Positions 1 to 64,000 of a stretch of 64,000 bases of DNA are shown here, one piece after another. This DNA is from an uncultured Caldilineales bacterium. GTDB lineage: Bacteria > Chloroflexota > Anaerolineae > JAAEKA01. The notes beneath the pieces are model-generated. The model was not told where the DNA came from and ran no database searches. It worked only from the letters and a program-made list of their open reading frames with translations. Positions within the stretch are counted from its first letter, which is position 1, and every line of letters starts with the position of its first letter. The stretch is from the NCBI GenBank assembly GCA_937907455.1, contig CALESQ010000120.1, positions 35,447 to 99,446 of the forward strand. The letters are read 5' to 3'. A program made the translations under genes and the position numbers.

Positions 1-248
1 AGGGGCGCGCGCGCGCACCAGGAACTGCGGCAGGCTGTGGGCGCGAAAGAGCCGCTCAGCAGGCCATTGAAAATCAACAATGGGCTGGCTGGATCATCCC
101 AGGCGCGGGTGGGGTTGAAATCCTGCCAAAACAGCCATGCGGCGTAGCCGCTGCCGAGCAAAAAGCGTCGCGCCTCTACGGGATCAACCGCGCAGCGCTG
201 CATGTCTCCGCTGGACAGATCAACGTGCAGGTAGAAGCCAGAGATCAT
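1..248 (-). CDS. aldehyde:ferredoxin oxidoreductase (AOR) family protein, N-terminal fragment (gene runs off window start)
   Basis: Minus-strand ATG near 248 preceded by AAGGAT RBS; translation MISGFYLHVDLSSGDMQRCAVDPVEARRFLLGSGYAAWLF...LIFNGLLSGSFAPT follows the conserved AOR N-domain pattern (VDLSxG...RxFLGGRGLAA...LIFAAGPxxG). Not in ORF track because truncated. Confidence 0.5.
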   Translation of the reverse strand, partial: MISGFYLHVDLSSGDMQRCAVDPVEARRFLLGSGYAAWLFWQDFNPTRAWDDPASPLLIFNGLLSGSFAPTACRSSWCARAP

Positions 249-321
249 AGGTATCCTTGTGTAACACGTAACTCAGAACTTGACATCTTTGCAGTCGCAA
301 ATCGCCAATCCGGGTTACGAG

Positions 322-1788
322 TTACGCATTACTCGTTAGAAATCCTGCCAACTCTGCTTTTAGTGCGTGTAACGACGCAAGCTGCACATACATCATGTGG
401 CCGGCTTCGTAGTAGCTCATGCTGATGTTGGCGTGCAGGCTCTTGTCCAGACCGAGGTGATTGAAGGTGTAGCGGGTGGCGAAGTAGGGCGTGGCCAGGT
501 CGTAATAGCCGTTGGCTACATGGACGCGCAGGTGTGGGTTGTTGCTGATAGCGCTGCGCAGCTTTTCGGCCACGTTGACGTATTGGTTCTCGAACTCTTT
601 GTAGCTCCAGTTCTGATACAGCCCCTTGAGGATTTCGTAGGGTAGGTCGCTTTCGTAGCCCAGGTCGCTGCGCACATAATCGTTGAAACAGGCGGTGTAC
701 GCGCCCAAAATGGCTGAGTAGCTGGGATCAGACTCGGCGTGTTCGCCCACAGCGTCGCGGTCAATGCCGGTGTAGCGGCTGTCCAGGCGACCTACAGTGC
801 GTTGCTCGCGGCGTAGCAGCTCTTTGGTGAAGCGGAAGATATCAATACGCAGGTCGCTGCGCTCGACATAATCCTGACTAAGGCCGGTGAAACGGGCCAA
901 CTGCGCGGCGACTCGGCTACGCTGGGCCGCTGGGAGGGCTGCGCCGTGCAGCAAAGCTGCTGCGTAGTCATTTAAGGTGAATTCTTCGACCTGTTGCAGT
1001 AATTCAGTTAAAGGAAGGGCTTGCAGCTCGGCGGGCAGGCGATGGTGGTACCAGGCAGTGGCCGCGTAGGTGGGCAGGAAGAGCAACGGCGGCAGGTCGT
1101 TGCCGGGGTTAAAGTCGGCAGTCTGGAAGTTGAGGATGCTGGACACTAGCATGATGCCGTTTAGCCAGAGGCCGTGACGTTCTTGCAGGTACTCGCTGAG
1201 GCCGGCAGCGCGTGTAGTGCCGTAGCTTTCGCCGATGAGGTATTTCGGGGATAACCACCGACGATAGCGGGTGGTGTAGAGGCGGATGAAATCGCCTACG
1301 GATTCGATGTCTTTTGTGTAGCCGTGATAGTTTTTGGCCTTTTCGCCCACCACGGCGCGGCTGAATCCCGTGCTGATGGGGTCAATGAAAACGAGGTCGC
1401 TGGTATCCAGCAGGCTGGCGTCATTGTCTACCAAGCGATAGGGCGGACGCAGGCTAAAGCCTTCGTCATCTAACAGCACGCGTCGCGGGCCGAGCAGCCC
1501 CAGGTGCATCCACACGGAGGAGGAGCCGGGGCCGCCGTTGAAGGAAAAGGTGACGGGCCGCGCTGTGGGGTCGGCTACGTCGTCGCGGGTGTAGGCGATG
1601 AAGAAGAGCGAGGCTTTGGGCTTTTCGCCCTCAGATGCGCCGTCGTCGTCGCCGCTCTTTTCGGCTTCCTCGCGCAGTACTAGTGTGCCCGCGGTGGCGG
1701 TGTAGGTGATGACCTGGCCGTTGAGGGTGATGCTGTGGTGGGTGATGATGAGGTTGTCTTGCGGGATGGAAGGGGTTGTTTCGGTCAT
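322..1788 (-). CDS. S10 family serine carboxypeptidase
   Basis: 488-aa ORF; motifs FNGGPGSSS and GESYG typical of peptidase S10. Confidence 0.7.
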   Translation of the reverse strand: MTETTPSIPQDNLIITHHSITLNGQVITYTATAGTLVLREEAEKSGDDDGASEGEKPKASLFFIAYTRDDVADPTARPVTFSFNGGPGSSSVWMHLGLLGPRRVLLDDEGFSLRPPYRLVDNDASLLDTSDLVFIDPISTGFSRAVVGEKAKNYHGYTKDIESVGDFIRLYTTRYRRWLSPKYLIGESYGTTRAAGLSEYLQERHGLWLNGIMLVSSILNFQTADFNPGNDLPPLLFLPTYAATAWYHHRLPAELQALPLTELLQQVEEFTLNDYAAALLHGAALPAAQRSRVAAQLARFTGLSQDYVERSDLRIDIFRFTKELLRREQRTVGRLDSRYTGIDRDAVGEHAESDPSYSAILGAYTACFNDYVRSDLGYESDLPYEILKGLYQNWSYKEFENQYVNVAEKLRSAISNNPHLRVHVANGYYDLATPYFATRYTFNHLGLDKSLHANISMSYYEAGHMMYVQLASLHALKAELAGFLTSNA

Positions 1789-2219
1789 TGTTGATGCTCC
1801 GGGTTTGGGGAGGCTCTTACCCCCGGCCCCTCCCCCTGGGGGAGAGGGGAGTGTGTGCTTTCCGGTTTTCTCTCCCAGGGGGAGAGGGTTAGGGTGAGGG
1901 TCAAATCCAGCAGCATCACCCCCACGGCGATCAGCTTGCGGTTGGCTGCTACCAGTGTCACCGAGGCGATATCATGCTGGCTGGTGAGTAGTTGGCTGCG
2001 CTCCAATTCCATGCCGAACAGCACGTCTGCGAGCGCGGCTACGATCACCCCCTGCACGTGCGCCTGCTGCGCGGGGAGATCGCCCAGCGCAGCCAGCCGC
2101 GCGGCATTGCGTACTTGAACATCGGCAACGCCAGCCGCATGTACCGCGCCCGCGGGCAGTTCAACCGGCTCCTCGGTGTTCCAGGGCAGACTGTGCCACG
2201 GTGACGGCTCAAAGGCCAT
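1785..2219 (-). CDS. hypothetical small protein; C-terminus encoded by REP-like element; stop overlaps S10 peptidase start (ATGA)
   Basis: ATG at 2219 directly after CoA-transferase stop (2209-2211); frame stays open through the palindromic element to 1785. No recognisable family; may be a non-coding spacer instead. Confidence 0.3.
   Translation of the reverse strand: MAFEPSPWHSLPWNTEEPVELPAGAVHAAGVADVQVRNAARLAALGDLPAQQAHVQGVIVAALADVLFGMELERSQLLTSQHDIASVTLVAANRKLIAVGVMLLDLTLTLTLSPWERKPESTHSPLPQGEGPGVRASPNPEHQQ
1816..1901. repeat. REP/MITE-like palindromic element, copy A
   Basis: CCCCGGCCCCTCCCCCTGGGGGAGAGGGG ... CTCTCCCAGGGGGAGAGGGTTAGGGTGAGGG; nested inverted repeats; near-identical arms recur at 43976-44096. 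Confidence 0.6.
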
Positions 2220-3441
2220 TGCCGCGACGCTCCTGCAAGCCGGTGATGATACCTTCTTCGTGTAGCCGAGCGATGCCCGCGGCGTCGTAACCCAGTTCGG
2301 CGGCGATTTCATCGCTGTGTTCGCCCAGCCGCGGGGGCGCAATGCGGTAACTCATCGGCGTGCCAGAGAAGTGACCCGGAAAGGCCAGCGACTTGAACAT
2401 GCCCAGCCCGGGATGCTCCATTTCCACGATCATGCGCCGCGCCTGGATGTGCGGATCGTTGAGCGCCTCGTCCACGGCGTAGAGCGGGCCGCCGGGGATT
2501 TCCGCTTCGTTGAGCAGCTCAACCCATTCGTGCGCGGGCCGCGCGGCCAGCAATTCATCCAGGATCGGCGTCAACTGGTCACGGTTGACGTTGCGCAGCG
2601 CGTTGGTGGCAAAGAGGGGGTGCGTCACCAGCGATGGATCCGCGTGGATCACCTCGCAAAACTTGCGCCAGAGCCGTTCGCTGCCTGCGGCCACCACGAT
2701 CCACTTGCCATCGCCCGCCTTGAAGGGCTGATAGGGGGTAATGGTCGGGTGCTGGTTGCCGGTTTTGATCGGGGCGTTACCGCTGACCCAATAGTTGCTC
2801 GCCAGATAGCTCGTCCAATTGAGCTGCGATTCGACCAGGCTGATGTCGAGTGCCTGGCCGACACCGGTATGCTGGCGGGCCAGCAGCGCGGCCAGCACGC
2901 TGATCAGCGCGTAAAGACCCGCGCTGAAGTCGGCCATCGCCATCGGGAAGCGCATCGGGGGATCGCCCTGCTCGCCGGTCAGTTCCATCAAACCGCCCAT
3001 CGCCTGCGCCACGATGTCGAAGCCGCTGCGGTCGGCATACGGCCCGCTGCGGCCAAAGCCGGTGATGCTGACGTGGATCAACTTGGGGTTGCGCGCCAGA
3101 CAGGCTTCGGCAGAAAGGCCGTATTTGTCCAGCGAGGCTTGCCGCGGCAGGTTAATCAGGAAGACGTCGGCGTCGTCGAGCAGGCGATGGAAGATTTCCA
3201 GCCCCTCCGGCTTGGTGTAGTCCAGCGCCAGGCCGCGCTTGTTGCGGTTGGTGGAGAGGAAATAGCCGCTTTCACCCTCGATAAAGGGGGGGCCCCAGCC
3301 GCGACACACATCGCCGATGCCTGGCTGTTCGATCTTGATGACGTCTGCGCCCATGTCGCCGAGGTACATGCTGCATGTCGGCCCGGCCAGCGCCTGAGTA
3401 AGATCAACGACTTTGATATTTTGGAGAATGGTGGGGGTCAT
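2209..3441 (-). CDS. CoA-transferase family III (CaiB/BaiF/formyl-CoA transferase-like)
   Basis: 410 aa; N-terminal VVDLTQALAGPTCSMYLGDMGADVIKIE signature of family III CoA-transferases. Confidence 0.8.
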   Translation of the reverse strand: MTPTILQNIKVVDLTQALAGPTCSMYLGDMGADVIKIEQPGIGDVCRGWGPPFIEGESGYFLSTNRNKRGLALDYTKPEGLEIFHRLLDDADVFLINLPRQASLDKYGLSAEACLARNPKLIHVSITGFGRSGPYADRSGFDIVAQAMGGLMELTGEQGDPPMRFPMAMADFSAGLYALISVLAALLARQHTGVGQALDISLVESQLNWTSYLASNYWVSGNAPIKTGNQHPTITPYQPFKAGDGKWIVVAAGSERLWRKFCEVIHADPSLVTHPLFATNALRNVNRDQLTPILDELLAARPAHEWVELLNEAEIPGGPLYAVDEALNDPHIQARRMIVEMEHPGLGMFKSLAFPGHFSGTPMSYRIAPPRLGEHSDEIAAELGYDAAGIARLHEEGIITGLQERRGNGL

Positions 3442-3535
3442 AATGGTGAATGGTGAGCGGAAGGGAATGGCAGATTGGTATGCCTTCGGCGGGTAGATAG
3501 GTAGTTGCTGAATTTACGTCTGGCTGGTGTATAAA

Positions 3536-4303
3536 TTACTGTTTACCGTCTGCCGCGCCGCGCAGCACGGCAATGATCTCGGCCATGATGGCAACGGCGA
3601 TCTCGGCGGGTGTGTGTGCGGCGATGTCGAGGCCGATGGGCGCGTGGACGCGGGTGAATTTCGTCGCAGGGATGCCCTGCCCGCGGCTGAGCAGATCGAA
3701 CACGGTGCGTATACGGCGCTTGCTGCCGATCATGCCGATGTAGGCCAGTGGCGTGTCCAGCACTTCCAACAGACATTCGACGTCGTGCTGATGGCCGCGG
3801 GTAACGAGTACGAGATAGCTGTCGGTATCCAGGCGGCCCGCAGCCACCCAGTCGCGCATGGTTTCGCGCAGCGGCGTAGCCAGCACGTTGTCAGCCTGCG
3901 GGAAACGTTGACGATTGGCGTATTGTGGGCGGTCGTCCAGCACGGTGATGGTGAAATCGCACAGCTTGCCGAGCTGCGCCAGCGGCACGGCGATGTGTCC
4001 GGCTCCGACGATGATCAATTCGGGTGGACGATGCTGTACCTCAACGAAAACCTTCACCTGGCCGGTGGGTGTGGGGTAGGTCAGGGTTTTGTGAACCCGG
4101 CCAGCCAGCGCGCTCTGGGCATCTGCCAGCACTTGCACTTCCAAGTTGCCGAGGCCAAGCTCGCTGAGCGGCTCGGCATCCAGCCAGACCAGCGCGTGCC
4201 GACCCAGCAGAGCCGCTTCGGGCGCGGCGGTAATTGTCGCCAGCGCGACCGGACGATGCGCTTCCAGGGAGGTGATGAGGGAGGAGAGGAGAGGGGGCAT
4301 CAT
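3536..4303 (-). CDS. XdhC/CoxI family protein, C-terminal Rossmann-like domain (molybdenum hydroxylase maturation)
   Basis: IIVGAGHIAVPLAQLGKLCDFTITVLDDRP motif; ORF-track N-terminal Arg-rich extension (to 4540) judged spurious, start placed at MMPPLL (4303). Confidence 0.65.
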   Translation of the reverse strand: MMPPLLSSLITSLEAHRPVALATITAAPEAALLGRHALVWLDAEPLSELGLGNLEVQVLADAQSALAGRVHKTLTYPTPTGQVKVFVEVQHRPPELIIVGAGHIAVPLAQLGKLCDFTITVLDDRPQYANRQRFPQADNVLATPLRETMRDWVAAGRLDTDSYLVLVTRGHQHDVECLLEVLDTPLAYIGMIGSKRRIRTVFDLLSRGQGIPATKFTRVHAPIGLDIAAHTPAEIAVAIMAEIIAVLRGAADGKQ

Positions 4304-4377
4304 GGTCAATGGGTGGGGAAATGATCGATTTCCAAGTTTTAATAGCCGACGGTCAATGAAAGGGGAGGGTTTCCTGC

Positions 4378-4698
4378 TTAAAGCTGGCCTTGCCAGCGCT
4401 CCACAAACACGTTGAAGATGCCGCCGCAGACGCCGAGGCTTTGCATGGTGGGGTCTTCGGTGAGGTCTACGCGCACGGTGGCAGGCTGGCCGGTTTGAAT
4501 GACATCCAGCGCGGCCAGGATCACATCCCCTTCGCCGCAACCGCCGCCCACCGTGCCATAGTGTTGCCCCAGCGGGTGGATGATCATTTTTGCGCCCACC
4601 TCGCGCGGCACACTGCCGCGCACCTCGGTGATGGTGGCTACGGCTACGGTTTCGCCGCTGCGCAGGTACTCATGCAGCTTGTGGTAAAAGGTGTCCAT
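4378..4698 (-). CDS. XdhC/CoxI family protein, N-terminal domain (separate ORF)
   Basis: 106 aa; TVGGGCGEGDV motif of the XdhC N-domain; immediately upstream of the C-domain ORF on the same strand. Confidence 0.6.
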   Translation of the reverse strand: MDTFYHKLHEYLRSGETVAVATITEVRGSVPREVGAKMIIHPLGQHYGTVGGGCGEGDVILAALDVIQTGQPATVRVDLTEDPTMQSLGVCGGIFNVFVERWQGQL

Positions 4699-4705
4699 TA
4701 GCGGC

Positions 4706-5317
4706 TTACTCCTGACGACTTACTCTGTACTGTTCGCGGGTGTCGAGGTCGGTCAACACGCTGGGAGTGTCTACAGGCAGGTAGGTAATCTCCGCGGCGT
4801 GTTGTTGAAGCACGCTGCGCAAGGTGTTATCCCAGGAAAGGGCGAGGATTTCAGGCCACAGCCGCCGTGGCAGGGTGATGGGATGGCCGCGGCGCATGGC
4901 ATAGCTGGGTACGATCAGCCCGCCACCGTCGCCGACGCGGAAAGCCTCCACTACCTGCCGCGCCACCGGCGCTTCCATTTGGGGCTGATCAGCCAGAGCC
5001 AGCAGCGCGCCCGCGCTTTGGCTATCTGCGGCAGCCAGCGCCGTTTGGATCGAGGAGAGCATTTCGCCGCTATGGTAGTGGGGGTTGCGCACGCAGCGCA
5101 CTGCATATCCCCGCAGTCGCGCTTCGATTTCTTCACCGCGGTGGCCAGTGACGATGATTATTTCGTCTACTGCTGCGGCCAACAGTGTGTTGACTACGGT
5201 TTCTATGACAGTGGCAGTGCCCCACGGCAGCAACGGTTTGGGCAGGGGGCCGCCCATACGCGACGACAAGCCCGCTGCTGGCACAATGGCGCTGATTCGG
5301 TGCGCATGCGATGTCAT
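4706..5317 (-). CDS. MobA-like NTP transferase (molybdenum cofactor cytidylyl/guanylyltransferase, MocA/MobA family)
   Basis: Start placed at MTSHAHRISAIVPAAGLSSRMGGPLPKPLLPW (nucleotidyltransferase P-loop-like motif); the ORF-track extension to 5554 runs through the octamer repeat array and is judged spurious. Confidence 0.7.
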   Translation of the reverse strand: MTSHAHRISAIVPAAGLSSRMGGPLPKPLLPWGTATVIETVVNTLLAAAVDEIIIVTGHRGEEIEARLRGYAVRCVRNPHYHSGEMLSSIQTALAAADSQSAGALLALADQPQMEAPVARQVVEAFRVGDGGGLIVPSYAMRRGHPITLPRRLWPEILALSWDNTLRSVLQQHAAEITYLPVDTPSVLTDLDTREQYRVSRQE

Positions 5318-5322
5318 GGCGC

Positions 5323-5352
5323 GATTATAGCATGGGGCGTGTCCTATGAGAA
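5323..5352 (-). promoter_or_regulatory. putative sigma70 promoter for mocA; -10 TATAAT ends 6 nt before the ATG (leaderless transcript), weak -35
   Basis: minus-strand TATAAT at 5328..5323; -35 TTCTCA/TCTCAT-like 17-18 nt upstream. Confidence 0.35.
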
Positions 5353-5470
5353 TTTTTCGCGTACGGGCAATGGTTGGAAAAATGGACAACCGAGAATTGT
5401 CCGGGTGAATTCCATGCACCAATTGCGCTTGCCGTGCAGCGATGTCAGTGTTACAATGCCGGTGATCACT

Positions 5471-5541
5471 ATGCAAGTAGACAAGTAGACAAGTAGACAA
5501 GTACACAAGTACACAAGTACACAAGTATGCAAGTAGACAAG
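5471..5541. repeat. 8-nt tandem repeat array (AGACAAGT/ACACAAGT/ATGCAAGT x9) in divergent mocA / chbG-like intergenic region
   Basis: direct reading; period 8; on the minus (mocA) sense strand reads CTTGTCTA/CTTGTGTA. Confidence 0.8.
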
Positions 5542-5609
5542 CCATACGGGTCACCTTTACTCTTTACCTCTTACTCCCAGCTCATTACTCCTTACTCTCT
5601 GCCTGCAAC

Positions 5610-6443
5610 ATGTCTGGTTTAATCATCAATGCCGACGATCTGGGCTACTCCACCCAGATTAATAAGGCTATCATGGATCTGTTTGCTGCCGGTTTGGTAA
5701 CCAGCACCAGCCTGCTTGTTAATCAACCGGCCAGCGAAGCTGGTGCTGAATTGGCGCGGCGACAGCCGCAGCTCTCCGTGGGGGTGCATCTCAACCTCAG
5801 CCTGGGCCACCCGGTGCTGGCTGCCAAGTTGGTGCCCAGCCTGGTAGACGAGCAGGGTGTTTTCTGGGATACAGCTAGCTTGTTTCGTCGTGCTTTGCTG
5901 GGGCAAGTAAACTGGCATGAGGCTGCGGCCGAGCTGGAAGCGCAGGTGCGTTGGGCACTGGTGCATGGCCTGCATCTGGATAACCTCGACTCGCATGTGC
6001 ATTTTCATTCGCTCCCTGCGGCGCGGCGTATCACCCAGCAGCTTGCCCGGCAGTATCATGTAGCCGCCTGGCGCACCCCCTATGTCCTCTCCACGGTGAT
6101 GCCTACCCGGTTGTGGAGCGATGTGCTGGCTACCCCGGTGAAACCGTTGCGTTCCGATGAACTATCCACACCTGATTACTTGATGTTGCTGGATCAATGG
6201 GGGGAACGTCTGCTGACCGATGGCCGCATAGCCAAGCTACTTGGCAAGCCCGATGTAGTAGCCGAGCTAGTGTTGCATCCGGGGTATCACAACGACCCGG
6301 AACTGCCTGCCGATGAGCAACTTGGCTCGGAGCAACGTCAGGAAGAAGTAAACCTGGTGACCGGAACCCTCTTCCAAACCTGGCTACAGGAAACCGGCGC
6401 GCGCCTGGTCAGCTTTGCCAACTTCCAGCGGATGCAGGCATAG
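5610..6443 (+). CDS. ChbG/YdjC/HpnK family carbohydrate deacetylase-like protein
   Basis: 277 aa; N-terminal LIINADDLGYSTQINKAI and HLNLSLGHP motifs typical of YdjC-like proteins. Confidence 0.65.
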   Translation: MSGLIINADDLGYSTQINKAIMDLFAAGLVTSTSLLVNQPASEAGAELARRQPQLSVGVHLNLSLGHPVLAAKLVPSLVDEQGVFWDTASLFRRALLGQVNWHEAAAELEAQVRWALVHGLHLDNLDSHVHFHSLPAARRITQQLARQYHVAAWRTPYVLSTVMPTRLWSDVLATPVKPLRSDELSTPDYLMLLDQWGERLLTDGRIAKLLGKPDVVAELVLHPGYHNDPELPADEQLGSEQRQEEVNLVTGTLFQTWLQETGARLVSFANFQRMQA

Positions 6444-6504
6444 GGCCGCTTACCGATCACTTGACCAACCTCGTCAAATCGTGTATCATGCCGCAGGCTG
6501 TTTT

Positions 6505-6600
6505 GGGGGTGGATGTGTCCCGGTGGGCGCCCCGGTCTTCAAAATCGGTGGTGGGTGCCGCACAGGCAGCCACGGTGGGTTCGACTCCCATCCACTCCCG
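6505..6600 (+). tRNA. selC: tRNA-Sec (selenocysteine tRNA, anticodon UCA)
   Basis: Hand-folded: 8-bp acceptor stem (GGGGGTGG/CCACTCCC, one GU), 6-bp D-stem with 4-nt D-loop, anticodon loop CTTCAAA (UCA), long variable arm (~25 nt with stem), T-arm GTGGG-TTCGACT-CCCAT with GGTTCGACTCC identical to E. coli selC, discriminator G; 8/5 acceptor/T architecture typical of bacterial tRNA-Sec. Coordinates +/-2. Confidence 0.75.
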
Positions 6601-6643
6601 CTCTGCAGCCCCGCTTGCCCTCTGTAATTCCGGCGAAAAGGCT

Positions 6644-7123
6644 ATGTTTGAGCAACCTCTTGAGTTTTTCCACGAAGACCAGCCGCCGCATATGCTGCGT
6701 GGTCAGGCCCTGCCCTATCCCGATCTGCAACGCGTGTGGGTGCGCGTGCAACTTGCCCCCTTTGCCGGCCACCCTGAGCTGGAGATGGTCATCCTCGACT
6801 CTGCCGCTCAGCCTGTGGCCAGCATGATCATGGTAGACGTGCAGTTTGCCTATGTTTCCCTTACCTTGCACCTGAAACAACCGCAGCCCGCTGCCCCCTA
6901 CACGCTGCTGTTGCGCCTCACCCGCGATCATACGTTGCTTGATCAGCGTGCCGTTCCCTTTGTCCTTACCTTCGTCGAGCGCGACCAGGCCAAAGCCGAG
7001 GCTGAGGGCATGATTTGGCCGGAGCGCGGGGTGCCCATTACCCCCCTCACCCCTGAAGACGATCTCTCTGAGCCGTTGCCCGAGGATATACTCGCACTCT
7101 CCTCTCTCAACGGTGCCTCTTGA
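6644..7123 (+). CDS. hypothetical protein (159 aa)
   Basis: ATG at 6644 with AAAAGG upstream; ORF-track start 6461 rejected because it overlaps tRNA-Sec; no recognisable domain. Confidence 0.45.
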   Translation: MFEQPLEFFHEDQPPHMLRGQALPYPDLQRVWVRVQLAPFAGHPELEMVILDSAAQPVASMIMVDVQFAYVSLTLHLKQPQPAAPYTLLLRLTRDHTLLDQRAVPFVLTFVERDQAKAEAEGMIWPERGVPITPLTPEDDLSEPLPEDILALSSLNGAS

Positions 7124-7229
7124 TGCAGGGCCGCTGTCCCTGAACCGCGGACTTCATTCAGTTTTATCCCCTGTTGCTGGCCTTTTCCGGCAGTGCGCCG
7201 GTCTATCTTTTATTTCGGCTCGGAGGCGT

Positions 7230-8594
7230 ATGGCAGCGATCAACTCTGCAATCAGCACTTATCTCGATTTAGCAACCCCGCAGGTTTTGGCCGATTCATG
7301 GGGGCAGTTGCAAGACGCCATGCGTAGCGACCATTTGCTGTTTGGCGAACGCTTGCTCTGTTCCGCTCTGCGTCCGCAATTTGTCACCGTGGCTGAGTGG
7401 AAAACCGCCAGCACCATGAGCACCACCCTGGTTTCCGCTTTTCACAAGGCCTATCAGGCCATGTTGAGCAGTCCGGCTTTGCGCGGGCAGGTGTGGCTCA
7501 CTCCTGAGGAAGAAACTCTGGTTGCCTGGGAGGCCGAAACGCATCTGCCTGTGCCCATTGGCCGCCTCGATTGCGCCTTGATCCACGATGCCGGTGGCGG
7601 TGACCCCGCACTGCGCCTGCTGGAGTATAATGCCGAAAGCCCCGCGGCCATTGCCTATGAAGATGGTCTGGCGCGGGCTTTTTTGCAGACGCCGTTGCTG
7701 CGTGCCTTTCAGCAGCATGTCGTCGCGCGTCCGCTTTGGGCCATGCCCGCAGCCCTGCAAACCCTGCTGCACATCTACCGCGCCTGGGGAGGGCGTACCC
7801 TGCCCACCATAGCTATCGTAGATTGGCAAGGTTTGCCCACCCAGCACGAGTTTTTGCTCTTCCAGGCCTATTTTGCCCGTCACGGCATTCGCGCTCTTAT
7901 TGTTGATCCAGATGCGCTCAGCTATCAGGGCGGGGTATTGCGGGCCGCGGGGGAACCGGTGGATTTTGTCTACAAGCGCATTCTTACCCACGAGTTGTTG
8001 GCGCGCTATGGCTTGCAGCATCCCCTTATTGATGCCGTGCGCGAGCGTGCGGTGTGCATGATGAATCGCTTTTCCTGCAAGCTGTTGCACAAAAAGGCCA
8101 GTCTGGCTTTGCTAAGCGACGAGGACAATGCCGCTCTCTTCAACCCGGCCGAACAAGCAGCCATTGCCCGTCACATTCCTTGGACGCGGCGCATGGAAGA
8201 ACGCCATACCCAGTTTGCCGGTGAGGAAATTGACCTGTTGCCCTTTGTGTTGGCTAATCGGCAGCGCCTTGTGCTCAAACCCAACGACGAGTACGGCGGC
8301 AAGGGCGTGGTGCTGGGCTGGGATGTAGAAGATGCCCAATGGCAGCAGGCTGTGGCCGATGCACTCGCTCAGCCCTCGGTGGTGCAAGAGCGAGTACCGT
8401 TGGGTAGCGAGCTGTTCCCCGTAGTCCTGCCAGATGGCAGCTTCGATATTCAGCCCCGCCTGGTAGATTTTGACCCCTTCATCTTTGACAACACCTATGC
8501 CGGCGGTTGTCTCACCCGGCTTTCTGCCGGTGGCCTGCTTAACGTGACTGCCGGGGGCGGTACCACCGTGCCCACCATGGTTGTGGCAGCGTAA
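7230..8594 (+). CDS. circularly permuted ATP-grasp superfamily protein (type-2 CP-ATP-grasp / glutathionylspermidine-synthetase-like amidoligase)
   Basis: 455 aa from ATG 7230 (GGAGG RBS); the ATP-grasp lysine/glycine-rich loop LKPNDEYGGKGVVLGWD sits near the C-terminus instead of mid-protein, as in circularly permuted ATP-grasp families. Confidence 0.5.
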   Translation: MAAINSAISTYLDLATPQVLADSWGQLQDAMRSDHLLFGERLLCSALRPQFVTVAEWKTASTMSTTLVSAFHKAYQAMLSSPALRGQVWLTPEEETLVAWEAETHLPVPIGRLDCALIHDAGGGDPALRLLEYNAESPAAIAYEDGLARAFLQTPLLRAFQQHVVARPLWAMPAALQTLLHIYRAWGGRTLPTIAIVDWQGLPTQHEFLLFQAYFARHGIRALIVDPDALSYQGGVLRAAGEPVDFVYKRILTHELLARYGLQHPLIDAVRERAVCMMNRFSCKLLHKKASLALLSDEDNAALFNPAEQAAIARHIPWTRRMEERHTQFAGEEIDLLPFVLANRQRLVLKPNDEYGGKGVVLGWDVEDAQWQQAVADALAQPSVVQERVPLGSELFPVVLPDGSFDIQPRLVDFDPFIFDNTYAGGCLTRLSAGGLLNVTAGGGTTVPTMVVAA

Positions 8595-8813
8595 TCGTAA
8601 GCCATCACTGTTTTCTTGGAGACTGTTTAAAAAGCCTTAATCAGTGGTTTCGATACGCTGTTTTGACTGAAACACCGCGTCGGTTGCGGGCGTTATACTC
8701 AAAAACACGCCGGTTGGACGGGCTAACCCGCTACTCAACCACCTTGTTCACTGTGAAATACCGTTTTAAGCAGCTTCTTACTCCTTACTCTTTTTGATCC
8801 CCCAGGAGCCGCC

Positions 8814-9956
8814 ATGTCTACCCCGCCCAGCCTGCGCCTCGGCATCGAGGAAGAATACCAGATTGTTGACCCCGAAACGCGCACCCTGCGCTACATCATC
8901 ACGCGCACGCCCAGAGACGAGCGACCCGTGTTGCGCGGGACTGAGGGCGATACCCCCCTCGAACCGCCCCTGGCCAAGCTGATGGCTGACCTTGCCAAGC
9001 CCGTCTTCAATAGCGCCGCTGAGCTGGGTGAGGCGCTGATCGAACAGCGCCGCGCGGTGTGCCAGATGGCCAGCGACCGTGGCCTGTGGGTTGCCGCCGC
9101 CGGTACACATCCCTTTGCCGCCTGGTCGCAAACCAGCACCCCGTTGCATGGTCGCTATGAGGGTCTCACCGAAGAAATGCGTGCCGTAGCCAAGCGCCTG
9201 TTGATCTTTGGTGCCCACATCCATGTGGCTATCGAAGACCCCGGCATGGCGATTGATTGCATGAACACCGTGCGCTACATGCTGCCGCACCTGCTTTGCC
9301 TCTCCACCAGCTCGCCCTTTTTCGCCGGACATGACACCGGCCTTAAATCATACCGGGCGATTTTGCACGAAAACCTGCCGCGCAGCGGCGTCCCGCACGA
9401 ATTCGCCTCGCCCGATGAATACAAGCACTACGTAGAGTTGCTCATCAAAACGCACTGTATCCGCGGCGAAAACGATATTTGGTGGGATGTGCGTCCGCAT
9501 CGTCAGCCTTCGTCGCTGGAGTTTCGTTTGTTTGACATGATGCCCGCAGTAGAGGACACCATCGGTCTGGTGGCCGCCGTGCAGGCGGTGGTAGCCTGGC
9601 TTACCGATCTGCGCGGCCACAACATCAGCTTCCGCCTCTACCCGCGCAGCCTGATCGAAGAGAACAAATGGCGCGCCGAACGCTATGGCCTGGACGGCAA
9701 GCTGATTGATTTCGGCAAAGAGCAGCAGTTGCCCGCGCGTACCCTGGTGCGTGAGCTGTTGCGCCTGGCCGATCCCTATGTCGAGCGGCTTGGTTCGCGC
9801 CGCCAGATAGACCACCTCTACCAGGTGATCGAGCGCGGCACCAGCGCCGACCGCCAACGCCGTGTCTATCAGCAAAATGGTGGTAAGAAAAACCACAACG
9901 CTGCATTGATCGCCGTGGTTGATGCACTCGTCGCCGAAACCATGATCTGCCGCTAG
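8814..9956 (+). CDS. carboxylate-amine ligase, YbdK / glutamate-cysteine ligase family 2 (GCS2), paralog 1
   Basis: 380 aa; [18 protein letters not shown]-terminus and overall YbdK-like layout. Confidence 0.8.
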   Translation: MSTPPSLRLGIEEEYQIVDPETRTLRYIITRTPRDERPVLRGTEGDTPLEPPLAKLMADLAKPVFNSAAELGEALIEQRRAVCQMASDRGLWVAAAGTHPFAAWSQTSTPLHGRYEGLTEEMRAVAKRLLIFGAHIHVAIEDPGMAIDCMNTVRYMLPHLLCLSTSSPFFAGHDTGLKSYRAILHENLPRSGVPHEFASPDEYKHYVELLIKTHCIRGENDIWWDVRPHRQPSSLEFRLFDMMPAVEDTIGLVAAVQAVVAWLTDLRGHNISFRLYPRSLIEENKWRAERYGLDGKLIDFGKEQQLPARTLVRELLRLADPYVERLGSRRQIDHLYQVIERGTSADRQRRVYQQNGGKKNHNAALIAVVDALVAETMICR

Positions 9957-9998
9957 CGATGCAGCATGGCGAATTGAAACCCCTGCGAGAACACATCC

Positions 9999-11147
9999 AT
10001 GATAACCCGTCCCTCCCTCACTGTTGGCATCGAAGAAGAATATCAGATCATTGAGCCCGGCACGCGCGAGTTAAAATCCTTCATCACCCAGTTTATGGAA
10101 TCCAAAGAGGGCGCGATGGAGATAAAAAAGGGCGAGTTGAAAGCTGGTGTCAAGCCAGAACTGCACGCCTCGATGGTCGAGCTGGGCACCCCGGTCTGCG
10201 CCAACGTAGCCGAGCTGAAAAGCGCACTCTTCGCCCAGCGCAATTCTATTTTTGAGCTGGCCGCGCAGCGCGGGCTGCAGATCGCCGCCGCCTCTACCCA
10301 TCCCTTCTCGCATTGGCTGGGACAAGAGATTTCTCCCTATGAGCGCTACGCCAAGACCGTGGAAGATCACCAGATGATCGCCCAGCGCATGTTGATCTTT
10401 GGCATGCACGTACACGTCGGTGTGGAAGACCGCGACTTTGCCATTGATTGCATGGATACCGTGCGCTACATGCTGCCGCACATCCTGGCCCTCACCACCA
10501 GCTCTCCCTTCTGGGCCGGTCGTCAAACCGGTCTGAAGTCCTATCGCTCCGTGGTGTTCGAGGATTTACCCCGCACCGGCCTGCCGGAAAGTTTTTCTTC
10601 ATGGGCGCACTTCGATCGTTTTGTGCAGCGCCTGGTTAACACCGGCTGCATCGCTGATGGTTCCAAGATCTGGTGGGATGTGCGCCCCCACTATGCCTTC
10701 CCTACACTGGAATTCCGCGTGCCCGACATCTGCACCCGCGCTGAAGAGGCCGTAGCAGTGGCTGCGCTGCTGCAAGCCATCGTCGCCTGGCTGTGGGAGC
10801 TGCGTCGCCGCAACATGACCTTCCGCAGTTATCGCCGTGATTTTATTGCCGAAAACAAGCGCCGCGCCCTGCGCAACGGTCTCGATGGCATGATGATTGA
10901 CTTCGGCAAAGAAATCGAAGTACCCACCCGCCAACTGGTGCGTGAACTGTTGCTGCTGGTAGACGAGCAGATTGACGAGTTGGGCAGCCGTGACGAAGTT
11001 GAAGTGATCTACCGCATTTTGGAGGACGGCACCAGCGCCGACCGACAGGTCAAGGTGTACCAGGAGCATGGCGGTGATGCCAATCGCGCCGAAGCTCTGC
11101 GCGCCGTGGTAGATCACCTGGTGCAGGAAACCGCTGAAGGGATTTAA
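9999..11147 (+). CDS. carboxylate-amine ligase, YbdK / GCS2 family, paralog 2
   Basis: 382 aa; [17 protein letters not shown]; roughly 50% identical to the upstream paralog (tandem duplication). Confidence 0.8.
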
Positions 11148-11148
11148 T

Positions 11149-12339
11149 GTGCCTGTTTTAGCACTGCGTCGCACTGCTGTTGCGGTGTTGATTTTCTGCC
11201 TGGCTGCGCTGGCACTGCTGGGGATGCCGGTGCTGGCGCGTCCGTTGCCCTCAGCACCACCCCTTGCCTTTTGCCCCGACTACGACGGCAACGGTCAGGT
11301 AGACGCCGCCGACATTACCCGCATTGCCGCATTGTGGGGTGGTTCCGCGCCCGATCCCCGGTTTGATTTCGATGATGACCCCACGGTGACAGTGAGCGAT
11401 GTCATGGCGGTGGCGGCGCGCTTCGGCTCTGCCTGCGCCGCCGGCAGCGGCTGTCTGTTCTTTCCACCCGATAACATCTGGAACGCCCGCGTTGATGCGC
11501 TCCCTGCCGATGCCAACTCGGCGGCCTACGTGCAGGCCATTGGTACGGCCGCCGGGCTGCATCCTGACTTTGGCGCCGGTTTGTGGGATGGCGGCCCTAT
11601 TGGCATTCCTTTCGTTGTCGTGCCCACCGTTCAACCGCCTGTGGCTGTGGCCTTCGACTACGCCGACGAGAGCGACCCCGGCCCTTATCCCATTCCCACC
11701 GCTGCGCCCATCGAGGGTGGCCCAGACAGCGATGGTGACCGCCATGTGCTGGTGTTGCGCAACGGCGATTGTCGCCTGTTCGAGACCTATTATGCTTGGC
11801 CCACACCTGATGGCAGTTGGTACGGCGGTTCGGGTGCAGTGTTTGATCTCAATGCACACGCCCTGCGTCCAGCAGGCTGGACTTCAGCCGATGCCGCCGG
11901 TCTGCCCATTCTGTCGGGGCTGGTGCGCTACGACGAGATAGCCAGCGGACGAATTGAGCATGCCCTGCGCTTCACCGCTCCGCGCACCCGTCGGGCCTAT
12001 GTCTGGCCCGCACGTCATTATGCTTCCAGCCTCACCGACCCCGCCCTGCCGCCCATGGGACAGCGCTTCCGCCTGCGCGCCGACTTCGATGTGTCCGGTT
12101 TTTCATCGGTCAACCGCGTGATTTTGACAGCACTCAAAGAATATGGAATGATGCTGGCTGACAATGGCTCCGCCTGGTATCTTTCAGGCGTGCCCGACGA
12201 ACGCTGGGACAACGCCGATCTGCATCAATTGCAGACCGGCGTCCACGGCTCGGATTTCGAGGCTGTAGATGTTTCCGGCTTGCTGCTGCACCCCGACTCG
12301 GGTCAGGTCAGGCCGACCTCTGCGCCATCATCACCCTGA
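11149..12339 (+). CDS. secreted protein with N-terminal signal peptide and dockerin-like calcium-binding repeats
   Basis: GTG start; hydrophobic signal; DYDGNGQVDAADITRIAALWG and DFDDDPTVTVSDVMAVAARFG dockerin type-I-like repeat pair; rest of protein without recognisable family. Confidence 0.5.
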   Translation: MPVLALRRTAVAVLIFCLAALALLGMPVLARPLPSAPPLAFCPDYDGNGQVDAADITRIAALWGGSAPDPRFDFDDDPTVTVSDVMAVAARFGSACAAGSGCLFFPPDNIWNARVDALPADANSAAYVQAIGTAAGLHPDFGAGLWDGGPIGIPFVVVPTVQPPVAVAFDYADESDPGPYPIPTAAPIEGGPDSDGDRHVLVLRNGDCRLFETYYAWPTPDGSWYGGSGAVFDLNAHALRPAGWTSADAAGLPILSGLVRYDEIASGRIEHALRFTAPRTRRAYVWPARHYASSLTDPALPPMGQRFRLRADFDVSGFSSVNRVILTALKEYGMMLADNGSAWYLSGVPDERWDNADLHQLQTGVHGSDFEAVDVSGLLLHPDSGQVRPTSAPSSP

Positions 12340-12515
12340 TAGCAGGCCGGTCAGGTAATCGTCTGGAGACTGAGTACAGCATAAACAAAGCGCCGTCGCC
12401 ACCTACTCGATCGGCGGCCCGCTGCTTAAGCTCAGTTACAAAGCACTAAGTTGGCGCTCTGCACTCCAAGCCAGCCCGGTTTTGCCTTACACCCCGGAAA
12501 GCATTCATTTCATTC

Positions 12516-13766
12516 ATGTCGCATCTTGCTGACGCCCGCTGGCCGCTGCCACAGGGGGTTGTGGATCTACTCTACGAAGACGCCGCCGACAAGCGCGGCC
12601 TGGAAGCCGCCCTGCGCGGTTGTTTTCGCGTTTGGAGCTACGACGAGCTGATTGCACCCACCTTTGAGTATGCCGATACGTTGGCCTCGGAGGCAGGCAC
12701 GCAGCTTGCCGAAGAGATGTACCGCTTCACCGACCGTGATGGCCGCACCCTGGCCCTGCGCCCTGAACTGACCATCCCCGCCGCGCGCGTGGCGGCCACC
12801 CGGCTCTACGACCAAGCCATGCCACTGCGTCTGTGCTACATCGGCCCGGTGTTTCGCTACGAAGCACCTCAGGCCGGGCGTCAGCGTGAGTTCACTCAGG
12901 CAGGCGTGGAGCTGATCGGCGCCGCTGGCCCCGCGGCCGATGCCGAGGTGCTGGCGCTCACTGCCGAGGCACTGCGCACCGCCGGGCTTACCCGTTTTCA
13001 GCTTGCTCTCGGCCAAATGGCCTTTTTTCATGCCCTGCTGGTTGAGTTGAACCTCACGCCGGTCGCCTTGCATACGCTGCAAAGCGCGTTGGACCGCAAA
13101 AACGCCGCTGATATTGCCGCGGCGCTGGCAGCCATCCCCGCCAGCCCTGCCCTGCACCGCACGTTGCTGGCCCTGCCCGCCTTGTCCGGTGGCCCCGTCA
13201 TTCTCCACACTGCCCGCACCCTTTGCCTGAACCCAGCAATGACCGCGGCACTCGACCATCTGGCTGCGCTGCATGAGTTGCTGCACGGCTATGGTGTGGC
13301 CGATCACATCACTTTCGACTTGGGCGAGACCCGTGCCATGCAATATTATACCGGCATCACCTTCAAGGGGTACACGCCCGGCGTCGGTTTTGCCATTTGT
13401 TCCGGCGGGCGCTACGATGACCTGCTGGCTCATTTTGGGCGGCCTCAGCCCGCTGTGGGCTGTGCGCTTTGGGTGGATAGAATAGCCCTGGCGCGGCAGC
13501 GGCAGGGCTGGCAGCCTTCCCCACTGCGTGCCGATCTGCTGTGGCTGGGGGAACTTTCGCCTGCCTGCCTGGCCGCGCTGATCGAGCTGCGCCGCCGCGG
13601 CCTGCGCGTAGAACTACACCTGGGCGATGCCGCTGTTGATGTTCAGTCGGCCCGCGCGCCGCGCCTGGCCCATTGTGTGGATGCAGATACCGTGCGGCTG
13701 CGCACCGCCGAGGGCACGCGCACGCTGTCCATCACCGCGCTGATGCACGAGGCTGCCACATGGTAA
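12516..13766 (+). CDS. hisZ: ATP phosphoribosyltransferase regulatory subunit HisZ (HisRS paralog)
   Basis: 416 aa class-II aaRS-like (YRFTDRDGRTLALRPELT, GPVFRYEAPQAGRQREF); followed by short-form hisG. Confidence 0.8.
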   Translation: MSHLADARWPLPQGVVDLLYEDAADKRGLEAALRGCFRVWSYDELIAPTFEYADTLASEAGTQLAEEMYRFTDRDGRTLALRPELTIPAARVAATRLYDQAMPLRLCYIGPVFRYEAPQAGRQREFTQAGVELIGAAGPAADAEVLALTAEALRTAGLTRFQLALGQMAFFHALLVELNLTPVALHTLQSALDRKNAADIAAALAAIPASPALHRTLLALPALSGGPVILHTARTLCLNPAMTAALDHLAALHELLHGYGVADHITFDLGETRAMQYYTGITFKGYTPGVGFAICSGGRYDDLLAHFGRPQPAVGCALWVDRIALARQRQGWQPSPLRADLLWLGELSPACLAALIELRRRGLRVELHLGDAAVDVQSARAPRLAHCVDADTVRLRTAEGTRTLSITALMHEAATW

Positions 13767-14425
13767 ATCGTCTGGCTGCTGATCGCCTGGTGGTGGCACT
13801 ACCCAAAGGCCGCTTGCTGGAGGAAGCCCGCACTTGTCTGGAGCAGGCCGGTTATGGCCTGCGTGCTGGTGACAACGACCGCCAATTACTGTTGCCTTCT
13901 GCCGCACCGCACCTGAGCTACGTGCTGGCCAAGCCCGGTGATGTGCCGGTGTATGTGGAAAACGGCGCTTGTGATTTGGGCATTGCTGGTCTCGATGTGC
14001 TGCGCGAGCATCAACCCGATCTGCTGGAGCCGCTGCTGCTGCCGTTTGGCTACTGCCGCCTGGCCGTAGCTGGGCCTGCAGCACGCGGTGATCATCCGTT
14101 GCGGCTGGAGCCGAACCCGCGCGTAGCTACCAAGTTTCCCCGCCTGACCGAGGCTTTCTTTCGCAGCCGAGGGGTCAGCGCCGAGATTATCGAGTTGTCC
14201 GGCAGTGTCGAGCTGGCCCCGCTGGTAGATCTGTCTGATCTGATTGTGGATCTGGTGCAGAGCGGTCAGACGCTGCACGACAATGGACTGCGTGAGCTGC
14301 GCGTGGTGCTGCACAGCCAGGCCGTGCTGGTAGCCAACCGCGCGGCGTGGCGGCTGAAAACCGCCGTGATCGAGACTTTTGTGGCCGATCTGCGCCGCGC
14401 GGTGGAGGAAATGTCCAATGCCTGA
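13760..14425 (+). CDS. hisG: ATP phosphoribosyltransferase, short form
   Basis: MVNRLAADRLVVALPKGRLLEEAR...; about 221 aa; 7-nt overlap with hisZ. Confidence 0.85.
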   Translation: MVNRLAADRLVVALPKGRLLEEARTCLEQAGYGLRAGDNDRQLLLPSAAPHLSYVLAKPGDVPVYVENGACDLGIAGLDVLREHQPDLLEPLLLPFGYCRLAVAGPAARGDHPLRLEPNPRVATKFPRLTEAFFRSRGVSAEIIELSGSVELAPLVDLSDLIVDLVQSGQTLHDNGLRELRVVLHSQAVLVANRAAWRLKTAVIETFVADLRRAVEEMSNA

Positions 14426-15341
14426 ATTTACCGTCCGCCCTGCCGCCAGGCAGGAATTCGCCGCGTTTGTCGCCTGGTACATCGAAGAGCGCAGCCGCGA
14501 TCCGCGCTTTGCTGCCACCGCGGGCAATGCCTGGCAGCGTTTTCTGTTTCGACGCTGGGTGTTGCCGCGCTATCTGCGCACGCGTACCAATCAACTGGTA
14601 TTGGAACAGGATGGCAGCTTCGCAGGCTTTGCCGTGGTTGAGCAGGCCGGTGACACCGTCACTCTGAGCGAATTCCGTGTAGAGCCGGGCTTTGCAGTGC
14701 CTGAACTGCTTAAGGCACTGCTGGCTGCTGTTGAAACACTGGCACGCGACCGCGAATATCGCTATGTGCGTCTGGCTCCGCTTGATAGCAGCGCCGAACA
14801 CCTGGCGCTCTACCGGGCTGCGGGCTATGAGCTGCTGGACTACTACCTGTGGAGCTACCGCGGTGAGCTGACAGGCGAGGTTGCCCCTGCCGGCCTGACG
14901 CTGCGCTCTCTGTTGCCGCGCGATGGCCTCAGCGAGCGCCTGCACTGGCTGGCTATCGAAATGGACGCCTCGGCGGTGGTGGCGCGCGAGCTGATTGACA
15001 GCAGCCTGCTGCCGCAGCGCCCTTCACCTTTCCCTTCATATCGCATTGAACAGCACGGCGACGCGGTAGGTTATGTGTCAGTACGCGCGGATGAGCGCAA
15101 TGATGGGGTGCTGTCGCTGGCGCTTTCGCTTCAACCGGCTCTGTGGGGCAGCGAGATCGAGACGCAGGCCGTGCTGGCTGCCGTGGCTACCCACCGCGCC
15201 GCAGCGCCGGTGGCGGTGCGCATCATGCTCAACACCACGGCACATGCCGACCGCGCCGAAGCGGTTTACAGCCGCCTCGGTCTTAGCCGCATGTTGGATG
15301 ACCGGCCTTTGCTGGTGAGGGATTTGGCTGCGCTGCCGTAG
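14418..15341 (+). CDS. GNAT-like N-acetyltransferase (apparent tandem GNAT folds) embedded in his operon
   Basis: ATG 14418 overlapping hisG stop; weak GNAT-like features; no specific family recognised. Confidence 0.4.
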   Translation: MPEFTVRPAARQEFAAFVAWYIEERSRDPRFAATAGNAWQRFLFRRWVLPRYLRTRTNQLVLEQDGSFAGFAVVEQAGDTVTLSEFRVEPGFAVPELLKALLAAVETLARDREYRYVRLAPLDSSAEHLALYRAAGYELLDYYLWSYRGELTGEVAPAGLTLRSLLPRDGLSERLHWLAIEMDASAVVARELIDSSLLPQRPSPFPSYRIEQHGDAVGYVSVRADERNDGVLSLALSLQPALWGSEIETQAVLAAVATHRAAAPVAVRIMLNTTAHADRAEAVYSRLGLSRMLDDRPLLVRDLAALP

Positions 15342-15426
15342 ATAGTTCACAGCGCTGCCTGCATAACACTTCCAACGCTTTGACAGCCTGCTGTTTGCGC
15401 GTATACTGACTTTCATACCACACTGT

Positions 15427-16185
15427 ATGTTGATCTTTCCTGCCATTGATTTACGTCGCGGGCGTTGCGTGCGTCTACGCCAGGGCGACCCCACCGCTGA
15501 AACTGTGTTCGGCGATGATCCCGCGGCTATGGCACGCCATTGGGCTGCCCAGGGAGCCCAATGGCTGCATGTGGTCAATCTGGATGGCGCGTTGGGCGAT
15601 CAGGCTGCCGATGCCCCGAATCTGCGCTGCCTGGCGGCTATCCGTGCCGTGATTGATCTGCCCATTCAGTTCGGCGGCGGGCTGCGCACGCTGGATGATG
15701 TGGCCCTTGCTCTGCGTTTGGGGGCCACGCGTGTGGTGCTGGGCACAGCATTGCTGCAAGATTCTGCATTGGCCGCCACCGCAGTGCGGCGTTTCGGCAG
15801 CGAGGCGATTGTGGCCGGTCTGGATGCACGCGGCGGTTATGTAGCTACTCATGGCTGGCAGTCTGCCAGCACTGTAACTGTTTTGGAGTTGGCTCGTCAC
15901 CTGGCTGCGGCCGGTGTGCTGCGCGCGGTTTACACCGATATTGCCCGTGATGGCATGTTGAGCGGTGTGGATGTCGCGGGCAGTGTGGCATTGGCCGAAC
16001 ACAGTGGCCTGGCTGTGATTGCCAGCGGCGGCGTGCGCGATCTGGATGATATCCGCGCACTGCTGGCAGTGACTGCCCGCGGCGTTGAAGGTGTTATTGC
16101 TGGTCAGGCTCTTTACACTGGTTCGCTGGATCTGCGTAGTGCTGTGGCACTGGCAGACGCGCAGACAATGGAATTGTCTGGCTGA
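15427..16185 (+). CDS. hisA: ProFAR isomerase
   Basis: [21 protein letters not shown] canonical HisA N-terminus. Confidence 0.85.
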
Positions 16186-16278
16186 CAGCACGAAGCGCCT
16201 TTGGGCGTTGCGGAAACAGGCCCTGAGGGGCCTTTGTATGATGAGGCGGCGAATTCCATTCGCTGCGTATCGTTCATT

Positions 16279-17034
16279 ATGCTTGCTAAACGCATCATCC
16301 CCTGTCTCGATGTCAAAGATGGCCGCGTGGTCAAAGGCGTCAGTTTCGTTGACCTGCGCGATGCCGGCGATCCGGTAGAGCAGGCGCGCATCTATGACGG
16401 TGAGGGCGCCGATGAGTTGGTGTTTCTTGACATAACAGCCAGCCACGAACGCCGTGAAATTACGTTGGAGATGGTTGAGGCCGTGGCGCGTACGGTGTTT
16501 ATTCCTTTCACTGTGGGCGGCGGCATTCGCACCGTGGCTGATATGCGCGGCCTGTTGCTGGCCGGGGCCGACAAGGTAAGTATCAATTCCGCCGCAGTAC
16601 ACAACCCCCGGCTCATTGCCGAGGGTGCGCAGCAGTTCGGCAGCCAGTGCGTGGTGGTCGCCATTGATGCCAAACGTCACGGCGACGGTTGGCAGGTTTA
16701 TATCAACGGCGGGCGCACTGCCACCGGGCTGGATGCGCTCACCTGGGCCGAGCAAGTGACAACGCTGGGCGCGGGCGAAATCCTGCTTACCAGTATGGAT
16801 GCCGATGGCACACAGGCCGGGTACGATGTGGCACTCACTCGCGCGGTGGCCGGGCGCGTATCAGTGCCGGTGATTGCCTCTGGCGGAGCGGGATCGCTGG
16901 CCCATTTTCATGCTGCCTTTGCCGAGGGTCATGCCGATGCCGCCCTGGCTGCCTCGCTGTTTCACTTTCGCCAGCTCAGCATTGGCGAGGTGAAACGCTA
17001 TCTGGCCGGTCAGGAAATACCGGTAAGACTTTAG
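16279..17034 (+). CDS. hisF: imidazole glycerol phosphate synthase cyclase subunit
   Basis: [20 protein letters not shown] canonical HisF; ORF-track start 16201 trimmed. Confidence 0.85.
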
Positions 17035-17046
17035 CACAGCCTGCTT

Positions 17047-17457
17047 ATGGATCTCTTGAACGACTTAACCTGGAACGCCGATGACTTGCTGCCTGCTGTC
17101 GTGCAGGATGCCCACACTCAGCAGGTGTTGATGCTGGGTTGGATGAACGCCGAAGCGCTGCAAAAAACCTTGCTGGAAGGCTATGTCACCTTCTGGAGCC
17201 GCAGCCGCAGCACGTTGTGGCGCAAGGGTGAAAGCTCCGGCAATCTGCTGGTTACCACAGCGGTAGCCTACGATTGTGATGCGGACGCGCTGCTGGTGCA
17301 GGCTGCACCGCTTGGCCCTACCTGTCATACCGGCAATGTCTCCTGCTTTTATCGTCAGATATCCTACGATGATGCCCTGCTGCAACAACAGCGCCTTGCT
17401 GGCGCGGCTCAGCCCGTGTGGTCTGCCGAAGCCGCCCAGGGTGCTGACACCCCGTAA
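17047..17457 (+). CDS. hisI: phosphoribosyl-AMP cyclohydrolase
   Basis: 136 aa; [25 protein letters not shown]. Confidence 0.85.
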
Positions 17458-17470
17458 CCATACATAGGAC

Positions 17471-17761
17471 GTGTTTATGAACGACTCAACGCTTGCGCGG
17501 CTTTGGGAGGTCATTGAAGCCCGCAAAAGCCAGCAGCCTTCCGGCTCTTACACCGTGCATTTGCTGCAAGCTGGCGAGGACGAAATCCTGAAAAAGATCG
17601 GTGAAGAGGCTATCGAGGTGATAGTGGCCGCTAAAGGTCAGGGTGATGAGCGTGTGGTCTGCGAAATCGCGGACCTGTGCTACCATGTGATGATGCTGCT
17701 GGCGGTGCGCGGCCAATCGTGGCACGACGTGGCCGCCGAGCTGGAGCGCCGTCTTACCTAG
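17471..17761 (+). CDS. hisE: phosphoribosyl-ATP pyrophosphohydrolase
   Basis: 96 aa; LARLWEVIEARK...EEAIEVIVAAK. Confidence 0.85.
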   Translation: MFMNDSTLARLWEVIEARKSQQPSGSYTVHLLQAGEDEILKKIGEEAIEVIVAAKGQGDERVVCEIADLCYHVMMLLAVRGQSWHDVAAELERRLT

Positions 17762-17763
17762 CC

Positions 17764-19311
17764 ATGCGCATCGTTACCGTTGTTCTGCGCTGGAGCCTGT
17801 ATCTTGCTTTGTTGGTCGGCAGCGTTGCCGCGTGTACCTTCCGCCCTCAGCCGCAGCGGCCACAGAGTGAGGCAGCCACCACAACAGCGCAGCTTGAGCC
17901 AACTGTCAGCCCCACACCCACGGCCACTGCCTTGCCACCGGCCGTGCTGCAAGCGGGGGCATTGCCCGCTGGTCAGGTTATCTTTTCCGTGCAGCGTGCA
18001 GGTGAGGCAGGCGCGGGGCTTTGGCGTTTGAATGCCGATGGCTTGCAACTGCTGCGCTCCGATGTGGTCGCTTCGGCCTGGGACTGTGCGGACACCGCCA
18101 TGCCGAGCTGCGTGACGGTTGCCAGTGATGCCGGCCTCTATGCCTTTGATCCCATTAGCCGCAGTGTGCAGTTGTTGGATGTGCTGGATGGCTGGACGTT
18201 GCCGCCAGTTGCGGTTGCCGAACCGCCGATGCTCACCGAGCCTGCCGAGAGTCAACCCGCCGAGCCGGTGACGCTTACCATGTCTGCCGAGAGTATGCCT
18301 GCCGAGCCGGTGACGCTTACCATGTCTGCCGATAGCCCGTCTTTCGAGCCGCTGACGTTCACCGGGCCTGCCGAGAGTCTGCTCACCGAGCCGCTGACGC
18401 TCACCGTGCCCTTTGCCGTGCTGCCGTCGCCCACGCTGGCGCTTTCTGCTGATGGCAAAAGCCTGGCTGTGGCTGCGTTTAGCCAATTGCGCCTGTATGC
18501 GTTGGCTGAACCCGCTTTGCTGGCCGCGCTGCCTGCACCCAACCCCACCGAGATGGCTTGGTCGCCCGATGGTCAATGGCTGGCTGTGATAGCTGATGAC
18601 CGTGGCCGACGCGCCGTGTGGCTGTGGGGTGACGCTGCCGGACAGTTCACCTCGCTGGCGCAGATGGAGGCCGCGGCGCATCTGGCCTGGTCACCGGACA
18701 GCAGTCAACTGGCGTTTGACGCGCGTATGACCGCGGCTACTCCCAGCAATCAGGGCGACCAGTCTGATATTTTCTTGTGGCAGCGCGACAGCAACGAGAT
18801 TCGCAACGTCACCGAGCTGTTTCTCACCAACGGTTGGACGGATCCTGCCTATCAGATCGCGGCCTGGCTGCCGCAGTGGGAGCCAGATGGCATGGCCTTG
18901 CGCTATCTGCGCGGGTTGCCAGCCGATCCCACTACCTACGCGTGGGCACGCCAGACGTTGAGCGGCAATCGCTTTATCAGTATTTTGCCGTTGGCTGTAG
19001 AGCCGGGTGCGGGCTTTTATCCGCAGCAACCGGTTACCGGCCTATGGCTACGCCGCTTGCCGCGTGATGGTCGCGATTTGCTTCAGCAGAGTTTGGATGG
19101 CAATAGCTGGCAGGATGTCGGCGGTACCTTTGCCGAGATACGCAGCGTGGCGTGGCAACCAGCTACGGCCGCGGCGAAGGCTGCCTCACCCCGCCTGCTG
19201 ATCGCTGATCGGCAAAGCCTGCTGCTGCTTGATCCGGTAAGCAACGCCCTGAGCGGCCTGGCCGTTACCTGTGCAGCCTGCGAGATCAGCCACGCGGTAT
19301 GGTTGCCTTGA
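17764..19311 (+). CDS. lipoprotein with TolB/PD40-like beta-propeller repeats and an internal 14-aa tandem repeat
   Basis: ATG 17764 overlapping hisE stop; lipobox LVGSVAAC; AWSPDGQWLAV / AWSPDSSQLAF PD40-like motifs. Confidence 0.5.
   Translation: MRIVTVVLRWSLYLALLVGSVAACTFRPQPQRPQSEAATTTAQLEPTVSPTPTATALPPAVLQAGALPAGQVIFSVQRAGEAGAGLWRLNADGLQLLRSDVVASAWDCADTAMPSCVTVASDAGLYAFDPISRSVQLLDVLDGWTLPPVAVAEPPMLTEPAESQPAEPVTLTMSAESMPAEPVTLTMSADSPSFEPLTFTGPAESLLTEPLTLTVPFAVLPSPTLALSADGKSLAVAAFSQLRLYALAEPALLAALPAPNPTEMAWSPDGQWLAVIADDRGRRAVWLWGDAAGQFTSLAQMEAAAHLAWSPDSSQLAFDARMTAATPSNQGDQSDIFLWQRDSNEIRNVTELFLTNGWTDPAYQIAAWLPQWEPDGMALRYLRGLPADPTTYAWARQTLSGNRFISILPLAVEPGAGFYPQQPVTGLWLRRLPRDGRDLLQQSLDGNSWQDVGGTFAEIRSVAWQPATAAAKAASPRLLIADRQSLLLLDPVSNALSGLAVTCAACEISHAVWLP
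18244..18411 (+). repeat. 42-nt x4 in-frame tandem repeat inside lipoprotein gene (AES-PAEPVTLTMS units)
   Basis: direct reading of near-identical 42-mers. Confidence 0.7.
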
Positions 19312-19336
19312 TATAGAAGCCAAAAGGAGATAAACG

Positions 19337-20614
19337 ATGCCAGTCACAGCAGTCGTCGGTGCTCAATGGGGCGATGAGGGCAAAGGGCGTGTCATTGATT
19401 TTCTGGCCGAAAACGCCGATGTGGTCATCCGCTTTCAGGGAGGCGACAATGCCGGCCATACGGTGGTCAACCACCTGGGCACGTTTCGCCTCCACTTGAT
19501 TCCCTCCGGTATTTTTTACTCCAACACGCACAACATCATTGGCGCGGGGCCGGTGGTGAATCCCGACAGCCTGTTGCGCGAGATGGCCGAGCTGACAGCC
19601 GCGGGTGTGGATTTGAGCAATCTATGGCTTTCAGATCGCGCCCACATTGTCATGCCCTACCATGTGCAGCTAGATGGCTTGCAAGAGGCGGCACGCGGCG
19701 GTGCAGCCATCGGCACCACCAAGCGCGGCATTGGTCCGGCCTACAGCGACAAGGCCGCGCGCTGGGGGCTGCGCCTGGGCGACCTGCTTCATCCCGATTG
19801 GCTGCAGGCACGACTGGAGCAGATCATCCCGCGCAAAAACGCTGATCTTGAGCGTTTTGGTGCGCCACCGCTGACAACAGAGGCGTTGTACGCGCAGTGC
19901 CTGGAGTGGGCAGCGCAGCTTGGTCCGCGCATTATCAACGTGTTGCCGCTGATACGTGCCGCGGTAGAGGCCGATCAGGCCGTGTTGCTGGAGGGCCAAC
20001 TGGGCGTGATGCGTGACCTGGATTGGGGCATTTACCCCTACGTCACGTCATCCAACCCCACCGCAGCCTTTGCCGCGGCGGGTGCAGGCATCCCTCCCGG
20101 CAAGATCAGCCGTGTAGTGGGAGTGGTCAAGGCCTACTCCACCTGTGTGGGTGCCGGGCCTTTTCCGGTGGAATTGCTGGATGAAGAGGGCGGGCGGCTG
20201 CGCCGGCTGGGTCACGAATATGGTGCTACTACCGGACGCCCGCGCCGCGTGGGCTGGTTTGACGGTGTGGCTATCAGCTATGCCGTATGGCTTAACGGCA
20301 TGACCGATCTGGCCGTTACCAAGCTGGATGTGCTTGATACGCTGCCGGAGCTGAAGATTTGCACCGGGTACCTTCTGGGCAAAGAGCGGCTCAGCCACGT
20401 TCCTGAGACTGCCGTGCTGGAGCAGGTGACGCCATGCTACGAGACATGGCCCGGCTGGCTGCAACCTACCACGGCTTGCCGCTCATGGGATGATTTGCCT
20501 ATGGCTGCCCAGCGCTATCTGCGGCGCATTGAAGAACTTGCCGGCGCTCCGCTGACGTGGGTTTCTGTAGGTGCAGAACGTGAGGCGATGTTTCGGGTAA
20601 TGAATAAGGCGTGA
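19337..20614 (+). CDS. purA: adenylosuccinate synthetase
   Basis: [24 protein letters not shown] motifs. Confidence 0.9.
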
Positions 20615-20690
20615 TTGGTTTCGGTACGGGCGGCAGACTTGAGTCGTGCAGGTTGTCGCCTCACGCCGTCCTACTCAACCAGCGGAACGC

Positions 20691-20763
20691 TCATTCCCAA
20701 TTCTCAACTCTCAATTCTCCCTTCTCAACTCTCAATTCCCAATTCCCAATTTTCAACTCCCAT
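20691..20763 (+). repeat. 73-nt G-less heptamer-repeat tract (YTCYCAA x8) forming the entire purA-purB spacer up to the purB ATG
   Basis: direct reading; zero G on the sense strand; no Shine-Dalgarno. Confidence 0.8.
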
Positions 20764-22156
20764 GTTCGCCCACGACACCTATCTTTCCCCCCTCACCTGG
20801 CGTTACGGCTCGGAGACGATGCGCGCCCTGTGGTCAGAACAGCACAAACGCCTTCTGTTAAGGCGCTTTTGGGTTGCTTTGGCAACTGCACAGCATGAGG
20901 CCGGCCTGGTCAGCGCGGCGCAGCTTGCCGATTTGCAGGCGCACGAGCAAGCAGTAGATTTGGCCCGCGCTGCCGAGATCGAGGCTGAGATCCGCCATGA
21001 CCTGATGGCTGAAATTCGCACCTACGCCGAGCAATGTACGGTGGGTGGTGGCATCATCCACCTGGGGGCCACCAGCACTGATGCGCTGGACAATGTGGAA
21101 GTGCTGCGGGTGGCCGAGGCGTTGGATCTGTTGCTGGCGACGTTGGCGCAGTTTTTGCGCGTAGTCAAAGAGCAGGTTGAGCGGTATGCCCAACTCACCT
21201 GCATGGCTTTCACCCATTTGCAGCCCGCCGAGCCGACCACGGTGGGGTATCGTCTGGCCCAGTATGGCTATGACCTGCTCACCGACTGGCAAGAGTTGCA
21301 GCGGGTGCGTGCCGGTCTGCGCGCCAAGGGATTGCGCGGGGCAGTGGGGACATCGGCTTCGTATACCCAACTGTTGGAAGACACCGGCTGGAGCGCCGAG
21401 CGGCTGGAAGCGCGCCTGCTGGCGCAACTCGGCTTGGCTGCGCACCCGGTGGGCACGCAGGTGTACCCGCGCAAACAAGATTGGTTGGTACTCAACGCGC
21501 TGGCCGGAGTCGCCCAATCCGTCTATCGCTTGGCCTATGATGTGCGGCTGTTACAAAGCCCTCCCATCGGTGAATGGAGCGAACCGTTCGGCGCGCAGCA
21601 GGTGGGCAGCAGTGCCATGCCTTTCAAGCGTAACCCCGTGGATGCGGAAAACCTCGACAGCCTGGCGCGGCAGCTCGCGGCATTACCCCGTATTACCTGG
21701 GACAACGCCGCCCACAGCCACTTGGAGCGCACACTGGACGACTCAGCCAACCGGCGTATGGTGCTGCCTGAGGCATTTTTGTTGGCTGATGAGCTGCTCC
21801 ACCGCGCCACGCGCCTGATGCAAGGGTTGGTGGTGCGCGAGGATGTAGTGGCCCGCCATGTTGCTCTCTATGGTGTGTTTGCTGCCACGGAACGCCTGCT
21901 GATGGAAGCCGTAAAGGCCGGTGGCGACCGGCAAGTGCTGCATGACATTCTGCGCGGCCACAGCCTGGCCGCCTGGGAAGCTGTGCGTCAGGGGTTGCCT
22001 AATCCATTGGCAGCAGGTTTGCGAGCCGATCCGCGGCTGACGCAGTGGCTGTTGCCCGGCGAAATCGCTTCGTTGCTGGATGCCGGTGATTATGTAGGCG
22101 ATGCACCGCAGCGCGCCCGCGCCCTGGCTCAAAACATCGCCGTTACCATCGCATGA
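20762..22156 (+). CDS. purB: adenylosuccinate lyase
   Basis: start at MFAHDTYLSPLTWRYGSETMRALWSE; ORF-track N-terminal extension (20615) is translation of the repeat tract and rejected. Confidence 0.85.
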   Translation: MFAHDTYLSPLTWRYGSETMRALWSEQHKRLLLRRFWVALATAQHEAGLVSAAQLADLQAHEQAVDLARAAEIEAEIRHDLMAEIRTYAEQCTVGGGIIHLGATSTDALDNVEVLRVAEALDLLLATLAQFLRVVKEQVERYAQLTCMAFTHLQPAEPTTVGYRLAQYGYDLLTDWQELQRVRAGLRAKGLRGAVGTSASYTQLLEDTGWSAERLEARLLAQLGLAAHPVGTQVYPRKQDWLVLNALAGVAQSVYRLAYDVRLLQSPPIGEWSEPFGAQQVGSSAMPFKRNPVDAENLDSLARQLAALPRITWDNAAHSHLERTLDDSANRRMVLPEAFLLADELLHRATRLMQGLVVREDVVARHVALYGVFAATERLLMEAVKAGGDRQVLHDILRGHSLAAWEAVRQGLPNPLAAGLRADPRLTQWLLPGEIASLLDAGDYVGDAPQRARALAQNIAVTIA

Positions 22157-22213
22157 ATGGATGTCATTAAGGTGAAGGTCCTGGCGCTTTAATTCAGGTA
22201 TCAAGGAGTTTGA

Positions 22214-24115
22214 ATGTCAACCTATTCTATTCAATCATTGCTTTCTGCCCGTAACTTTCGCCATCCTCAAGTGGTGGGTGACCGACTGTATTTCATCAGT
22301 GATCTTTCCGGCTGGCTCAGTTTGTATGTGATGGATGTGGCCGGCAGTGTGCCCCTGCCGCTGTTGCCTCCTGACATTGTGCTGCCTAACCCTGAGCATT
22401 TTGATGGCGCAGTGGCCTTCAAGGTGTTGCCGCAGCTTGGCAAAATTTTGCTGATGCTGGACCGCGACGGAGACGAAAACTATCAGCCGATGTGGGTTCC
22501 CCTGGAGGGCGGTTTGCCTGAGCTGGTTTTCGGCCAGCGGTTTGCTGGTCAACAGGTCTTTTGTGCCGAGTGCGATGCCGAACGCTTGCTGGCTTTGTTT
22601 ACCGTAGATGCGCGTACAGCCCCAGTCTACCACACTTGGCGCGTAGACCTGCGCACGCTGGAGATTGTTGATCTGGGCCAAAGCGAGTATGGCAATGTGC
22701 CTGTCGGTTATAGTTCCGACATGAACACCGTGATTCTGGCCGATAACTATACCTTCGGCGATATTATCCTGTATCGCTGGCAGGCCGATGCCGGGCCGCG
22801 CCGCTTGCTTTACGGCACGCCGCTGGGGCAGCGCACGCCTGGCAAAGTGTATGAGCGCAACGGCATCGGCGAGCTGCACTTCACCGCTCACGGCATTCTG
22901 CTCACCACCTGCCTGTTCGACGATCATTACGGCTTGGGCTATCTGCCCGACGCTGAGCCTGCTGTAATTCGTCCGGTCGCTATCGAGGGCTTGGTCCACA
23001 CCGGCAACGGCGAGTTGGAGGTACTGTATCATCGTCAAGGCGCGCGCTACACCGTGCATTACAACATTGACGGCGCTTCCTGGGTCTACGAAGGGGAGTT
23101 TGATGAAGCGGCGTTGTGCTTTAGCGTGCAGCGGGTGCTGGTGGGTGAGGGTCAACTCAGCGGTGGTGTGGTTGAGGCATTGGACTACGAAGAGGCTACA
23201 GGTCGCTATGTTCTGGCCTTTTCCACTGCGGTTTCTCCGTCGCAACTGTACCTGCTGGAGCCGGATGGCGCGCTCCGCCAGGTGACACAGGAACGCCTGC
23301 TGGGCATTCCCCGCTCAGCAATGGCCGCGGGAGAAGATTATGCCTATACCAGCCACGACGGCCTGCGCATTTCGGCGCGGCTCTACCTGCCTGCTGCCGA
23401 GTTGGGCTTCACCGGTCCGCGCCCGGTGGTTTTCTACATTCATGGCGGCCCCCAAAGCCAGGAGCGCCCTGACTTTACTTGGTTCTCTATGCCGTTGATT
23501 CAGTTTTTCACCCTGAATGGCTTTGCCGTGTGGGTTCCTAATGCACGCGGTAGCAGCGGCTATGGCATGGACTACATGCAGCGCGTAGATCATGACTGGG
23601 GTGGGCTGGATCGCTTAGATCACGTAGCGGCTTTTGAGCTGCTGCGCAGCGATGCCCGTCTGGACATGAACCGTGTCGGCGTGATGGGACGATCCTACGG
23701 CGGCTACATGACCCTGACCCTGCTGGGGCGGCATCCTGAGCTGTGGCGTGCCGGCGTAGATATGTTTGGCCCGTACAATCTGTTCACCTTTATAGATCGC
23801 CTGCCGGAAACCTGGAAGGTCTACTTCTATCAGGCTTTGGGTCACCCGGAGCAGGATAAAGCATTCCTGGAAGAGCGCTCACCCAGCAGCTATCTGGCGA
23901 ATCTGGCCTGCCCCTTGCTGGTGATGCAAGGCGCCAACGATCCGCGCGTGGTTGAGCGTGAGTCGCGCGATGTAGTTGAAACCCTGCAAGCACAGGGCAA
24001 GGCGGTGGACTATGTTGTCTACGCCGATGAAGGTCACGATGTGTTGAAATTCGTCAACAAGGTGGACTGCTACAGCCGCATCGTGCACTTCTTCGCCCAA
24101 TACCTCCAGCCGTAG
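22214..24115 (+). CDS. S9 family prolyl oligopeptidase / acylaminoacyl-peptidase-like serine peptidase
   Basis: 633 aa; N-terminal propeller region, C-terminal GRSYGGYM nucleophile elbow and GxxDxRV. Confidence 0.75.
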   Translation: MSTYSIQSLLSARNFRHPQVVGDRLYFISDLSGWLSLYVMDVAGSVPLPLLPPDIVLPNPEHFDGAVAFKVLPQLGKILLMLDRDGDENYQPMWVPLEGGLPELVFGQRFAGQQVFCAECDAERLLALFTVDARTAPVYHTWRVDLRTLEIVDLGQSEYGNVPVGYSSDMNTVILADNYTFGDIILYRWQADAGPRRLLYGTPLGQRTPGKVYERNGIGELHFTAHGILLTTCLFDDHYGLGYLPDAEPAVIRPVAIEGLVHTGNGELEVLYHRQGARYTVHYNIDGASWVYEGEFDEAALCFSVQRVLVGEGQLSGGVVEALDYEEATGRYVLAFSTAVSPSQLYLLEPDGALRQVTQERLLGIPRSAMAAGEDYAYTSHDGLRISARLYLPAAELGFTGPRPVVFYIHGGPQSQERPDFTWFSMPLIQFFTLNGFAVWVPNARGSSGYGMDYMQRVDHDWGGLDRLDHVAAFELLRSDARLDMNRVGVMGRSYGGYMTLTLLGRHPELWRAGVDMFGPYNLFTFIDRLPETWKVYFYQALGHPEQDKAFLEERSPSSYLANLACPLLVMQGANDPRVVERESRDVVETLQAQGKAVDYVVYADEGHDVLKFVNKVDCYSRIVHFFAQYLQP

Positions 24116-24135
24116 AATGGTTCTCCGAAGAAAAA

Positions 24136-25656
<1,521 letters not shown>

Positions 25657-25661
25657 GTTGG

Positions 25662-25778
25662 GTCACGAGCGCTTGCTGCGGTCTACAGCTTTCAGAATGG
25701 TCAGGTTCAGAACAATAAAACGCCAAAACTGATAGAGCTTGTTGTTCATCAGGGCGCGTTGGCGGTCGGTAATTTCCA
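25662..25778 (-). CDS. possible 38-aa small protein (MEITDRQRALMNNKLYQFWRFIVLNLTILKAVDRSKRS) downstream of sqr
   Basis: ATG with GGAGGCC RBS 13 nt after sqr stop on the same strand; below the ORF-track length cutoff; unsupported by homology. Confidence 0.25.
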
Positions 25779-25790
25779 TGATGGCCTCCT

Positions 25791-27227
25791 TTATTCAGGA
25801 ATAATCGTCCAGCCGGGCCGGCCTTGCAGTTTCCACATGAAGGTTTCGTGGATCATGCGCTTCATCCAGGCGCCCGCCAGACCCATCTCCATGTGGGTGA
25901 CTTGCAGGTCGCGCCCGGCTTCGTTCGGGAAGCGGCGCTGATCCGGCACGACCGGATAGATGTTGATAACCACGGCTGCGCCATCGCGCAGCGAGTCGCC
26001 CATCGAGGCGATGCACGATGCGAACATCTCGGACATGCGCTCGTGGTGGGTCATGCGCCCCTTCTTGATCAGGTCAATCACGTTCAGCGCCACGACACGG
26101 CCAATGATGCCCGACACCATGCCGGTGCGCGGCGGCGCGGCAGTGATGGATGTGCCGTTGGGGGTGACATGGGGCATAGAAATGGGGCCAGGCGGGGCAA
26201 AGGCAATGCCCGCGGCAAAGATGTTGCGGTAGGTGGGGTTTTGGTACACCGAGGGCCAGGCATCGGGGTTTTCCACCAGCACTTCGTAGGGCAGGCCGTA
26301 GATGCCATCCGTCAGGATAAAGCCCGCCTTGTTGGTGAGCTTATCAGAAACATCCTGGCCGTCGCTGCCGATGTAGCGCAGCGGCGCGCCGGTGAATTGC
26401 GGGATCAGCATGGCAAAGTCATACGGCGTTTCACCGTAGTTGCCCTCGAAGTCTTCCCAGTGGATGCTGTTCGCCTCGACGCGATGTACCCCTTTTTGAA
26501 TCTCCCAGGCAATGTCGTAGTCTTTGAAGATCGAGTGGATGAAGTCCTCGCTGTGGTAGACCTTGCCGTGCTGACGCACGCTGACCCCGTGCACGCCGAA
26601 ATCGCCCAGCGCCTGCTCGTTGGAAAGCCAGGTGAGCTGCACGCGGTCGCGCACCCCCTGCTTCACCAGGTCGCGGTGAATGTTGATCAGATACTCGAAG
26701 CCCGCGCCCTGGCAGGTTGCGCCCGGATGGCCGGTGCCGATCACCATGCGGCTGGTCTCGCCCTTTTTCAGACGCTGCACGATCTCCAGATAGCGGTCGC
26801 GCGCCTCAATCGCGTGCGGCAGGGTGCAGATCGAATGGCTCAGGCCCGCTTTTGGCCCCAGACCGGGCGTGCCCTCGTAGTTCAGCTTGGGGCCGGTGGC
26901 AATGATCAGGTAGTCGTAAGGCTGGCGCAGCAGTGCGCCGTCATCTGCTTCCACCACCACATATTGATCCTGCGGGTCGGGGTGAATTTCCGTGGCCTTG
27001 CCAATCACCAGCTTGACGTGCATCCGGTCGTAAACCGGTTTTAGCTTGAAGGTAGTCTTTTGCGGGGCCATGTGGCCGATCCCGACCCAGACCCAGGAGG
27101 GCACAAATCCAAAGAAGTCATAGCGATTGATGACTGTAATATCATGCTCTTTGCCGAGCCGATTGCCAAGATACAATGCCGCTGTATGTCCGGCAAAGCC
27201 GGCACCGATCACCACAACTTTAGCCAT
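25791..27227 (-). CDS. sqr: sulfide:quinone oxidoreductase (FAD-dependent, SQR family)
   Basis: start at MAKVVVIGAGFAGHTAALYLG (GGAGG RBS); YDYLIIATGPKL matches the Aquifex-type SQR motif. Confidence 0.75.
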   Translation of the reverse strand: MAKVVVIGAGFAGHTAALYLGNRLGKEHDITVINRYDFFGFVPSWVWVGIGHMAPQKTTFKLKPVYDRMHVKLVIGKATEIHPDPQDQYVVVEADDGALLRQPYDYLIIATGPKLNYEGTPGLGPKAGLSHSICTLPHAIEARDRYLEIVQRLKKGETSRMVIGTGHPGATCQGAGFEYLINIHRDLVKQGVRDRVQLTWLSNEQALGDFGVHGVSVRQHGKVYHSEDFIHSIFKDYDIAWEIQKGVHRVEANSIHWEDFEGNYGETPYDFAMLIPQFTGAPLRYIGSDGQDVSDKLTNKAGFILTDGIYGLPYEVLVENPDAWPSVYQNPTYRNIFAAGIAFAPPGPISMPHVTPNGTSITAAPPRTGMVSGIIGRVVALNVIDLIKKGRMTHHERMSEMFASCIASMGDSLRDGAAVVINIYPVVPDQRRFPNEAGRDLQVTHMEMGLAGAWMKRMIHETFMWKLQGRPGWTIIPE

Positions 27228-27348
27228 AGAGGGCCTCCTGGAGAGAAACAGAGACAGGGGTGTTTTTGCAAACCACGGAGCCGCAGTAAACCGCATTCAC
27301 TCAGACGCGGTTTAGCCGGAAAGGTTACTTTTTCAGATGAAATGAAAG

Positions 27349-27377
27349 TTGACAAACTTTCCTGTCCTGATTATACT
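27349..27377 (+). promoter_or_regulatory. sigma70-type promoter of ilv leader (-35 TTGACA, 17-nt spacer, -10 TATACT)
   Basis: direct reading. Confidence 0.5.
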
Positions 27378-27417
27378 GCGCCTACGTTTGAGACAGGCAG
27401 TTTTTAGTTTATGTCCT

Positions 27418-27519
27418 ATGGCTACCACCGGTTCTACGCTCTTCAACCTCCTTGTCATCCTCATTAGTGTGCTCCTGGTACTTGCCGGGAGCCAATGGCA
27501 GCTGGGAACCGAGCGTTGA
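27418..27519 (+). CDS. ilvB leader peptide (33 aa, branched-chain-rich: MATTGSTLFNLLVILISVLLVLAGSQWQLGTER)
   Basis: run of 14 Leu/Val/Ile codons in 15; lies between the promoter and a rho-independent terminator upstream of ilvB. Confidence 0.55.
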   Translation: MATTGSTLFNLLVILISVLLVLAGSQWQLGTER

Positions 27520-27552
27520 ACCACTTGTAGCAACATCACAAGCATGTGCGAA

Positions 27553-27583
27553 ACCCCTCCCAGCCGCGGAGGGGTTTTTTATT
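27553..27583 (+). terminator. rho-independent attenuator terminator upstream of ilvB
   Basis: CCCCTCC-cagccgcg-GGAGGGG followed by TTTTTTATT. Confidence 0.65.
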
Positions 27584-27741
27584 GAATTGGATAGCAGCCG
27601 GTTAGCTAAATCAAGTCGCTTTCCGGAGTATGGCAAGCCGATCCAGGCGATGAAGCCTCTATCTGATCTGCCCAGCAAGGGCGGGCTCAGGTTGAGGCTT
27701 TTTGTATCTGGTTGGGCAAACACAGGAAAGGTGTGATTCAC

Positions 27742-29460
27742 ATGGAGAAGACAGGCGCTCAAATCGTTTGGGAGACCATTTTGCGCGAAGGCGTGGATAC
27801 GGTCTTCGGCTATCCCGGCGGTGCGACTTTGCCCATTTATGACGCTATGCCGGCATATCCCATCCGCCATGTTCTGGTGCGCCACGAACAGGCTGCCGTC
27901 CACATGGCCGAAGGCTGGGCGCGTGCCACGGGTAAGGTCGGTGTGGCGCTGGCTACCAGCGGCCCCGGGGCTACCAATCTCGTCACTGGTCTGGCAAATG
28001 CCATGATGGATTCGATCCCGATTGTGGCAATCACCGGTCAGGTGGCTACTCATCTGCTGGGCGGCGACGCCTTTCAGGAAACCGACGTGACCGGCATCAC
28101 CTTGCCGATCACCAAGTACAACTATCTCATCACCGACATTGCTGATCTGGGTGAGGCGCTGGTTGAAGCGTTCTATATTGCGCGTAGTGGGCGCCCCGGC
28201 CCGGTGCTGGTGGATATTTGCAAAGACGTACAAAACAGCAAAATTGACTGGGAATACTCTGCTGAGTTGACTCGCCCCGGTCTGGTGAAGGTGTTGCGCG
28301 AACAGCCCGACGCCGTGGTTGCCGCTGCCACGCTGATCAATCAGGCACAGCGCCCGCTGATTATTGCCGGCCACGGTGTGCAGATGGGCGAGGCTCAGGC
28401 TGAATTGATGGAGTTGGCAGAGCGGGCTGAAATTCCCGTGGTCACCACGTTGCTGGGTATTGGTGTCATTACCGAGAACCACCGCCTGGCCCTGGGCATG
28501 GGCGGCATGCACGGCGAGGCTGCCACCAATCACGCCGTGCAGGAATGCGATGTGTTGATAGCTGTGGGAATGCGCTTCGATGACCGTATCACCGGACGGT
28601 TAGATCAGTTTGCACCCAAAGCTAAAGTGATCCACTTCGAGCTGGATCCCTCCGAGGTGGGCAAGAACGTCAAACCCGCGGTGACTGTGCTGGGCGACTG
28701 CAAGCATACCCTGGGGCAACTGCTGCCGAACATCGAACCAAAGCAGCATCAGCAATGGCTGACAACCATTCATGAATGGCAGGACACCACCGGCAAGGTA
28801 GACATTGCCAACCAGGAAGTAGATGAGCTGATCCCGCCTTTTGTGATGCGCCAACTGTGGTATGCCACGCAGGGCAATTGCACGGTGGTGACAGACGTAG
28901 GCCAGCATCAGATGTGGGAGGCCCAATACTTCACCCATCTGCGCCCGGGCCAGTTGATCACCAGCGGCGGGCTGGGCACGATGGGCTTCGGCGTGCCTGC
29001 GGCTGTGGGAGCCAAGATTGGCCGCCCTGACCAATTGGTTTGGGTGATGGTGGGCGATGGTGGCTTCCAGCAAACCATGCAGGAATTGGGCACCATTATT
29101 CAGGAAAATGTCGGGGTGAAAATTGGTATCATCAACAACGGCTTTTTAGGCATGGTGCGTCAGTGGCAGCAGTTCTTCTATGAAAAGCGCTATGCCGGCA
29201 CGCCGATGATCAGTCCAGATTACATGAAGCTGGCTGATGCCTACGGCATTCCTGCATTGCGCGTGACCAAAAACGATGAGGTTTTTTCGGCCATGCAGCA
29301 GGCCAACGCTCATGATGGCCCCTTCCTGATCGAATTCCGTGTGATGGAAGAAGTAAACGTGTACCCGATGGTGGCCCCCGGCGCGGCCGTCGGTGATATG
29401 ATCCGCCGCCCCGGCCCCGCCATTGTCCAGGGCTATTCCGGTGTGCAACCGAGTTGGTAG
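27742..29460 (+). CDS. ilvB: acetolactate synthase large subunit
   Basis: start [27 protein letters not shown]; ThDP-enzyme motifs. Confidence 0.9.
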
Positions 29461-29696
29461 ATTGGTAAGTAGTCAGGAGTAAGTAGTGAGCAGTTGAAGA
29501 GTCTGTGTGAAAGCGTTGCAGAGAATTCCGAAGTGGCAATTTTACCCGTTGAGTTGCCGTAAGCTGGTTAACCCTGGCTTTAGGCGATTTGCCACTTCTG
29601 AATTCTGAATTTCGATTTCTTTAACGTTTTTCAGAGATTGTTTAACTCCTGACGATTTACTTCTTACTCCTTACTGTCTGCAAAAGGATTGAGACC
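29461..29696 (+). promoter_or_regulatory. 236-nt highly structured ilvB-ilvN spacer (nested inverted repeats; GGAGTAAGTAG / CTTACTCCTTAC flanks; 17-bp palindrome GAATTCCGAAGTGGCAA...TTGCCACTTCTGAATTC)
   Basis: direct reading; ilvB and ilvN are usually adjacent. Confidence 0.4.
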
Positions 29697-30230
29697 ATGA
29701 AACACACAGTCGTCGCATGGATGGAAGACCGCCCCGGTGTTTTGTCCCGCGTATCCAATTTGTTCCGCCGTCGTGGATTTAACATCGAAAGCCTGGCCGT
29801 TGGCCCCAGCGAAACTTCGGGCATCAGTCGCATGACCTTTGTGGTGGATGGCGATGAGCGCATGGTGGATCAGGCCGTCAAGCAACTGGAAAAGCAGATT
29901 GACGTGACCCGCGTCGAGGATGTCACCGATCAGCCGGTGGTCGTGCGCGAGCTGGCGTTGATCCGGGTGCGCACCGACACACAAACCCGCACCGAGATCA
30001 TGCAGATCGTGGATGTGTATCGTGCCCAGATTGTGGACATTGCTCTCGATTCGCTGATTATTCAGGTGGTGGGTGCGGAAGAGCGCATTAACAGCCTGAT
30101 TGATCTGCTGGACCACTATGGCATTCGTGAGATGGTGCGTACCGGACGCGTAGCCATCACCCGCGGGCGCGCTACACTGGAAAGCGCACAGCATAATGGC
30201 AACGGCAATGGCCGCAAGATGGGAATTTAG
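29697..30230 (+). CDS. ilvN: acetolactate synthase small (regulatory) subunit
   Basis: [42 protein letters not shown] domain. Confidence 0.85.
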
Positions 30231-30303
30231 TGCAATAGTACGCAGGTGAGATGGTGAGATAGCGGTTGTTCTATAGTCGCGGCACTGCTTTTGCCAGGCC
30301 TCG

Positions 30304-30408
30304 CTACACATTCACCAACTCACTCACTATCTCACTATCTTACTATCTCACTAACTCACTAATTCACTATCTCACTCCCACACTCCCACACTATCTCTAC
30401 TTTACCCC
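30304..30408 (+). repeat. 105-nt G-less octamer-repeat tract (CTCACTAT x~10) in ilvC 5' leader
   Basis: direct reading; preceded by complementary purine-type copy GGTGAGATGGTGAGATAG (30246-30263). Confidence 0.8.
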
Positions 30409-30417
30409 GAGGAATTC

Positions 30418-31422
30418 ATGGCAACCTTATTTTACGAAAAAGACGCAGATCTCTCCCGCCTGGCAGGCCGCAAAGTCGCTGTAATCGGTTATGGCAGCCA
30501 GGGGCACGCCCACGCGCTCAACCTGAAAGACAGCGGCGTAGACGTGATGGTAGGGCTTTATCCCAATTCGCCAAGCTGGAGCAAGGCTGAGGCCGCCGGT
30601 CTCACCGTCAAGACGGTGGAGCAGGCCGCGGACGAAGCTGATATCATCATGGTGGTAATCCCCGACACGGTGCAGGCGCGTGTGTACAAGCAAAGCATCG
30701 AACCGGCTCTGCGTCCCGGCAAAACATTGATGTTCGCCCACGGCTTCAACATTCGCTTCGGCCAGATTACGCCACCCGATTTTGTGGATGTGAGCATGAT
30801 TGCACCCAAGGCCCCCGGCCATCGTGTGCGTGAGGTTTATCAGGACGGTCAGGGTACACCCGCGTTGGTGGCCGTGCATCAGGATGCTTCCGGCCACGCT
30901 TTGGCCGATGCCATCGCTTACGGCGCGGGGGTCGGCTGTGCCCGCGCTGGTCTGCTGCTCACTACTTTCACCGAAGAAACCGAAACCGACTTGTTTGGCG
31001 AGCAGGCCGTGCTCTGCGGTGGCGTTAGCGAGTTGGTAAAATCCGCCTTTTATACCCTGGTGGATGCCGGTTATCAGCCTGAGGTGGCTTATTTTGAGTG
31101 TATGCACGAGCTGAAGCTGATCGTAGACCTGTTCTACCGCGGCGGCCTGAGCTACATGCGCTACTCGGTGAGCGACACCGCCGAACATGGCGATTATCAC
31201 AGCGGCCCCAAAGTGGTCACCGACGAGACCCGTGCCGCCATGAAGGGCATTTTGGCCGATATTCAGAGCGGCGCTTATGCCGAGGATTGGATTGAAGAAA
31301 ACGCCAAGGGGCGTCCCTGGTTCGATGATGTGCGCGCCCGTGAGCGCGATCAGCAGATCGAAACCGTAGGCCGTCAACTGCGCAGCATGATGCCCTGGCT
31401 GCATCCCGTGGAAGTCGAATAG
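30418..31422 (+). CDS. ilvC: ketol-acid reductoisomerase
   Basis: [40 protein letters not shown]. Confidence 0.9.
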
Positions 31423-31437
31423 TTGGTACGAGGAATA

Positions 31438-31648
31438 AGTACACAAGTAGACAAGGAAGAAGTACACAAGCAGACAAGGAAGAAGTACACAAGTAGACAA
31501 GGAAAAAGTACACAGGCAGATGTAGATAAGGAAGAAGTACAGAATACATAAAAATTCCCAGTCACCTGTGTACTTGTTTACCTGTCTACCTGTCTACCTG
31601 TATACTTGTTTACCTGTCTACCTGTCTACCTGTGTACTTGTCTACTTT
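31438..31648. repeat. paired inverted repeat arrays between ilvC and leuA: purine-type 23-nt units (GTACACAAGTAGACAAGGAAGAA x4) then pyrimidine-type octamers (CTACCTGT / CTACTTGT x~10)
   Basis: direct reading; arrays are partially complementary (e.g. GTACACAGG / CCTGTGTAC). Confidence 0.75.
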
Positions 31649-31664
31649 CCCGAAGGAGCCCTCC

Positions 31665-33308
31665 ATGCCCTCACAACCTGATCGCGATGTGATCCTGATT
31701 TTCGATACCACCCTGCGTGACGGCGAGCAGTCCCCGGGTGCTACGCTGACCACGCAGGAGAAACTGGAAATAGCCCGGCAGCTTGCCCGCCTCGGCGTGG
31801 ATATCATCGAAGCCGGTTTCCCGGCGGCCTCGCCTGGCGATCTTGAGGCTGTGCACCAGATCGCCGCGACCATCGGCTGTGAGCAACGCCTGGACAAGTT
31901 CGGCAATCCCGCTGCGCCGCCGGTGATTGCTGGTCTGGCCCGCGCTAACCATAACGACATCAACGCGGCCTGGCAGGCAGTGCAGGCCGCGCAGCGCCCG
32001 CGCATTCATACCTTCCTCGCCACATCGCCCATTCACATGGAGCACAAGCTGAAGATGACACCGGAACAGGTGGTGGAGCGCGTGCGTGAGATGGTGGGTT
32101 ATGCCCGCAGCCTGTGCCCCGACGTGGAGTTTAGCCCGGAGGATGCCGGGCGCAGCGACCCTCGCTTCCTGTATCAAGTGCTGGCCGTAGCCATTGAGGC
32201 CGGTGCTACCACGCTTAACATCCCCGACACAGTGGGCTACACTGTGCCCGCAGAGTATGGCAAGCTGATCCGCGATATCCGCGAAAACACTCCGGGAGCC
32301 CAAAACGTTGTCATCTCCTGCCACTGTCACAACGACCTGGGACTGGCGACAGCCAACACCCTGGCCGGCATCGAAAACGGCGCCCGCCAGGTAGAGGTGA
32401 CGGTGAACGGCATCGGTGAGCGTGCCGGCAACACCAGCTTGGAAGAGATCACCATGGCGCTTTACACCCGCCATCAGGTCTACGAAACCGACACCAACAT
32501 TGTCACCCATGAGATTCATCGCAGCAGCGACATGGTCAGCCGCTACACCGGCATGGTGGTACAGCCCAACAAGGCCATTGTCGGCGCCAATGCCTTCGCG
32601 CACGAGGCCGGCATCCATCAGGACGGCATGTTGAAGCACAAGCGCACCTACGAGATCATGGACGCGGGCACTATCGGCCTGAACCAAAGCAAACTGGTGT
32701 TGGGCAAGCATTCCGGTCGCCACGCCTTCCGTCTGCAACTGGAGCAGATGGGCTATAAGTTGGATGACAAAGACCTGGATGAGGTGTTTCGCCGCTTCAA
32801 GGAGCTGGCCGACAAGAAAAAAGTAGTTACCGACGGCGATCTGCAAGCCCTGGTAGGTGATGAACTCTACAAGCCGCCGGAGACCTGGCAGGTAGAGGAC
32901 GTGCAAGTGAGCTGCGGCACCACGGTGATCCCCACAGCCGTGGTACGCCTGCGCTACGTTGCCACCGGCGAAATCGTCACCGACGCCGGTTTCGGCACCG
33001 GCCCGGTAGATGCGGTGTATCAGGGTATCAACCGGCTGGTAGGTGTTCCCAACCGCCTGGTCGAGTTCGTGATCCAGGCCATTGATCAGGGCATGGACGC
33101 CGTGGGTGATGTGACCATTCGCATCGAAGCTAATGAGCTGATCGGCACGGTGGAGCGTGCGCAGGGCGGCCGCGGCCAGCGCATCTTCTCCGGACGTGGC
33201 ATTGATACCGACATCGTGGTAGCCAGCGCCAAAGCCTACATGCAGGCGTTGAACAAGATGCTGGCTGCCAAAGAAGAGCGCGAGTCGGTGCTGGCTTTGG
33301 GCGTATAG
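31665..33308 (+). CDS. leuA: 2-isopropylmalate synthase (long form with C-terminal regulatory domain)
   Basis: [42 protein letters not shown]; E. coli LeuA-like C-terminal domain. Confidence 0.85.
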
Positions 33309-33450
33309 CGAAGCGGCAAGCGGTAATCGGAGCAGAACATGCCGATATTCCATCCTGCTGCCCCTTCCTGCCATCTGCCCCTCCATCATTAACCACCCGT
33401 CCATTCTCGTTCTCACCTCTCAATTCTCACCTCTCCCCAAGGAGCCTCTC

Positions 33451-33621
33451 ATGTCCCACCCATCTCCCGCCTCGAACGCCAAACCGGCCAATCCCGTGCT
33501 GGTCGAATGGCTGGTAAAGCAGTACGATCAGCCTCAGCAGGTCCATTGTGGTCCCGAAGCCCTGGCCTGGGACATGCAGGGCCTGCAACAGGCCACAACC
33601 CTCCGCCCCAGTCTGAAATAG
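33451..33621 (+). CDS. possible small protein (56 aa) between leuA and gltB
   Basis: ATG preceded by CCCCAAGGAGCCTCTC, the same RBS context as leuA/ybdK; pyrimidine-repeat leader upstream; no homology support. Confidence 0.3.
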   Translation: MSHPSPASNAKPANPVLVEWLVKQYDQPQQVHCGPEALAWDMQGLQQATTLRPSLK

Positions 33622-33813
33622 CCGCCATGCTGTGGCGATTTTTGGCTGAACTTCATCCCATGATGGGGCGACCGAGCAAAGACGCTCCTGTTGTGTCATC
33701 ACATCCTGTGTCCACCGGCGAGGTCATACCGCCCTCAATTTACTGTGGGCTGCAAGGCCCGCCCGGCTGCGCCGCGCACATCATTGGTGGCCGCATTGAA
33801 TCGGGAGCATCGC

Positions 33814-36800
33814 ATGAAACCAAGCCTTAGCGGGCCAGGCCTTGCAGCGCCTGGCCCACTCTACGACCCCTCTTTTGAGCATGATGCCTGTGGCACCGGC
33901 TTTGTGGCTCAGCGCAGCGGTGCGCGCAGCCATCGTGTGCTGCAATTGGCCCTGGAGGCGCTGTGTAACCACGCCCACCGCGGCGCTGTGGCGGCTGATG
34001 GCCGCTCCGGTGATGGCGCTGGCATCCTCACCCAACTGCCGCACAAGCTGATCGCGCGCGATCTGGCCCGGCTTGGCGTGCGTACCCCCGCCCCGGGCGA
34101 TGTCGCCGTAGCGATGGTGTTCATGCCTCTGCGCAATCTGGTACACCGCGCTCGCAGCGAGACGCTGCTGCAGCAGGCCATTGGTGAATTCGGCTTGGAA
34201 TTCCTGGGCTGGCGTGAAGTCCCCGTCAACCTTGAGGCGCTGGGCGAATGGGCGATCAGCCTGCGACCCTACATCGTTCAGGCCTTTGTCGGGCGTCCCC
34301 CAGCGCTGGCTCGCGGCGACAGCTTCGAGCGTGCCCTTTACCTGGTGCGCAAACGCGCTACCCAGCTTTGCTGGGCCGAGGGCATCAGCAATTTCTATAT
34401 TGCCTCCTTTTCGGCTAAAACCATCGTCTACAAGGGGCTGTTCATGGCCCCGCAACTGGCTAATTTCTATCTGGACATGGCCGATGCCGATTTCGAGACC
34501 GCGCTGGCGGTTTTTCACCAGCGCTACAGCACCAACACCTTTCCCACCTGGGAGCGCGCCCAGCCTTTCCGTTTGCTCTGCCATAACGGCGAGATCAACA
34601 CCCTGCGCGGCAACATCAATTGGATGCGTGCCCGTGAAGCGGATCTCGTGCGTTCGGCTCGGCCTTATTTCGGCGAAGCAGTCAGTTATTTGGCGCCGGT
34701 GATCAGCGAGCGCGGCAGCGATTCCGCCATGCTCGACAACGCCCTCGATCTGTTGGTGCAGTCGGGCCGTGACATTCGCCACGCCATGCTGATGCTGGTG
34801 CCGCGCGCCTGGGAGCACGATCCCGAACTGTCTCCCGAGGCCCGCGCCTTCTATCACTATCATGCCTGCCTGCAGGAACCCTGGGATGGCCCCGCGGCGC
34901 TGGCCTTCACCGATGGCACGGTAGTGGGTAGCACACTTGACCGTAACGGCCTGCGTCCGGCGCGCTATCTGACCACCGCCGACGGGCTGGTGATTATGGC
35001 CTCGGAAGCTGGTTCCGTACACATTGATGAGCGCGACGTTACCGCCAAAGGCCGCCTTGGCCCGGGCGAAATGTTGGCCGTAGATACCGCGGGCGGCGAA
35101 ATGCTGGCTACCGGCGCAATCATCGAGCGCCTGGCCGCGGCCTATCCCTATCAACGCTGGCTGGACGAAAATCTGGTGCGGCTGGAAGATTTGGTGACGC
35201 CGGAGGAAAGCAGCTACGTGCCGCCGGTGACCGTCAGCACCCGCATGTTGCCTTCGCGTCGCCGCAATCTTGCCGCCGCTTCAGAGATCGCCCCTGCCGC
35301 CTCTGCTGCTGACAGCTCGCTTACCGCGCTGCAAGCAGCCTTTGGCTATAATCGTGAAGAATTGGTAGTGCTGTTTCGCCCGATGTGGCAGCAAGGCGCA
35401 GAGGCTATCGGCTCGATGGGCGATGACACGCCTTCGGCTGCGCTCAGCAGGCTTCCCCGTCCCCTGTTCCATTACTTCTATCAACGGTTTGCCGAAGTCA
35501 CCAACCCCCCGATTGATCCGCTGCGCGAGGCTCAGGTAATGTCGCTGGCGCAACGCGTCGGACGACGCAGCAGCCTGCTTGGCCGCGGGCCTGAGGCTGC
35601 GCGCCTGGTGGAGCTGGCCGGTCCGGTACTCAGCAACCAGCACATTCAGGCGTTGCGCGAGCTAAAGCAATACCTCGGCCCGGAGCGCGCCGAAGAGTTT
35701 CAGACCGCCACGCTCGATACCACCTGGCCGGTGGTGGATGGCGTAGATGGGCTGGAGGCGGCGGTGAAGCGGCTGTGCAATCAGGCAGTGGCCTCGGTGA
35801 AATCAGGCGTTAGCTTGCTGATCCTCAGCGACCGCGCCCTGCAAGCCCGACGCACGCTGATTCCTGCGCTGCTGGCTACCTCAGCCGTACATCAGCGTTT
35901 GATTCAGGCAGGTGTGCGCAACCAAGTGAGCCTGGTGATTGAAACCGGCGAAGCGCGCGATGTGCATCACCTGGCTGCATTGGTGGGCTTTGGGGCCAGC
36001 GCTGTGAACCCCTGGCTGGCGCTGCGTACCGTGGAAGACGAGGTGCGTAGCGCGGGTCGCCATGCCGAAGGTATCAGCGTGGCCGAGGGGGTTGAGAACT
36101 ATCGCAAAGCGTTGGAAAAGGGCCTGCTCAAAATCATGTCCAAGATGGGCATTACCACCGTAGACAGCTACTGCGGCGCGCAGATTTTTGATGTATTGGG
36201 TCTGGCGCAGGATGTGGTGGATCGTTACTTCCCCGGCACACCGGCGCGCCTGGGTGGTCGTGGCCTGGCCGACATCGCAGCCGACGTGCTGGCTTGGCAC
36301 GCCGCGGCTTATCCTGCCGGTGATGCATCCGCCGCTTTGGCCAGCTATGGCTTGTTCAAGTTCAAGCGTGACGGCGAATATCACAGCTATAATCCCGACG
36401 TAGTGCGCGCCCTGCACGAGACAACAGGCCTCTCCCTCCCCTCTTCCACCACCAAAGCAGCCCGGGGTGAGGGTGATTCTTCCTCTGCGTCAGGGGCCGG
36501 GGATGAGGGTGACTCTCCCTCTGCGTCAGAGGCCGGGGGTGAGGGCCTCTCCCCTGCTTACCGTCGCTACACCGAGCTGGTACAGGGGCGGCCTCTCACC
36601 ACGCTGCGCGACCTGCTGGACTTTGCTCCGCGCCGCGACCCTGTTGCATTGGACGAGGTAGAAGCACCGGAGGCTATTTTGCGCCGCTTCTCCACCGCGG
36701 CCATGTCGCACGGGGCGCTCAGCGGCATCACTCACGAAACGTTGGCCGTCGCTATGAATCGCCTGGGCGGAGCCTCCAACAGCGGCGAGGGCGGTGAGGA

Positions 36801-38568
36801 CGAAGCCCGCTTTGCTGATGAACGCAACAGCAAGATCAAACAAGTAGCCTCTGGGCGCTTCGGTGTTACACCGGCCTATCTGATGTCTGCTCAAGAGCTG
36901 CAAATCAAGATGGCGCAAGGTTCCAAGCCGGGCGAAGGCGGCCAGTTGCCGGGCCATAAGGTCACGGACGAGATTGCCCGACTGCGCCACAGCACCCCCG
37001 GCGTGGCGTTGATCTCCCCGCCGCCCCATCACGATATCTACAGCATCGAGGACCTGGCGCAACTGATTTTCGATCTGAAGCAGGTAAACCCTGATGCCGC
37101 GGTGTCAGTCAAGCTGGTGAGTGAAGCAGGTGTCGGCACGGTAGCTGCCGGAGTCGCCAAAGGCCACGCCGATCTAATCCACCTCAGCGGTGCCGATGGT
37201 GGTACAGGGGCATCGCCTCTTAGCAGCATCAAACATGCTGGTGGGTCGTGGGAATTGGGTCTGGCCGAGACGCAGCATACCCTGCTCACCAACGGTTTGC
37301 GCAGCCGCGTGCGTGTGCGCGTGGATGGCGGCTTTCAGTCGGGCCGTGATGTGCTGATCGCGGCCTTGCTGGGTGCGGATGAATTCAGCTTCGGCACCGC
37401 CGCTCTGATCGCCGTGGGCTGTAAAATGGCTCGCGCTTGCCACACCAACACCTGTCCCGTGGGCGTGGCTACGCAGCGCGCCGATCTGATTGCCAAATTC
37501 CCCGGCCAACCGGAGCATCTGATGGTATTTCTGCATCAGGTAGCTGAGGAGGTGCGGCAATTGTTGGCGCGGCTGGGTTATCGCACGTTACAAGAGGTAA
37601 TCGGCCACGCCGAGCTGCTCACCCAGGCAGTGAGCGGTGAAGCCGCCAGTTGGCTGGATTTGGAGCCGCTGCTGTGGACGCCAGACACCGGTCGCCCGCG
37701 TCGTGCCGTGGACGAGCGCAACGCGTTGCTGGCAGGTTCGGCTCTGGGCGACCGTCTGGCGGAGGACGCGCTGGACGATCTGGCTGATTTCAGCGCTCCG
37801 GTGCGACTGCGCTATGCCATCAGCAACACTGATCGCACAGTTGGGGCGCGGCTGGCCGGGCAAATCGCGCGGCAGCATGGTAATGTTGGCTTGCCTGCGG
37901 GCAGCATCACCGCCGAGTTCGAGGGTACAGCGGGCCAAAGTTTCGGTGCGTTTCTGTGCCACGGCATTCACCTGCATCTTACCGGTCAGGCCAACGACTA
38001 CATCGGCAAGGGTATGGGCGGCGGCGAAATTGTAGTTCGTCCGCGTGTTGATGCCGCCTATGTGTGGCATGAAAACGTTGTCATCGGCAACACGGCTCTG
38101 TATGGCGCTACTGATGGCGCGCTCTATGCCGCAGGCCGCGCCGGTGAGCGTTTTGCCGTGCGCAACAGCGGTGCGCAGGCAGTCGTGGAAGGCGTAGGCG
38201 ACCACGGCTGCGAATATATGACCGGCGGTGTAGCGGTGATCCTGGGTGACACCGGACGCAACTTCGGCGCGGGCATGACCGGCGGCCTGGCCTATGTCTA
38301 CGATCCTGCAGATGCCTTGCCCGGTCGCTACAATGCTCAGTTGATCACTCTGCGCCGTGTGCAGCGCGTCGCACACGAAAAACAACTTCGTGCGCTCATC
38401 CGTCATCATGCACAAACCACCGGCAGCCCGCGTGCCCGCGCCATCCTTAGCGACTGGGACACCGAGCTGGGCAACTTCTGGTTGGTGATCCCCAGAGACG
38501 CCGTCGCCGCCATTGAAGCCGTCAACGAAGGCGCAGAGAATGAAGCGCGCGAGGGGATAACAGGATGA
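33814..38568 (+). CDS. gltB: glutamate synthase large subunit
   Basis: start MKPSLSG...CGTGFVAQ (Ntn amidotransferase Cys1 after Met-processing), central, FMN and GXGXG domains; 1584 aa. Confidence 0.9.
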   Translation: MKPSLSGPGLAAPGPLYDPSFEHDACGTGFVAQRSGARSHRVLQLALEALCNHAHRGAVAADGRSGDGAGILTQLPHKLIARDLARLGVRTPAPGDVAVAMVFMPLRNLVHRARSETLLQQAIGEFGLEFLGWREVPVNLEALGEWAISLRPYIVQAFVGRPPALARGDSFERALYLVRKRATQLCWAEGISNFYIASFSAKTIVYKGLFMAPQLANFYLDMADADFETALAVFHQRYSTNTFPTWERAQPFRLLCHNGEINTLRGNINWMRAREADLVRSARPYFGEAVSYLAPVISERGSDSAMLDNALDLLVQSGRDIRHAMLMLVPRAWEHDPELSPEARAFYHYHACLQEPWDGPAALAFTDGTVVGSTLDRNGLRPARYLTTADGLVIMASEAGSVHIDERDVTAKGRLGPGEMLAVDTAGGEMLATGAIIERLAAAYPYQRWLDENLVRLEDLVTPEESSYVPPVTVSTRMLPSRRRNLAAASEIAPAASAADSSLTALQAAFGYNREELVVLFRPMWQQGAEAIGSMGDDTPSAALSRLPRPLFHYFYQRFAEVTNPPIDPLREAQVMSLAQRVGRRSSLLGRGPEAARLVELAGPVLSNQHIQALRELKQYLGPERAEEFQTATLDTTWPVVDGVDGLEAAVKRLCNQAVASVKSGVSLLILSDRALQARRTLIPALLATSAVHQRLIQAGVRNQVSLVIETGEARDVHHLAALVGFGASAVNPWLALRTVEDEVRSAGRHAEGISVAEGVENYRKALEKGLLKIMSKMGITTVDSYCGAQIFDVLGLAQDVVDRYFPGTPARLGGRGLADIAADVLAWHAAAYPAGDASAALASYGLFKFKRDGEYHSYNPDVVRALHETTGLSLPSSTTKAARGEGDSSSASGAGDEGDSPSASEAGGEGLSPAYRRYTELVQGRPLTTLRDLLDFAPRRDPVALDEVEAPEAILRRFSTAAMSHGALSGITHETLAVAMNRLGGASNSGEGGEDEARFADERNSKIKQVASGRFGVTPAYLMSAQELQIKMAQGSKPGEGGQLPGHKVTDEIARLRHSTPGVALISPPPHHDIYSIEDLAQLIFDLKQVNPDAAVSVKLVSEAGVGTVAAGVAKGHADLIHLSGADGGTGASPLSSIKHAGGSWELGLAETQHTLLTNGLRSRVRVRVDGGFQSGRDVLIAALLGADEFSFGTAALIAVGCKMARACHTNTCPVGVATQRADLIAKFPGQPEHLMVFLHQVAEEVRQLLARLGYRTLQEVIGHAELLTQAVSGEAASWLDLEPLLWTPDTGRPRRAVDERNALLAGSALGDRLAEDALDDLADFSAPVRLRYAISNTDRTVGARLAGQIARQHGNVGLPAGSITAEFEGTAGQSFGAFLCHGIHLHLTGQANDYIGKGMGGGEIVVRPRVDAAYVWHENVVIGNTALYGATDGALYAAGRAGERFAVRNSGAQAVVEGVGDHGCEYMTGGVAVILGDTGRNFGAGMTGGLAYVYDPADALPGRYNAQLITLRRVQRVAHEKQLRALIRHHAQTTGSPRARAILSDWDTELGNFWLVIPRDAVAAIEAVNEGAENEAREGITG
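36464..36560 (+). repeat. ~37-nt x2.5 tandem repeat inside gltB encoding a Gly/Glu/Asp/Ser-rich linker (GEGDSSSASGAG DEGDSPSASEAG GEG), REP-element-like sequence
   Basis: direct reading; shares GGGGTGAGGG / CCTCTCCCC motifs with the REP-like element. Confidence 0.5.
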
Positions 38569-38636
38569 CAAGGTGACAGGGTGACTATTTACTCCCTCCC
38601 CTTGTCACCCCCTCACCCCCATCCCCTCTTTACCCA

Positions 38637-38692
38637 CCTGTCTACCTGTCTACTTATCTACTTATCTACTAGTCTACATGTCTACCTCTCTT
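38637..38692 (+). repeat. octamer repeat array (CTACCTGT / CTACTTAT x7) in G-poor leuC leader
   Basis: direct reading; whole 38586-38710 leader is pyrimidine-rich. Confidence 0.75.
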
Positions 38693-38710
38693 CTCTCCCA
38701 ATCCCCGCCC

Positions 38711-40117
<1,407 letters not shown>

Positions 40118-40155
40118 CAGCAACGCCAAACGATGAAATGGCGACAGGAGTTTTT

Positions 40156-40746
40156 ATGGACGCATTGAAAACATTAACTGCAAGTGCTGCGCCTCTGCGC
40201 GCCGAGAATGTAGACACCGATCAAATCATCCCGGCGCGTTATCTCACCGCCGTGACCAAGGCAGGCATGGGCGATGGCTTGTTCGCTGCCTGGCGCTATG
40301 CCGCTGATGGTACACTCAATCCCGATTTTGTGTTGAACAACCCGGCATACCGCAGTGCTGCCGTACTGGTGGCCGGACGTAACTTCGGCAGTGGTTCGAG
40401 TCGTGAACACGCCGTTTGGGCGCTCACCGAGTATGGCTTTCGCGCGGTGATCGCTCCCGCCTTTGCCGATATTTTCTACAACAACTCACTGAAAAACGGT
40501 CTGCTCCCCATTCCGCTTGCCGAGGAACAGATAGCCATGTTGTGGGATTTGATCGAGGAAGAGCCTGACACGCAACTTGCCATTGATTTAGCTGCGCAAA
40601 CCGTGACCCTGCCCGACGGCCAGCAAGCTGAGTTTGCCATTGATCCCTATTGCAAGCATTGCCTTCTCAACGGTCTGGACGATTTGGGCTACCTGCTCTC
40701 GAAGGATGCTCAGATTGCCCGCTACGAGGAAAGTCGCCACTTCTAA
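40156..40746 (+). CDS. leuD: 3-isopropylmalate dehydratase small subunit
   Basis: MDALKTLTASAAPLRAENVDTDQIIPARYL; ACAGGAG RBS. Confidence 0.9.
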   Translation: MDALKTLTASAAPLRAENVDTDQIIPARYLTAVTKAGMGDGLFAAWRYAADGTLNPDFVLNNPAYRSAAVLVAGRNFGSGSSREHAVWALTEYGFRAVIAPAFADIFYNNSLKNGLLPIPLAEEQIAMLWDLIEEEPDTQLAIDLAAQTVTLPDGQQAEFAIDPYCKHCLLNGLDDLGYLLSKDAQIARYEESRHF

Positions 40747-40830
40747 ACCGCTCACTTCTCACTTTACTGGATGCTGGTTACTACTTACATCTTACTTCTT
40801 ACTACTCCCTCCTCCCCAAGGATCTCCCTA

Positions 40831-41072
40831 TGTCCCGCAAAGCTACGCAAAAAACACCCCCTGATCACGACGATCTGCATCCTTTCTGGATTGATCCCGA
40901 TGTTGAGGTGGCAATCACCGCTCAGATCAACGAGCATTTCCCGCCGGAAGGCGCACAACTCGATCTGGCTGAGTTGAAAACGCCGCCCGCGCTGATGGGA
41001 CGCTACAACCGCGGCGAGGCGCGCGAAGTAGATGTGGCGCGCTCGTTTGGAGAAGACGAGGCAGCGGCATGA
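40831..41072 (+). CDS. small hypothetical protein (80 aa) translationally coupled to leuB (ATGA overlap)
   Basis: ATG after CCCCAAGGATCTCCCT; pyrimidine-repeat leader upstream; no family recognised. Confidence 0.4.
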
Positions 41073-42154
41073 AGGTGACCATTGCGGTATTACCGGGCGA
41101 TGGCATTGGCCCGGAAGTGACTGCCGAGACGGTGAAGCTGCTCCAGACAGTGGCGACGCGCTTCGGTCATACCTTTGAATTTGAGACCGCGCTGTTAGGT
41201 GGCTGCGCTATTGACGCCACCGGCACGGCCCTGCCTGAGGCCACCGTAACCGTGTGCCGTGCTGCCGATGCCGTGCTGCTGGGCGCGGTGGGCGGCCCCA
41301 AGTGGGATAATCCCGCGGCCGCGGTGCGTCCCGAACAGGGCCTGCTGGGCATCCGCAAGGCGCTGGGCCTGTATGCCAATCTGCGTCCGGTGAAGCTGGT
41401 CCCCGCGCTGCTGCATGCCTCAACCATCAAGCCGGAAACGCTGGCCGGTGTGGATTTGCTGGTGGTGCGCGAGCTGACCGGCGGCATCTACTTCGGCGCC
41501 CGTCAGGAAGCCACTGTCGAGCAGCCCGTGGCCTTTGATACCATGATCTATCAGCGTGATGAGATCGAGCGCGTCGCTCGGCTGGCGGCCGAGGCGGCAC
41601 GCGGTCGCCGCGGCAAACTCGCCTCGGTAGACAAGGCCAATGTACTGGCAAGTTCCCGCCTCTGGCGACGTGTGGTGAGCGAGGTGCTAGCCGCAGAGTT
41701 CCCCGATGTGGCCCTGGAGCATGTGCTGGTGGATGCGATGGCCATGCATCTGATCCGTCGCCCTGCGGCCTACGATGTCATCGTCGCTGAAAACCTGTTT
41801 GGCGACATCCTCACCGATGAAGCCAGCATGTTAGCCGGCAGCATGGGCCTGTTGCCCAGCGCCAGCCTGGGCGAGTCGCTCAATCGTCACGGCCTGCCGC
41901 GCGGTCTCTACGAGCCGATTCACGGCTCTGCGCCCGATATCGCCGGGCAGGGCGTGGCTAATCCGCTGGCAACCATGCTTAGCGCGGCGCTGCTGCTGCG
42001 CCACTCCCTCGGTTTGGAGGCGGAAGCACAAGCCATCGAGACCGCAGTAGAGGCGGTGTTGGCTGCCGGGCTGCGCACTGCTGATATCGCCTATGGTGCA
42101 GCCGGGGCACTGGGCACTGCCGCCATGGGCGCTGCGGTGATCAGCAGGCTTTAG
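41069..42154 (+). CDS. leuB: 3-isopropylmalate dehydrogenase
   Basis: [20 protein letters not shown] canonical. Confidence 0.9.
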
Positions 42155-42196
42155 ACAACGATTTTTTAACACTTGCAACCCAAACAGGATTTTCTC

Positions 42197-43885
42197 ATGT
42201 CTATAGGTTCCGTGCAATCCCCCCCGATCTGGCTTTATGACACCACTCTGCGCGATGGCACGCAAGGTGAGGGCGTTAACTTTTCCTGCGAAGACAAGCT
42301 GCGCATCAGCCGCAAGCTGGACGACCTCGGCATTCACTACATCGAGGGCGGTTGGCCTGGCTCCAATCCCAAAGACATCGAATACTTCGAGCGCGCCCGT
42401 CACGAACTCAAATTGCGCACTGCGCGCGTGGTGGCTTTTGGCAGCACTGTGAAGGCGCACACCGACCCGGCTGACGATTCTCAAATGCGTCTGCTGGTAG
42501 ATGCGGCCACGCCTGTCATCTGCATTTTTGGCAAAACGTGGGATTTGCATGTGCATGAGGTGCTGCGCACTACCCTGGACGAGAATTTGCGCATGATCGG
42601 CGCCAGCGCGGCCTATCTCAAAGCGCACACCGGTGAATTTATCTACGACGCCGAGCATTTCTTCGATGGCTACAAAGCCAATCCCGATTATGCCCTGGAG
42701 ACGCTGAAGGCCGCCGCCGACAACGGCGCCGATGCGTTGGTGCTGTGTGATACCAATGGCGGCAGCTTGTATTGGGAAGTGGGTGAGATCGTCACAGCCG
42801 TGCGCGCTTCGCTGGAGCGCATGGGCTATCGCGGGGTATTGGGGATTCACACCCATAACGATGGCGATGTCGGCGTGGCGAACGCGTTGGAGGCGATCCG
42901 CCGCGGAGCCACCCACGTTCAGGGTACTATCAACGGCTACGGCGAACGCTGCGGCAACAGCAACTTAAACAGCATCATCGCCAATCTTAAATTGAAGATG
43001 GGGCTGGATGCTATCAGCGAGCAGCAATTGGCGCACCTGCACGAGACCGCCCATTTTGTGGCTGAGTTGGCTAACCTGCAACTACCCTCGCACATGGCTT
43101 TTGTAGGACGTTCTGCTTTCGCTCATAAGGGCGGCACGCACGTCAATGCTGTGGTAAAGTTGGAGCGCAGCTATCAGCACATCACTCCGCAGCTTGTGGG
43201 CAACCAAAAGCGTATTGTGGTCAGTGAGCTGAGCGGCAAGGATAATATTGCGGTCAAGCGCGAAGAATTTGGCCTGCATGATCTGAGCAAGGAGCAAGAG
43301 CGCGGCGTGCTGGCGCGCATCAAGGAGCTGGAGAACCACGGTTTCGCCTTTGAGGGTGCCGAAGGCTCGGTGGCCCTGCTGCTGCGCCGCTTGCAGCCCG
43401 GCTATCAGCCCCCGTTTGAGCTGTTGCGCTACAAAGTGGTCGTGGAGCACATGAACGGCAAGGCGCACAATGGCTTGGTGGGCGATCATACCAGCGCAAT
43501 GCCGACTGACATGGCCTATGATCCCTCAGCCTGGTTTGTAGAGGCCACGGTGAAGGTGAAGGTGGGCGGCCAGATCTTTCACACCGCAGCCGAGGGCAAC
43601 GGTCCTGTGAACGCATTGGACCTGGCGCTACGCAAGGCCATTTTGCAGTTCTATCCCCAATTGGTGGATGTAAATCTGGTGGACTACAAGGTGCGCATTC
43701 TGGATAGCCACGCAGCCACTGGTGCTATTGTGCGCGTGCTGATCGAATCAACCAACGGTCACGCCCGCTGGAGTACCGTGGGTGCCAGCAGCAACATCAT
43801 CGAAGCCAGTTGGCAAGCTCTGGCCGATAGCGTGGAATACGCGCTGCTGGGTATGGCCGGGGAGCAGGCGGGGAGTGACAGGTAA
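42197..43885 (+). CDS. cimA: (R)-citramalate synthase (Geobacter/Leptospira-type CimA, LeuA paralog)
   Basis: YDTTLRDGTQGEG, IHYIEGGWPGSNPKD, YDAEHFFDGYKANPDYA, TINGYGERCGN, AFAHKGGTHV, TAAEGNGPVNALD motifs characteristic of the CimA clade. Confidence 0.75.
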   Translation: MSIGSVQSPPIWLYDTTLRDGTQGEGVNFSCEDKLRISRKLDDLGIHYIEGGWPGSNPKDIEYFERARHELKLRTARVVAFGSTVKAHTDPADDSQMRLLVDAATPVICIFGKTWDLHVHEVLRTTLDENLRMIGASAAYLKAHTGEFIYDAEHFFDGYKANPDYALETLKAAADNGADALVLCDTNGGSLYWEVGEIVTAVRASLERMGYRGVLGIHTHNDGDVGVANALEAIRRGATHVQGTINGYGERCGNSNLNSIIANLKLKMGLDAISEQQLAHLHETAHFVAELANLQLPSHMAFVGRSAFAHKGGTHVNAVVKLERSYQHITPQLVGNQKRIVVSELSGKDNIAVKREEFGLHDLSKEQERGVLARIKELENHGFAFEGAEGSVALLLRRLQPGYQPPFELLRYKVVVEHMNGKAHNGLVGDHTSAMPTDMAYDPSAWFVEATVKVKVGGQIFHTAAEGNGPVNALDLALRKAILQFYPQLVDVNLVDYKVRILDSHAATGAIVRVLIESTNGHARWSTVGASSNIIEASWQALADSVEYALLGMAGEQAGSDR

Positions 43886-43975
43886 CGAGCGAGAAGCGCA
43901 AAGGAAAAGTTCTCACCGCTGTCACTGCGAACGCAGTGAGGAGTCCCCTGCGCGCTGATGCAGTGGTTCTTTTGT

Positions 43976-44096
43976 CTTTAGTTTGCCCTCACCCCCGGCC
44001 CCTCTCCCAGGGGGAGAGGGGAGTGTCTGCTTTCCGGTTCTCTCCGCTTTCCGGTTCCCTCTTTTTCTGGTTCCCTCTCCCTTTGGGAGAGGGTTA
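43976..44096. repeat. REP/MITE-like palindromic element, copy B (with internal triplicated CTTTCCGGTTCCCTC sub-repeat)
   Basis: CCCTCACCCCCGGCCCCTCTCCCAGGGGGAGAGGGG ... GGGAGAGGGTTAGGGTGAGGG; between convergent cimA and membrane-protein gene. Confidence 0.6.
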
Positions 44097-44114
44097 GGGT
44101 GAGGGCTGCTTCCT

Positions 44115-44816
44115 TCACTTCCTCGTCCCCATCACCGTTTCACCACCGCGCACGCGGTCGCCTGGAGCCACCGCCAGGCGCATGCCCGCTGGTAGATACA
44201 ACCGCACCACGCCGCCCAATGCCAGATGGGCCGTCACCTGTCCCCTGCCGACAGCATCTTCCAGATCAACCAGTGCTGTAATTGGCTGCGCCATCCACGT
44301 TGGCAGCAACTGCCATTCCGCGCGCGCAGTGAGCTGCATCAGCACACGTGTGCCTTGCGGCTGGCGAATGCCTAACCACAGGCTTTCCCCCACCGTTGTT
44401 GGCTGTTCCGGGGAGACAAGCTCCAGACACCGGTACTGCACGGCCCCCTGACCGGGCGCGCGCACCAGCGGCACATCACCCAGGTTGATGCGAATGGTCA
44501 CCTGTTGAGCAGGCGCGTGCAAAAAGCGTTCTTCCTGCTGAATTGAAATTGTTTGTACCGTGCCATCGCAAGGGGCCAGAATGGCATCTTCTACCGCTGG
44601 AATGCGCCGCGGTGGGTTGCGGAATACCCAGAAAACACCGGCTAATCCGGTCAAGCTGGCTGCTGCTGCCAAGAAGCGCCCTGCAGATTTGCGGCGCAGC
44701 CAGCGCAGCAGCGTTGCGGCGCTGGCACTGCCTAGCAGTGCTACCAGGCCACCGGCGCGCTCCAGCGCGCTGATACGTTCTTCGGGCAGGGGAACCGGGA
44801 CAAATGATTGCTTCAT
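44115..44816 (-). CDS. hypothetical membrane protein (possible phosphatidylserine decarboxylase-related)
   Basis: start placed at MKQSFVPVPLPEER; two N-terminal TM helices; PCDGTV motif weakly Psd-like. Confidence 0.35.
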   Translation of the reverse strand: MKQSFVPVPLPEERISALERAGGLVALLGSASAATLLRWLRRKSAGRFLAAAASLTGLAGVFWVFRNPPRRIPAVEDAILAPCDGTVQTISIQQEERFLHAPAQQVTIRINLGDVPLVRAPGQGAVQYRCLELVSPEQPTTVGESLWLGIRQPQGTRVLMQLTARAEWQLLPTWMAQPITALVDLEDAVGRGQVTAHLALGGVVRLYLPAGMRLAVAPGDRVRGGETVMGTRK

Positions 44817-44952
44817 CGTGATGACATAGAAAAAATAGACAAAAAACGCCGAAAGCATTACACTGGTTTTTCGTGCTGAACTACAGGCAGATTATGGCAC
44901 AGCCCCGCGGGGCTGTCAATCTGTTCGCTGCCACAGAAAGACCAATCTTGCT

Positions 44953-45633
44953 ATGACGATTTCCAGCCAGACGGCAGATGTTGCCGCATTTTTTGATATG
45001 GATAAAACCTTGCTTAGCGACAGCTCGGTGCTGTTGCTGGCGCGCTACATGCGCAGCCGTGGCGAGCTGTCATGGAGCGAAGTTCGCATCATTTTGAAAG
45101 ATGTATTGCGCTACAAGCTGGGTCAACTGGACTTGCCCGAAGCTACCCGGCGCTACGTGGAAAAAATTGCTGGTCATCTCGAAGCTGACCGCATCGCTCA
45201 TTCACACCAATGGTTTCAGGATCACCTTATCCATTACGTGGCTGCAGAAGGGCGTCGCTGGATCGAGGAGCATCGCCGCAACGGCCATCGCGTAGCCCTG
45301 ATCACCGCATCGCCCACCTATACCGCCGATCAACTCGCTCGACACCTCAGCATCGAGCCGGAAGATGTGATGGCGACGCGTTTTGAGGTTGAGGATGGGC
45401 GCTTCACTGGCCGCGTGCTGGAGCCGATGGTCTACGGCCAGGGTAAGTTGCAGGCTGCCCGCGCCTATGCGGCCCGTTTCGGGGTAGACCTGGCGCGCAG
45501 TTACTTCTACACCGACAGCATCGAAGATTTGCCTTTGCTGGAGCGCATCGGCAACCCGGTGGCAGTGAATCCTGACCGTCCATTGCGCAAGCTGGCTAAA
45601 GCGCGCGGCTGGGCGATCCAACGCTTTTATTGA
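44953..45633 (+). CDS. HAD-IB family hydrolase
   Basis: FFDMDKTL DxDxT motif; 226 aa. Confidence 0.65.
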   Translation: MTISSQTADVAAFFDMDKTLLSDSSVLLLARYMRSRGELSWSEVRIILKDVLRYKLGQLDLPEATRRYVEKIAGHLEADRIAHSHQWFQDHLIHYVAAEGRRWIEEHRRNGHRVALITASPTYTADQLARHLSIEPEDVMATRFEVEDGRFTGRVLEPMVYGQGKLQAARAYAARFGVDLARSYFYTDSIEDLPLLERIGNPVAVNPDRPLRKLAKARGWAIQRFY

Positions 45634-45655
45634 TAGCGAAGTGCTGAGCGGGGTA

Positions 45656-48600
45656 TCAAGGCATGCTGGCGGCCATCAGCGGCAGGTATACCCGTCCGCA
45701 GGCATTCGTCCAGCCTGGGGTAGGCACGAACAAATAGCCCCAGGGGTCGCTGTTCAGCGGGCAACGGCCATAGGCCACATCCCCGGTCTGCGCCGGAAAC
45801 ACCACACTATCCAACATCGTTACACTGTCCGGGTGAAAAAGCCCAACGGCTTCACCGGCCTTGTCCAGCTTGAAATTGGTATGGGTTGGCCCCTGGGTGG
45901 TCTCATCATCAGCCCAGAACAGCAGTGACTGGCCGGGGTTCAGCAGGATATCCGCCATGATTCTGAACTTGGTGGGGCGTTGCAGATTGTCGGTCAGCGA
46001 ATAGTTGCGCAGGTTAACCGTGGCCGTGCTGACATTCGTCACCTCGATCCAGTCGGGGAATTCGCCCGGATCGTCAGGGTCTTCAATGGTGTTTTCGTTG
46101 TCTGCCATGAACTCGGTGATCAGCACCGGTGAAGTTTGGAACCCTACGCGATACCTGTGCAGCAGTACCGGCGCGGCAAAGGGATCATACCCGGCGCGGC
46201 CATAATCATCCAGCACATGTAGATAATACGACACCACCGTGCCATTGCTTGCCGCGGGGATTTGTCCGCCATACAGCCCATCATTCGCCGCACCATCGCC
46301 GTGCAGTCCATCATCGTACAGCGTTGCCGATGTGGTGGGACGGCCCTGCGTGCCATAGAGGATGCTGGCTTGGCTGATCAGCCCGTCATCGGCCAGTCGC
46401 GCCGTGACCGTCACTACATCACCCGCCTGCGGCAGTGCCGGCGTCTGCTGTACCTGGCTGATGACAGGCGACAGCAGGCGGTTGGACTGTTCAGGGGTTG
46501 GTTGGTTGAAACGGAACCATTGACCGCTGTAATCAGGAAAGCGCGCCCAGGCCACATCCGCGCTTAATGCCGGATACGTGATGCTATCCAGCAGGGTGCT
46601 GCCATCGCGGTCAAACCAGTACAGCGTGCCGCCGTTTGCTGACAGCACGAAGTTCGTATGCTGGTTGCCTTGCTGCGGCTGGCCGTCGCCCCAAAACAGC
46701 AGCGTGCCCAGCGGAGCCATCTGCGTGCCTGTGGCGATCTGAAAGCGCGTTGGCTCGGAGCGGTTGTCGCTGAGGTAAGTTCCGCCGATGTCCACAGCAC
46801 GCAGACCCGCATTCACCAGCTCGAACCAGGGGTCATAGCGGCGATCTGCCGGATCGGGCAAGGTGCGGCTGTTGTAGGGCATCAGCTCATTTAGGCTGAG
46901 AAAGCGGCTTTGCGTTGGCATATAGGCGGGCAATGCAGCCTGCACAAAGTGGTTGCGTTGTTCTGCAAACGTGCGCATCGCCATCATGCTGGCGTTCATC
47001 ACAGCATAGTTCTCGCGGGTTGGCTTCCAGATATCGCGCACCGCATCAAACCAGATCTGCTGGCGGGCGGTCTCTACGCGCGCGGCCACTGCCTGCGGCG
47101 TCATCAGGGTAGCCATCAGCTCTTGCAGACGTTCACCGTAGTAGCGGCGATATTGCGGCACGGCTAGCAGGCGCGTTTGCAGCACATTGATCTCGGCATT
47201 GGCGCTGGGATGGGCGGCTGTACCGTAGTCCAGCGCTTGCACTGAATTGCCGAAAGACAGGTTGTTGTCCCACGGTAACATCTGCCAGCGTTTGCTGGCG
47301 GCGTTGTGGTAAAGCAGATATTGGTGAACGAAGTCCTGGTCAGCGATCAACGTTTTCAGCGCCAGATAGTCGAGAAAACTACGCACATCAAACACATCGC
47401 TGATGGTTGCAGCAAATTCATGCTCGGCGGTACGATTCACCACCGCAGCAAAGTCGTATAGCGCCTGCTGATTGCGTCCCTTCACGACCTGGTTGACGCA
47501 GTTGGGGTCACTGTCCAGACCGTCGTCGCATTTGAACACGTCGTCGTTGAGGGGGTCGCGCCCGGTGCGCTGCAAAAACGCGCTGTCGGGGTTCTCCACT
47601 GCAGTCAGCACGCCCAGGAATTGCCCGTTTAGCGCCAAATGCACAAATTGAGCTTGTTGCGGTTGCAAGCCCAGCGCCTCGAAAAGGTCGTAAACAATCT
47701 TGTCGCGCAGCAGCGTGGGATCGTAGCCTTCACCGTTGATCAACAACACGTTGCTGCCCCACATAGGCAGCGCTACGTTAGCTTCAAAACGCCATCCTTT
47801 TTTGTTGCTGGCGCGCGTGCTGCGTCCGCGGTATTGTGCGGTGGCGTCGTAGGTTACGCCCTGCCAGGTCAGATCGGCGGCCACTTTGTTGTCGGTGAAG
47901 GGGTCGCTGTATAGTCGAAACCAGTTGCTTAACGACAAGCTCAATTGCAGCACCGGCAGCGTGCTGACGCTGTGATCCACGGGTGTAGCGCAGGCAGGCG
48001 TGCTGCGTGGGCTGCTGTTGCCGTCTACATCTATTGCCATCACTGCGTAGCACACCGGCTGACCTACAGTGACAGCGCTGTCGAAATAGCGCGTCAGCGG
48101 GGTGAGGCTATCACTCACCGGCAGGAATGGCCCGGCGCTGCTGTTGGCGCGGTACACGCGATAGCCGGCCACATCTGCCGCAGTGGCGGCATCCCAGCTC
48201 ACCAGTGCCATGGCATAGCCTCCCAGCACCTCAAGCCCTTGTGGCTGCGCAGGAGCCTGCTGATCAGCACGGTGCGCCTCGATCCAGATTGCTGAAACCA
48301 GCGGTTGGGTGGCCGGTGCTGAAAAGGTGATGTCTAGTTGACCATCGGCTACCTGCGCGGCAAAGCGATAGCGCACCACATAATCGTGCTGGGCCAGGGC
48401 GTACAGGTCCAGGTTTTGGATCACCGGTTGCCCCTCGATCGCTACGCTGAAACTGGCTTGATTGGGGCCGTGGAAGCGCACCTCGGCCATGTGCAGCTCC
48501 ACCAGGTACAGGCCGTTGGGCACGGTGAAGCGATAAGCGGCCATGCCGGCGCGCGCGCTGCGGTACACGTCATCGTCTTCGGTGTTTTCCAGCGGCTCAA

Positions 48601-48928
48601 AGGAATAGTAGGTGCTTACGATTTCGCCGCCTTCGTAACCGCCTCCATCCAGGCCGTTGCGGGCATGGTCGGCATGCAGCCAGCGGCCATCGCCCAACGT
48701 CACGGCCTCGCCGCCACTGTTCAGGCCATAAGGCAGGCTGACGGGCGTATAGCTGGGGCGGCTGATTAGCGGCAGATAGACGCGGCAAGGCGATGTGCCG
48801 CCGCCGGTGCAGGTCGCACCTTGTGCAGCTATCGCTAGCGCGCCTGTCAGCCAGGCAGAAAGTGCCAGCAGTAGGCTGATCAAGCTGTAAAGCCCCCCGC
48901 GCACGATGCGATCAATTTGCGCGTTCAT
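45656..48928 (-). CDS. large secreted multidomain protein: CotH-like kinase domain, malectin-like and fibronectin-III-like modules, C-terminal lamin-tail domain(s)
   Basis: 1090 aa; signal peptide; NGEGYDPTLLRDKIVYDLFEALG...LNGQFLGVLTAVE CotH-like core; LITEFMADNENT...WIEVTNVSTATVNLRNYSL LTD motif. Confidence 0.5.
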   Translation of the reverse strand: MNAQIDRIVRGGLYSLISLLLALSAWLTGALAIAAQGATCTGGGTSPCRVYLPLISRPSYTPVSLPYGLNSGGEAVTLGDGRWLHADHARNGLDGGGYEGGEIVSTYYSFEPLENTEDDDVYRSARAGMAAYRFTVPNGLYLVELHMAEVRFHGPNQASFSVAIEGQPVIQNLDLYALAQHDYVVRYRFAAQVADGQLDITFSAPATQPLVSAIWIEAHRADQQAPAQPQGLEVLGGYAMALVSWDAATAADVAGYRVYRANSSAGPFLPVSDSLTPLTRYFDSAVTVGQPVCYAVMAIDVDGNSSPRSTPACATPVDHSVSTLPVLQLSLSLSNWFRLYSDPFTDNKVAADLTWQGVTYDATAQYRGRSTRASNKKGWRFEANVALPMWGSNVLLINGEGYDPTLLRDKIVYDLFEALGLQPQQAQFVHLALNGQFLGVLTAVENPDSAFLQRTGRDPLNDDVFKCDDGLDSDPNCVNQVVKGRNQQALYDFAAVVNRTAEHEFAATISDVFDVRSFLDYLALKTLIADQDFVHQYLLYHNAASKRWQMLPWDNNLSFGNSVQALDYGTAAHPSANAEINVLQTRLLAVPQYRRYYGERLQELMATLMTPQAVAARVETARQQIWFDAVRDIWKPTRENYAVMNASMMAMRTFAEQRNHFVQAALPAYMPTQSRFLSLNELMPYNSRTLPDPADRRYDPWFELVNAGLRAVDIGGTYLSDNRSEPTRFQIATGTQMAPLGTLLFWGDGQPQQGNQHTNFVLSANGGTLYWFDRDGSTLLDSITYPALSADVAWARFPDYSGQWFRFNQPTPEQSNRLLSPVISQVQQTPALPQAGDVVTVTARLADDGLISQASILYGTQGRPTTSATLYDDGLHGDGAANDGLYGGQIPAASNGTVVSYYLHVLDDYGRAGYDPFAAPVLLHRYRVGFQTSPVLITEFMADNENTIEDPDDPGEFPDWIEVTNVSTATVNLRNYSLTDNLQRPTKFRIMADILLNPGQSLLFWADDETTQGPTHTNFKLDKAGEAVGLFHPDSVTMLDSVVFPAQTGDVAYGRCPLNSDPWGYLFVPTPGWTNACGRVYLPLMAASMP

Positions 48929-48940
48929 TGTCCACCGCTT

Positions 48941-48985
48941 TTTTCCTGAAAAAAGCCCCTCGACGGCTTGAGCGACCGGAGGGGC
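48941..48985 (-). terminator. rho-independent terminator (minus strand) after small basic ORF / rpoD unit
   Basis: GCCCCTC...GAGGGGC hairpin followed (minus strand) by TTTTTT. Confidence 0.5.
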
Positions 48986-48991
48986 AGAAAG

Positions 48992-49279
48992 CTAGTTGCT
49001 TTTCCAGATGCGGAACGTGTAGCTAAACACGTTGGGATTGGCTGGCGGTGGCTCTACCGGCCGCGGGGCTCTTCCCAGTTTCAGATACGGTGACAGGTTG
49101 TCGTCCGGTGGCGGGGTGACGCTACGCGGATGGCGGCCAACTGTTTTGGTGGGTGTTGCCGCATGGTCTGTTTTGGCGGGTGCGTTCTTGCGGCGTTTGC
49201 GCCGTGGTACTCGCACCGGTGCTTTGGCGGGTGCTGCTGCTTCGTCAGCAGGTTTGTCGTTGGGTTTACGTCTTGGCAA
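48992..49279 (-). CDS. small basic Pro/Lys/Arg-rich hypothetical protein immediately downstream of rpoD
   Basis: 95-aa ORF, 9 nt after rpoD stop; low complexity; could be non-coding. Confidence 0.3.
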   Translation of the reverse strand: MPRRKPNDKPADEAAAPAKAPVRVPRRKRRKNAPAKTDHAATPTKTVGRHPRSVTPPPDDNLSPYLKLGRAPRPVEPPPANPNVFSYTFRIWKSN

Positions 49280-49287
49280 GGCAACCT

Positions 49288-50466
49288 CTACAGATAATCA
49301 CGTAACTGGCGGCTGCGGCTGGGATGGCGTAGTCGCGCCAACGCTTCCTGTTCGATCTGGCGAATGCGCTCGCGCGTCAGGCCGAACATCTCGCCAACTT
49401 CCTGCAAGGTATAGGTGTGTCCATCCAGCAGGCCATAGCGCAGGCGTAGAATGCGCTCTTCACGCGGTTGCAACGTATCCAGCAGGTCATCCAGCTTTTC
49501 GCGCAGCAGCGATTGTTCGGCACGTTCGGAAGGTTCGGGGCTGTCGTCATCTTCAATAAATTGCCCCAGCGTACTTTCTTCCTCTTCACCTACCGGCTGC
49601 TCCAGCGAGAGCGGGCGCACTGCAGTGCGCAGGTAGCGATGCACGCGCTCGGCGGGCAGATCCAGCGCCTCGGCCAGCTCTTCGGGGGTAGGCTCGCGGC
49701 CCAGGGTTTGTTCCATTTCCTGGCTGGTGCGGCGCAGTTTGAGCAGCTTTTCGCTCATGTGTACCGGCAGGCGGATGGTGCGGCCCTGGTCGGACACGGC
49801 ACGGCTGACCGCCTGGCGAATCCACCAAGTGGCGTAGGTGCTGAATTTGTAGCCGCGGTCAGGATCAAACTTGTCTACAGCACGCATCAAGCCCAGGTTG
49901 CCTTCCTGGATCAGGTCAAGGAAGGGCACACCGTGGCCGATGTAACGCTTGGCAACGCTGATCACCAGGCGGCTGTTCGATTCGATCATGCGGCGGCGGG
50001 CGCGTTGGCCCTGCTGAACAACGGTGTTGAGTTCGTTTTGGTCGTACGTTGCCACGTCGGTGGCGCGTGCCAAGCGGCGTGAGGCTTGCTTGCCGGCTAC
50101 CACGCGACCGGCCAGAATTTTTTCTTCTTCGGCTGTCAGCAGCGGGTGCGCGCCCATTTGCCGGAAGTACAGATCTACGGCATCGCGCGCTAAAGCCAAA
50201 TCATCCTCGTCTTTGGCAGAAATCACACGGCTGGGCGGCAGCTCAATCTCTTCTTCTGCTTCCTCTGCCTGATCCTGCACGGGAATATCCATTTCTCTCA
50301 GGCGGGCAAACAGATCTTCCAGCACATCGAGGCGTTCTTCAACCTCGGGCAGGGTTTCGAGGATTTCATCGTAGGTGATGTAGCCCTGCGCAGCCGCGCG
50401 TGCCATCAACTCGGCTAAGGTGTTGGCTTGTTCGTTGCTGTTTTCTGTGGGAGTCGCTTGGTCCAT
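49288..50466 (-). CDS. rpoD: RNA polymerase sigma-70 family factor (RpoD/SigA-like)
   Basis: 392 aa; regions 1.2-4 recognisable (YIGHGVPFLDLIQEGNLGLMRAVDKFD, TLQEVGEMFGLTRERIRQIE). Confidence 0.85.
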   Translation of the reverse strand: MDQATPTENSNEQANTLAELMARAAAQGYITYDEILETLPEVEERLDVLEDLFARLREMDIPVQDQAEEAEEEIELPPSRVISAKDEDDLALARDAVDLYFRQMGAHPLLTAEEEKILAGRVVAGKQASRRLARATDVATYDQNELNTVVQQGQRARRRMIESNSRLVISVAKRYIGHGVPFLDLIQEGNLGLMRAVDKFDPDRGYKFSTYATWWIRQAVSRAVSDQGRTIRLPVHMSEKLLKLRRTSQEMEQTLGREPTPEELAEALDLPAERVHRYLRTAVRPLSLEQPVGEEEESTLGQFIEDDDSPEPSERAEQSLLREKLDDLLDTLQPREERILRLRYGLLDGHTYTLQEVGEMFGLTRERIRQIEQEALARLRHPSRSRQLRDYL

Positions 50467-50708
50467 AAGTCCTTAGCAGACCGATCATCTGGTTTTACAG
50501 CCGCTGCCGGTAGGAGGAGTGCCGGAAAAACAACCGGGAACAGGCTAAAAGTGATTACGCAGCCATCCTGAAGCCAGGAGAGGCTGCGTGAGCTTGTACT
50601 GATGTGGAATGATCGTTCAGGTTTTGATTTTCGGGCGGCGGTGCCGCCCGGCAGGAGTTGCTTTGACTGCTCCCTTACATTGAATCGGTCGTCAATGTAA
50701 TCCTGTTC

Positions 50709-50737
50709 AGTATAACATGGAAAAAATGCTGTGTCAA
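50709..50737 (-). promoter_or_regulatory. consensus sigma70 promoter for rpoD (-35 TTGACA, 17 nt, -10 TATACT), about 235-nt 5' UTR
   Basis: minus-strand reading GTGTTGACACAGCATTTTTTCCATGTTATACTGAACAGG. Confidence 0.5.
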
Positions 50738-50811
50738 CACATTTTTTGCGGATTGTGTAGCGCCTCTCATTTCCTTTGAAGCTGCAATCTTCAAGCGCGC
50801 TGTGCCTGTCT

Positions 50812-50841
50812 TTGACAGCTTTAACAATGATGCGGTATAAT
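50812..50841 (+). promoter_or_regulatory. consensus sigma70 promoter (-35 TTGACA, 18 nt, -10 TATAAT) for S1-domain gene, divergent from rpoD promoter
   Basis: CTTTGACAGCTTTAACAATGATGCGGTATAATTTC. Confidence 0.5.
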
Positions 50842-50961
50842 TTCTGTCTGGCAGCAATTTTATTCTTTTTGAGATTCATGGTCACTTCTCATGCCGCAAC
50901 GGTACCCGCCCTGCGGCTTCACTATTCATGGCTGTGAATTTCCCTGCAGGAGGAAGCGCAA

Positions 50962-51825
50962 GTGACGTCAGTAGATAACAGCCCCGCCCTCGAACCGCAA
51001 GACCTGGAGTCTGCGGCTGTCGAGACTGCACCCTCGCCCGCACCGGCGACGAAAGAAAAAGGCCGGCACAAGGTTCAAACCTTGCCGCGCAAGAAAATCG
51101 TCAAGGTGCTCAGTGTCGGTATGGAAGTTACCGGCAAGGTCAAGCGAGTCTCTGAATACGGTGCGTTCGTAGACATTGGCGTGGGCCGCGATGGTTTACT
51201 TCATATCTCGGAACTCTCCACCAGCCGTGTGCGCAAAGTAGATGACATGGTCAAGGAAGGCGACGAGATCACCGCGTGGATCAAAGAGCTGGATCGCGAC
51301 AAGAATCGCATCAGCTTGACGATGATCGCACCGGGCACAAAAACCATCCGTGATTTGCAGGTTGGCGAATTGGTCACCGGCACCGTCCAACGGCTGACCA
51401 ACTACGGTGCGTTCGTAAACATCGGTTTGGAGCGCGACGCCATGTTGCACGTCAAGGAAATGGGTGATGGCTATGTGGCCAAGCCGGAAGACGTGGTCAA
51501 GGTCGGTGAAGAGATCGAAGCGCGCATCAGCGGTGTAGATGCCCGCCGCGGTCGCATTGACCTCAGCCTGAAGGGTCTGCGCGCCGCCGCTCCCGCGGTA
51601 GAGTCGTCTACAGCCGAGCGCGAAGAAGCCTACGCGCCTGGTGACGACGAAGAAGAGACCCTGCCCACGCTGATGGAGATGGCTTTTCGCCAGGCGTTGG
51701 ACGGCGACGATGGTGGCTTCCACGATGCCCCCGCCCGCGGCCGCAAGCAGAAGCGCCGCAGCAAGGGCCGCGACCGCTACGAGCAAGACGACATCATCAA
51801 TCGCACCCTGCGCTACCGAGGCTAG
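50962..51825 (+). CDS. S1 RNA-binding domain protein (two S1 domains, acidic/basic C-tail)
   Basis: GTG start with AGGAGG RBS; GKVKRVSEYGAFVDIG and GTVQRLTNYGAFVNIG S1 motifs. Confidence 0.65.
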   Translation: MTSVDNSPALEPQDLESAAVETAPSPAPATKEKGRHKVQTLPRKKIVKVLSVGMEVTGKVKRVSEYGAFVDIGVGRDGLLHISELSTSRVRKVDDMVKEGDEITAWIKELDRDKNRISLTMIAPGTKTIRDLQVGELVTGTVQRLTNYGAFVNIGLERDAMLHVKEMGDGYVAKPEDVVKVGEEIEARISGVDARRGRIDLSLKGLRAAAPAVESSTAEREEAYAPGDDEEETLPTLMEMAFRQALDGDDGGFHDAPARGRKQKRRSKGRDRYEQDDIINRTLRYRG

Positions 51826-51860
51826 TTCTGCCTCCTTGCTGCCATGCTCGTGTCAACAGC

Positions 51861-51895
51861 AAAAAGCTCCGGCCTTCGCGCCGGAGCTTTTTTAT
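51861..51895. terminator. bidirectional rho-independent terminator between convergent S1 gene and elp3-like gene
   Basis: AAAAAGCTCCGGCcttcgcGCCGGAGCTTTTTT. Confidence 0.6.
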
Positions 51896-53520
51896 AGCGG
51901 CTTGTGCATGTACAGGCTTTGCAAGGCAAAGCCACGCTGCTGATAGTAGCGCCGTGTGCCCAGCGCCGCAATCACCGCAAGACGCTGCCACCCTGCTTCG
52001 CTGGCAATACGTTCTGCCTCGGCCAGCAGCAACCCTCCCAGTCCGCGGTGTTGCGCCGTGTCGCCTGCATCCGCGCCGATTTCCAGCGCCAGACCGTATA
52101 CGTGCAGCTCACGGATCACCGCACAGCCGTGCAACTCGGCCGGCTGATCAGCCTGCACCGTCCCGGCTGGTAGCAGCAGCCGCAAAAAGCCTGCCAATCG
52201 CCCTTCGGCCGTGTCTACGCTGATGAAATGTTCTTCTCCTGCGCCGGTGGCATACACCAGGTCGTGCAGGCGGATTTCATTCAACCGCAACGGTTGATCG
52301 CCCAGCTCACGGCAGCGGATGCAGCGGCATTGCCGCGCCGTAGCCGCTAGATGTGTTTGCACGGCCTCGCGCAGGTTGCTGCTGCGACTGCCAGCCACAA
52401 TGTAATCTGCCGGAATGTCGCGGATCACCCGGGTCAGGCGGCAATAGGGCGGTGTGGCGGCTTTGCAGTCAGCCAGCAGCTCGATCAATGCCGACTCGTC
52501 GTAGGGCTGATAGTGCCCCTGTTGCCACAGGCGATACAGGCCGGTGTCGGGCAGCAACGCCGTGGGATAGATCTTCAGGTCGTCGGGGCGCAGGTCTGGG
52601 TCATCCCACAGCCGGGCATAGTCGGCGCGGTCGCTGGCGGGTGTGGCTCCGTACAGGTTGGGCATCCAGTGCAGATGGAGTTTGAAGCCCGCGGCGCGCA
52701 GCCGCCGACAGGCACGGCGGGTGACGGCCAGATCGTGCCCACGAGCGTTGAGCGCCAGCACCGCGTCATCCAGGCTTTGCACTCCCAGTTGCACCCGGGT
52801 GACGCCCAAACCGCGCAGGCGAATCAGCTCTTGCGGGGTGATCCAGTCGGGCCGCGTTTCAATGGTCAGTCCTACGCAGCGATTGGGCGCGGTTTCATTG
52901 TGCATCTGCGCTTCGGCTAGTGAAGCCGAGGGCTGTTCGTTGAGCGCATCCAGGCAGCGTTGCACGAACCAGTTGCCATAGTCGTGCGGATAGGCGCTCC
53001 AGGTGCCGCCTAAAATCAGCAATTCCACCTTGTCGGTGGCGTGCCCCACGTTGTGCAACGCATTCAGCCGGTTGCGCGTTTGGCGATAGGGATCGAATTG
53101 ATGCTGCAAGGCGCGCTGTGCCCCCGGTTCGCGTGCCAGGTAGCTCTTGGGCATCAGCGGATCGTCCGGGCAGAAAATGCAATGAGCCGGGCAGCCTGCG
53201 GGTTCGGTGAGTACGGCAATCACTGCCACGCCGGAGCGGGTGCGCACGGGCTTCATCTGCACCCGTCGTGCGGTTTCCTGTTCAAAGGGCAGCTCACCCG
53301 TTTCGACCAACTGGCGATAACCGGCTACTAATTGGCTTTTGCTGAAAAAACCGCTGCCGTCGCGCGGGTGGCGGCGCAAAATCTGGCGCAAAATCTGCGC
53401 GTTGAACTCTGGCGCGGCGCGCAGCTCGCCAAAAATCGCCAGCAGCGCCGCGCGGTGGCGTATCAGGTCTACCGGCGGGTAGCGGCTGGCCGGTACATTT
53501 TCGCTGAAAGATTCGGTCAT
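51892..53520 (-). CDS. Elp3-like radical SAM + GNAT protein (tRNA uridine-34 carboxymethylation / ELP3 family)
   Basis: 542 aa; radical-SAM CxxxCxxC (CPAHCIFC) plus C-terminal GNAT. Confidence 0.75.
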   Translation of the reverse strand: MTESFSENVPASRYPPVDLIRHRAALLAIFGELRAAPEFNAQILRQILRRHPRDGSGFFSKSQLVAGYRQLVETGELPFEQETARRVQMKPVRTRSGVAVIAVLTEPAGCPAHCIFCPDDPLMPKSYLAREPGAQRALQHQFDPYRQTRNRLNALHNVGHATDKVELLILGGTWSAYPHDYGNWFVQRCLDALNEQPSASLAEAQMHNETAPNRCVGLTIETRPDWITPQELIRLRGLGVTRVQLGVQSLDDAVLALNARGHDLAVTRRACRRLRAAGFKLHLHWMPNLYGATPASDRADYARLWDDPDLRPDDLKIYPTALLPDTGLYRLWQQGHYQPYDESALIELLADCKAATPPYCRLTRVIRDIPADYIVAGSRSSNLREAVQTHLAATARQCRCIRCRELGDQPLRLNEIRLHDLVYATGAGEEHFISVDTAEGRLAGFLRLLLPAGTVQADQPAELHGCAVIRELHVYGLALEIGADAGDTAQHRGLGGLLLAEAERIASEAGWQRLAVIAALGTRRYYQQRGFALQSLYMHKPL

Positions 53521-54331
53521 GGCAGGTTTACAGGCAACAACACCGGCTACAGCTCCGGCGCAGGCTATGCAGCCCGCAGTGGTTGATCGGCTGTGGCAAC
53601 TTAACCGCGATTTTTACACCGCACTGGCCGAGCCGTTTGCGGCCAGTCGCGCTGCGCCACAGGCCGGATGGCAGCGGCTGGCGCCATTTTTGCCTCAGCA
53701 CGGCATGTTGCTGGATGCGGGATGCGGCAATGGGCGGTTGGCACATTTTCTGCACACGGCTCAACCTGCGTTGGGCTATGTGGGGGTGGATGGCAGCGCG
53801 GCCCTGCTGAGCGCAGCCCGGCGCAGTGCCGCCGCGGCCGGGCTTGCTGCATCCTTTATACAAGCTGATCTGGCTGCGGCAGATTGGCCGGCGCAACTGC
53901 CGCAGCAGGGCTTCGCGGCGGTTGCGCTGTTGGCGGTGCTGCATCATGTGCCGGGTTGGGCGGCGCGTGTGGCCTTGTTGCACCGCAGTGCCGCGGTGCT
54001 GGCGGCCAACGGGGTGATTCTGCTTTCGGTGTGGCAGTTTTTGAATGAAGACCGGCTGCGCCGCAGGCTAATGCCGTGGAACGCAGCCGGATTGCAGGCT
54101 GATGAGGTTGAACCTGAAGATTATCTGCTGGATTGGCAACGCGGCGGCACGGGGCTGCGCTATTGCCATTGGGTGAGCGAGGCCGAGCTGGCCGGGCTGG
54201 CCGCCGCGGCTGGGCTGGCTGTGCGCACGCTGTTTTACGCCGATGGTCGCAGCGGACGCTTGAACCTGTTTGCTGTGTTGCAGCCTATGGCGCATTACGC
54301 CGCAGCAGCGGCAGATAGATGGGGCGGGTAA
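53519..54331 (+). CDS. class I SAM-dependent methyltransferase
   Basis: LLDAGCGNGRLAHFL motif I; start uncertain (53519 overlaps divergent elp3 start; alternative ATG near 53567). Confidence 0.6.
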   Translation: MAGLQATTPATAPAQAMQPAVVDRLWQLNRDFYTALAEPFAASRAAPQAGWQRLAPFLPQHGMLLDAGCGNGRLAHFLHTAQPALGYVGVDGSAALLSAARRSAAAAGLAASFIQADLAAADWPAQLPQQGFAAVALLAVLHHVPGWAARVALLHRSAAVLAANGVILLSVWQFLNEDRLRRRLMPWNAAGLQADEVEPEDYLLDWQRGGTGLRYCHWVSEAELAGLAAAAGLAVRTLFYADGRSGRLNLFAVLQPMAHYAAAAADRWGG

Positions 54332-54869
54332 CTGTGGGGGCAATCACGGTGACGCTGCCGGCCACTGCGGTTGAGGCCAGCACGCTGCCGCTGCGGTCTG
54401 TGATTTTCAGCTCAGTCAGACGCAGGGTGCTGGTGCCGGGGGCGTTGGCGGTCATGGTGACAGTAGCCAGCACGCCATTGCCTGCGGCGCCTGCGGCTTC
54501 GCCGTAGCTGTAGGCCCCGAACAGCGGCACGCCGGGTTGGCCGGGAGCCGAGGCCAGGCGCAACACGCCGGTGGTGCGGCCGGTGCTGCCCAGCAGCGCA
54601 CCCAACTCAATGGCGTTGACGGTTGTGGTGGCGATGTCGGCATTGAACCGATATTCAAATTCAAATGCGCCCAGATCGGTTACTTCATCGGCTATGATGG
54701 TGACGACGAAGGGTTGGCCTGTGACTATCGGTGAGGCGGGGCCTATCACGCGCACAGCGGCTGCGAGGGGAGCGGCAGCCGCGTGGTAGTTGCCACCGAC
54801 CGTTGCCAGCAGACTCAACAGGGCAAACAGGAATAGCAGATGCTTGAAACGGGAAAAACGCGGGTTCAT
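54285..54869 (-). CDS. secreted cohesin-like domain protein
   Basis: signal peptide; beta-rich 150-aa domain with layout resembling cohesin modules; weak. Confidence 0.35.
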   Translation of the reverse strand: MNPRFSRFKHLLFLFALLSLLATVGGNYHAAAAPLAAAVRVIGPASPIVTGQPFVVTIIADEVTDLGAFEFEYRFNADIATTTVNAIELGALLGSTGRTTGVLRLASAPGQPGVPLFGAYSYGEAAGAAGNGVLATVTMTANAPGTSTLRLTELKITDRSGSVLASTAVAGSVTVIAPTVTRPIYLPLLRRNAP

Positions 54870-55122
54870 GCAGTCAAATCCTCAATATATGTGCAGAGCA
54901 GGGGCAATTTAACGGAGATTGTCTTACCCGATTATCGTGGGCAAAGTATACTGCACGTTGGGGCAAATTTCCAAATGCCCATGCCAGCACCTGGTTGAGG
55001 GGGGGACAGACAGCCCTTTCGCTGTTTCAAGATGGGCTAACTTGCATCTGGAAGCGCTGTGGTGCGGAAACTGGTGCGTGTGTATGGGGCCTGGCGTGCT
55101 GCCTAAGCCTGTTGAAGGCGTG

Positions 55123-55512
55123 CTAGCCCATCATCGCGTCCGCTTCGATCTCGACCAGCATCGCAGGATCAATCAGCGCGCTGACCTCGATCATGGTGGC
55201 GGCAGGGCGAATGTCGCGAAACACTTCGCCGTGTGCGCGCCCCACTGGCTCCCAGTTGGCCGCGATGTTCACTACGTACAGCCGCGTGCGCACCACATCC
55301 TGTACGCTGGCGCCGGCGCGCTCCAGCGCCCGCGCCAGGTTGTGTAATGCCTGCACTGTCTGCGCATACGCATCTCCCGCACCGACGATGCTGCCATCTG
55401 CTGCGGTGGCGGTGGTACCCGACACCCACACATGATTGCCCATGCGCACCGCGCGCGAGTAGCCGACAAGCGGCTCCCACGGCGTGCCACTGGCGAAATT
55501 TTCCCGTTGCAA
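55123..55512 (-). CDS. ridA: RidA/YjgF family reactive-intermediate deaminase
   Basis: TTG start after AAGGAGAG RBS; [25 protein letters not shown]...IEVSALIDP; ORF-track start 55554 lies inside the lysS terminator hairpin and is rejected. Confidence 0.7.
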
Positions 55513-55533
55513 TGGTCTCTCCTTGTCGCTGTT

Positions 55534-55573
55534 ACAAAAAGAGCGTCTTGCCATCGCAAGACGCTCTTTGCTA
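55534..55573 (-). terminator. rho-independent terminator of greA-lysS (minus strand)
   Basis: 14-bp perfect stem AAAGAGCGTCTTGC-catc-GCAAGACGCTCTTT followed by T-run on minus strand. Confidence 0.6.
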
Positions 55574-55587
55574 AAAATCGTTACTGC

Positions 55588-57102
55588 CTACGCTTCGCTG
55601 TCATCCGTGCGCTCCAGGCTGCGCAGGTGCGGGAACAGCAGCACATCGCGGATGCTGGAATTGTCGGTGAACAGCATCGCCAGCCGGTCAATGCCGGTGC
55701 CGAAGCCGCCGTTGGGCGGCATGCCGTAGCTCATCGCCAACAGGTAATCTTCGTCCACAGGATGACGTTCTTCGTCATCTGCACCGTAGAGCTGCTGCAT
55801 CCACTCCATGCGGGCGCGCTGGTCGAGGGGATCGTTCAGTTCCGTGAACGCGTTACCCATTTCCATGCCCGCGATGAAGTACTCGAAGCGTTCCACTGTG
55901 GTGGGATCGCCCTCTTTTTTCTTCGCCAACGGGCTGATTTCGATCGGGTATTCGGTAATGAAGGTCGGCTGGATGAGGTTCGGCTCGACATAAGTGCTGA
56001 GCAGCGAATCGATCAACTTGCCGCGATTGCTGGTGTTTTCCGGGCGATGGCCGCGTAGGCGCATGGCTTCAGCCAGCTCGGCAGCCGTGGGGTACTGCGT
56101 GTAATCAACCCCGGAATAATGCAGGATGGCATCACGCAGGGTCAGGCGCTGCCACGGCGGGGCCAGGTTGATTTCGTGGCCCTGATAGGTGATGGTTGTG
56201 CCACCGGTCAGCCGCTGCGCCACATGGGCCAGCATCGCTTCAACGCGTTCCATCACCACGTTGTAATCTGCGTAGGCCTCGTACCATTCAAGCTGGGTAA
56301 ACTCCGGGTTGTGCTTGAAGCTCACGCCCTCGTTGCGGAAGTCGCGCCCGATTTCGTAGACCCGTTCCAGACCGCCCACCAGCAGACGTTTCAGGTACAG
56401 TTCAAAGCTGATGCGCAGATAGAGGTCTTGCTTGAGCTGGTTATGGTAGGTGGTAAAGGGCCGCGCGGCCGCGCCGCCGTAGATCGGCTGCAACACCGGC
56501 GTCTCCACTTCGATGAAGCCTTCGCCGTCCAGGTATTGACGGATCGCTTGCATCATGCGGGCGCGGGTGATGAACACCTCACGCACCTCAGGGTTTGCCA
56601 GCAAGTCTACATAACGACGACGATAGCGTGTCTCCGTGTCTTTCAGGCCGTGCCATTTGTCGGGCATTGGCTCCAGACTTTTAGCCAGCAGTTGCAGTTG
56701 TTGTGCCTGGCACGAGATTTCGCCGGTTTTGGTACGCACCAGCGTGCCGGTAGCCAACACAAAGTCACCCAGGTCTAGCAGGCGCTTGAAGAGCTGGTCA
56801 TAGACCTCTTCACCTATCTCGTCTTTGCGCACGAAGATCTGAATGCGTCCGCTGCCGTCTTCAAGGTGCGCAAAACCTACCTTGCCCATGAGGCGGCGGC
56901 TGAGCATCCGCCCTGCCAGGGTGACGGTCAGCTTTGGCGCGTTATCCTGTGCTTCAGCCTGCTCAAAGGCAGCAATCGCCTCGGCTGCGGTGTGGCTGCG
57001 CGGGACATCCAGGCGCGCGGGGTACGGCTCAATGCCCAGGCTGCGCAGTTCTTCCAGCTTGGCCAGACGGATTTGATCGCGTTCGTTGCTGCTGTCAGTC
57101 AT
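55588..57102 (-). CDS. lysS: lysine--tRNA ligase (class II)
   Basis: 504 aa; canonical LysRS-II motifs. Confidence 0.9.
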   Translation of the reverse strand: MTDSSNERDQIRLAKLEELRSLGIEPYPARLDVPRSHTAAEAIAAFEQAEAQDNAPKLTVTLAGRMLSRRLMGKVGFAHLEDGSGRIQIFVRKDEIGEEVYDQLFKRLLDLGDFVLATGTLVRTKTGEISCQAQQLQLLAKSLEPMPDKWHGLKDTETRYRRRYVDLLANPEVREVFITRARMMQAIRQYLDGEGFIEVETPVLQPIYGGAAARPFTTYHNQLKQDLYLRISFELYLKRLLVGGLERVYEIGRDFRNEGVSFKHNPEFTQLEWYEAYADYNVVMERVEAMLAHVAQRLTGGTTITYQGHEINLAPPWQRLTLRDAILHYSGVDYTQYPTAAELAEAMRLRGHRPENTSNRGKLIDSLLSTYVEPNLIQPTFITEYPIEISPLAKKKEGDPTTVERFEYFIAGMEMGNAFTELNDPLDQRARMEWMQQLYGADDEERHPVDEDYLLAMSYGMPPNGGFGTGIDRLAMLFTDNSSIRDVLLFPHLRSLERTDDSEA

Positions 57103-57110
57103 AACAGTCC

Positions 57111-57593
57111 TTACTCGACAGAAACTATTTCAAATTCGAGTTCACCGCTGGGGGTGGCTACCAGCACATGGTCGCCGATGCGCTTGCCCATCAACGCACG
57201 CCCCATGGGCGATTCGTTGGAGATACGGCCATTACTGGGGTTGGCCTCGGCCGAACCGACGATAAAGTAGGTTTCCTTGTCGTCGTAGCCCAGCTCGCGG
57301 ATGGTCACCGAGCGACCCAGGTCTACCCGGTCAGCCGGGCTGGCGTGGTTTTGGATCATTACCGCGCGTTTCAGCCGCTGCTCCAGTTCCAGAATTCGCC
57401 CTTCCAGAAAAGCCTGTTGGTTTTTGGCTTCGTCGTAGCCGGCGTTTTCTGAGATGTCGCCGTCGGCTTTGGCTTCGCCGATGCGTTGCGCTACCTGTTC
57501 GCGGCCTTCGGTGCGCAGATAATCAAGCTCTTCGCGCAAGGCGCGCAAGCCTTCTTCAGTAATATAAATCGGTGGTTGTTTCCCGTTGCCCAT
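57111..57593 (-). CDS. greA: transcription elongation factor GreA
   Basis: 160 aa; ITEEGLRALREELDYL...DISENAGYDEAK. Confidence 0.9.
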   Translation of the reverse strand: MGNGKQPPIYITEEGLRALREELDYLRTEGREQVAQRIGEAKADGDISENAGYDEAKNQQAFLEGRILELEQRLKRAVMIQNHASPADRVDLGRSVTIRELGYDDKETYFIVGSAEANPSNGRISNESPMGRALMGKRIGDHVLVATPSGELEFEIVSVE

Positions 57594-57640
57594 GACGCTG
57601 CTTAACGGCCTCTTTAAAACAAACTACAAACCAAGAAACG

Positions 57641-57690
57641 GCTAGCAGGTGCTAGCCGAATAAAGCCCGGCTCTTGTGGAGCCGGGTGAG
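57641..57690 (-). terminator. two tandem hairpins (GGCTAGCAcctgCTAGCC; CCCGGCTCttgtGGAGCCGGG) downstream of PIG-L gene, upstream of greA
   Basis: direct reading; followed on minus strand by T-rich run. Confidence 0.35.
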
Positions 57691-57865
57691 TAAACACATA
57701 TTCAACTCAGGGGCCTATTATATGCGCGCTAAAACTCAAATGCAAACTAGACAGACGCGGAAGCAGGGAACAGTAAAAAGTAAAAAGTTAGCAGTAACCA
57801 GTTCAGAATCGGCCACTTCCAACCGGCGGAAGGAGGAGTTTCGATCCTGTCACTGTCTCACCCCG

Positions 57866-58654
57866 TCACCGCGCCACGGTTAATTCGCTGGGGTCACCGC
57901 TGCCGCATTGTCGGGAGTAAGCCCAAACCGCTGCGGCTACGCGCTTATCTACTGTTTCCTCGCCGGGGAACAGCACCGCCAATTGGCTGCGATAGGCCAA
58001 GATCGCCTCGATCTTGCGCGTCACCTGCGCGGCACTTAGCGGAATAGCTTCGATCTGCCATTGCACATCGTTTGGCAGCTGTACCAGCGTCTGGGCTAAC
58101 GCGTCAGGCTGGCGCACAGCATAAGGGTAATCTACGTAGAAACGCACGCAGGCCCCGCGCTGATGCAGCCGCAGCGCGGCGCGCCGCGCCAGTTGATGAT
58201 CCACATGATTGCCTACTGCCAGCGGCGCAATGATTTCGCAGCCGCGTGATGCCGTGGCTTGCGCCGTTACCCAGGCCACAATCGCTTCAACGAGCGGCGC
58301 ATCTTCGGCATCTGGCGGGCCAAACAGCGCGGCTTCGTCGGTCACCAGCCAGCGGCTGCCCGCAGCGTCGCGGCGATAGATGCAGTCCAGCCACGGCCCC
58401 AGCACACTGCGTGCCTGCAAAATCGCCAGTGCTTCCGCTTCCTCAGCACGGCGTTGGCTGATGAGATCCTCATCGGCCAGCGGGCGGCCATGGATCTGCT
58501 GCGCAAAGGGTGACAGGTCGGTGTAATCAGGACGCGCGGCAAACAGGGTAAGCACCGCCGCGGCCCGGCCTTCATCAGCCAGCCGCGCCAACAGACCGCC
58601 GCACGACAGGGCCGCATCATCGTAATGAGGAGAGAGGATCAGCGTTTCAGCCAT
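57866..58654 (-). CDS. PIG-L/LmbE family N-acetylglucosaminyl deacetylase
   Basis: start MAETLILSPHYDDAALSCGG (PIG-L HxDD motif); ORF-track extension to 58807 rejected. Confidence 0.7.
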   Translation of the reverse strand: MAETLILSPHYDDAALSCGGLLARLADEGRAAAVLTLFAARPDYTDLSPFAQQIHGRPLADEDLISQRRAEEAEALAILQARSVLGPWLDCIYRRDAAGSRWLVTDEAALFGPPDAEDAPLVEAIVAWVTAQATASRGCEIIAPLAVGNHVDHQLARRAALRLHQRGACVRFYVDYPYAVRQPDALAQTLVQLPNDVQWQIEAIPLSAAQVTRKIEAILAYRSQLAVLFPGEETVDKRVAAAVWAYSRQCGSGDPSELTVAR

Positions 58655-58663
58655 AGTCGGGCC

Positions 58664-58692
58664 ATTATCGGAGATGGGGCGGCAATTGTCAA
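58664..58692 (-). promoter_or_regulatory. sigma70 promoter for PIG-L gene (-35 TTGACA, 17 nt, -10 GATAAT), transcript essentially leaderless
   Basis: minus-strand GGTTGACAATTGCCGCCCCATCTCCGATAATGGCCCGACTATG. Confidence 0.45.
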
Positions 58693-58704
58693 CCTGGCAG
58701 AGAC

Positions 58705-58732
58705 TTGACCAACGCGGGTAGGTGACGATAAT
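58705..58732 (+). promoter_or_regulatory. sigma70 promoter for ParB-Usp gene (-35 TTGACC, 16 nt, -10 GATAAT), leaderless
   Basis: ACTTGACCAACGCGGGTAGGTGACGATAATCAGAAGATATG. Confidence 0.45.
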
Positions 58733-58740
58733 CAGAAGAT

Positions 58741-60399
58741 ATGAACGATGAATTGGCTCTAGCTGCGGCGGTACGCGACTTTCGTGAGGCGCGCCGTCGT
58801 GCGGCACTCGACGACCTGAAGGCGCGGCTCACCGGCAAATCGGATGATTTGCTGTCCTACGAGGCTGTGCGCGATCTGCTGCAAGCAGAAGGCAGCATCA
58901 GCCGCGGGCTGCGTGAAATTCCCCTCCATGCTGTGGTAGGCAGTGTAGGGCGCTATCACGATTTTACCCGCTCGTTCTTGCCGCGCCGTGACAGTGACGT
59001 GGAGCGTTGGACTAAAGTCAAGTTGAAAGCGCTTTACCACGGCGGCATGGCCCCGATTGAAGTTTATCAGCTTGGCGATGTCTATTTTGTGCTGGATGGC
59101 AACCATCGCGTATCGGTGGCCCGACAACTGGGCGCACAGACCATTCAGGCTTACGTGACCGAAATTCCCGTGCGTGTGCCCATCACGCCTGACATCAGTG
59201 CCGATGATCTGATCATCAAAGCGCGCTATGCCCGCTTTTTGATCCACACCGCGTTGGACGAAACCCGTCCGCAGGCTGATTTGTTGGTGACCGCGCCGGG
59301 CCAATATCGCAAGCTGGAGGAGCAGATTGAAGCCTATCGCCGGGTATGCAACGAGCGGCAGGCAGCCGAGGTGAGCACGCACCAGGCAGCCACTGCCTGG
59401 TACGATGCTGTCTACGCGCCGGTGGCTGTGCTGATCCGGGAAAGCAACCTGCTTCAGGCTTTTTCCGGTCGCACCGAGGCCGACCTGTTTCTTTGGATCA
59501 CCGACCGGCAGCAAGAGCTGCATCGGCAGCTAGGCTGGCAGGTCAACCCGCAGCGCGTGGTCAAAGAGCTGGCTCAGCGCCGCACGCCGGAAAGTGTCCC
59601 TGCCTCGCTCCCTGTTGCCGCACCGTTGCCGGTGCAAGAAGCGCTTTTTCCGGAAATTCTAGTGCCCATCAGCGGCACTGGACACGGCTGGGCCGCCCTG
59701 GATCAGGCACTTCTTGTGGCCCAGCGCGAAGGCTCAGTGCTGCGTGGCTATCATGTAGTGCGTTCCTTCTCGCGTGAGGCTGCCACGCGCAGCGACACCG
59801 TGCGACGCACCTTCGACGAGCGTTGCCGCGCCGCGGGTGTATCCGGTCACCTGGTGATTGAACCGGGCGCGGTGACGCAATCCATCTGCCGCCGTGCCAG
59901 TTGGACCGATCTGGTGATCGCCAACCTGGCCTATCCACCGCAGTTGAGCTTTCAGGGGCGGCTGCGCTCTGGTTTCCGCACCCTGGTGCAGCGTTGCGAC
60001 CGCCCCCTGCTGGCTGTGCCTGCTGTTTCTTCCCTCCGCCGTGCCCTGGTGGCCTTTGATGGCAGTCTGCGTGCCTGGGAGGCGCTGACGCTGGCGGCTT
60101 GTCTGGCTATGCGCTGGCAAATACCGCTGGCCGTGGTCACCGTGCTGGAGGAAACGCGCACCACCGCCGACACGCTGCCTCAGGCCGAAGACTACTTGAG
60201 CCGGTTCCCGCTGCAAGTCGCCTTTTGGCAACGCGCCGGTGCCGTTGCTGAGGTTATCTTGCAGGTAGCTGCCGAGGACGATGCCGACCTGTTGATAATG
60301 GGTGGCTACGGCTATACGCCGATGTGGGAAGCCATGCTGGGCAGTACAGTGGATCGGCTGTTGCGCCAGTGTCGGCGTCCCATGCTGATCTGTCAGTAA
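58741..60399 (+). CDS. ParB-like nuclease-fold N-domain fused to tandem universal stress protein (UspA) domains
   Basis: VLDGNHRVSVARQLG ParB/Srx-fold motif; two C-terminal Usp-like alpha/beta domains (ILVPISGTGHG..., ALVAFDGSLRA...LLIMGGYG). Confidence 0.5.
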   Translation: MNDELALAAAVRDFREARRRAALDDLKARLTGKSDDLLSYEAVRDLLQAEGSISRGLREIPLHAVVGSVGRYHDFTRSFLPRRDSDVERWTKVKLKALYHGGMAPIEVYQLGDVYFVLDGNHRVSVARQLGAQTIQAYVTEIPVRVPITPDISADDLIIKARYARFLIHTALDETRPQADLLVTAPGQYRKLEEQIEAYRRVCNERQAAEVSTHQAATAWYDAVYAPVAVLIRESNLLQAFSGRTEADLFLWITDRQQELHRQLGWQVNPQRVVKELAQRRTPESVPASLPVAAPLPVQEALFPEILVPISGTGHGWAALDQALLVAQREGSVLRGYHVVRSFSREAATRSDTVRRTFDERCRAAGVSGHLVIEPGAVTQSICRRASWTDLVIANLAYPPQLSFQGRLRSGFRTLVQRCDRPLLAVPAVSSLRRALVAFDGSLRAWEALTLAACLAMRWQIPLAVVTVLEETRTTADTLPQAEDYLSRFPLQVAFWQRAGAVAEVILQVAAEDDADLLIMGGYGYTPMWEAMLGSTVDRLLRQCRRPMLICQ

Positions 60400-60512
60400 C
60401 GAAGCGCGTCTGTTGTGACTTGCCAGGTCATCGGCTCCCGCTTCTGCTGCAATCTCTTCCTTGTTTGTGTTAAATTACCCCTGCCCGGATGTCTGTTCAA
60501 AGGAGCTGCACG

Positions 60513-61931
60513 ATGAAATATTTCTTCCGCTGCCTTGTTCTGGTGGCTCTGTTGCTTTCGTCTGCCCTGTCTGCATTGCCGGCAGGAGCAGCCGATGAAC
60601 CCCCCCAGCCTGCGGCGCCGCAGGCAACCATTTCGCTGCAACTGGTTGCCTCAGGTTTGGCGCGTCCGGTAGCGGTGACTGCGCCAACTGGTGACCGCAC
60701 CCGCTTGTTTATCACAGAAAAAACCGGTTATCTGCGCATTGTCACCATCTCTGGTGGGGTGTATACCCTGTTGCCAACTCCTTTTCTGGACATTGATGCG
60801 CTGGTAGGCAGTAGTGGCAACGAGCAAGGATTGCTCAGCGTAGCGTTTCATCCCAACTATGTCGCCAACGGCTATTTCTACGTGAATTATACCAACAACA
60901 CAGGGGCCACCGTGCTGGCGCGCTACCAGGTGAGCGCAGCCAATGCTAACCTGGCTGATCCTGCCAGCGCGCAGGTGCTGTTGACCATTGCCCAACCCTT
61001 TTCCAACCACAACGGCGGGCAATTGCAGTTTGGGCCGGACGGCTATTTGTACATTGGTATGGGAGATGGCGGCAGCAGCGGAGATCCGAGCGACCGTGCC
61101 CAGAACACGGGTGAACTGCTGGGCAAAATGCTGCGTCTTGATGTGGACAGCGGCTCACCCTACGGCATTCCTGCCAGCAACCCCTTTGTTGGGCCTGGCA
61201 ACCCGCTGGATGAAATTTGGGCGCTGGGGGTGCGCAACCCGTGGCGTTTCAGCTTCGACCGCCTCACTGGTGATCTATGGATTGGTGATGTGGGACAGGG
61301 CAATTGGGAAGAAATTGATTTGGAGCCTGCCGGCAGCGCCGGAGGGCGCAACTGGGGTTGGCGCTGCCTGGAGGGCACGCATGTCTACGATACTTCCGGT
61401 AACTGCCCGGCCAACCTGGGCACGCTTGATGCTCCCATCTACGAATATTCTCATACCGAGGGCTGTTCCATCACCGGCGGCTATGTTTACCGCGGCTCAG
61501 TGAACAGCGCTTATTTTGGCGACTATCTGTTTGCCGATTATTGTGCCTCCAGCAATCTGCGCACCCTGCGCTACAATGGGACGGCCTGGGTGCGCGCCGA
61601 TCATGTTCTTAGTGCGCCGGGGGGACTGGCTATGAGCCGCCCTACCGCCTTTGGTGAAGATGCTCTGGGCAATATCTACATGGTAGATGACAACAACATC
61701 GGCATCGGCAACAGCGGCGAGGTGTACCTGCTGCAACTGCGGCCTGCCGCCTGCATGGCCGGCAATTACGATCTGAACGGCGATGGCGCGCACAATATCC
61801 ACGATATTCAACTGGTGGCTGGTGACTGGCAGCGCGCCGACTTTGCGCCTGACTTTGATGTGAACTGCGATGGCCGCGTGGATATCCTGGATGTGCAGCT
61901 TGTGGCCACAGCTTGGGGCCTTACTTTGTAA
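60513..61931 (+). CDS. secreted PQQ-dependent glucose/sorbosone dehydrogenase-family beta-propeller with C-terminal dockerin
   Basis: AAAGGAG RBS; signal peptide; HNGGQLQFGPDGYLYIGMGDGG motif; C-terminal DLNGDGAHNIHDIQLV / DVNCDGRVDILDVQLV dockerin repeats. Confidence 0.7.
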   Translation: MKYFFRCLVLVALLLSSALSALPAGAADEPPQPAAPQATISLQLVASGLARPVAVTAPTGDRTRLFITEKTGYLRIVTISGGVYTLLPTPFLDIDALVGSSGNEQGLLSVAFHPNYVANGYFYVNYTNNTGATVLARYQVSAANANLADPASAQVLLTIAQPFSNHNGGQLQFGPDGYLYIGMGDGGSSGDPSDRAQNTGELLGKMLRLDVDSGSPYGIPASNPFVGPGNPLDEIWALGVRNPWRFSFDRLTGDLWIGDVGQGNWEEIDLEPAGSAGGRNWGWRCLEGTHVYDTSGNCPANLGTLDAPIYEYSHTEGCSITGGYVYRGSVNSAYFGDYLFADYCASSNLRTLRYNGTAWVRADHVLSAPGGLAMSRPTAFGEDALGNIYMVDDNNIGIGNSGEVYLLQLRPAACMAGNYDLNGDGAHNIHDIQLVAGDWQRADFAPDFDVNCDGRVDILDVQLVATAWGLTL

Positions 61932-61954
61932 TAGCTTTCACAGCGTGGTATAAT
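61926..61954 (+). promoter_or_regulatory. sigma70 promoter for sucCD (-35 TTGTAA, 17 nt, extended -10 TGgTATAAT)
   Basis: TTGTAATAGCTTTCACAGCGTGGTATAAT. Confidence 0.5.
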
Positions 61955-62046
61955 TCTGCTCCGGCAGACAATGCAACGGGGCATTGCCTGTTGTATTTTG
62001 CAGCTTTCCCGTCCTCAAGTGAGAGACCAAGCCACAGGAGGGCACT

Positions 62047-63177
62047 TTGAATCTCCACGAATATCAATCCAAGCGTGTCTTCGCTCAGTACGGCATTCCG
62101 ATTCCGCGCGGCGAAGTAGCCAACAGCCCGGCAGAAGCGCGCGAGATCGCGGCGAAGCTGGGCGGCAAGGTGGTTGTCAAGTCGCAGGTGCTGGTCGGCG
62201 GCCGCGGTAAAGCCGGCGGCATCAAGCTGGCTGTTGATAAAGATGACGCCGAAGAAAAGGCCAAGGCCATCCTCGGCATGACCATCAAAGGGCTGACTGT
62301 GACCAAAGTTTTGGTTGATGAAGCCGCGGATATCAAGGACGAAATCTACCTTGGCCTGGTGATTGACCGCGCCCAGCGCCGTGTGATCATGATGGGCTCC
62401 AGCGAAGGCGGCGTAGATATCGAAGAAGTTGCCGCCAACACCCCAGAAAAGATCATCAAAGTCGCTATTGACCCCTGCATCGGTTTTCGTTCTTATCAGG
62501 CCACTGATCTGGCTACGGCACTGGGCATTCCCAAGGACCTGTCGCGCAGCTTTGCGCAGATCGCTTCCGGTCTCTACAACGCCTTTGTCGGCAGCGACGC
62601 TTCGCTGGCTGAGATCAACCCGCTGGTGGTAACCGGCGACGGCAAGCTGCTGGCTGTGGATGGCAAAATGTCGGTGGATGACAATGCCCTGTACCGCCAA
62701 AAGGGGCTGTCCGATCTGCGCGATCCCTCTGAAGAAGACCCCTACGAGGTTGAGGCACGGCGCTTTGGCCTGAGCTACGTCAAGCTCGACGGCACTATCG
62801 GTTGCATGGTTAACGGCGCAGGCTTGTCTATGGCTACCATGGACATGATCAAGCTCTACGGCGGCGAACCGGCCAACTTCCTGGATATTGGTGGCGGTGC
62901 CACAGCCGAGCGCGTGGCCGCGGCTTTGCGCATCATTTTGTCTGACACCAACGTTACCGGCGTGTTGATCAACATCTTCGGCGGCATTACCCGCTGTGAT
63001 GAAGTGGCGCGCGGCGTGGTGCAGGCTCTTGATGAGGTGGGCGTCACCGTGCCGATGGTGGTGCGCCTGGTGGGCACCAACGAGGAAGAAGGCCGTGCCA
63101 TTTTGGCTGATGCCAAGATGGAAACCGCCTCAACCCTGGCTGAAGCAGCCTCGAAGGCTGTCGCTGTGTCGCGGTAG
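62047..63177 (+). CDS. sucC: succinyl-CoA synthetase beta subunit
   Basis: TTG start after AGGAGGG; [22 protein letters not shown]. Confidence 0.9.
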
Positions 63178-63187
63178 GAAGGCAACC

Positions 63188-64000
63188 ATGAGCATTTTGG
63201 TCAACAAAAACACGCGTTTGATCGTGCAGGGCATCACCGGCCGTGAGGGTATGTTCCACGCCGAGCAGATGATCGCCTATGGCACCAATGTAGTTGGCGG
63301 TGTCACCCCAGGCAAGGGCGGACAGTGGGCAGCCGGCGTGCCGGTTTTTGACAGCGTGCGTGACGCTGTTAGAGCTACCGAAGCCAATACATCTATTATC
63401 TACGTCCCCGCGGCTTTTTCTGCCGACGCCATTCTGGAAGCCGTGGATGCCGGTATTAAACTGGTGATCTGCATCACCGAGGGTGTGCCCACGCTGGACA
63501 TGGTGAAGGTTCGCGCCTACGTGGATCAAACCGACGCCCGGCTGATTGGCCCTAACTGCCCCGGCCTGATTACTCCCGGCGAAGCCAAAGTGGGCATCAT
63601 GCCCGGCCACATCCACATCCCCGGCAATGTCGGCGTGGTGAGCCGCAGCGGTACGCTCACCTACGAGGTAGTAGCTGCGCTCAGCGCGCGTGGCATCGGC
63701 CAGTCTACCGCAGTGGGCATTGGCGGCGACCCCATCATCGGATCCACCTTCGTGGATATTCTGGGCCTGTTCCAGGATGACCCTGAAACCGAGCAGGTGG
63801 TGATGATTGGTGAAATCGGCGGCACCGACGAGGAAGATGCCGCGCGCTTCATCCGCGACTACATGAGCAAGCCCGTCACTGGCTTCATTGCCGGGCAGAC
63901 CGCACCGCCTGGGCGGCGCATGGGCCATGCTGGGGCTATCATCTCCGGCGGCAAGGGCACTGCGGCCGAGAAGGTGGCTGCGTTGGAGGCTGTGGGCGTG
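63188..64000 (+). CDS. sucD: succinyl-CoA synthetase alpha subunit (3' end beyond window)
   Basis: [45 protein letters not shown]; not in ORF track because truncated. Confidence 0.85.

Follow-up and report, generated by a model that had tools for sequence, protein, structure and literature searches.

At positions 6505-6600 of its forward strand, the window (the whole 64-kb stretch of DNA analysed here) contains a sequence that resembles a gene for selenocysteine tRNA (tRNA-Sec, selC) and that lies inside a predicted open reading frame, with no genes for selenocysteine (Sec) synthesis beside it. The locus raises the question of whether this is a genuine and intact selC, and of what its presence says about the use of selenium in the organism. 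A bacterial tRNA-Sec had been proposed here in an earlier note made from the letters of the sequence, and the proposal was borne out by two detection programs, by covariation and by alignment with the selC of Escherichia coli. The sequence at 6505-6600(+) reads GGGGGTGGATGTGTCCCGGTGGGCGCCCCGGTCTTCAAAATCGGTGGTGGGTGCCGCACAGGCAGCCACGGTGGGTTCGACTCCCATCCACTCCCG. ARAGORN, a check of the kind that the earlier note had suggested, called a tRNA-SeC with anticodon tca at 6505-6601(+), the sole tRNA of the window. The whole 64 kb was also scanned with Rfam on both strands, and the tRNA-Sec family RF01852 matched 6505-6599(+) at 71.2 bits (E=1.4e-12, model positions 1-91 of 91). This was the only Rfam family to reach its gathering threshold anywhere in the 64 kb on either strand. 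Within the tRNA clan tRNA-Sec was the best family, its 71.2 bits being 24 above the gathering score of 47. Because ARAGORN and Rfam agree, the observation is taken to be real, its coordinates right and its strength far beyond chance.

Our main reading, to which we give a probability of roughly 0.93, is that 6505-6600(+) is the selC of this uncultured Caldilineales bacterium (Anaerolineae, Chloroflexota), a single-copy gene for a canonical bacterial tRNA-Sec. It is a gene of a textbook kind that standard tools call automatically, and it is already present in public assemblies and hence known. Its position was also as described in the note, between a ChbG-like gene and an amidoligase cassette: the upstream neighbour is a YdjC/ChbG-family gene at 5610-6443(+) (PF04794, E=1.2e-54), and YbdK/GCS2 ligases lie downstream. 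The selC gene of E. coli is the insertion site of a tRNA-borne genomic island. With up to three mismatches allowed, the 23-nt 3' end of the tRNA recurs nowhere in the 64 kb, no integrase was present among the Pfam matches of the window, and GC content was 0.56-0.65 throughout with no compositional shift, so the locus is not regarded as an island insertion site.

Fold of the tRNA

The 96 nt, which include the discriminator base, can be assigned in full to the parts of a tRNA-Sec encoded on the forward strand. An acceptor stem of 8 bp (6505-6512 with 6592-6599) is followed by the linker AU and by a D arm at 6515-6530, in which the six pairs of GUGUCC/GGGCGC (6515-6520 with 6525-6530) close a 4-nt loop, CGGU. 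The anticodon arm at 6532-6548, assigned consistently by ARAGORN, Rfam and alignment, has five pairs (6532-6536 with 6544-6548) and the loop CUUCAAA, with the anticodon UCA at 6539-6541. A 23-nt extra (variable) arm at 6551-6573 has nine stacked positions and a 5-nt loop, GCACA. The T arm at 6575-6591 was placed by alignment, including that with E. coli selC, and has five pairs (6575-6579 with 6587-6591), of which the first is G.U, and the loop UUCGACU. The sequence ends with the discriminator G73 at 6600. All 8 + 5 pairs of the acceptor and T stems are standard in the window copy, giving the 13-bp acceptor and T branch (8/5 form) by which tRNA-Sec is defined (PMC5389517). The hallmarks listed in the earlier note thus all held, namely the 8-bp acceptor stem, the 6-bp D stem with its 4-nt loop, UCA within CTTCAAA and the long extra arm.

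Support for this fold was sought in an alignment of the window tRNA with 15 other Chloroflexota/Anaerolineae tRNA-Sec genes, all of 96 nt and aligned without gaps. Across the 16 sequences, standard pairs were observed in 96.8% of the cells, as against 47-55% when the 3' partners were slid by 1-3 columns. Compensatory double changes were observed in 11 pairs, three in the acceptor stem (97.7% of cells paired), three in the D stem (100% paired) and five in the extra arm, compared with 0-4 in the slid controls, and values as high as those observed did not occur in any of 500 shuffles. The invariance of the anticodon and T arms is uninformative because both were fixed by the search pattern. Column 9 of the alignment (A, U or C) showed no covariation with column 87, and the fold is for this reason assigned as 8/5 and not 9/4. 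Thermodynamic folding alone reproduced the acceptor, D, anticodon and extra arms and missed the T arm, with an energy only modestly better than that of shuffled sequences (z=-2.5); the real evidence for the fold is the covariance model and the covariation, not thermodynamic folding.

Two irregular positions were observed. The fifth position of the extra arm is a G.G mismatch (pair 51-65), the only non-pair among the five helices of the window copy and unpaired in 13 of the 16 sequences. The would-be sixth pair of the anticodon stem, 6531 C with 6549 U, is also mismatched and is marked as such in the NC line of the Rfam match. The six-pair anticodon stem that is a feature of E. coli is absent from all 16 Chloroflexota sequences, each of which has five pairs and a C.U or C.C mismatch. 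Both irregularities are shared across the lineage and do not mark the window copy as defective, and the five-pair stem is a minor variant of the lineage that does not define the family, the Rfam score being still far above threshold.

For comparison across phyla, one genome from each GTDB species was scanned with a sequence pattern, which yielded 120 tRNA-Sec loci from many phyla. G73 was present in each of the 119 loci with a scorable discriminator position, in keeping with its reported conservation in the tRNA-Sec of all domains (PMC5330540). The three bases after 6600 are CTC, so that the 3' CCA is not encoded. A published survey found CCA encoded in 93% of bacterial tRNA-Sec genes (PMC5330540). 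In our scan it was encoded in 77 of the 120 loci overall and in only six of the 31 genes of the Chloroflexota type, the other 25 being without it. Its lack is thus typical of the lineage and is not a sign of decay.

A blastn search of E. coli genomes with the window tRNA returned no match, the overall identity being too low; the K-12 gene (b3658, tRNA-Sec(UCA)) was fetched by its coordinates and aligned directly. The two tRNAs share the 8-bp acceptor stem, the 2-nt linker, the 6-bp D stem, the 5-bp T stem and G73, and the loops CGGU, CUUCAAA and UUCGACU are identical, including the T loop, as the note had stated. The E. coli gene is likewise a stand-alone one, unlinked to selAB or selD. It differs in encoding CCA, in having G.U in place of C.U at the sixth anticodon-stem pair, in an extra arm that is 4 nt shorter than that of the window tRNA and lacks the conserved G.G mismatch of the latter, and in having no protein-coding unit some 45 nt downstream.

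Conservation of the gene and the selenium question

Copies of the locus were found in other public data. The flanking YdjC protein is identical in GCA_040275545.1 (JBEOKG010000118.1), in JGI 3300014348 (a 99.7-kb contig), in JGI 3300014349 and in an ENA assembly, and the protein encoded downstream of the tRNA (a 159-aa product, hereafter called hyp159) is identical to the NCBI entry 'ABTQ73_06615 [Caldilineales bacterium]'. The full tRNA is base-for-base identical in GCA_040275545.1 and JGI 3300014348, and its 5' half is identical in all three assemblies. The tRNA of JGI 3300014349 at first appears to be 9 nt short, but a deletion variant was rejected, because the extra arm is interrupted there by a run of N that represents a gap in the assembly.

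In the 120-locus scan the nearest tRNAs were those of Anaerolineae MAGs, with 86-90 of 97 nt identical. Caldilineales relatives, which were reached via the downstream protein, have tRNAs with 91-95 of 96 nt identical, and where these differ in the extra arm both partners of a pair have changed so that pairing is kept (GCC/GGC to ACC/GGT). ARAGORN called a tRNA-SeC in every relative tested. Taken together, the tRNA-Sec genes of Anaerolineae and other Chloroflexota (for example L152, L153, L154, L098 and L042) are identical to the window gene at 86-95 of 96-97 nt and share its fold, its G.G mismatch in the extra arm, a similar promoter and, for the most part, the lack of an encoded CCA. They differ from it by point changes only, mostly compensatory, and the flanking genes are shared within the Caldilineales; in another Anaerolineales clade an M50 peptidase and a TPR protein lie downstream of selC instead. 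The intact stems, the compensatory changes in relatives and the identical public copies argue that purifying selection acts on a working tRNA.

The partners of this tRNA were then sought around it. Pfam scans of about 55 ORFs of the window returned housekeeping genes, including his, pur, ilv, leu, gltB, rpoD, lysS, greA and sucC, and among these ORFs no member of the commonly Sec-containing families FdhA, HdrA and GrdB. SelA, SelB and SelD were not found in the 64-kb window or in about 10 kb to its left. A tblastn search of the window with the three E. coli proteins as queries gave nothing (best E=0.031); the queries were validated by matches of 40-55% identity to sel genes beside selC in loci from many other phyla. 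Over the roughly 10 kb covered, the flanks beyond the window hold an aldehyde oxidoreductase (AOR) gene, a penicillin-binding protein and an alpha-2-macroglobulin-like gene to the left and end at sucD to the right, with no sel genes on either side. A six-frame scan of the window for in-frame TGA, which misses a Sec codon lying near either end of a protein, produced no plausible selenoprotein gene. Two long same-frame TGA junctions on the coding strand of real genes, between hisA and hisF (16183) and between purA and purB (20612), were rejected as pairs of separate genes, and the remaining candidates were antisense or out-of-frame ORFs. The statement in the earlier note that neither sel genes nor an obvious selenoprotein lie nearby is therefore correct for the 64 kb and the roughly 10 kb to the left.

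The note had also hinted at a link with selenium through the molybdoenzyme-maturation genes mocA and xdhC and the nearby AOR gene, and this was not upheld. The divergent genes upstream encode a MocA-like cytidylyltransferase and an XdhC protein in two ORFs, adjoining a CoA-transferase. The best NCBIfam match of the XdhC pieces was NF045664, an XdhC-family AOR maturation factor, and the transferase matched MocA/DVU_1551 families; the NCBIfam matches of these proteins at E<=0.001 included no selenium-related family, and so neither SelD nor YqeB and YqeC, which would mark a neighbourhood of selenium-dependent molybdenum hydroxylases. The AOR gene, immediately to the left of the window, is called at full length (615 aa) and has no internal stop. 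By family, the xdhC and mocA genes match aldehyde-oxidoreductase maturation and no selenium marker, and nothing ties this group of genes to selenium.

The absence of any sel gene or selenoprotein candidate from about 74 kb around selC would fit an orphan gene, that is, a relic in which the tRNA is intact and SelA, SelB, SelD and the selenoproteins have been lost. Nor does linkage offer reassurance, as selC of the Anaerolineae type was never found beside sel genes, unlike that of many other phyla. Sel genes adjoin selC in only four Chloroflexota loci (L028, L102, L105 and L121), all from outside the Anaerolineae, and an unlinked selC is thus the rule in this class. However, many bacteria, E. 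coli among them, normally have an unlinked selC; the stems of the window gene are all intact and its G73 and promoter are kept; and the compensatory changes relative to its relatives are the pattern of a selected tRNA. SelB and Sec-containing formate dehydrogenases have moreover been described in single-cell genomes of the related Anaerolineales, and SelB in Anaerolinea thermophila (PMC4959059). Loss of the Sec machinery is on this evidence considered unlikely. We return to the reading of 6505-6600 as a working selC: given the conservation of the tRNA, the Anaerolineales data (PMC4959059) and the selenoproteins reported in Chloroflexi (PMC1794560), it is a reasonable inference that the Sec machinery and at least one selenoprotein are encoded elsewhere in the genome.

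Alternative identities and the overlapping reading frame

A different identity for the tRNA was also considered, as an allo-tRNA, a UGA-suppressing tRNA-Ser or a tRNA-Cys of the selC* type. The allo-tRNAs and (8/4) variants of tRNA-Sec described by Mukai et al. (NAR 2017) resemble the window tRNA in their long extra arm, their long D stem with a tetraloop and G73, and there are reports of (8/4) variants from Chloroflexi. These tRNAs are set apart by an acceptor and T branch of 12 bp, in the 8/4 or 9/3 form (PMC5389517), whereas that of the window tRNA has 13 bp (8/5). The anticodon is UCA and not the GCA of selC* tRNA-Cys, and among the Rfam families of the clan tRNA-Sec scored best, by the margin over threshold given above. 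The structure already disfavours such an identity, which we regard as very improbable. By contrast, the selC genes linked to selA and selB or to selD in Proteobacteria, Actinobacteria and some Chloroflexota (L105, L121 and L028) belong to the same tRNA family (PMC1794560), and their anticodon arms are identical to that of the window tRNA or differ from it by one stem base. Those arrangements differ in having sel genes near selC, which the window and all the Anaerolineae-type loci examined lack.

The reading frame in which the tRNA lies, ORF 6461-7123, begins at a TTG that is itself the start of a -35 hexamer, and its 5' portion (6461-6643, forward strand) crosses the promoter-like site and the tRNA. 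The coding sequence proper is that of hyp159 (6644-7123(+), 159 aa), which starts with the ATG at 6644, 43 nt past the tRNA. The product from 6644 is present in the gene calls of three public assemblies, NCBI and JGI calls among them, and homologues of 126-173 aa align only from this start, both in agreement with the earlier note, which had held that the protein must begin there. That the sequence is no RNA gene at all but codes for the N-terminus of a 220-aa protein and resembles a tRNA fold by chance might be argued from the frame, unbroken from the TTG at 6461 to 7123, and from an extended protein annotated in one relative, but is refuted for practical purposes, its probability being negligible, by the Rfam match (E=1.4e-12), by covariation that tracks RNA pairing, by the alignment of the homologues from residue 1 of the 6644 start, where the three gene calls also lie, and by the position of the relative's extended start within its own tRNA-SeC. 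The inclusion of the tRNA in ORF 6461-7123 is accordingly an artefact of the ORF listing, confined to the 5' end of the frame.

The extended protein just mentioned is a 207-aa entry in GCA_037045275.1 (L153) and is the sole public record with such an extension; in another relative a 55-aa antisense ORF has been called on the tRNA. ORFs from unrelated loci (L011 and L047) that overlap a tRNA cluster with the translation of 6461-6643 only because tRNA sequence has been translated in them. For annotation, ORF calls across 6461-6643 are wrong, and GCA_037045275.1 publicly carries exactly this error.

Expression of selC and the genes downstream

A promoter-like site of the sigma-70 type, TTGACC-17 nt-TATCAT, is located at 6461-6489(+) and matches the consensus at 10 of 12 positions, with TG two bases ahead of the -10 box. 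The stop codon of the YdjC/ChbG-family gene lies 17 nt before the -35 box, and the site ends 15 nt 5' of the tRNA. Two promoter-like sites were found, against 0.4 expected in shuffled sequence. In the relatives L152 and L153, CTTGACC-N17-TGTATCAT/TGTATGAT is present at an equal distance, TTGACC-18-TAxxAT lies upstream of the tRNA in L042 and L045, and a -10-like box is located a few bases 5' of most Chloroflexota tRNA-Sec genes. From these similarities we infer that 6461-6489 serves as the selC promoter.

A pathway for the tRNA can be proposed by analogy with the E. coli paradigm for the synthesis and decoding of Sec-tRNA (PMC1794560). The gene would be transcribed from its own sigma-70-type promoter at 6461-6489, and both ends of the transcript would be trimmed; since the gene does not encode CCA, a CCA-adding enzyme would then supply it. 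SerRS would charge the tRNA with serine, using the long extra arm and G73, and SelA, with selenophosphate from SelD, would convert the seryl product to Sec-tRNA-Sec. SelB would bring the latter to an in-frame UGA with a SECIS hairpin in selenoprotein mRNAs encoded elsewhere in the genome. The tRNA and the gene that follows are 43 nt apart with no predicted terminator between them, and the tRNA may for this reason be co-transcribed with the hyp159, ATP-grasp and GCS2 genes.

Five genes follow selC on the same strand: hyp159; a circularly permuted ATP-grasp, from 7113 or 7230 to 8594; two YbdK/GCS2 carboxylate-amine ligases, at 8814-9956 and 9999-11147; and a 396-aa protein of unknown kind at 11149-12339. 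The ATP-grasp and the two ligases were assigned with Pfam and NCBIfam, and hyp159 had no match in either collection. All of the 81 clusters of hyp159 homologues among the 150 candidates scored are labelled 'hypothetical'. An AlphaFold model of hyp159 (pLDDT 84.8) is a beta-sandwich of seven strands to which a C-terminal helix and a disordered tail are added, and a Foldseek search of the PDB with this model returned only generic Ig-like domains, of GH2 glycosidases. Based upon this predicted structure, hyp159 is an uncharacterised protein of the Ig-like beta-sandwich type, and the first protein gene of a conserved unit.

The order tRNA-SeC, hyp159, GCS2 on one strand was observed in the Caldilineales loci L152-L155 (hyp159 57-72% identical) and also on a metagenome contig (L131). 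It recurs in the distant loci L042, L045, L140, L144 and L147, where hyp159 is 41-50% and GCS2 62-64% identical; a further locus, L148, has tRNA-SeC and hyp159 only and is too short to show GCS2. Between the tRNA and hyp159 lie 43-55 nt in the Caldilineales; in the distant loci this gap is 71-544 nt. Across the Caldilineales and the other Anaerolineae with this order the units have one or two YbdK/GCS2 ligases, and only some of them have the permuted ATP-grasp. Upstream, the genes of the distant loci are unrelated to one another and to those of the window, with at least four unrelated contexts. Homologues of hyp159 that have no GCS2 downstream have no selC either. Only two loci of the 120 in the scan across phyla, L042 and L045, have GCS2 near selC.

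Read most simply, this arrangement would be a clade-specific operon transcribed from the promoter of selC. A bolder reading, which we consider unsupported and unlikely, is a tRNA-led operon whose amidoligases have a functional link to Sec-tRNA or to the metabolism of selenium, possible examples being a tRNA-dependent ligation or the conversion of free selenocysteine to a gamma-glutamyl conjugate for its handling; otherwise the genes would have no more than a promoter in common. A full-text search on YbdK/carboxylate-amine ligases together with selenium or selenocysteine returned no paper on such a connection among its ten top-ranked results.

As a gene, selC itself matters here for annotation only, and the sole research interest of the locus is the conserved selC-hyp159-GCS2 unit. 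Should the unit prove to be a true tRNA-led operon with a function in selenium metabolism, the poorly understood YbdK/GCS2 amidoligases would be linked to selenium biology. For the organism, the presence of selC marks this Caldilineales lineage as a likely user of selenocysteine, in which a few genes elsewhere in the genome may use UGA as a sense codon.

The tRNA-Sec gene and the genes that follow it

The selenocysteine tRNA gene (selC, 6505-6600, forward strand) stands immediately ahead of a conserved same-strand unit; the arrangement spans 6461-11147 of the window and was also found in 11 other loci (L042, L045, L131, L140, L144, L147, L148 and L152-L155). The tRNA is followed by the gene for a small, Ig-like, uncharacterised protein, here called hyp159 (159 amino acids, 6644-7123, forward strand), and then by one or two YbdK/GCS2 carboxylate-amine ligase genes, with a permuted ATP-grasp gene as an occasional extra member. 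This tRNA and its downstream unit are common to Caldilineales and to more distant Anaerolineae, while the upstream genes vary by lineage. Wherever hyp159 homologues occur without a ligase, selC is absent as well. selC, hyp159 and the ligase genes may form a tRNA-led operon. In one Caldilineales relative (L154, 9949-9985), the stretch from tRNA-Sec to the hyp159 homologue contains a perfect GC-rich hairpin (CCGGTTCCGGGAAAGC...GCTTTCCCGGAACC), and therefore co-transcription of the tRNA with its downstream genes may not be universal.

In a separate Anaerolineales clade, an M50-family peptidase gene begins 0-123 nt after selC (L013, L016, L021, L032, L036, L052, L065 and L096), and at L013, L032 and L052 a large TPR-repeat protein is also encoded, about 1.5-1.8 kb from the tRNA. 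selC therefore has a further conserved neighbour that is specific to one clade.

tRNA-Sec genes across phyla and their annotation

In the genome scan of 120 tRNA-Sec loci (L005-L124), G73 was present in all 119 loci scored. The 3' CCA was encoded in only 6 of 31 Chloroflexota-type genes, compared with 77 of 120 overall. In many phyla sel genes (selA, selB, selD) adjoin selC, as they do at four Chloroflexota loci from outside the Anaerolineae; in the Anaerolineae-type loci of the same scan, none of the three was found next to it.

The window ORF at 6461-7123 runs over tRNA-Sec, an artefact that the earlier note had spotted, placing the protein start at 6644. The same error recurs in public gene calls of Caldilineales relatives: the start codon assigned to a 207-aa "hypothetical protein" falls within the tRNA gene (L153, GCA_037045275.1, 10001-10624), and a 55-aa ORF is called antisense on top of the tRNA (L152, 9772-9939). 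In the JGI 3300014349 assembly of the same organism (L003), a run of Ns marking a scaffold gap lies at about 6050-6065, exactly at the GC-rich extra-arm hairpin. The gap looks like a 9-nt deletion in the tRNA, but it is an assembly artefact and does not represent a variant allele.

Other genes of the window

Two gene pairs, each in one forward-strand reading frame with a single intervening TGA, were returned by the mechanical scan as read-through (Sec) candidates: hisA/hisF (15427-17034, TGA at 16183) and purA/purB (19337-22156, TGA at 20612). Both were rejected; Pfam identifies separate complete genes.

The XdhC-family AOR maturation factor is encoded by two adjoining reverse-strand ORFs: one of 106 aa (4378-4698) supplies the N-terminal XdhC_CoxI part, and one of 255 aa (3536-4303) carries the Rossmann domain. 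Because relatives L153 and L154 are called with the identical split, it looks like a natural two-gene arrangement rather than a frameshift error. Its neighbours are a MocA-like transferase, a family III CoA-transferase and, immediately beyond the window's left edge, an AOR gene.

Two forward-strand LeuA/HMGL-like synthase genes (31632-33308 and 42173-43885) flank gltB and leuC-leuD-leuB. One of them probably encodes 2-isopropylmalate synthase, the other a paralogue of the citramalate or homocitrate type. The reverse strand encodes a 1090-aa protein with malectin, CotH kinase and two lamin-tail domains (45656-48928) and a small cohesin-domain protein (54285-54869); the forward strand encodes a glucose/sorbosone dehydrogenase whose C-terminus carries a dockerin motif (60489-61931). 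Taken as a set, the three proteins give this Chloroflexota genome surface modules of the cohesin-dockerin type.

Follow-up and report, generated by a model that had tools for sequence, protein, structure and literature searches.

A conserved neighbourhood of a permuted ATP-grasp ligase and GCS2 carboxylate-amine ligases in Chloroflexota and Gemmatimonadota, with a predicted role in γ-glutamyl-type amide synthesis

Organization of the locus

The window analysed here is a stretch of 64,000 nucleotides from an uncultured Caldilineales bacterium (Chloroflexota; contig CALESQ010000120.1). The five open reading frames proposed as a cassette by a first-pass annotation were all confirmed on the + strand with unchanged coordinates, and public gene calls on the identical contig (L219; loci are numbered with the prefix L) agree, giving products of 159, 454, 380, 382 and 396 aa. 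The features of the locus are as follows:

6461-6489, before the tRNA-Sec gene: promoter-like site (10/12 matches)
6505..6601, + strand: tRNA-Sec gene, selC (ARAGORN; Rfam RF01852, 71 bits, E=1.4e-13)
6644..7123, + strand: small cytoplasmic protein of 159 aa, no known family (ORF, public gene call)
7187..7201, + strand: terminator-like GC hairpin followed by a T-run (consensus scan only)
7230..8594, + strand: predicted circularly permuted ATP-grasp ligase with a glutathione-synthetase/GspS-type fold (Pfam, PDB profile, AlphaFold, Foldseek)
8814..9956, + strand: GCS2/YbdK carboxylate-amine ligase, the upstream "A" paralogue (Pfam, NCBIfam)
9999..11147, + strand: GCS2/YbdK carboxylate-amine ligase, the downstream "B" copy (Pfam, NCBIfam)
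11149..12339, + strand: probably secreted dockerin-like protein, outside the conserved cassette (weak Dockerin_1 match)

The genes had been described as co-directional with short gaps; the orientation is as described, but the intergenic distances (106, 219, 42 and 1 nt, from 5' to 3') are not all short. As the co-directional string extends beyond 12339 into a histidine operon (HisZ at 12516), co-directionality by itself is no evidence here. The hairpin at 7187..7201, between the small-protein and ATP-grasp genes, is not conserved, the matching gap in L009 being 24 nt. Homologues of the ATP-grasp protein are 453-460 aa long and align from residue 1, which places its start at the ATG at 7230; a longer, TTG-started frame for the small protein was rejected because the tRNA-Sec gene occupies that region. 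No internal in-frame TGA occurs in homologues of any cassette protein across all fetched loci, and an interpretation as a selenoprotein gene cluster was discarded on this ground.

The ligases

The product of 7230-8594 matches the Pfam family CP_ATPgrasp_2 (PF14403) over profile positions 86-373 of 374 with 30.4 bits (E=2.5e-7), just below the gathering cut-off of 32 bits; many of its homologues carry a precomputed PF14403 match, and its family profile matches PDB 3n6x (E=1.4e-9). It thus appears to be a divergent relative of CP_ATPgrasp_2 rather than a clean member. The AlphaFold model (pLDDT 88.8) has as its top Foldseek matches the eukaryotic glutathione and homoglutathione synthetases of human, yeast and plant (E 1e-17 to 1e-19), aligned over the whole length with a TM of 0.68-0.74 but at only 12-17% identity, followed by the E-64 ligase Cp1B (PMC12568646), GspS, YjfC/YgiC and trypanothione synthetase; the Foldseek probability is 1.0 for the glutathione synthetases, GspS and YgiC. 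At the sequence level, neither Pfam GSH_synth_ATP/GSH_synthase nor GSP_synth is matched at E<=0.01 (the latter by fold similarity only, E about 1e-12), and glutathione synthetases are absent among the PDB sequence-profile matches at E<=1. The invariant motifs of the family include E132-x-N134 and K350-P-N-D-x-Y-G-G-x-G (with G356-G357), and we take these two to be similar to the nucleotide/metal-binding motifs E-x-N and K-P-x-x-x-x-G-G-x-G of glutathione synthetase. Pfam, the 3n6x profile match and Foldseek together uphold the ATP-grasp assignment, and the modelled protein is predicted to combine the circularly permuted fold with the nucleotide/metal-binding motifs.

Both downstream ligases are clear GCS2 proteins (PF04107: A, 156.5 bits, E=1e-45; B, 199.8 bits, E=8e-59; cut-off 21); both pass the NCBIfam equivalog NF010039 "carboxylate-amine ligase" (408 and 489 bits; cut-off 371) and match the YbdK structure 1r8g (E=5e-44 and 2e-30), so that the earlier count of three ATP-dependent ligases of two folds, one permuted ATP-grasp and two GCS2, stands. 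The two copies are 49% identical, as had been estimated; they had been read as a tandem duplication, yet A-type and B-type sequences form separate groups across loci and are old paralogues rather than the products of a recent event. The single GCS2 encoded behind the ATP-grasp gene in Chloroflexota and Gemmatimonadota is orthologous to B. The N-terminal E-E-E, H-x-H, WWDxRP and LEFR motifs are intact in both window copies, and A retains E12-14, H101, R116, H137, H139, R229, E238, R240 and D243; the catalytic status of these residues we assume from family conservation and from γ-GCL. The B-type pocket is replaced in A, which lacks K52, E54, H56 and Q109, all invariant in the B type. A copies from one Caldilinea-type clade carry H137R, R229M/T/L and E238V/L and are probably non-catalytic.

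Conservation across lineages

Sixty-five species-level loci from Chloroflexota and Gemmatimonadota had enough flanking sequence to be usable, and 57 of them have a GCS2 gene behind the ATP-grasp gene in the same orientation (18/18 Gemmatimonadota, 39/47 Chloroflexota/other). Beyond the core pair the flanking genes are unrelated, Caldilinea L004-6 being one example. The invariant core is the ATP-grasp gene (7230-8594) and the downstream GCS2 gene (9999-11147). Gene order is conserved in relatives from two phyla, and together with the family calls this bears out the earlier proposal of a conserved, uncharacterised amidoligase neighbourhood; no characterisation of the three-ligase cassette was found in the accessible literature. 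In most other lineages the permuted ATP-grasp gene is preceded by a classical one of RimK-like type. Among the 48 loci with both flanks, those without the classical ATP-grasp gene always have two GCS2 genes (17/17), whereas 27 of the 31 with it have at most one: the A-type GCS2 and the classical ATP-grasp are two accessory ligases with a complementary distribution.

Further enzymes recur in particular lineages. In 15 of 16 Gemmatimonadota loci the gene after GCS2 encodes a PuuD-like γ-glutamyl amidase (Peptidase_C26, E=3e-60), which fits a small γ-glutamyl amide; six loci (L036, L039, L040, L051, L097 and L098) encode an intracellular S8 peptidase with CBM48/AMPK1_CBM modules and then an esterase; and a fourth ATP-grasp recurs in the gene string of some lineages. 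Neither peptidase nor esterase lies within reach of the cassette in the window or its whole clade.

The downstream gene does not share this conservation. Its product scores 15.9 bits against Dockerin_1 (PF00404; E=0.015; gathering cut-off 22.9 bits), and homologues at 72-77% identity carry a precomputed PF00404 match and the NCBI name "dockerin type I". Two calcium-binding loops at residues 44-91 weakly resemble a dockerin pair, the C-terminal domain of about 290 aa is very widespread and belongs to no Pfam family, and the protein is probably secreted, judging by inspection of its signal peptide only. Present in the close relatives L001, L002 and L007 alone, and missing in L009 (66% ATP-grasp identity) and all more distant loci, it has to be removed from the cassette in which it had been placed.

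The small protein and tRNA-Sec

The 159-aa protein was said to belong to no recognisable family, and Pfam and NCBIfam searches indeed give no match even at E<=10. A β-sandwich of seven strands spans residues 17-107, and a helix (113-121) and an acidic, disordered tail come after it; the family signature is YPYPDLxRLWxR, TxHL and LD, and the fold resembles carbohydrate-associated Ig-like domains, a generic match. The tail is not conserved, being absent in L010/L011, and C-termini elsewhere read NGAS, NGAE, CDM or EETP; the alignment contains no invariant Lys and no conserved C-terminal Glu/Gln. Its gene occurs only where there are two GCS2 genes (14/23 such loci against 0/32 others), and iterated HMM searches found no homologue in most core-pair loci, including all Gemmatimonadota. 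Because it is absent from most core-pair loci and its tail is not conserved, the small protein cannot be an obligatory substrate of the core enzymes. In L087 it directly adjoins the GCS2 pair and the ATP-grasp gene is missing; this adjacency and the restriction to two-GCS2 loci hint at a role at the protein level. Elsewhere the small gene overlaps the start of the S8 peptidase gene (L097/L098) or lies 3 nt from it (L040).

An unexpected feature, absent from the earlier description, is the tRNA-Sec gene, which ends 42 nt before the small-protein gene in the window. Immediately 5' of the small gene there is also a tRNA-Sec gene in L001-3, L007-11, L036, L040, L050, L096-98, L114, L144, L167 and L170, a linkage that spans several divergent lineages, including genomes in which the ligases are encoded elsewhere.

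Comparison with known systems

Eukaryotic-type glutathione/homoglutathione synthetases (PDB 2hgs, 3kal, 1m0w) appear, from the model, to share the permuted ATP-grasp architecture of 7230-8594 over its whole length; they are paired with a γ-glutamylcysteine ligase, and the partner of 7230-8594 belongs to a family that includes γ-Glu-Cys ligases. The window protein differs in its low identity to them, its lack of a match to Pfam glutathione-synthetase families, a third ligase always and hydrolases often. The nearest sequence family is that of the CP_ATPgrasp_2/GspS-like ligases (PDB 3n6x, E. coli GspS, YgiC/YjfC), uncharacterised and predicted from context like 7230-8594, which nevertheless scores below their Pfam cut-off and is partnered by a GCS2 ligase. 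Neighbourhoods of ATP-grasp, Alpha-E and transglutaminase genes were reportedly predicted by Iyer et al. in 2009; the Pfam-annotated neighbours of L001, L004 and L219 include neither an Alpha-E nor a transglutaminase-like gene within 10 kb. The window GCS2 genes are clear members of the YbdK/GCS2 ligases (PDB 1r8g, 1tt4; EgtA; archaeal GshA), from which they differ in being fixed beside a ligase with the predicted glutathione-synthetase fold, and in the altered pocket of the A paralogue and its degeneration in one clade.

A small protein encoded beside paralogous carboxylate-amine or ATP-grasp ligases recalls Pup-PafA/Dop and LysW/LysX. Pup tagging, with a disordered modifier ending in GGQ/GGE, was rejected since the small protein is folded, its tail is unconserved and the ligases score as GCS2, and a LysW-type carrier (zinc ribbon, C-terminal Glu, RimK/LysX ligase) was likewise set aside, the protein being a β-sandwich with variable C-termini. 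Pfam and NCBIfam give no Pup-ligase or RimK/LysX family matches in the window, and proteasome genes are absent within 10 kb of the cassette.

Discussion

We propose, at a probability of roughly one in two, that this operon-like amide-ligase cassette makes a small peptide or conjugate of the γ-glutamyl type by a glutathione-like logic. We infer the substrates, the order of the steps and the product. Its ligases would act through successive acyl-phosphate steps: the B-type GCS2 (9999-11147) would activate a carboxylate and couple it with an amine (by analogy with the family, the γ-carboxyl of glutamate and an amino acid such as cysteine); the ATP-grasp enzyme (7230-8594) would then activate the new C-terminal carboxylate and attach a further amino acid or amine; and the A-type GCS2 (8814-9956) may perform a third ligation, presumably carried out by the classical RimK-like ATP-grasp in most other lineages. 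The earlier suggestion that the paired GCS2 enzymes make two successive ligations is plausible for the window; as a general claim it fails, since with the A copy decayed in the Caldilinea-type clade a third ligation cannot hold generally. The small β-sandwich protein could be an accessory partner of the A-type GCS2 rather than an obligatory substrate, tied elsewhere to the S8/CBM48 peptidase and esterase module.

The main rival, unlikely in our judgement, is protein or peptide modification, in which the ligases would build a peptide tag on the small protein, or on a protein recruited by it, as acceptor or scaffold, and in other lineages the S8 peptidase and esterase would process or remove the tag; Pup/PafA/Dop and scaffold-peptide pathways would be loose analogues. 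The confinement of the small gene to loci with an A-type GCS2, its position in L087 and its contact with the peptidase gene all speak for such a role, as does the terminator-like hairpin behind it, often seen behind precursor genes (a consensus match only). Two-GCS2 loci without the small gene have, moreover, an A copy that has lost catalytic residues, and those with it have kept them; loss and decay fall within a single clade, however, and count as one evolutionary event. Most core-pair loci do without the small protein, which is folded, unlike Pup or LysW, and offers no conserved tail or attachment residue, and the closest structural matches to the ATP-grasp enzyme over its whole length are all small-molecule ligases, which we count in favour of a small-molecule product.

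Plain glutathione (or γ-Glu-Cys plus glycine) synthesis, with the part of GshA taken by the B-type GCS2, that of a eukaryote-style GshB by the permuted ATP-grasp, and the remaining genes unrelated, is distinctly unlikely. The top structural matches of the ATP-grasp protein agree with it, and the GCS2 family includes γ-Glu-Cys ligases, as its NCBIfam names and YbdK, EgtA and archaeal GshA attest. Such a pathway needs two ligases and does not fit loci that elsewhere combine three or four with an esterase and an S8/glycogen-binding peptidase: a third ligase, classical ATP-grasp or A-type GCS2, is always kept, an esterase, S8/CBM48 peptidase, C26 amidase or fourth ATP-grasp recurs in the string, and Pfam glutathione-synthetase families are not matched at E<=0.01. 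In its favour, a Thermomicrobiales MAG (L038) has the core pair, and Thermomicrobium roseum (Chloroflexota) is reported to lack canonical gshA and gshB (PMC2615216).

It is quite improbable that the small protein is the founding part of an undescribed tRNA-Sec-anchored system, in which GCS2/ATP-grasp ligases would modify it or a ligand held by it (as peptide or ester), the S8/CBM48 peptidase and esterase would process the product, and a link to selenium or thiol handling might exist. Very doubtful, too, is a granule or polymer system, in which the ligases would assemble or decorate a polymer within the cell (for instance a poly-amino-acid, or glycogen with amino-acyl esters), its turnover would fall to the CBM48 peptidase and esterase, and the β-sandwich protein would be a binding module: the glycogen-binding modules in six loci and the Ig-like fold point that way, but the fold match is generic, the peptidase and esterase are out of reach in the window and its clade, and a polymerase-type domain is absent. 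Chance adjacency is refuted for the core pair by its recurrence in two phyla amid differing flanks and is exceedingly improbable overall, even though the string also holds the non-conserved dockerin-like gene and a histidine operon and tight packing does not equal shared function.

The synthesis of a small γ-glutamyl-type peptide or conjugate remains our preferred reading; the part of it already in evidence is the conserved neighbourhood, the family and fold assigned to each enzyme, the complementary occurrence of the two accessory ligases and the intact GCS2 motifs of the window.

Gene layout

The first-pass annotation had described three co-directional ligase genes with short gaps, preceded by a small-protein gene and followed by a dockerin gene. 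All five open reading frames do lie on the + strand, and they correspond to public gene calls (159, 454, 380, 382 and 396 aa) on the identical metagenomic contig L219 (L-numbers denote homologous loci fetched from other genomes and metagenomes). The gaps of 42 and 1 nt are indeed short, those of 106 and 219 nt are not, and as the co-directional string runs on into hisZ-hisG, co-directionality alone is weak evidence. The features of the region are as follows.

6461-6489: promoter-like site upstream of selC (tRNA-Sec)
6505-6601, + strand: tRNA-Sec gene, 42 nt before the small gene
6644-7123, + strand: small protein
7187-7201: terminator-like GC hairpin and T-run between the small gene and the permuted ATP-grasp gene
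7230-8594, + strand: circularly permuted ATP-grasp
8814-9956, + strand: upstream GCS2 ligase (A copy)
9999-11147, + strand: downstream GCS2 ligase (B copy)
11149-12339, + strand: dockerin-like gene

The position of the tRNA-Sec gene fixes the start of the small gene at ATG 6644. The hairpin is not present in L009, in which the gap between the small and ATP-grasp genes is 24 nt. A small ORF or RNA in the 220-nt gap at 8595-8813 was considered and rejected: Rfam gave no match and the gap is not conserved among close relatives, the matching spacer in L009 being only about 21 nt. The ATP-grasp/first-GCS2 spacer of L001 (L001:11363-11665) is taken up by tandemly repeated short units (CACGGATAATCGTCTGAAT-like ones, and runs of CACCGAT), with nothing similar in the window.

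Upstream, adjoining selC, window positions 1-5554 (- strand; L219:1172-8088) form a neighbourhood for the maturation of a molybdenum or tungsten cofactor, with genes for a MocA/YgfJ-like cytidylyltransferase, a CoA-transferase and an aldehyde:ferredoxin oxidoreductase and two XdhC-like genes. ORF 4706-5554 reaches too far at the 5' end; its public call is 203 aa. Between hisG and hisA (window 14379-15341; L219:17189-18112) stands a ~307-aa gene with faint acetyltransferase matches only, an insertion also conserved in L001.

As to the dockerin repeats reported for the fifth gene, its Dockerin_1 match is sub-threshold (E=0.015), and close homologues bear dockerin annotations. Its membership of the cassette does not hold: the gene is present only in L001, L002 and L007, which marks it as a lineage-specific insertion, and in L009 the second GCS2 gene is directly followed by hisZ, with no dockerin-like gene between. 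The C-terminal 290 residues of its product (residues ~100-396, window 11440-12339) form a domain of a very large family, shared at up to 77% identity by at least 8000 database proteins and joined to a variety of N-terminal modules (dockerin, FN3, Big-like). No Pfam family covers this domain, and nothing in the PDB matches its sequence.

The three ligases

The assignment of 7230-8594 to the permuted ATP-grasps is upheld by a CP_ATPgrasp_2 match (E=2.5e-7; 30.4 bits against a cut-off of 32 bits), and a 12-sequence profile of its family matches PDB 3n6x, a "putative glutathionylspermidine synthase" (E=1.4e-9). AlphaFold models it with confidence (pLDDT 88.8). Against the PDB, Foldseek ranks first whole-length matches to glutathione or homoglutathione synthetases from human, plants and yeast (E 1e-15 to 1e-19; TM at most 0.74) and then the fungal E-64 ligase Cp1B (PMC12568646), E. 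coli GspS, YjfC/YgiC and trypanothione synthetase, all of which join a small-molecule carboxylate to an amine. As identity is only 12-17%, the comparison fixes fold and reaction type, not substrate.

Family searches clearly place both 8814-9956 and 9999-11147 in GCS2/YbdK, and their identity, put earlier at about 50%, is 49%. The tandem duplication proposed for them gives way to older paralogy: in a neighbour-joining tree, all single GCS2 copies and all downstream copies form one group (B), with the upstream copies (A) outside it. The outgroup was an approximate E. coli YbdK sequence; the A/B split is independent of rooting and is confirmed by motif differences. These comparisons make the A/B paralogy an old one. 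A keeps 62 of the 98 columns that are at least 95% conserved in B, and is without the B-invariant K52, E54, H56 and Q109.

The A copy of the window retains all catalytic-looking motifs (IEEEY, HIHV, WWDVRP, LEFR). In a monophyletic Caldilinea-type group (L004-6, L013, L015, L019, L021, L023, L027, L028, L037 and L072) the motifs, elsewhere invariant, read RVH, L/RYDxM/TP and LV/LxR (H137R, R229M/T/L, E238V/L), and judging from these replacements the A copy is probably a pseudoenzyme there. This decayed copy is still retained at every locus of the clade, which is also without the small protein and without a further gene, a classical ATP-grasp, found upstream of the ligases in other lineages.

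Conservation and extension of the neighbourhood

With each species represented by a single genome, 80 loci were obtained from Chloroflexota and Gemmatimonadota, and all their ORFs were compared by BLAST. A same-strand GCS2 gene follows the permuted ATP-grasp at 57 of the 65 loci with enough flanking sequence (18/18 in Gemmatimonadota, 39/47 in Chloroflexota and others), so that the adjacency, which the first-pass annotation had allowed might be due to chance, is conserved. L001 (78% identity) has the gene order of the window right through the downstream gene into the histidine operon; in a Caldilinea relative (50% identity; L004-6) only the ATP-grasp and the two GCS2 genes are kept, with wholly different flanks.

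Clustering of neighbour genes, followed by scans of representatives, revealed one longer recurrent string in other lineages: [small protein] – S8 peptidase with CBM48/AMPK1_CBM – PF00756 esterase – classical ATP-grasp – permuted ATP-grasp – GCS2, which is single or double. Next to GCS2 comes a Ddl/L-amino-acid-ligase-like ATP-grasp in Chloroflexota or a PuuD-like Peptidase_C26 in Gemmatimonadota (15/16). Full strings occur at L040 (3538-11569), L050, L036, L039, L051, L086 and L045. The 64-kb window has none of these additional genes. Examples of two of them are:

L054:4588-6249, L040:3963-5825 and L097:8426-10333: S8/CBM48 peptidase, apparently intracellular, with a PF00756 esterase next
L086:7004-7978, L040:6713-7636, L039:2447-3370 and others: classical ATP-grasp

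The peptidase carries an N-terminal zinc-ribbon-like CxxC...CxxC motif and a C-terminal CBM48/AMPK1_CBM glycogen-binding module. The classical ATP-grasp has no Pfam match; it shows weak RimK similarity and matches PDB ATP-grasp domains at E=7e-9. The Gemmatimonadota and Chloroflexota versions of this ~310-aa protein share 64-70% identity, far above the conservation of its neighbours. A role in anti-phage defence was rejected: PADLOC gave no hits except generic subtilase ones.

Classical ATP-grasp and A copy complement each other in occurrence at the 48 loci for which both flanks are available: where the former is absent there are two GCS2 genes (17/17), and where it is present there is at most one (27/31). 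The window thus carries the variant with an A-type GCS2 in the place that a classical ATP-grasp takes in other lineages.

The small protein and tRNA-Sec

The 159-aa protein, earlier said to be of no recognisable family, indeed has no Pfam or NCBIfam match. Its AlphaFold model (pLDDT 83) is a seven-strand β-sandwich (residues 17-107) followed by a short helix; the acidic tail is disordered. The family is small, with 81 close homologues and 210 cluster representatives among 1.84 billion proteins, nearly all stand-alone (110-145 aa), with YPYPDLxRLWxR, TxHL, Y86, D100 and LxF invariant. In the 80-locus set the gene occurs only at two-GCS2 loci (14/23 versus 0/32), where it accompanies intact A-copy motifs, a pattern resting essentially on one clade. 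Of the more distant homologues, those in L087 directly precede a GCS2 pair without permuted ATP-grasp, and those in L097 and L098 come immediately before the S8/CBM48 peptidase and the esterase, the nearest 8 kb being free of ligase genes; still more distant homologues have unrelated contexts. A 138-aa upstream gene in Caldilinea was rejected as a homologue, as it looks like an unrelated membrane protein.

In the window, L001-3, L007-L011, L036, L040, L050 and L096-L098 the small gene comes straight after a single tRNA-Sec gene (31-326 nt away, same strand), whether the gene after it is the permuted ATP-grasp, the S8 peptidase or another. Positions of the tRNA-Sec gene include:

L001:9174-9271
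L040:3116-3211
L097:7789-7885
L096:334-429

The linkage spans several divergent Chloroflexota lineages, even with the ligase genes elsewhere, and is absent in all ~60 loci without the small gene. In the reverse direction, a tRNA-Sec pattern scan of metagenomes gave 70 loci with usable downstream sequence, of which four have the small gene next, followed by esterase, S8 peptidase or permuted ATP-grasp. A role as general selC companion was rejected on this count, other genes of the system always coming next; the small gene is the first gene wherever the system, or its remnant, adjoins selC. No in-frame TGA was found in cassette homologues at any fetched locus, and hence no selenoprotein is involved in the cassette; the linkage may reflect retained ancestral synteny, co-transcription or a real selenium connection.

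Interpretation

Predicting amidoligase neighbourhoods from gene context is an established idea, and Iyer et al. reportedly made such predictions in 2009. The enzymes of this cassette belong to known superfamilies; by membership tests it falls outside glutathione synthetase, GspS, Pup/PafA, LysW and the Alpha-E/transglutaminase system, and full-text searches of the available literature found no characterisation of the permuted ATP-grasp family or its GCS2 pairing. Pseudouridimycin PumK/PumM was rejected as a GCS2 + ATP-grasp precedent, both being ATP-grasp proteins and neither a GCS2.

A small-molecule pathway of several steps is the reading that accounts for the data most economically; its steps, substrates and product we infer from family analogy only. 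The GCS2 enzyme would form a γ-glutamyl-type amide, which the glutathione-synthetase-fold enzyme would lengthen; a third ligase (the A-type GCS2 in the window, the classical ATP-grasp elsewhere) would add or prepare another unit, and in Gemmatimonadota the PuuD-like amidase would turn over the product. The leading alternative is a modification made to, or on, the small protein; its tail is variable or absent across the family, which speaks against a C-terminal attachment site of the Pup or LysW kind. Plain glutathione synthesis, a narrower version of the pathway, agrees with the fold data, and canonical gshA/gshB are reported missing from a Chloroflexota genome (PMC2615216); it leaves the extra conserved genes unexplained. 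Only the CBM48 peptidase and the esterase seen in other lineages point to a granule- or polymer-associated role.

The cassette is found in many members of Chloroflexota and Gemmatimonadota, two abundant environmental phyla, and offers three unusually clear experimental handles: the swap of classical ATP-grasp and GCS2 paralogue, the A copy's decay, probably into a pseudoenzyme, and the conserved link between tRNA-Sec and the small protein. If the product is glutathione-like, a redox-buffer or γ-glutamyl metabolite pathway would be identified for both phyla, and the poorly understood YbdK/GCS2 family would gain a defined partner enzyme.

Follow-up and report, generated by a model that had tools for sequence, protein, structure and literature searches.

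The window, by which is meant the whole 64-kb stretch of DNA that was analysed, carries an ilvB-ilvN-ilvC-leuA operon preceded by a leader in which a promoter, a short open reading frame (ORF) and two hairpins with U-runs follow one another (Table 1). The promoter hexamers match the consensus at 11 of 12 positions and transcription would then start at about 27384, some 33 nt before the leader ORF. The peptide encoded there has 8 Leu, 3 Val, 2 Ile and 4 Thr, and holds the run LFNLLVILISVLLVL in which 12 of 15 residues are Ile, Leu or Val, with 11 of 12 in the part LLVILISVLLVL. When ORFs of 14 to 50 aa on both strands of the 64-kb window are screened for at least 9 Ile, Leu or Val in 12 residues, the leader ORF is the only one to come up. 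An earlier note on this DNA had described a consensus promoter, a 33-codon ORF and a GC-rich hairpin with a U-tract, all of which are indeed present (the hairpin being T1), but its count of 14 Leu, Val and Ile in 15 residues was too high; ilvB does lie beyond the hairpin as the note had it, although the path is not direct and a second hairpin, T2, intervenes. On the + strand between T1 and ilvB no further promoter-like site was found.

Table 1. Coordinates of the leader elements and of the genes downstream, as positions of the window.
Feature	Position	Strand	Details
Promoter, sigma-70-type	27349-27377	+	TTGACA 27349-27354; spacer 17 nt; TATACT 27372-27377
Leader ORF	27418-27519	+	ATG 27418; TGA 27517-27519; 33 sense codons; peptide MATTGSTLFNLLVILISVLLVLAGSQWQLGTER
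Putative regulatory codon run	27439-27483	+	codons 8-22 of the leader ORF
Region 1	27447-27458	+	CCU..UUGUCAU; codons 10-14; partner of region 2 in MFE folds
Inner hairpin	27471-27492	+	inside the leader ORF; GCUCCUGGU / ACUU / GCCGGGAGC; enclosed by the 1:2 helix
Region 2	27498-27507	+	GCAGCUGGGA; consensus G(C/U)UGGGA; antiterminator strand; 3' end 10 nt short of the stop codon
T1, intrinsic terminator	27551-27580	+	5' arm AAACCCCUCC 27551-27560; loop CAGCCGC 27561-27567; 3' arm GGAGGGGUUU 27568-27577; U-run 27575-27580
Region 3	27558-27567	+	part of T1 5' arm and loop; pairs with region 2
Spacer T1-T2	27581-27653	+	flank GCGAUGAA 27647-27654 at its end
T2, terminator-like	27654-27703	+	hairpin 27654-27699, about -29 kcal/mol, then UUUUU
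ilvB ribosome-binding site and start codon	27724-27744	+	AGGAAAGGUG; -6.2 kcal/mol against anti-SD
ilvB	27742-29460	+	ATG 27742; TIGR00118, 720 bits
ilvN	29697-30230	+	NCBIfam equivalog
ilvC	30418-31422	+	NCBIfam equivalog
leuA	31632-33308	+	NCBIfam equivalog
Operon ilvB-ilvN-ilvC-leuA	27742-33308	+	span under putative leader control

Scoring of anti-SD energies found no Shine-Dalgarno sequence 5' of the leader ORF in the window, the value being +0.9 kcal/mol against the -6.2 kcal/mol of ilvB, and this seems to be the habit of these leaders, since across loci only 4 of 27 leader starts reach -6 kcal/mol or lower as against 14 of 16 ilvB starts. Translation of a leader ORF of this kind would have to begin by another route, and initiation independent of a Shine-Dalgarno sequence is possible.

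Homologous leaders numbering 27 were recovered in Chloroflexota, 5' of ilvB or of ilvD-ilvB operons, and one of them, the leader L205 with T1 alone, stands on a contig that also encodes an ilvB protein (P0101) belonging to Caldilinea aerophila, of a genus in culture. Promoters are kept along with the leaders, the TTGACAA and the -10 hexamer being invariant or nearly so in L002 to L006 and similar promoters lying 5' of more distant leaders too. The ORFs run from 26 to 41 aa and the peptides diverge in sequence as well as in length, so that what is kept is the richness in Ile, Leu and Val, all three of which occur in each leader checked. In 20 leaders the fraction of these residues is 0.49 in frame and 0.26 and 0.06 in the other two frames, and reverse-complement controls taken upstream at ilvB loci reach at most 7 of 12. 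Within the run most of the changes that separate the window from L002 are synonymous, about four in number, with one L-to-V besides, and the indels among close relatives have lengths that are multiples of 3. The conserved residues towards the C-terminus (xVG, REP and KD) follow RNA helices and not features of the peptide. In 14 loci the GGG of region 2 stands 0 to 21 nt before the stop codon, within the 3' end of the ORF, and folding of 14 loci places its partner within the Ile, Leu and Val codons in the majority, but at the 5' end of the ORF in L006 and L011. Of the 14 loci analysed only L007 and L081 have no U-run adjoining T1.

In the window region 2 has two possible partners, region 1 and region 3, and region 3 is in turn needed for T1, so that pairings 1:2, 2:3 and 3:4 are mutually exclusive; their duplex energies are -9.5, -17.5 and -19.9 kcal/mol respectively, and that of the T1 hairpin is -17.9 kcal/mol. 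The leader RNA folds more stably than its shuffles do, with z = -3.3 for 27384-27590 and -4.0 for 27384-27745. Equilibrium folding of the complete leader leaves T1 in place at every ribosome position, and because the terminator always wins such folding with a masked ribosome footprint is unable to test a kinetic switch and was dropped for that purpose, truncated transcripts and comparative tests being used instead. A transcript ending at 27569 with the ribosome on codon 11 folds as the 2:3 antiterminator. Of the states simulated with truncated transcripts just one has the antiterminator as its MFE structure, since the ribosome mask does not keep 5' sequences from pairing across it. The antiterminator of the window is at the weak end of the family, with 9 of 12 positions paired, an A.C mismatch included. 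The case for the predicted switch rests on comparative evidence, and thermodynamics by itself is no proof of it.

The co-variation counts were made on anchor-based pseudo-alignments, because MAFFT set the 3' arms of T1 out of register; for the antiterminator, sequence anchors alone decided where the blocks were cut. For the antiterminator 78% of cells are paired against 69.3 +/- 2.1 in shuffles (0/500) and 34-56% in slid registers, and 7 of its 12 pairs have changed on both sides. Swapping the partners among loci gives p <= 1e-4 with 14 leaders and p < 5e-5 with 27, and per-locus tests of the 2:3 duplex, where single-locus statistics are weak, give p = 0.00-0.23. In L006 a three-way compensation is seen (GGAAGG / CCUUCC / GGAAGG). 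T1 itself is 98.8% paired where shuffles give 74.5%, and 5 of its 8 pairs show compensatory changes, a count that leans towards structure because the arms were extracted with each sequence's own fold. The inner hairpin is 92.7% paired against 75.6% (0/500), again with compensatory changes at 5 of 8 pairs. Compensatory changes in terminator, antiterminator and inner hairpin thus exceed the shuffle, slide and partner-permutation controls.

Parts that are conserved, and three helices that co-vary, are what is found at these loci, and from them we infer translation of the ORF, stalling of the ribosome, a kinetic order of folding and a response to amino acids. The leader is very probably a ribosome-mediated leader-peptide transcription attenuator controlling ilvB-ilvN-ilvC-leuA in Anaerolineae-type Chloroflexota. 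When charged Leu, Ile and Val tRNAs are plentiful the ribosome would reach the stop codon at 27517 and cover region 2, T1 would form and transcription would end. Should the ORF stay untranslated, region 1 would act as an anti-antiterminator by binding region 2, and T1 would again form. When one of these charged tRNAs is scarce, the ribosome would stall at codons 8-22, over region 1 and the inner hairpin, leaving region 2 free to pair with 27558-27567 as soon as that is made and before the 3' arm exists, so that the RNA polymerase would read through. The alternative pairing and the conservation of the ORF with its run were both put forward by the earlier note as points to look into: region 2 can pair with either partner, with 2:3 co-varying locus by locus, and all 27 Chloroflexota leaders recovered have the ORF and its Ile, Leu and Val run, with its start, stop and reading frame preserved. 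The enterobacterial type of attenuation logic which that note had proposed is supported on both counts.

Transcripts that read through T1 would still meet T2. This second hairpin is kept in 14 loci, where the base of its helix shows compensatory changes and its 5' flank, G-Y-R-A-Y-G-A-N and then GCC, is conserved, and if it were a constitutive and efficient terminator the expression of ilvB would be blocked whatever T1 does. It is conceivable that the ORF is translated but that control is exerted mainly at T2 through some unknown factor, T1 being one of two stages, and the strength of the T2 hairpin, its U-run and its conserved flank speak for this, as does L081, where the U-run is at T2 and none adjoins T1, and L018, where two complete leader-plus-hairpin units stand in tandem. 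Yet a T2 carrying a U-run is missing from many members of the family (L006, L010-L012 and the Caldilinea-type L205 among others), and nothing tied to T2 was found that could work it: the spacer between T1 and T2 gave no conserved ORF and no Rfam match, RNAalifold recovered T2 alone from it and no alternative pairing of T2 was found, whereas T1 already carries the full logic of an attenuator. Control resting chiefly on T2 is accordingly improbable. A leader with two checkpoints, in which T1 is followed by a T2 that is opened by an undescribed factor or second signal, or that removes leakage from T1, is a tentative idea and rather doubtful; an RNA-binding antiterminator protein and a second metabolic signal can be named as candidate openers. 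The tandem attenuators of L018 indicate that stacking of terminators in ilv leaders does occur in this lineage.

Several ways of giving T2 a mechanism were tried and rejected. For a relay, in which the T1 3' arm once released would bind the 5' arm of T2, the pairing proved no better than in composition-preserving shuffles (p = 0.07-0.86). A mini-ORF, or second leader ORF, for T2 would start at the ATG of the conserved AUGA, where by inspection there is no Shine-Dalgarno sequence, and this AUGA is ACGA in L003, L202, L206 and L208. An extension of the T2 helix across the U-run was not significant (Fisher p = 0.21), and T2 is not a dispersed repeat as judged from the window, within which a second copy is absent.

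That the leader is a structured RNA in direct contact with what it senses, be it ligand, protein or tRNA (as a riboswitch, T-box-like element or protein-mediated system), with the ORF incidental, is very unlikely. Such an RNA would account for the conserved hairpins and the conserved alternative of terminator and antiterminator, an ORF without a Shine-Dalgarno sequence fits it, and ppGpp riboswitches or T-boxes do regulate ilvB in some other bacteria (PMC10272879). Against it, the T-box, ykkC-type and other Rfam models give no family match to the window leader at E <= 10, the single hit being a chance-level one of the rnk leader via the terminator (21 bits, where the cut-off is 55), and at the gathering score no leader in the window and 18 related loci is matched. 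Conservation outside the helices is poor, which is not what an aptamer would lead one to expect, and the ORF has its start, stop and frame intact in 27 of 27 leaders and shows the frame-specific enrichment given above. Least credible of all is that the ORF and T1 make up a separate gene, for a small membrane peptide of hydrophobic character, and its terminator, ilvB being independent and the link with branched-chain amino acids (BCAA) a coincidence, for although a run of about 15 Ile, Leu and Val-rich residues resembles part of a transmembrane helix and T1 could pass for an ordinary gene-end terminator, the peptide varies in sequence and length with its Ile, Leu and Val richness alone kept, its conserved C-terminal residues go with RNA helices, the ORF is invariably just 5' of ilvB or ilvD, the interval from T1 to ilvB has no promoter-like site, the co-variation of the antiterminator would be left without a role, and the leader peptides have no Pfam match at E <= 10 and among the NCBIfam leader-peptide models only one, which the L009 peptide gives at 11.1 bits where the cut-off is 59.

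In the leader-peptide attenuators of the enterobacterial ilvGMEDA (IlvL) and ilvBN (IvbL) operons the ORF is about 32 codons long and contains a multivalent run of Leu, Ile and Val codons. The attenuator proposed for the window is like them in its promoter-proximal ORF rich in the same codons, in its exclusive 1:2, 2:3 and 3:4 pairings and in having the terminator before the first ilv gene. It differs in showing no sequence relationship (for enterobacterial leader-peptide models such as PRK10424 the best E is 0.22, with one relative only), in lacking a Shine-Dalgarno sequence, in an extra inner hairpin within the ORF, in a region 2 that also pairs with the terminator loop, in the second terminator-like hairpin and in the operon itself, here ilvBNC-leuA. 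The ilv-leu T-box of Bacillus subtilis senses uncharged tRNA directly and without translation, and so the likeness to the window extends to a terminator/antiterminator decision in an ilv-leu leader, whereas the window has no T-box match and it is the ORF that is conserved instead.

Such leaders, which the earlier note had called rarely annotated outside Proteobacteria, are not confined to that group, leaders with BCAA codons being documented in Corynebacterium (PMC11857589, PMC10272879), BCAA leader peptides in other Actinobacteria (PMC1262725) and a Leu-rich attenuator peptide in the ilv leader of Staphylococcus aureus (PMC5794164). Corynebacterium ilvBNC (ilvB-II, a three-hairpin model) likewise has a BCAA-rich uORF before ilvB in a non-proteobacterium, with overlapping terminator, antiterminator and anti-antiterminator hairpins (PMC11857589, PMC10272879); it belongs to another phylum and was tested experimentally, whereas the system in the window is known from sequence, and in the excerpts of the supplementary alignments that were compared no similarity was seen and the two look unrelated. 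The ilvB-OMG and Leptospira ilvB RNA motifs, reinterpreted as uORF attenuators rich in BCAA and Thr (PMC10272879), also lie 5' of ilvB, and the window leader has 4 Thr codons, but the ilvB-OMG supplementary sequences, as far as they could be consulted, look unrelated. With the leaders of Staphylococcus aureus and Actinobacteria the window would share BCAA leader-peptide attenuation outside Proteobacteria, lineages and sequences being different (PMC5794164, PMC1262725).

The mechanism is a textbook one, and the leader sequence family is so far uncatalogued in Rfam, Pfam and NCBIfam. To our knowledge gene regulation in Chloroflexota, the members of which are mostly uncultured, is almost unstudied, and when a survey by Lopatovskaya et al. 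2010, said to cover attenuators across bacteria, is left aside, nothing was found in the literature on leader-peptide attenuation in this phylum. The present leaders would extend the classical mode of attenuation by leader peptides to lineages of the Chloroflexota (Anaerolineae, Caldilineae and Ardenticatenia-type), and an attenuator of this kind implies coupling of transcription and translation in these bacteria. They also agree with a recent proposal in which ilvB is commonly controlled by uORF attenuation (PMC10272879). Two features depart from the textbook, namely the lack of a Shine-Dalgarno sequence at the leader ORF and the presence of a second, conserved terminator-like hairpin. As a coherent family in which RNA and uORF co-vary, the leaders are a candidate for Rfam and for annotation pipelines. 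At present those pipelines assign nothing to the leader spacer. A scan of metagenomes with the DNA pattern CCGGGAGCC-N7-GYTGGGA returned 120 matches, of which 119 are by chance because the pattern is too short for the size of that collection; the sole true leader among them, L163, encodes the same leader peptide as L003.

Comparison of related loci, through conserved leader ORFs and co-variation, supports well the reading of the earlier note that the leader in front of ilvB is a leader-peptide transcription attenuator. The promoter, leader ORF, GC hairpin with T-run and ilvB it had described are all present at the locus (see the table), and its count of 14 Leu/Val/Ile in 15 residues was a miscount for 12 of 15. 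A chance origin of these features is unlikely, because, with both strands of the 64-kb window searched, no ORF in the 14-50 aa size range other than the leader ORF reaches 9/12 I/L/V, reverse-complement controls of the ilvB loci scanned for leader ORFs reached a maximum of 7/12, and the leader RNA folds more stably than shuffled sequence (z = −3.3 and −4.0).

Features of the ilvB locus, in window coordinates
Feature	Coordinates	Strand	Description
FAD-dependent oxidoreductase	25791-27296	minus	divergent neighbour, upstream of leader
Promoter	27349-27377	+	TTGACA / 17 nt / TATACT, 11/12 consensus matches
Leader ORF	ATG 27418 to TGA 27517-27519	+	peptide MATTGSTLFNLLVILISVLLVLAGSQWQLGTER, by translation
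Region 1	27447-27458		codons Asn10 to Ile14; partner 27495-27506
Inner hairpin	27471-27479 / 27484-27492		enclosed by region 1 helix
Region 2	27498-27507		GCAGCUGGGA
Region 3	27558-27567		UCCCAGCCGC, alternative partner of region 2
Terminator T1	27551-27577	+	AAACCCCUCC / CAGCCGC / GGAGGGGUUU; six T at 27575-27580
Hairpin T2	27654-27699, then UUUUU		between T1 and ilvB; about −29 kcal/mol
ilvB	27742-29460		downstream of leader; strong NCBIfam equivalog match
ilvN	29697-30230		downstream of leader; strong NCBIfam equivalog match
ilvC	30418-31422		downstream of leader; strong NCBIfam equivalog match
leuA	31632-33308		downstream of leader; strong NCBIfam equivalog match

Folding of the transcript prior to T1 gives a long interrupted helix between region 1 and its partner, with the inner hairpin inside it. 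The alternative target of region 2 takes in the whole T1 loop and the final three pairs of the 5' arm of T1. Both of the pairings that the earlier note proposed to look for, antiterminator (2:3) and terminator (3:4), are available, with duplex energies of −17.5 and −19.9 kcal/mol, and 1:2 has −9.5. Region 2 ends 10 nt 5' of the stop codon, and a ribosome that has reached the stop would therefore cover it. As modelled, this layout gives the three classical attenuator states: an untranslated leader ORF would adopt the 1:2 plus 3:4 form, full translation would place the ribosome over region 2 and let 3:4 form, and a stall in the ILV codons would cover region 1, allowing 2:3 to form and the polymerase to read through. 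Every simulation of the complete leader keeps T1 in the MFE structure; when the transcript is cut at 27569, only a ribosome on codon 11 makes the antiterminator the MFE. Thermodynamic simulation is by itself ambiguous, being what is expected of a kinetic switch and not proof of one.

Co-variation was assessed with regions 2 and 3 excised by sequence anchors alone (UGGG, CCCA) and pairs then counted. The antiterminator has 78% of cells paired against 69.3 ± 2.1 when shuffled (7/12 pairs changed on both sides), T1 98.8% against 74.5 and the inner hairpin 92.7% against 75.6 (5/8 pairs each), and in all three cases 0/500 shuffles reach the observed value. Slid registers of the antiterminator are only 34-56% paired, and when partners are exchanged among loci, p is <= 1e-4 with 14 leaders and < 5e-5 with 27 (25 distinct). 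Terminator loops are usually unconstrained; that of T1 follows region 2, AGCC occurring with GCAGCU, AAAC with GUUU, AACA with UGUU and AAUC with GGUU. At locus L006 GGGAGG has become GGAAGG and both terminator arms have altered along with it. Across 14 loci, 0-21 nt separate the region 2 GGG from the stop codon that follows it, and in most of them its upstream partner is within the ILV codons.

The loci compared (L numbers) were retrieved via ilvB; L001 is the window's own DNA, its coordinate plus 24741 giving that of the window. All ilvB-first Chloroflexota loci (L001-L012, L030, L081, L202-L209) carry an upstream I/L/V-rich ORF of 26-41 codons, as do five of the seven Chloroflexota-type loci checked with ilvD before ilvB, there upstream of ilvD (L014, L018, L019, L053, L056; none found in L046 and L054). 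On the L205 contig the ilvB protein is one annotated for Caldilinea, a cultured genus. What is kept of the codon run singled out by the earlier note is I/L/V richness and not peptide sequence, which diverges freely (e.g. MLTSLVLLSLLVIVLPVILREPVPAGRPTRR and MFTLFHIIISLILLSLVLIIVNKEAMPVG). Ile, Leu and Val all occur in 20/20 peptides analysed, and the ILV fraction over these 20 is 0.49 in frame, the other two frames giving 0.26 and 0.06. Between the window and L002 changes within the run are mostly synonymous (about four, with one Leu to Val), and close relatives differ in length by multiples of three. The conserved C-terminal motifs VG, REP and KD/KE fall on region 2 (GUUGGG) and the inner hairpin 3' arm, and reflect a constraint on the RNA rather than the peptide. 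Upstream of ilvD in L018 two complete units stand in tandem (349-710; peptides MFRRLVLVLIVIVLVILGGAFGVGRT and MFTGASFYLLLEVILISSLLLVLEKEARRVGAVPVPVRHRH), each with a region 2 and hairpin of its own; the U-run of the second hairpin is weak.

In its logic the leader agrees with the attenuators of enterobacterial ilvGMEDA and ilvBN and with the three-hairpin attenuator of Corynebacterium ilvBNC (PMC11857589). Narunsky et al. (PMC10272879), who cite the motifs ilvB-II, ilvB-OMG and Leptospira ilvB, have already argued that uORFs commonly attenuate ilvB. Rfam gave no match at E <= 10 in the leader of the window, nor any at gathering score across the window and 18 related loci, Pfam and NCBIfam leader-peptide models did not match the peptides, and a literature search, which did not extend to the Lopatovskaya 2010 survey, found nothing on leader-peptide attenuation in Chloroflexota. 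Since no catalogued family matched and that search was empty, the leader is rated new within a known type, an ordinary mechanism in a new lineage and with a new sequence family.

Only two points are unusual, both of them departures from the textbook attenuator. The leader ORF lacks a Shine-Dalgarno sequence (anti-SD score +0.9 kcal/mol in the window; mean −2.8 over 27 leaders against −7.7 for ilvB starts), and there is T2. The latter is kept in 14 loci as hairpins of 39-64 nt with energies of −21 to −43 kcal/mol and U4-6 after them, with a conserved base, GCCUC(AG)/(CU)GAGGC, showing some compensatory changes, a variable interior and a conserved 5' flank, G-Y-R-A-Y-G-A-N; other family members lack it or have a long hairpin without U-run in its place. 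A search for its regulator found no ORF, alternative pairing, T1 relay, extended helix or known RNA family, and T2 may act as a fail-safe terminator, as a second checkpoint under regulation or as an element with a structural or stabilising role. The T1-T2 spacer (27626-27644) shares 18/19 nt on the same strand with the leuA coding region (32253-32271; blastn-short E = 0.02), probably by chance.

Long inverted repeats also mark the operon. Each of the three long ilvB-ilvN-ilvC-leuA spacers (29461-29696, 30231-30417, 31423-31631; about 190-240 nt) holds one, its arms tandem 7-8-nt units, purine-rich 5' and complementary pyrimidine-rich second (e.g. AAGTACAC x10 opposite ACCTGTCT x10; CTCACTAT x6.8), and a U-run follows in none. 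Long repeat-built hairpins of this style occupy the position of T2 in L006 (2404-2500), L010 (2399-2500) and L012 (2405-2500), with units such as CCAATTACC, GAGATT and CACGAAT.

The window DNA is matched by a Chloroflexota metagenome-assembled genome (GCA_040275545.1, contig JBEOKG010000118), and its nearest relatives carry the labels Anaerolineae, Chloroflexota or Caldilineales. An ATG 7 nt 5' of the leader start, in another frame, opens an 18-codon ORF (27411-27467; MSYGYHRFYALQPPCHPH), open in L002 too and missing in more distant relatives. Between attenuator and ilvD an ORF of ~70 codons occurs in L014 (about 556-765), L019 (about 618-850) and L053 (about 515-725), its N-terminal part seemingly of low complexity and its C-termini alike (EALFDSYND, EALMESFNG and NAFANSYSF). 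L030 has a glmS ribozyme on the strand opposite to its leader and just upstream of it (1463-1682, minus). Nine Acidobacteriota ilvB loci (L015, L017, L031, L041, L055, L066, L072, L078, L080) have their own upstream Val/Leu-rich short ORF candidates (e.g. MSLVLALLVLLALISIGGPVI, MNNLYLHRIRVVVLGVGVFIPSPVWREPAS, MKLTTSRLRLEIVVVVRLVNASLPGGHD), which suggests separate leader-peptide families there; in L041 an Acido-Lenti-1 RNA lies downstream of ilvB (4840-4885). The window also carries a tRNA-Sec gene (6505-6599; Rfam 71 bits), and the divergent oxidoreductase weakly matches a model for sulfide:quinone reductase of the selenoprotein subtype (E = 3e-16, far under the model cut-off).

Follow-up and report, generated by a model that had tools for sequence, protein, structure and literature searches.

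Acetolactate synthase is made from the products of two genes, ilvB and ilvN, and in the 64,000-nucleotide stretch of DNA analysed here (the window) these genes are held apart by a long, structured spacer. What is this spacer, where did it come from, and what could it do for the operon in which it lies? The ilvB stop codon (TAG) occupies 29458-29460 and the ilvN ATG starts at 29697, leaving a gap of 236 nt at 29461-29696, exactly as originally predicted. Both ends are correctly set: the IlvN and IlvB proteins of relatives align with those of the window from the first to the last residue, which shows that neither gene end has been misplaced. In loci from outside the Chloroflexota, the gap between the two genes is approximately 0-19 nt, in agreement with the expectation that they are normally adjacent.

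Gene identities were taken from Pfam families on a contig of the same species (L058), and are TPP_enzyme N/M/C for IlvB, ACT and ALS_ss_C for IlvN, KARI_N/C for IlvC, and HMGL-like and LeuA_dimer for LeuA. The four genes lie on one strand in the order ilvB, ilvN, ilvC, leuA. A gene map based on GC3 was rejected since it picked antisense ORFs for ilvC and leuA, and a codon-usage model was used instead. Two small ORFs within the spacer (22 and 33 aa) and the antisense ORFs were considered as well and are without support.

Upstream of ilvB, a strong promoter-like site (TTGACA-17-TATACT, 27349-27377) is followed by a leader ORF of 33 codons that is rich in Leu, Val, and Ile (MATTGSTLFNLLVILISVLLVLAGSQWQLGTER, 27418-27519), and by a terminator-like GC stem with a U-run at approximately 27553-27585. 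Judged by these features, the region is a classical ilv attenuator. The same kind of sequence evidence indicates that the 4 genes are co-transcribed, which would place the ilvB-ilvN spacer inside a single transcription unit.

The spacer is poorer in GC (0.42) than its surroundings (approximately 0.6), and its transcript is predicted to fold into one hairpin that covers nearly the whole gap (29457-29681; this and all features below are on the plus strand unless stated otherwise). The main stem, in which 29457-29539 pairs with 29589-29681, has 72 bp in 13 helical segments and carries an apical branch; including this branch, there are 85 pairs, of which 14 are G:U. The minimum free energy is -95.2 kcal/mol, compared to -59.9 +/- 4.5 kcal/mol for dinucleotide shuffles (z = -7.9). 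When the arms are shuffled separately, z is still -7.0, demonstrating that the pairing is sequence-specific and goes beyond composition. The antisense strand folds to only -62.2 kcal/mol. By its length, the stem would qualify as a substrate for RNase III, for which double-stranded RNA of at least approximately 20 bp is needed.

The 2 arms differ strongly in composition. The 5' arm (29464-29539) is purine- and G-rich (27 G, 8 C), while the 3' arm (29589-29681) is pyrimidine-rich and G-poor (42 T, 21 C, 12 G). Between them lies an apical region of 49 nt (29540-29588), in which 29553-29567 pairs with 29574-29588 to form the branch hairpin. The apical region is enclosed by the left (AGAATTCCGAAGTGGCAA, 29522-29539) and right (TTGCCACTTCTGAATTCT, 29589-29606) halves of an inner palindrome. 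The original prediction had described a near-perfect 17-bp palindrome, and it is present with a single mismatch (GAATTCCGAAGTGGCAA at 29523-29539 and TTGCCACTTCTGAATTC at 29589-29605), growing to 18 nt at 94% complementarity with 29529 as the sole mismatched position. Allowing up to 3 mismatches, the palindrome has 2 matches, versus 0.16 expected. The flanking inverted repeats GGAGTAAGTAG and CTTACTCC are likewise real. The structure is larger than had been recognised, the palindromes being parts of one spacer-wide hairpin.

The ends of the hairpin coincide closely with the translation signals of the 2 genes. The ilvB stop codon is paired in the basal helix, with an unpaired probability of 0.01. 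At the other side, the 3' foot of the hairpin stops 2 nt before the ilvN Shine-Dalgarno sequence. The ilvN ribosome-binding region (29684-29699, with AAGGA at 29684-29688 and the ATG at 29697-29699) is located just 3' of the foot; its mean unpaired probability is approximately 0.5, i.e., it is about half accessible.

Traces of short tandem repeats are present in both arms. Autocorrelation of the 3' arm gives signals at lags of 7 (z = +3.8) and 14 (z = +3.3), and the periodicity of the 5' arm is weak, with z = +3.3 at lag 14 and only +1.3 at lag 7. Decayed heptamers of the GAGTAAG family can be recognised in the 5' arm (29465-29493), and heptamers of the CTTACTC family in the 3' arm (29656-29675). 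TRF reports repeats in the 3' arm at 29596-29611 and 29657-29675, with the units TTCTGAA (2.3 copies) and TTACTCC (2.7 copies). The apical 49 nt are without heptamer periodicity and are possibly a foreign piece within the hairpin. In the window as a whole, the CTTACTCCTTACT family (up to 2 mismatches) occurs 11 times versus 0.38 expected, and 4 starts have it just upstream (5610, 8814, 29697, and 40831); an inverted match is located in the 5' arm of the spacer, at 29471-29490. By its sequence, the spacer thus looks like an old, decayed heptamer hairpin.

The other 2 gaps of the operon are also long and hairpin-forming, and in them the tandem units are plain where those of the ilvB-ilvN gap are residual. 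The ilvN-ilvC spacer (30231-30417) consists of GGTGAGAT units followed by an array of 6.8 copies of the 8-mer CTCACTAT (z = -5.0), and the ilvC-leuA spacer (31423-31664) of approximately 3.7 copies of a purine-rich 23-nt unit followed by approximately 10 copies of the 8-mer ACCTGTCT (z = -4.9). Folding the window in sliding segments places the 3 ilv gaps among the strongest outliers. Based on the codon-usage gene map, the only co-directional spacers at about z <= -5 are these 3 gaps and 38569-38711, which precedes the next leu genes. Strong hairpin spacers in the window are thus confined to the ilv/leu cluster, an observation that we count against the reading favoured below, as we do the weak heptamer periodicity of the ilvB-ilvN spacer. 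The arrangement of a G-rich 5' arm and a C-rich 3' arm is mirrored by minus-strand genes, e.g., with a G-rich stretch after a stop near 57866 and CACCATT units before a start at 3441. Over all 22 co-directional spacers of the window, most of which are not repeat hairpins, this polarity is forward in 5 and reverse in 2.

We compared 105 loci, comprising 57 from species-representative genomes, 38 from metagenomes, and 10 contigs with identical IlvN. The 52 distinct ilvB-ilvN gaps of the clade range from 0 to 236 nt, and that of the window is the longest; together with a structure beyond chance, this bears out the original description of the spacer as unusually long and highly structured. Most close relatives (IlvN at least 74% identical) have gaps of 93-210 nt. 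Short gaps exist too, e.g., 33 nt in L044 and 24-48 nt in many more distant Caldilineae. The closest other species, L001, has an IlvN that is 95% identical and a spacer of 94 nt that cannot be aligned to that of the window beyond the first 7 nt, whereas the coding flanks are well conserved (95% identity over the last 167 nt around the ilvB end and 87% over the first 165 nt of ilvN). Among the compared loci, no alignable orthologous spacer was found outside the species.

Despite the unrelated sequences, most relatives in the Caldilineales-like Chloroflexota clade have a hairpin at the same ilvB-ilvN position. Those with hairpin spacers include L001-L009, L012, L018, L029, L032, L068-L071, L081, and L098, and their spacers are typically a run of 7-8-nt units followed by complementary units. 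The units themselves are unrelated: GATGAAC/GATGAAT in L002 and L068, CGTAATG in L004 and L005, CAGTAAT in L007, CGGTAAA in L008 and L009, TTGGTAG in L001 and L006, GCGGGTG in L012, GGGATTA (also GGGGATT) in L018, and GGAGATC in L029 and L032. They are genome-specific and common to several gaps, as illustrated by GATGAAT, present in both the ilvB-ilvN and ilvN-ilvC gaps of L002 and L068, and by TTGGTAG, found in the same 2 gaps of L006. The original prediction had taken an absence of conservation in relatives as the mark of a recent neutral insertion. The first half of this stands, in that the sequence is unconserved; the second does not, since most relatives have, at that site, a hairpin with the same architecture and polarity.

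The operon spacers with a length of 80 nt or more comprise 71 distinct sequences; with the halves shuffled separately, 40 of them have z <= -3 (median z -3.7). In close relatives with strong hairpins, the usual stem begins 1-8 nt past the stop and terminates upstream of the Shine-Dalgarno sequence. The polarity is strict: in the sense strand, G exceeds C in the 5' arm and C exceeds G in the 3' arm of 34 out of 35 strong hairpins, and the reverse arrangement does not occur among them (p about 1e-10; some of these entries are related, and most are independent sequences). Some relatives have arrays of the correct polarity but without complementarity, e.g., L003 (z = -0.4). Together with the short gap of L044, this shows that the hairpin is dispensable for ilvBN expression. 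Within-family pairs (L002/L068, L029/L080, and L008/L073) have no two-sided compensatory changes and a few one-sided ones. Compensatory counts obtained by aligning unrelated spacer families were discarded as alignment artefacts.

Within the species, the ilvB-ilvN spacer is stable: in 10 contigs from different samples, it has the same length and is 99.6-100% identical. The 2 SNPs in these contigs are 29529 C>G and 29693 G>A, the former of which changes the only mismatch of the inner palindrome to G:U. By contrast, the ilvC-leuA spacer varies among strains in steps of whole units (lengths of 218, 242, and 250 nt), as expected from slippage. An alignment of the 5' arm of the ilvB-ilvN spacer with the reverse complement of its 3' arm gives 70 Watson-Crick positions, 13 G.U (up to 14), 1 A.C (0-1), and 20 transversions. 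In the window spacer only, there is thus a strong excess of changes that keep pairing in the sense RNA alone, although the T-rich 3' arm favours G.U by composition, which could partly explain the 13:1 ratio. Pooling the other spacers reverses the ratio (106 G.U versus 167 A.C), and their antisense fold is often more stable, so that selection for a helix in the sense RNA is not evident in general. We therefore dropped the G:U asymmetry as a class-wide sign of selection at the RNA level.

What explanation best accounts for these observations? On balance, we lean towards the spacer being a transcribed, repeat-derived intercistronic hairpin of the kind formed by the heptameric short tandemly repeated repetitive (STRR) sequences, which keeps the ilvB stop codon next to the ribosome-binding site of ilvN and is likely to influence the processing or stability of the mRNA. 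The anatomy and the comparison with relatives suggest that it may have originated from genome-specific 7-nt tandem arrays that expanded by slippage and lie in inverted orientation: a sense-strand GAGTAAG array follows the ilvB stop, and an array of the complement, CTTACTC, precedes the ribosome-binding site of ilvN. These arrays would have decayed since, leaving only the residual signal with periods of 7 and 14. In the predicted ilvB-ilvN-ilvC-leuA mRNA, the 236 nt would collapse to an imperfect helix of approximately 72 bp; folding would remove the extra length between the ilvB stop and the ilvN start and put them side by side. A ribosome that terminates on ilvB would melt the base of the stem and be freed beside the ilvN Shine-Dalgarno sequence, so that IlvB and IlvN would continue to be made in a coupled manner. 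It is also likely that RNase III recognises the long duplex or that 3' exonucleases are held up by it, and the duplex may thereby set segmental mRNA stability, as has been proposed for the cyanobacterial STRR hairpins and demonstrated for the Haemophilus hmw hairpin. The G-poor, C/U-rich 3' arm could serve as a leader without competing start codons or Shine-Dalgarno-like sequences, and this would explain the polarity.

Several other explanations have to be weighed against this. A dedicated regulatory RNA for ilvN, be it a riboswitch, a T-box-like sensor, or a protein-binding operator, responding to branched-chain amino acids or a similar signal, would fit the strong structure and the position before the gene for the regulatory subunit, and a riboswitch had been put forward originally. 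We searched Rfam 15 with the whole window at the gathering thresholds and with 29300-29850 at E <= 10, and obtained nothing relevant. Neither the sequence nor the detailed shape is conserved even at 95% IlvN identity, and the fold, a simple long stem, lacks both a multi-helix junction and a conserved loop. Moreover, like hairpins are present in the ilvN-ilvC and ilvC-leuA gaps, and sensing of amino acids would already be supplied by the leader-peptide attenuator upstream of ilvB. We consider a dedicated regulatory RNA highly improbable, and the element is not a ligand sensor; translational control of ilvN, also raised in the original prediction, is possible as part of the STRR-like reading. 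The stable stem directly after a stop codon might alternatively be transcriptional punctuation, namely an attenuator or intrinsic terminator behind ilvB, or else an internal promoter for ilvN. The stem, however, is far longer than those of intrinsic terminators and is followed not by a T-run but by AAAAGGATTGAG (after 29681), and a consensus scan of 29461-29696 returned no promoter-like (sigma-70) or intrinsic-terminator-like sites, making punctuation just as implausible as a sensor. A mobile palindrome inserted between ilvB and ilvN, of the MITE or REP/REPIN kind, is improbable too. Its palindromic build, its higher AT content relative to the surroundings, and the recurrence of short arm pieces elsewhere in the window would be in line with such an element, and the inner palindrome of 18 nt, together with the 49-nt loop that shows no periodicity, could have come in as a nested insertion. 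However, neither the element nor its inner palindrome has a second copy in the 64-kb window, in 95 loci of other organisms, or in plasmid and phage collections, the only copies recovered being those of the same species; there is no target-site duplication or flanking direct repeat, and pairing runs through the full extent of the arms. What recurs is no more than 12-19-nt stretches of the heptamer family, and the orthologous sites in relatives hold other repeat hairpins instead of being empty. Of the proposed miniature palindromic insertion, what survives is its nature as palindromic, repeat-derived DNA; with a single copy in the DNA searched and no target-site duplication, it is not a MITE.

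A more serious contender, which we regard as possible but less likely than the STRR-like reading, is that the spacer is functionless repeat DNA, generated by slippage or self-propagating, and that the hairpin form and the polarity merely reflect which insertions are harmless: those that bring no start codons or Shine-Dalgarno mimics close to the ribosome-binding site, and those that fold on themselves and so leave coupling intact. Such arrays would expand in any non-coding gap of the lineage, and much of what was observed is compatible with this: the complete turnover of sequence between sister species, the polymorphic copy number in the neighbouring ilvC-leuA spacer, and unit families that are genome-specific and dispersed. 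Relatives with short gaps or non-complementary arrays do without the hairpin, and there is no class-wide wobble bias towards the sense strand. Moreover, among long simple repeats in bacteria, heptamers are the most frequent, and polymerase slippage has been given as their cause (Mrazek 2007, as cited in PMC4679880). On the other hand, the polarity in 34 of 35 hairpins and the recurrent complementarity in 40 of 71 spacers need some selection. In addition, the ilvB-ilvN spacer has lost most of its regularity and yet keeps 85 pairs, the 13:1 excess of sense-strand wobbles, and a fixed length in 10 samples.

Returning to the STRR-like hairpin, a broader and rather doubtful proposal would be that Caldilineales-like Chloroflexota use strand-polar repeat hairpins as tunable intercistronic modules, working either by shunt-like coupling or via an RNase III cut that releases a clean leader, with the number of repeats, which varies within the species in the ilvC-leuA spacer, adjusting the ratio of operon products. 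In such modules, the G-rich arm would come after the stop codon, and the C-rich, G-free arm would serve as leader of the next gene. If true, such modules would constitute a heritable, fast-evolving dial on operon stoichiometry, concentrated here in genes for branched-chain amino acids.

What short-period repeat hairpins do between bacterial genes has been a question since STRR sequences were described in cyanobacteria. With the present data, such hairpins are seen in a further phylum of filamentous bacteria, and there is now a comparative series in which the operon and the position are constant and the sequences unrelated, with fold and G-to-C polarity relative to translation preserved. One old copy, the window spacer, has kept its pairing mainly through wobble pairs on the sense strand. 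The value of the locus lies in this series and in a polarity and architecture that can be tested, rather than in a new principle; it offers constructs for distinguishing translational coupling, RNA processing, or neither. For annotation, the warning is that a long, highly structured spacer in these genomes is no reason to call a riboswitch.

How does the ilvB-ilvN element relate to known repeats? The REP/BIME sequences of enterobacteria act as 3' mRNA stabilisers within operons, e.g., between malE and malF. REPs are discrete, conserved units of approximately 35 nt that RAYT transposases mobilise and that exist in hundreds of nearly identical copies. In common with REP/BIME and REPIN sequences, the element is intergenic, species-specific, hairpin-forming, and, by inference, transcribed; it differs in being a unique 225-nt stem of decayed tandem heptamers with no second copy. 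For heptamer repeats in Chloroflexi, a literature search of incomplete coverage found no describing paper.

The closest parallel is provided by the STRR heptamer hairpins of cyanobacteria, which are intercistronic, e.g., between hupS and hupL and in nif clusters of Anabaena, Nostoc, and Lyngbya, and for which a role in transcript stability or translational coupling has been proposed but is unproven (PMC2670836; PMC4284476, reference 58 therein). Stem-loops at processing sites lengthen the half-lives of nif transcripts (PMC4284476). Shared features are the tandem units of approximately 7 nt, the location between (putatively) co-transcribed genes including those for 2 subunits of one enzyme, the inverted arrays that give rise to a hairpin, and a sequence that is hypervariable between close relatives while the structure persists. 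However, the host here belongs to the Chloroflexota (the nearest genomes are Anaerolineae/Caldilineales MAGs) and is not a filamentous cyanobacterium, the unit sequences differ, the ilvB-ilvN copy is old and degenerate, and its stem fills the whole gap from the stop codon to the Shine-Dalgarno sequence.

In Haemophilus influenzae, a hairpin of (ATCTTTC)n heptamers in the hmw1A 5'-UTR is processed by RNase III and acts in cis at the post-transcriptional level (PMC12721329). There too, the heptamers are transcribed and base-pair with a G-rich arm, giving a long hairpin in the mRNA, and the number of repeats varies (PMC12721329). The hmw1A hairpin, however, is located in a 5'-UTR and is not intercistronic, and it has the opposite polarity, with the pyrimidine repeats on the left and the G-rich arm on the right. 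It serves phase variation of an adhesin, and cleavage by RNase III has been demonstrated, whereas for ilvB-ilvN cleavage is a conjecture.

The polarity has a counterpart in the GGGAATC heptamers of Xanthomonas and the GGGGAT/CT heptamers of Nostoc, which on the coding strand are G-rich within 50 bp after stops and C-rich within 50 bp before starts (PMC4692102). The strand polarity is the same as that described here, and the relative L018 uses the similar units GGGGATT/GGGATTA. Those repeats have been studied as G-quadruplex formers and not as paired inverted arrays, and the units in the window lack G-tracts. Finally, TAACTGA direct repeats occur upstream of starts in marine Beggiatoaceae, cyanobacteria, and Bacteroidetes, with a proposed role in translation (PMC4679880). 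They resemble the 3' arm in being G-poor heptamer arrays right before starts, often without a canonical Shine-Dalgarno sequence, and they too are found in filamentous bacteria (PMC4679880). They differ in having one unit conserved across taxa and no complementary arm or hairpin, in contrast to the genome-specific, paired units of the ilv spacers. The ilvB-ilvN element is thus no homologue of the Xanthomonas/Nostoc or TAACTGA repeats, nor of the STRR sequences themselves, of which it is an analogue in another phylum.

The number of repeats in the ilvC-leuA spacer (window 31423-31664) differs within the species: the window has a spacer of 242 nt, and two ilv loci fetched from the same species differ from it. 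L058, at 250 nt, has one additional CCTGTCTA unit, while L059, at 218 nt, lacks one 23-nt unit and also has a changed 3' arm. The CAAGTAGA / CTTGTCTA family that fills this spacer in the window also fills those of the related loci L002 and L068, and it recurs at two other places in the window (5474-5541 and 38636-38691).

Across all fetched operon spacers, sense-strand mismatches between the hairpin arms are more often A.C (167) than G.U (106). In many cases, too, the antisense strand folds more stably than the sense strand. The ilvB-ilvN spacer of the window shows the opposite on both counts.

Judged from its sequence, the region 5' of ilvB (27349-27585) is a classical ilv attenuator. It comprises a promoter-like site (TTGACA-17-TATACT, 27349-27377), a 33-codon leader ORF rich in Leu, Val and Ile (MATTGSTLFNLLVILISVLLVLAGSQWQLGTER, 27418-27519), and a GC stem followed by a U-run (about 27553-27585).

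Tandem 7-8-nt arrays that are poor in G and rich in C, T and A lie immediately 5' of start codons in the window (5555-5604, 8774-8789, 20686-20762, 33411-33435, 38636-38691 and 40778-40806, and, on the minus strand, 3442-3456), with ATTCTCA, TCTCACC, ACCTGTCT, TTACTAC, CTTACTC and CACCATT as units. No Shine-Dalgarno sequence is recognisable for the starts at 20763 and 38712, which lie behind such arrays.

The window holds further repeats. A GC-rich palindromic repeat, with intergenic copies at 1816-1898 and 43985-44106 and the motifs CCCTCACCCC...CCCTCTCCC / GGGAGAGGG...GGGTGAGGG, is a class distinct from the heptamer hairpins, and it accounts for the strongest fold outlier (1741-1980). Similar GGGTGAGGG/CCCTCT motifs occur in a third repeat, which consists of 2.3 copies of a 36-nt unit (36462-36545) within a large ORF (33784-38568). 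In addition, a 42-nt tandem repeat (4.6 copies, 76% matches; 18217-18410) falls within a predicted plus-strand coding region (17764-19311) and probably encodes a repeated 14-residue protein motif. Separately, since a tRNA-Sec gene is present on the plus strand at 6505-6599 (Rfam RF01852, 71 bits), the organism probably uses selenocysteine.

Near the start of the window (261-332), a hairpin of the CGTAATG/GTTACG family separates two minus-strand genes, its 5' arm overlapping the stop codon of the upstream one; the same family fills the ilvB-ilvN spacers of the relatives L004 and L005. In another relative, L003, this spacer (3784-3949) consists of about 10 GAAGTCA units followed by about 8 CACCGAT units, an arrangement with the usual G-then-C polarity, yet the two arrays are non-complementary (z = -0.4). 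The ilvB-ilvN spacer of the relative L018 (4886-5000) is built from GGGGATT/GGGATTA units, the heptamer whose G-quadruplex formation has been investigated in Nostoc PCC 7120. In L018 the units pair with their own complement, giving a near-perfect 25-bp stem.
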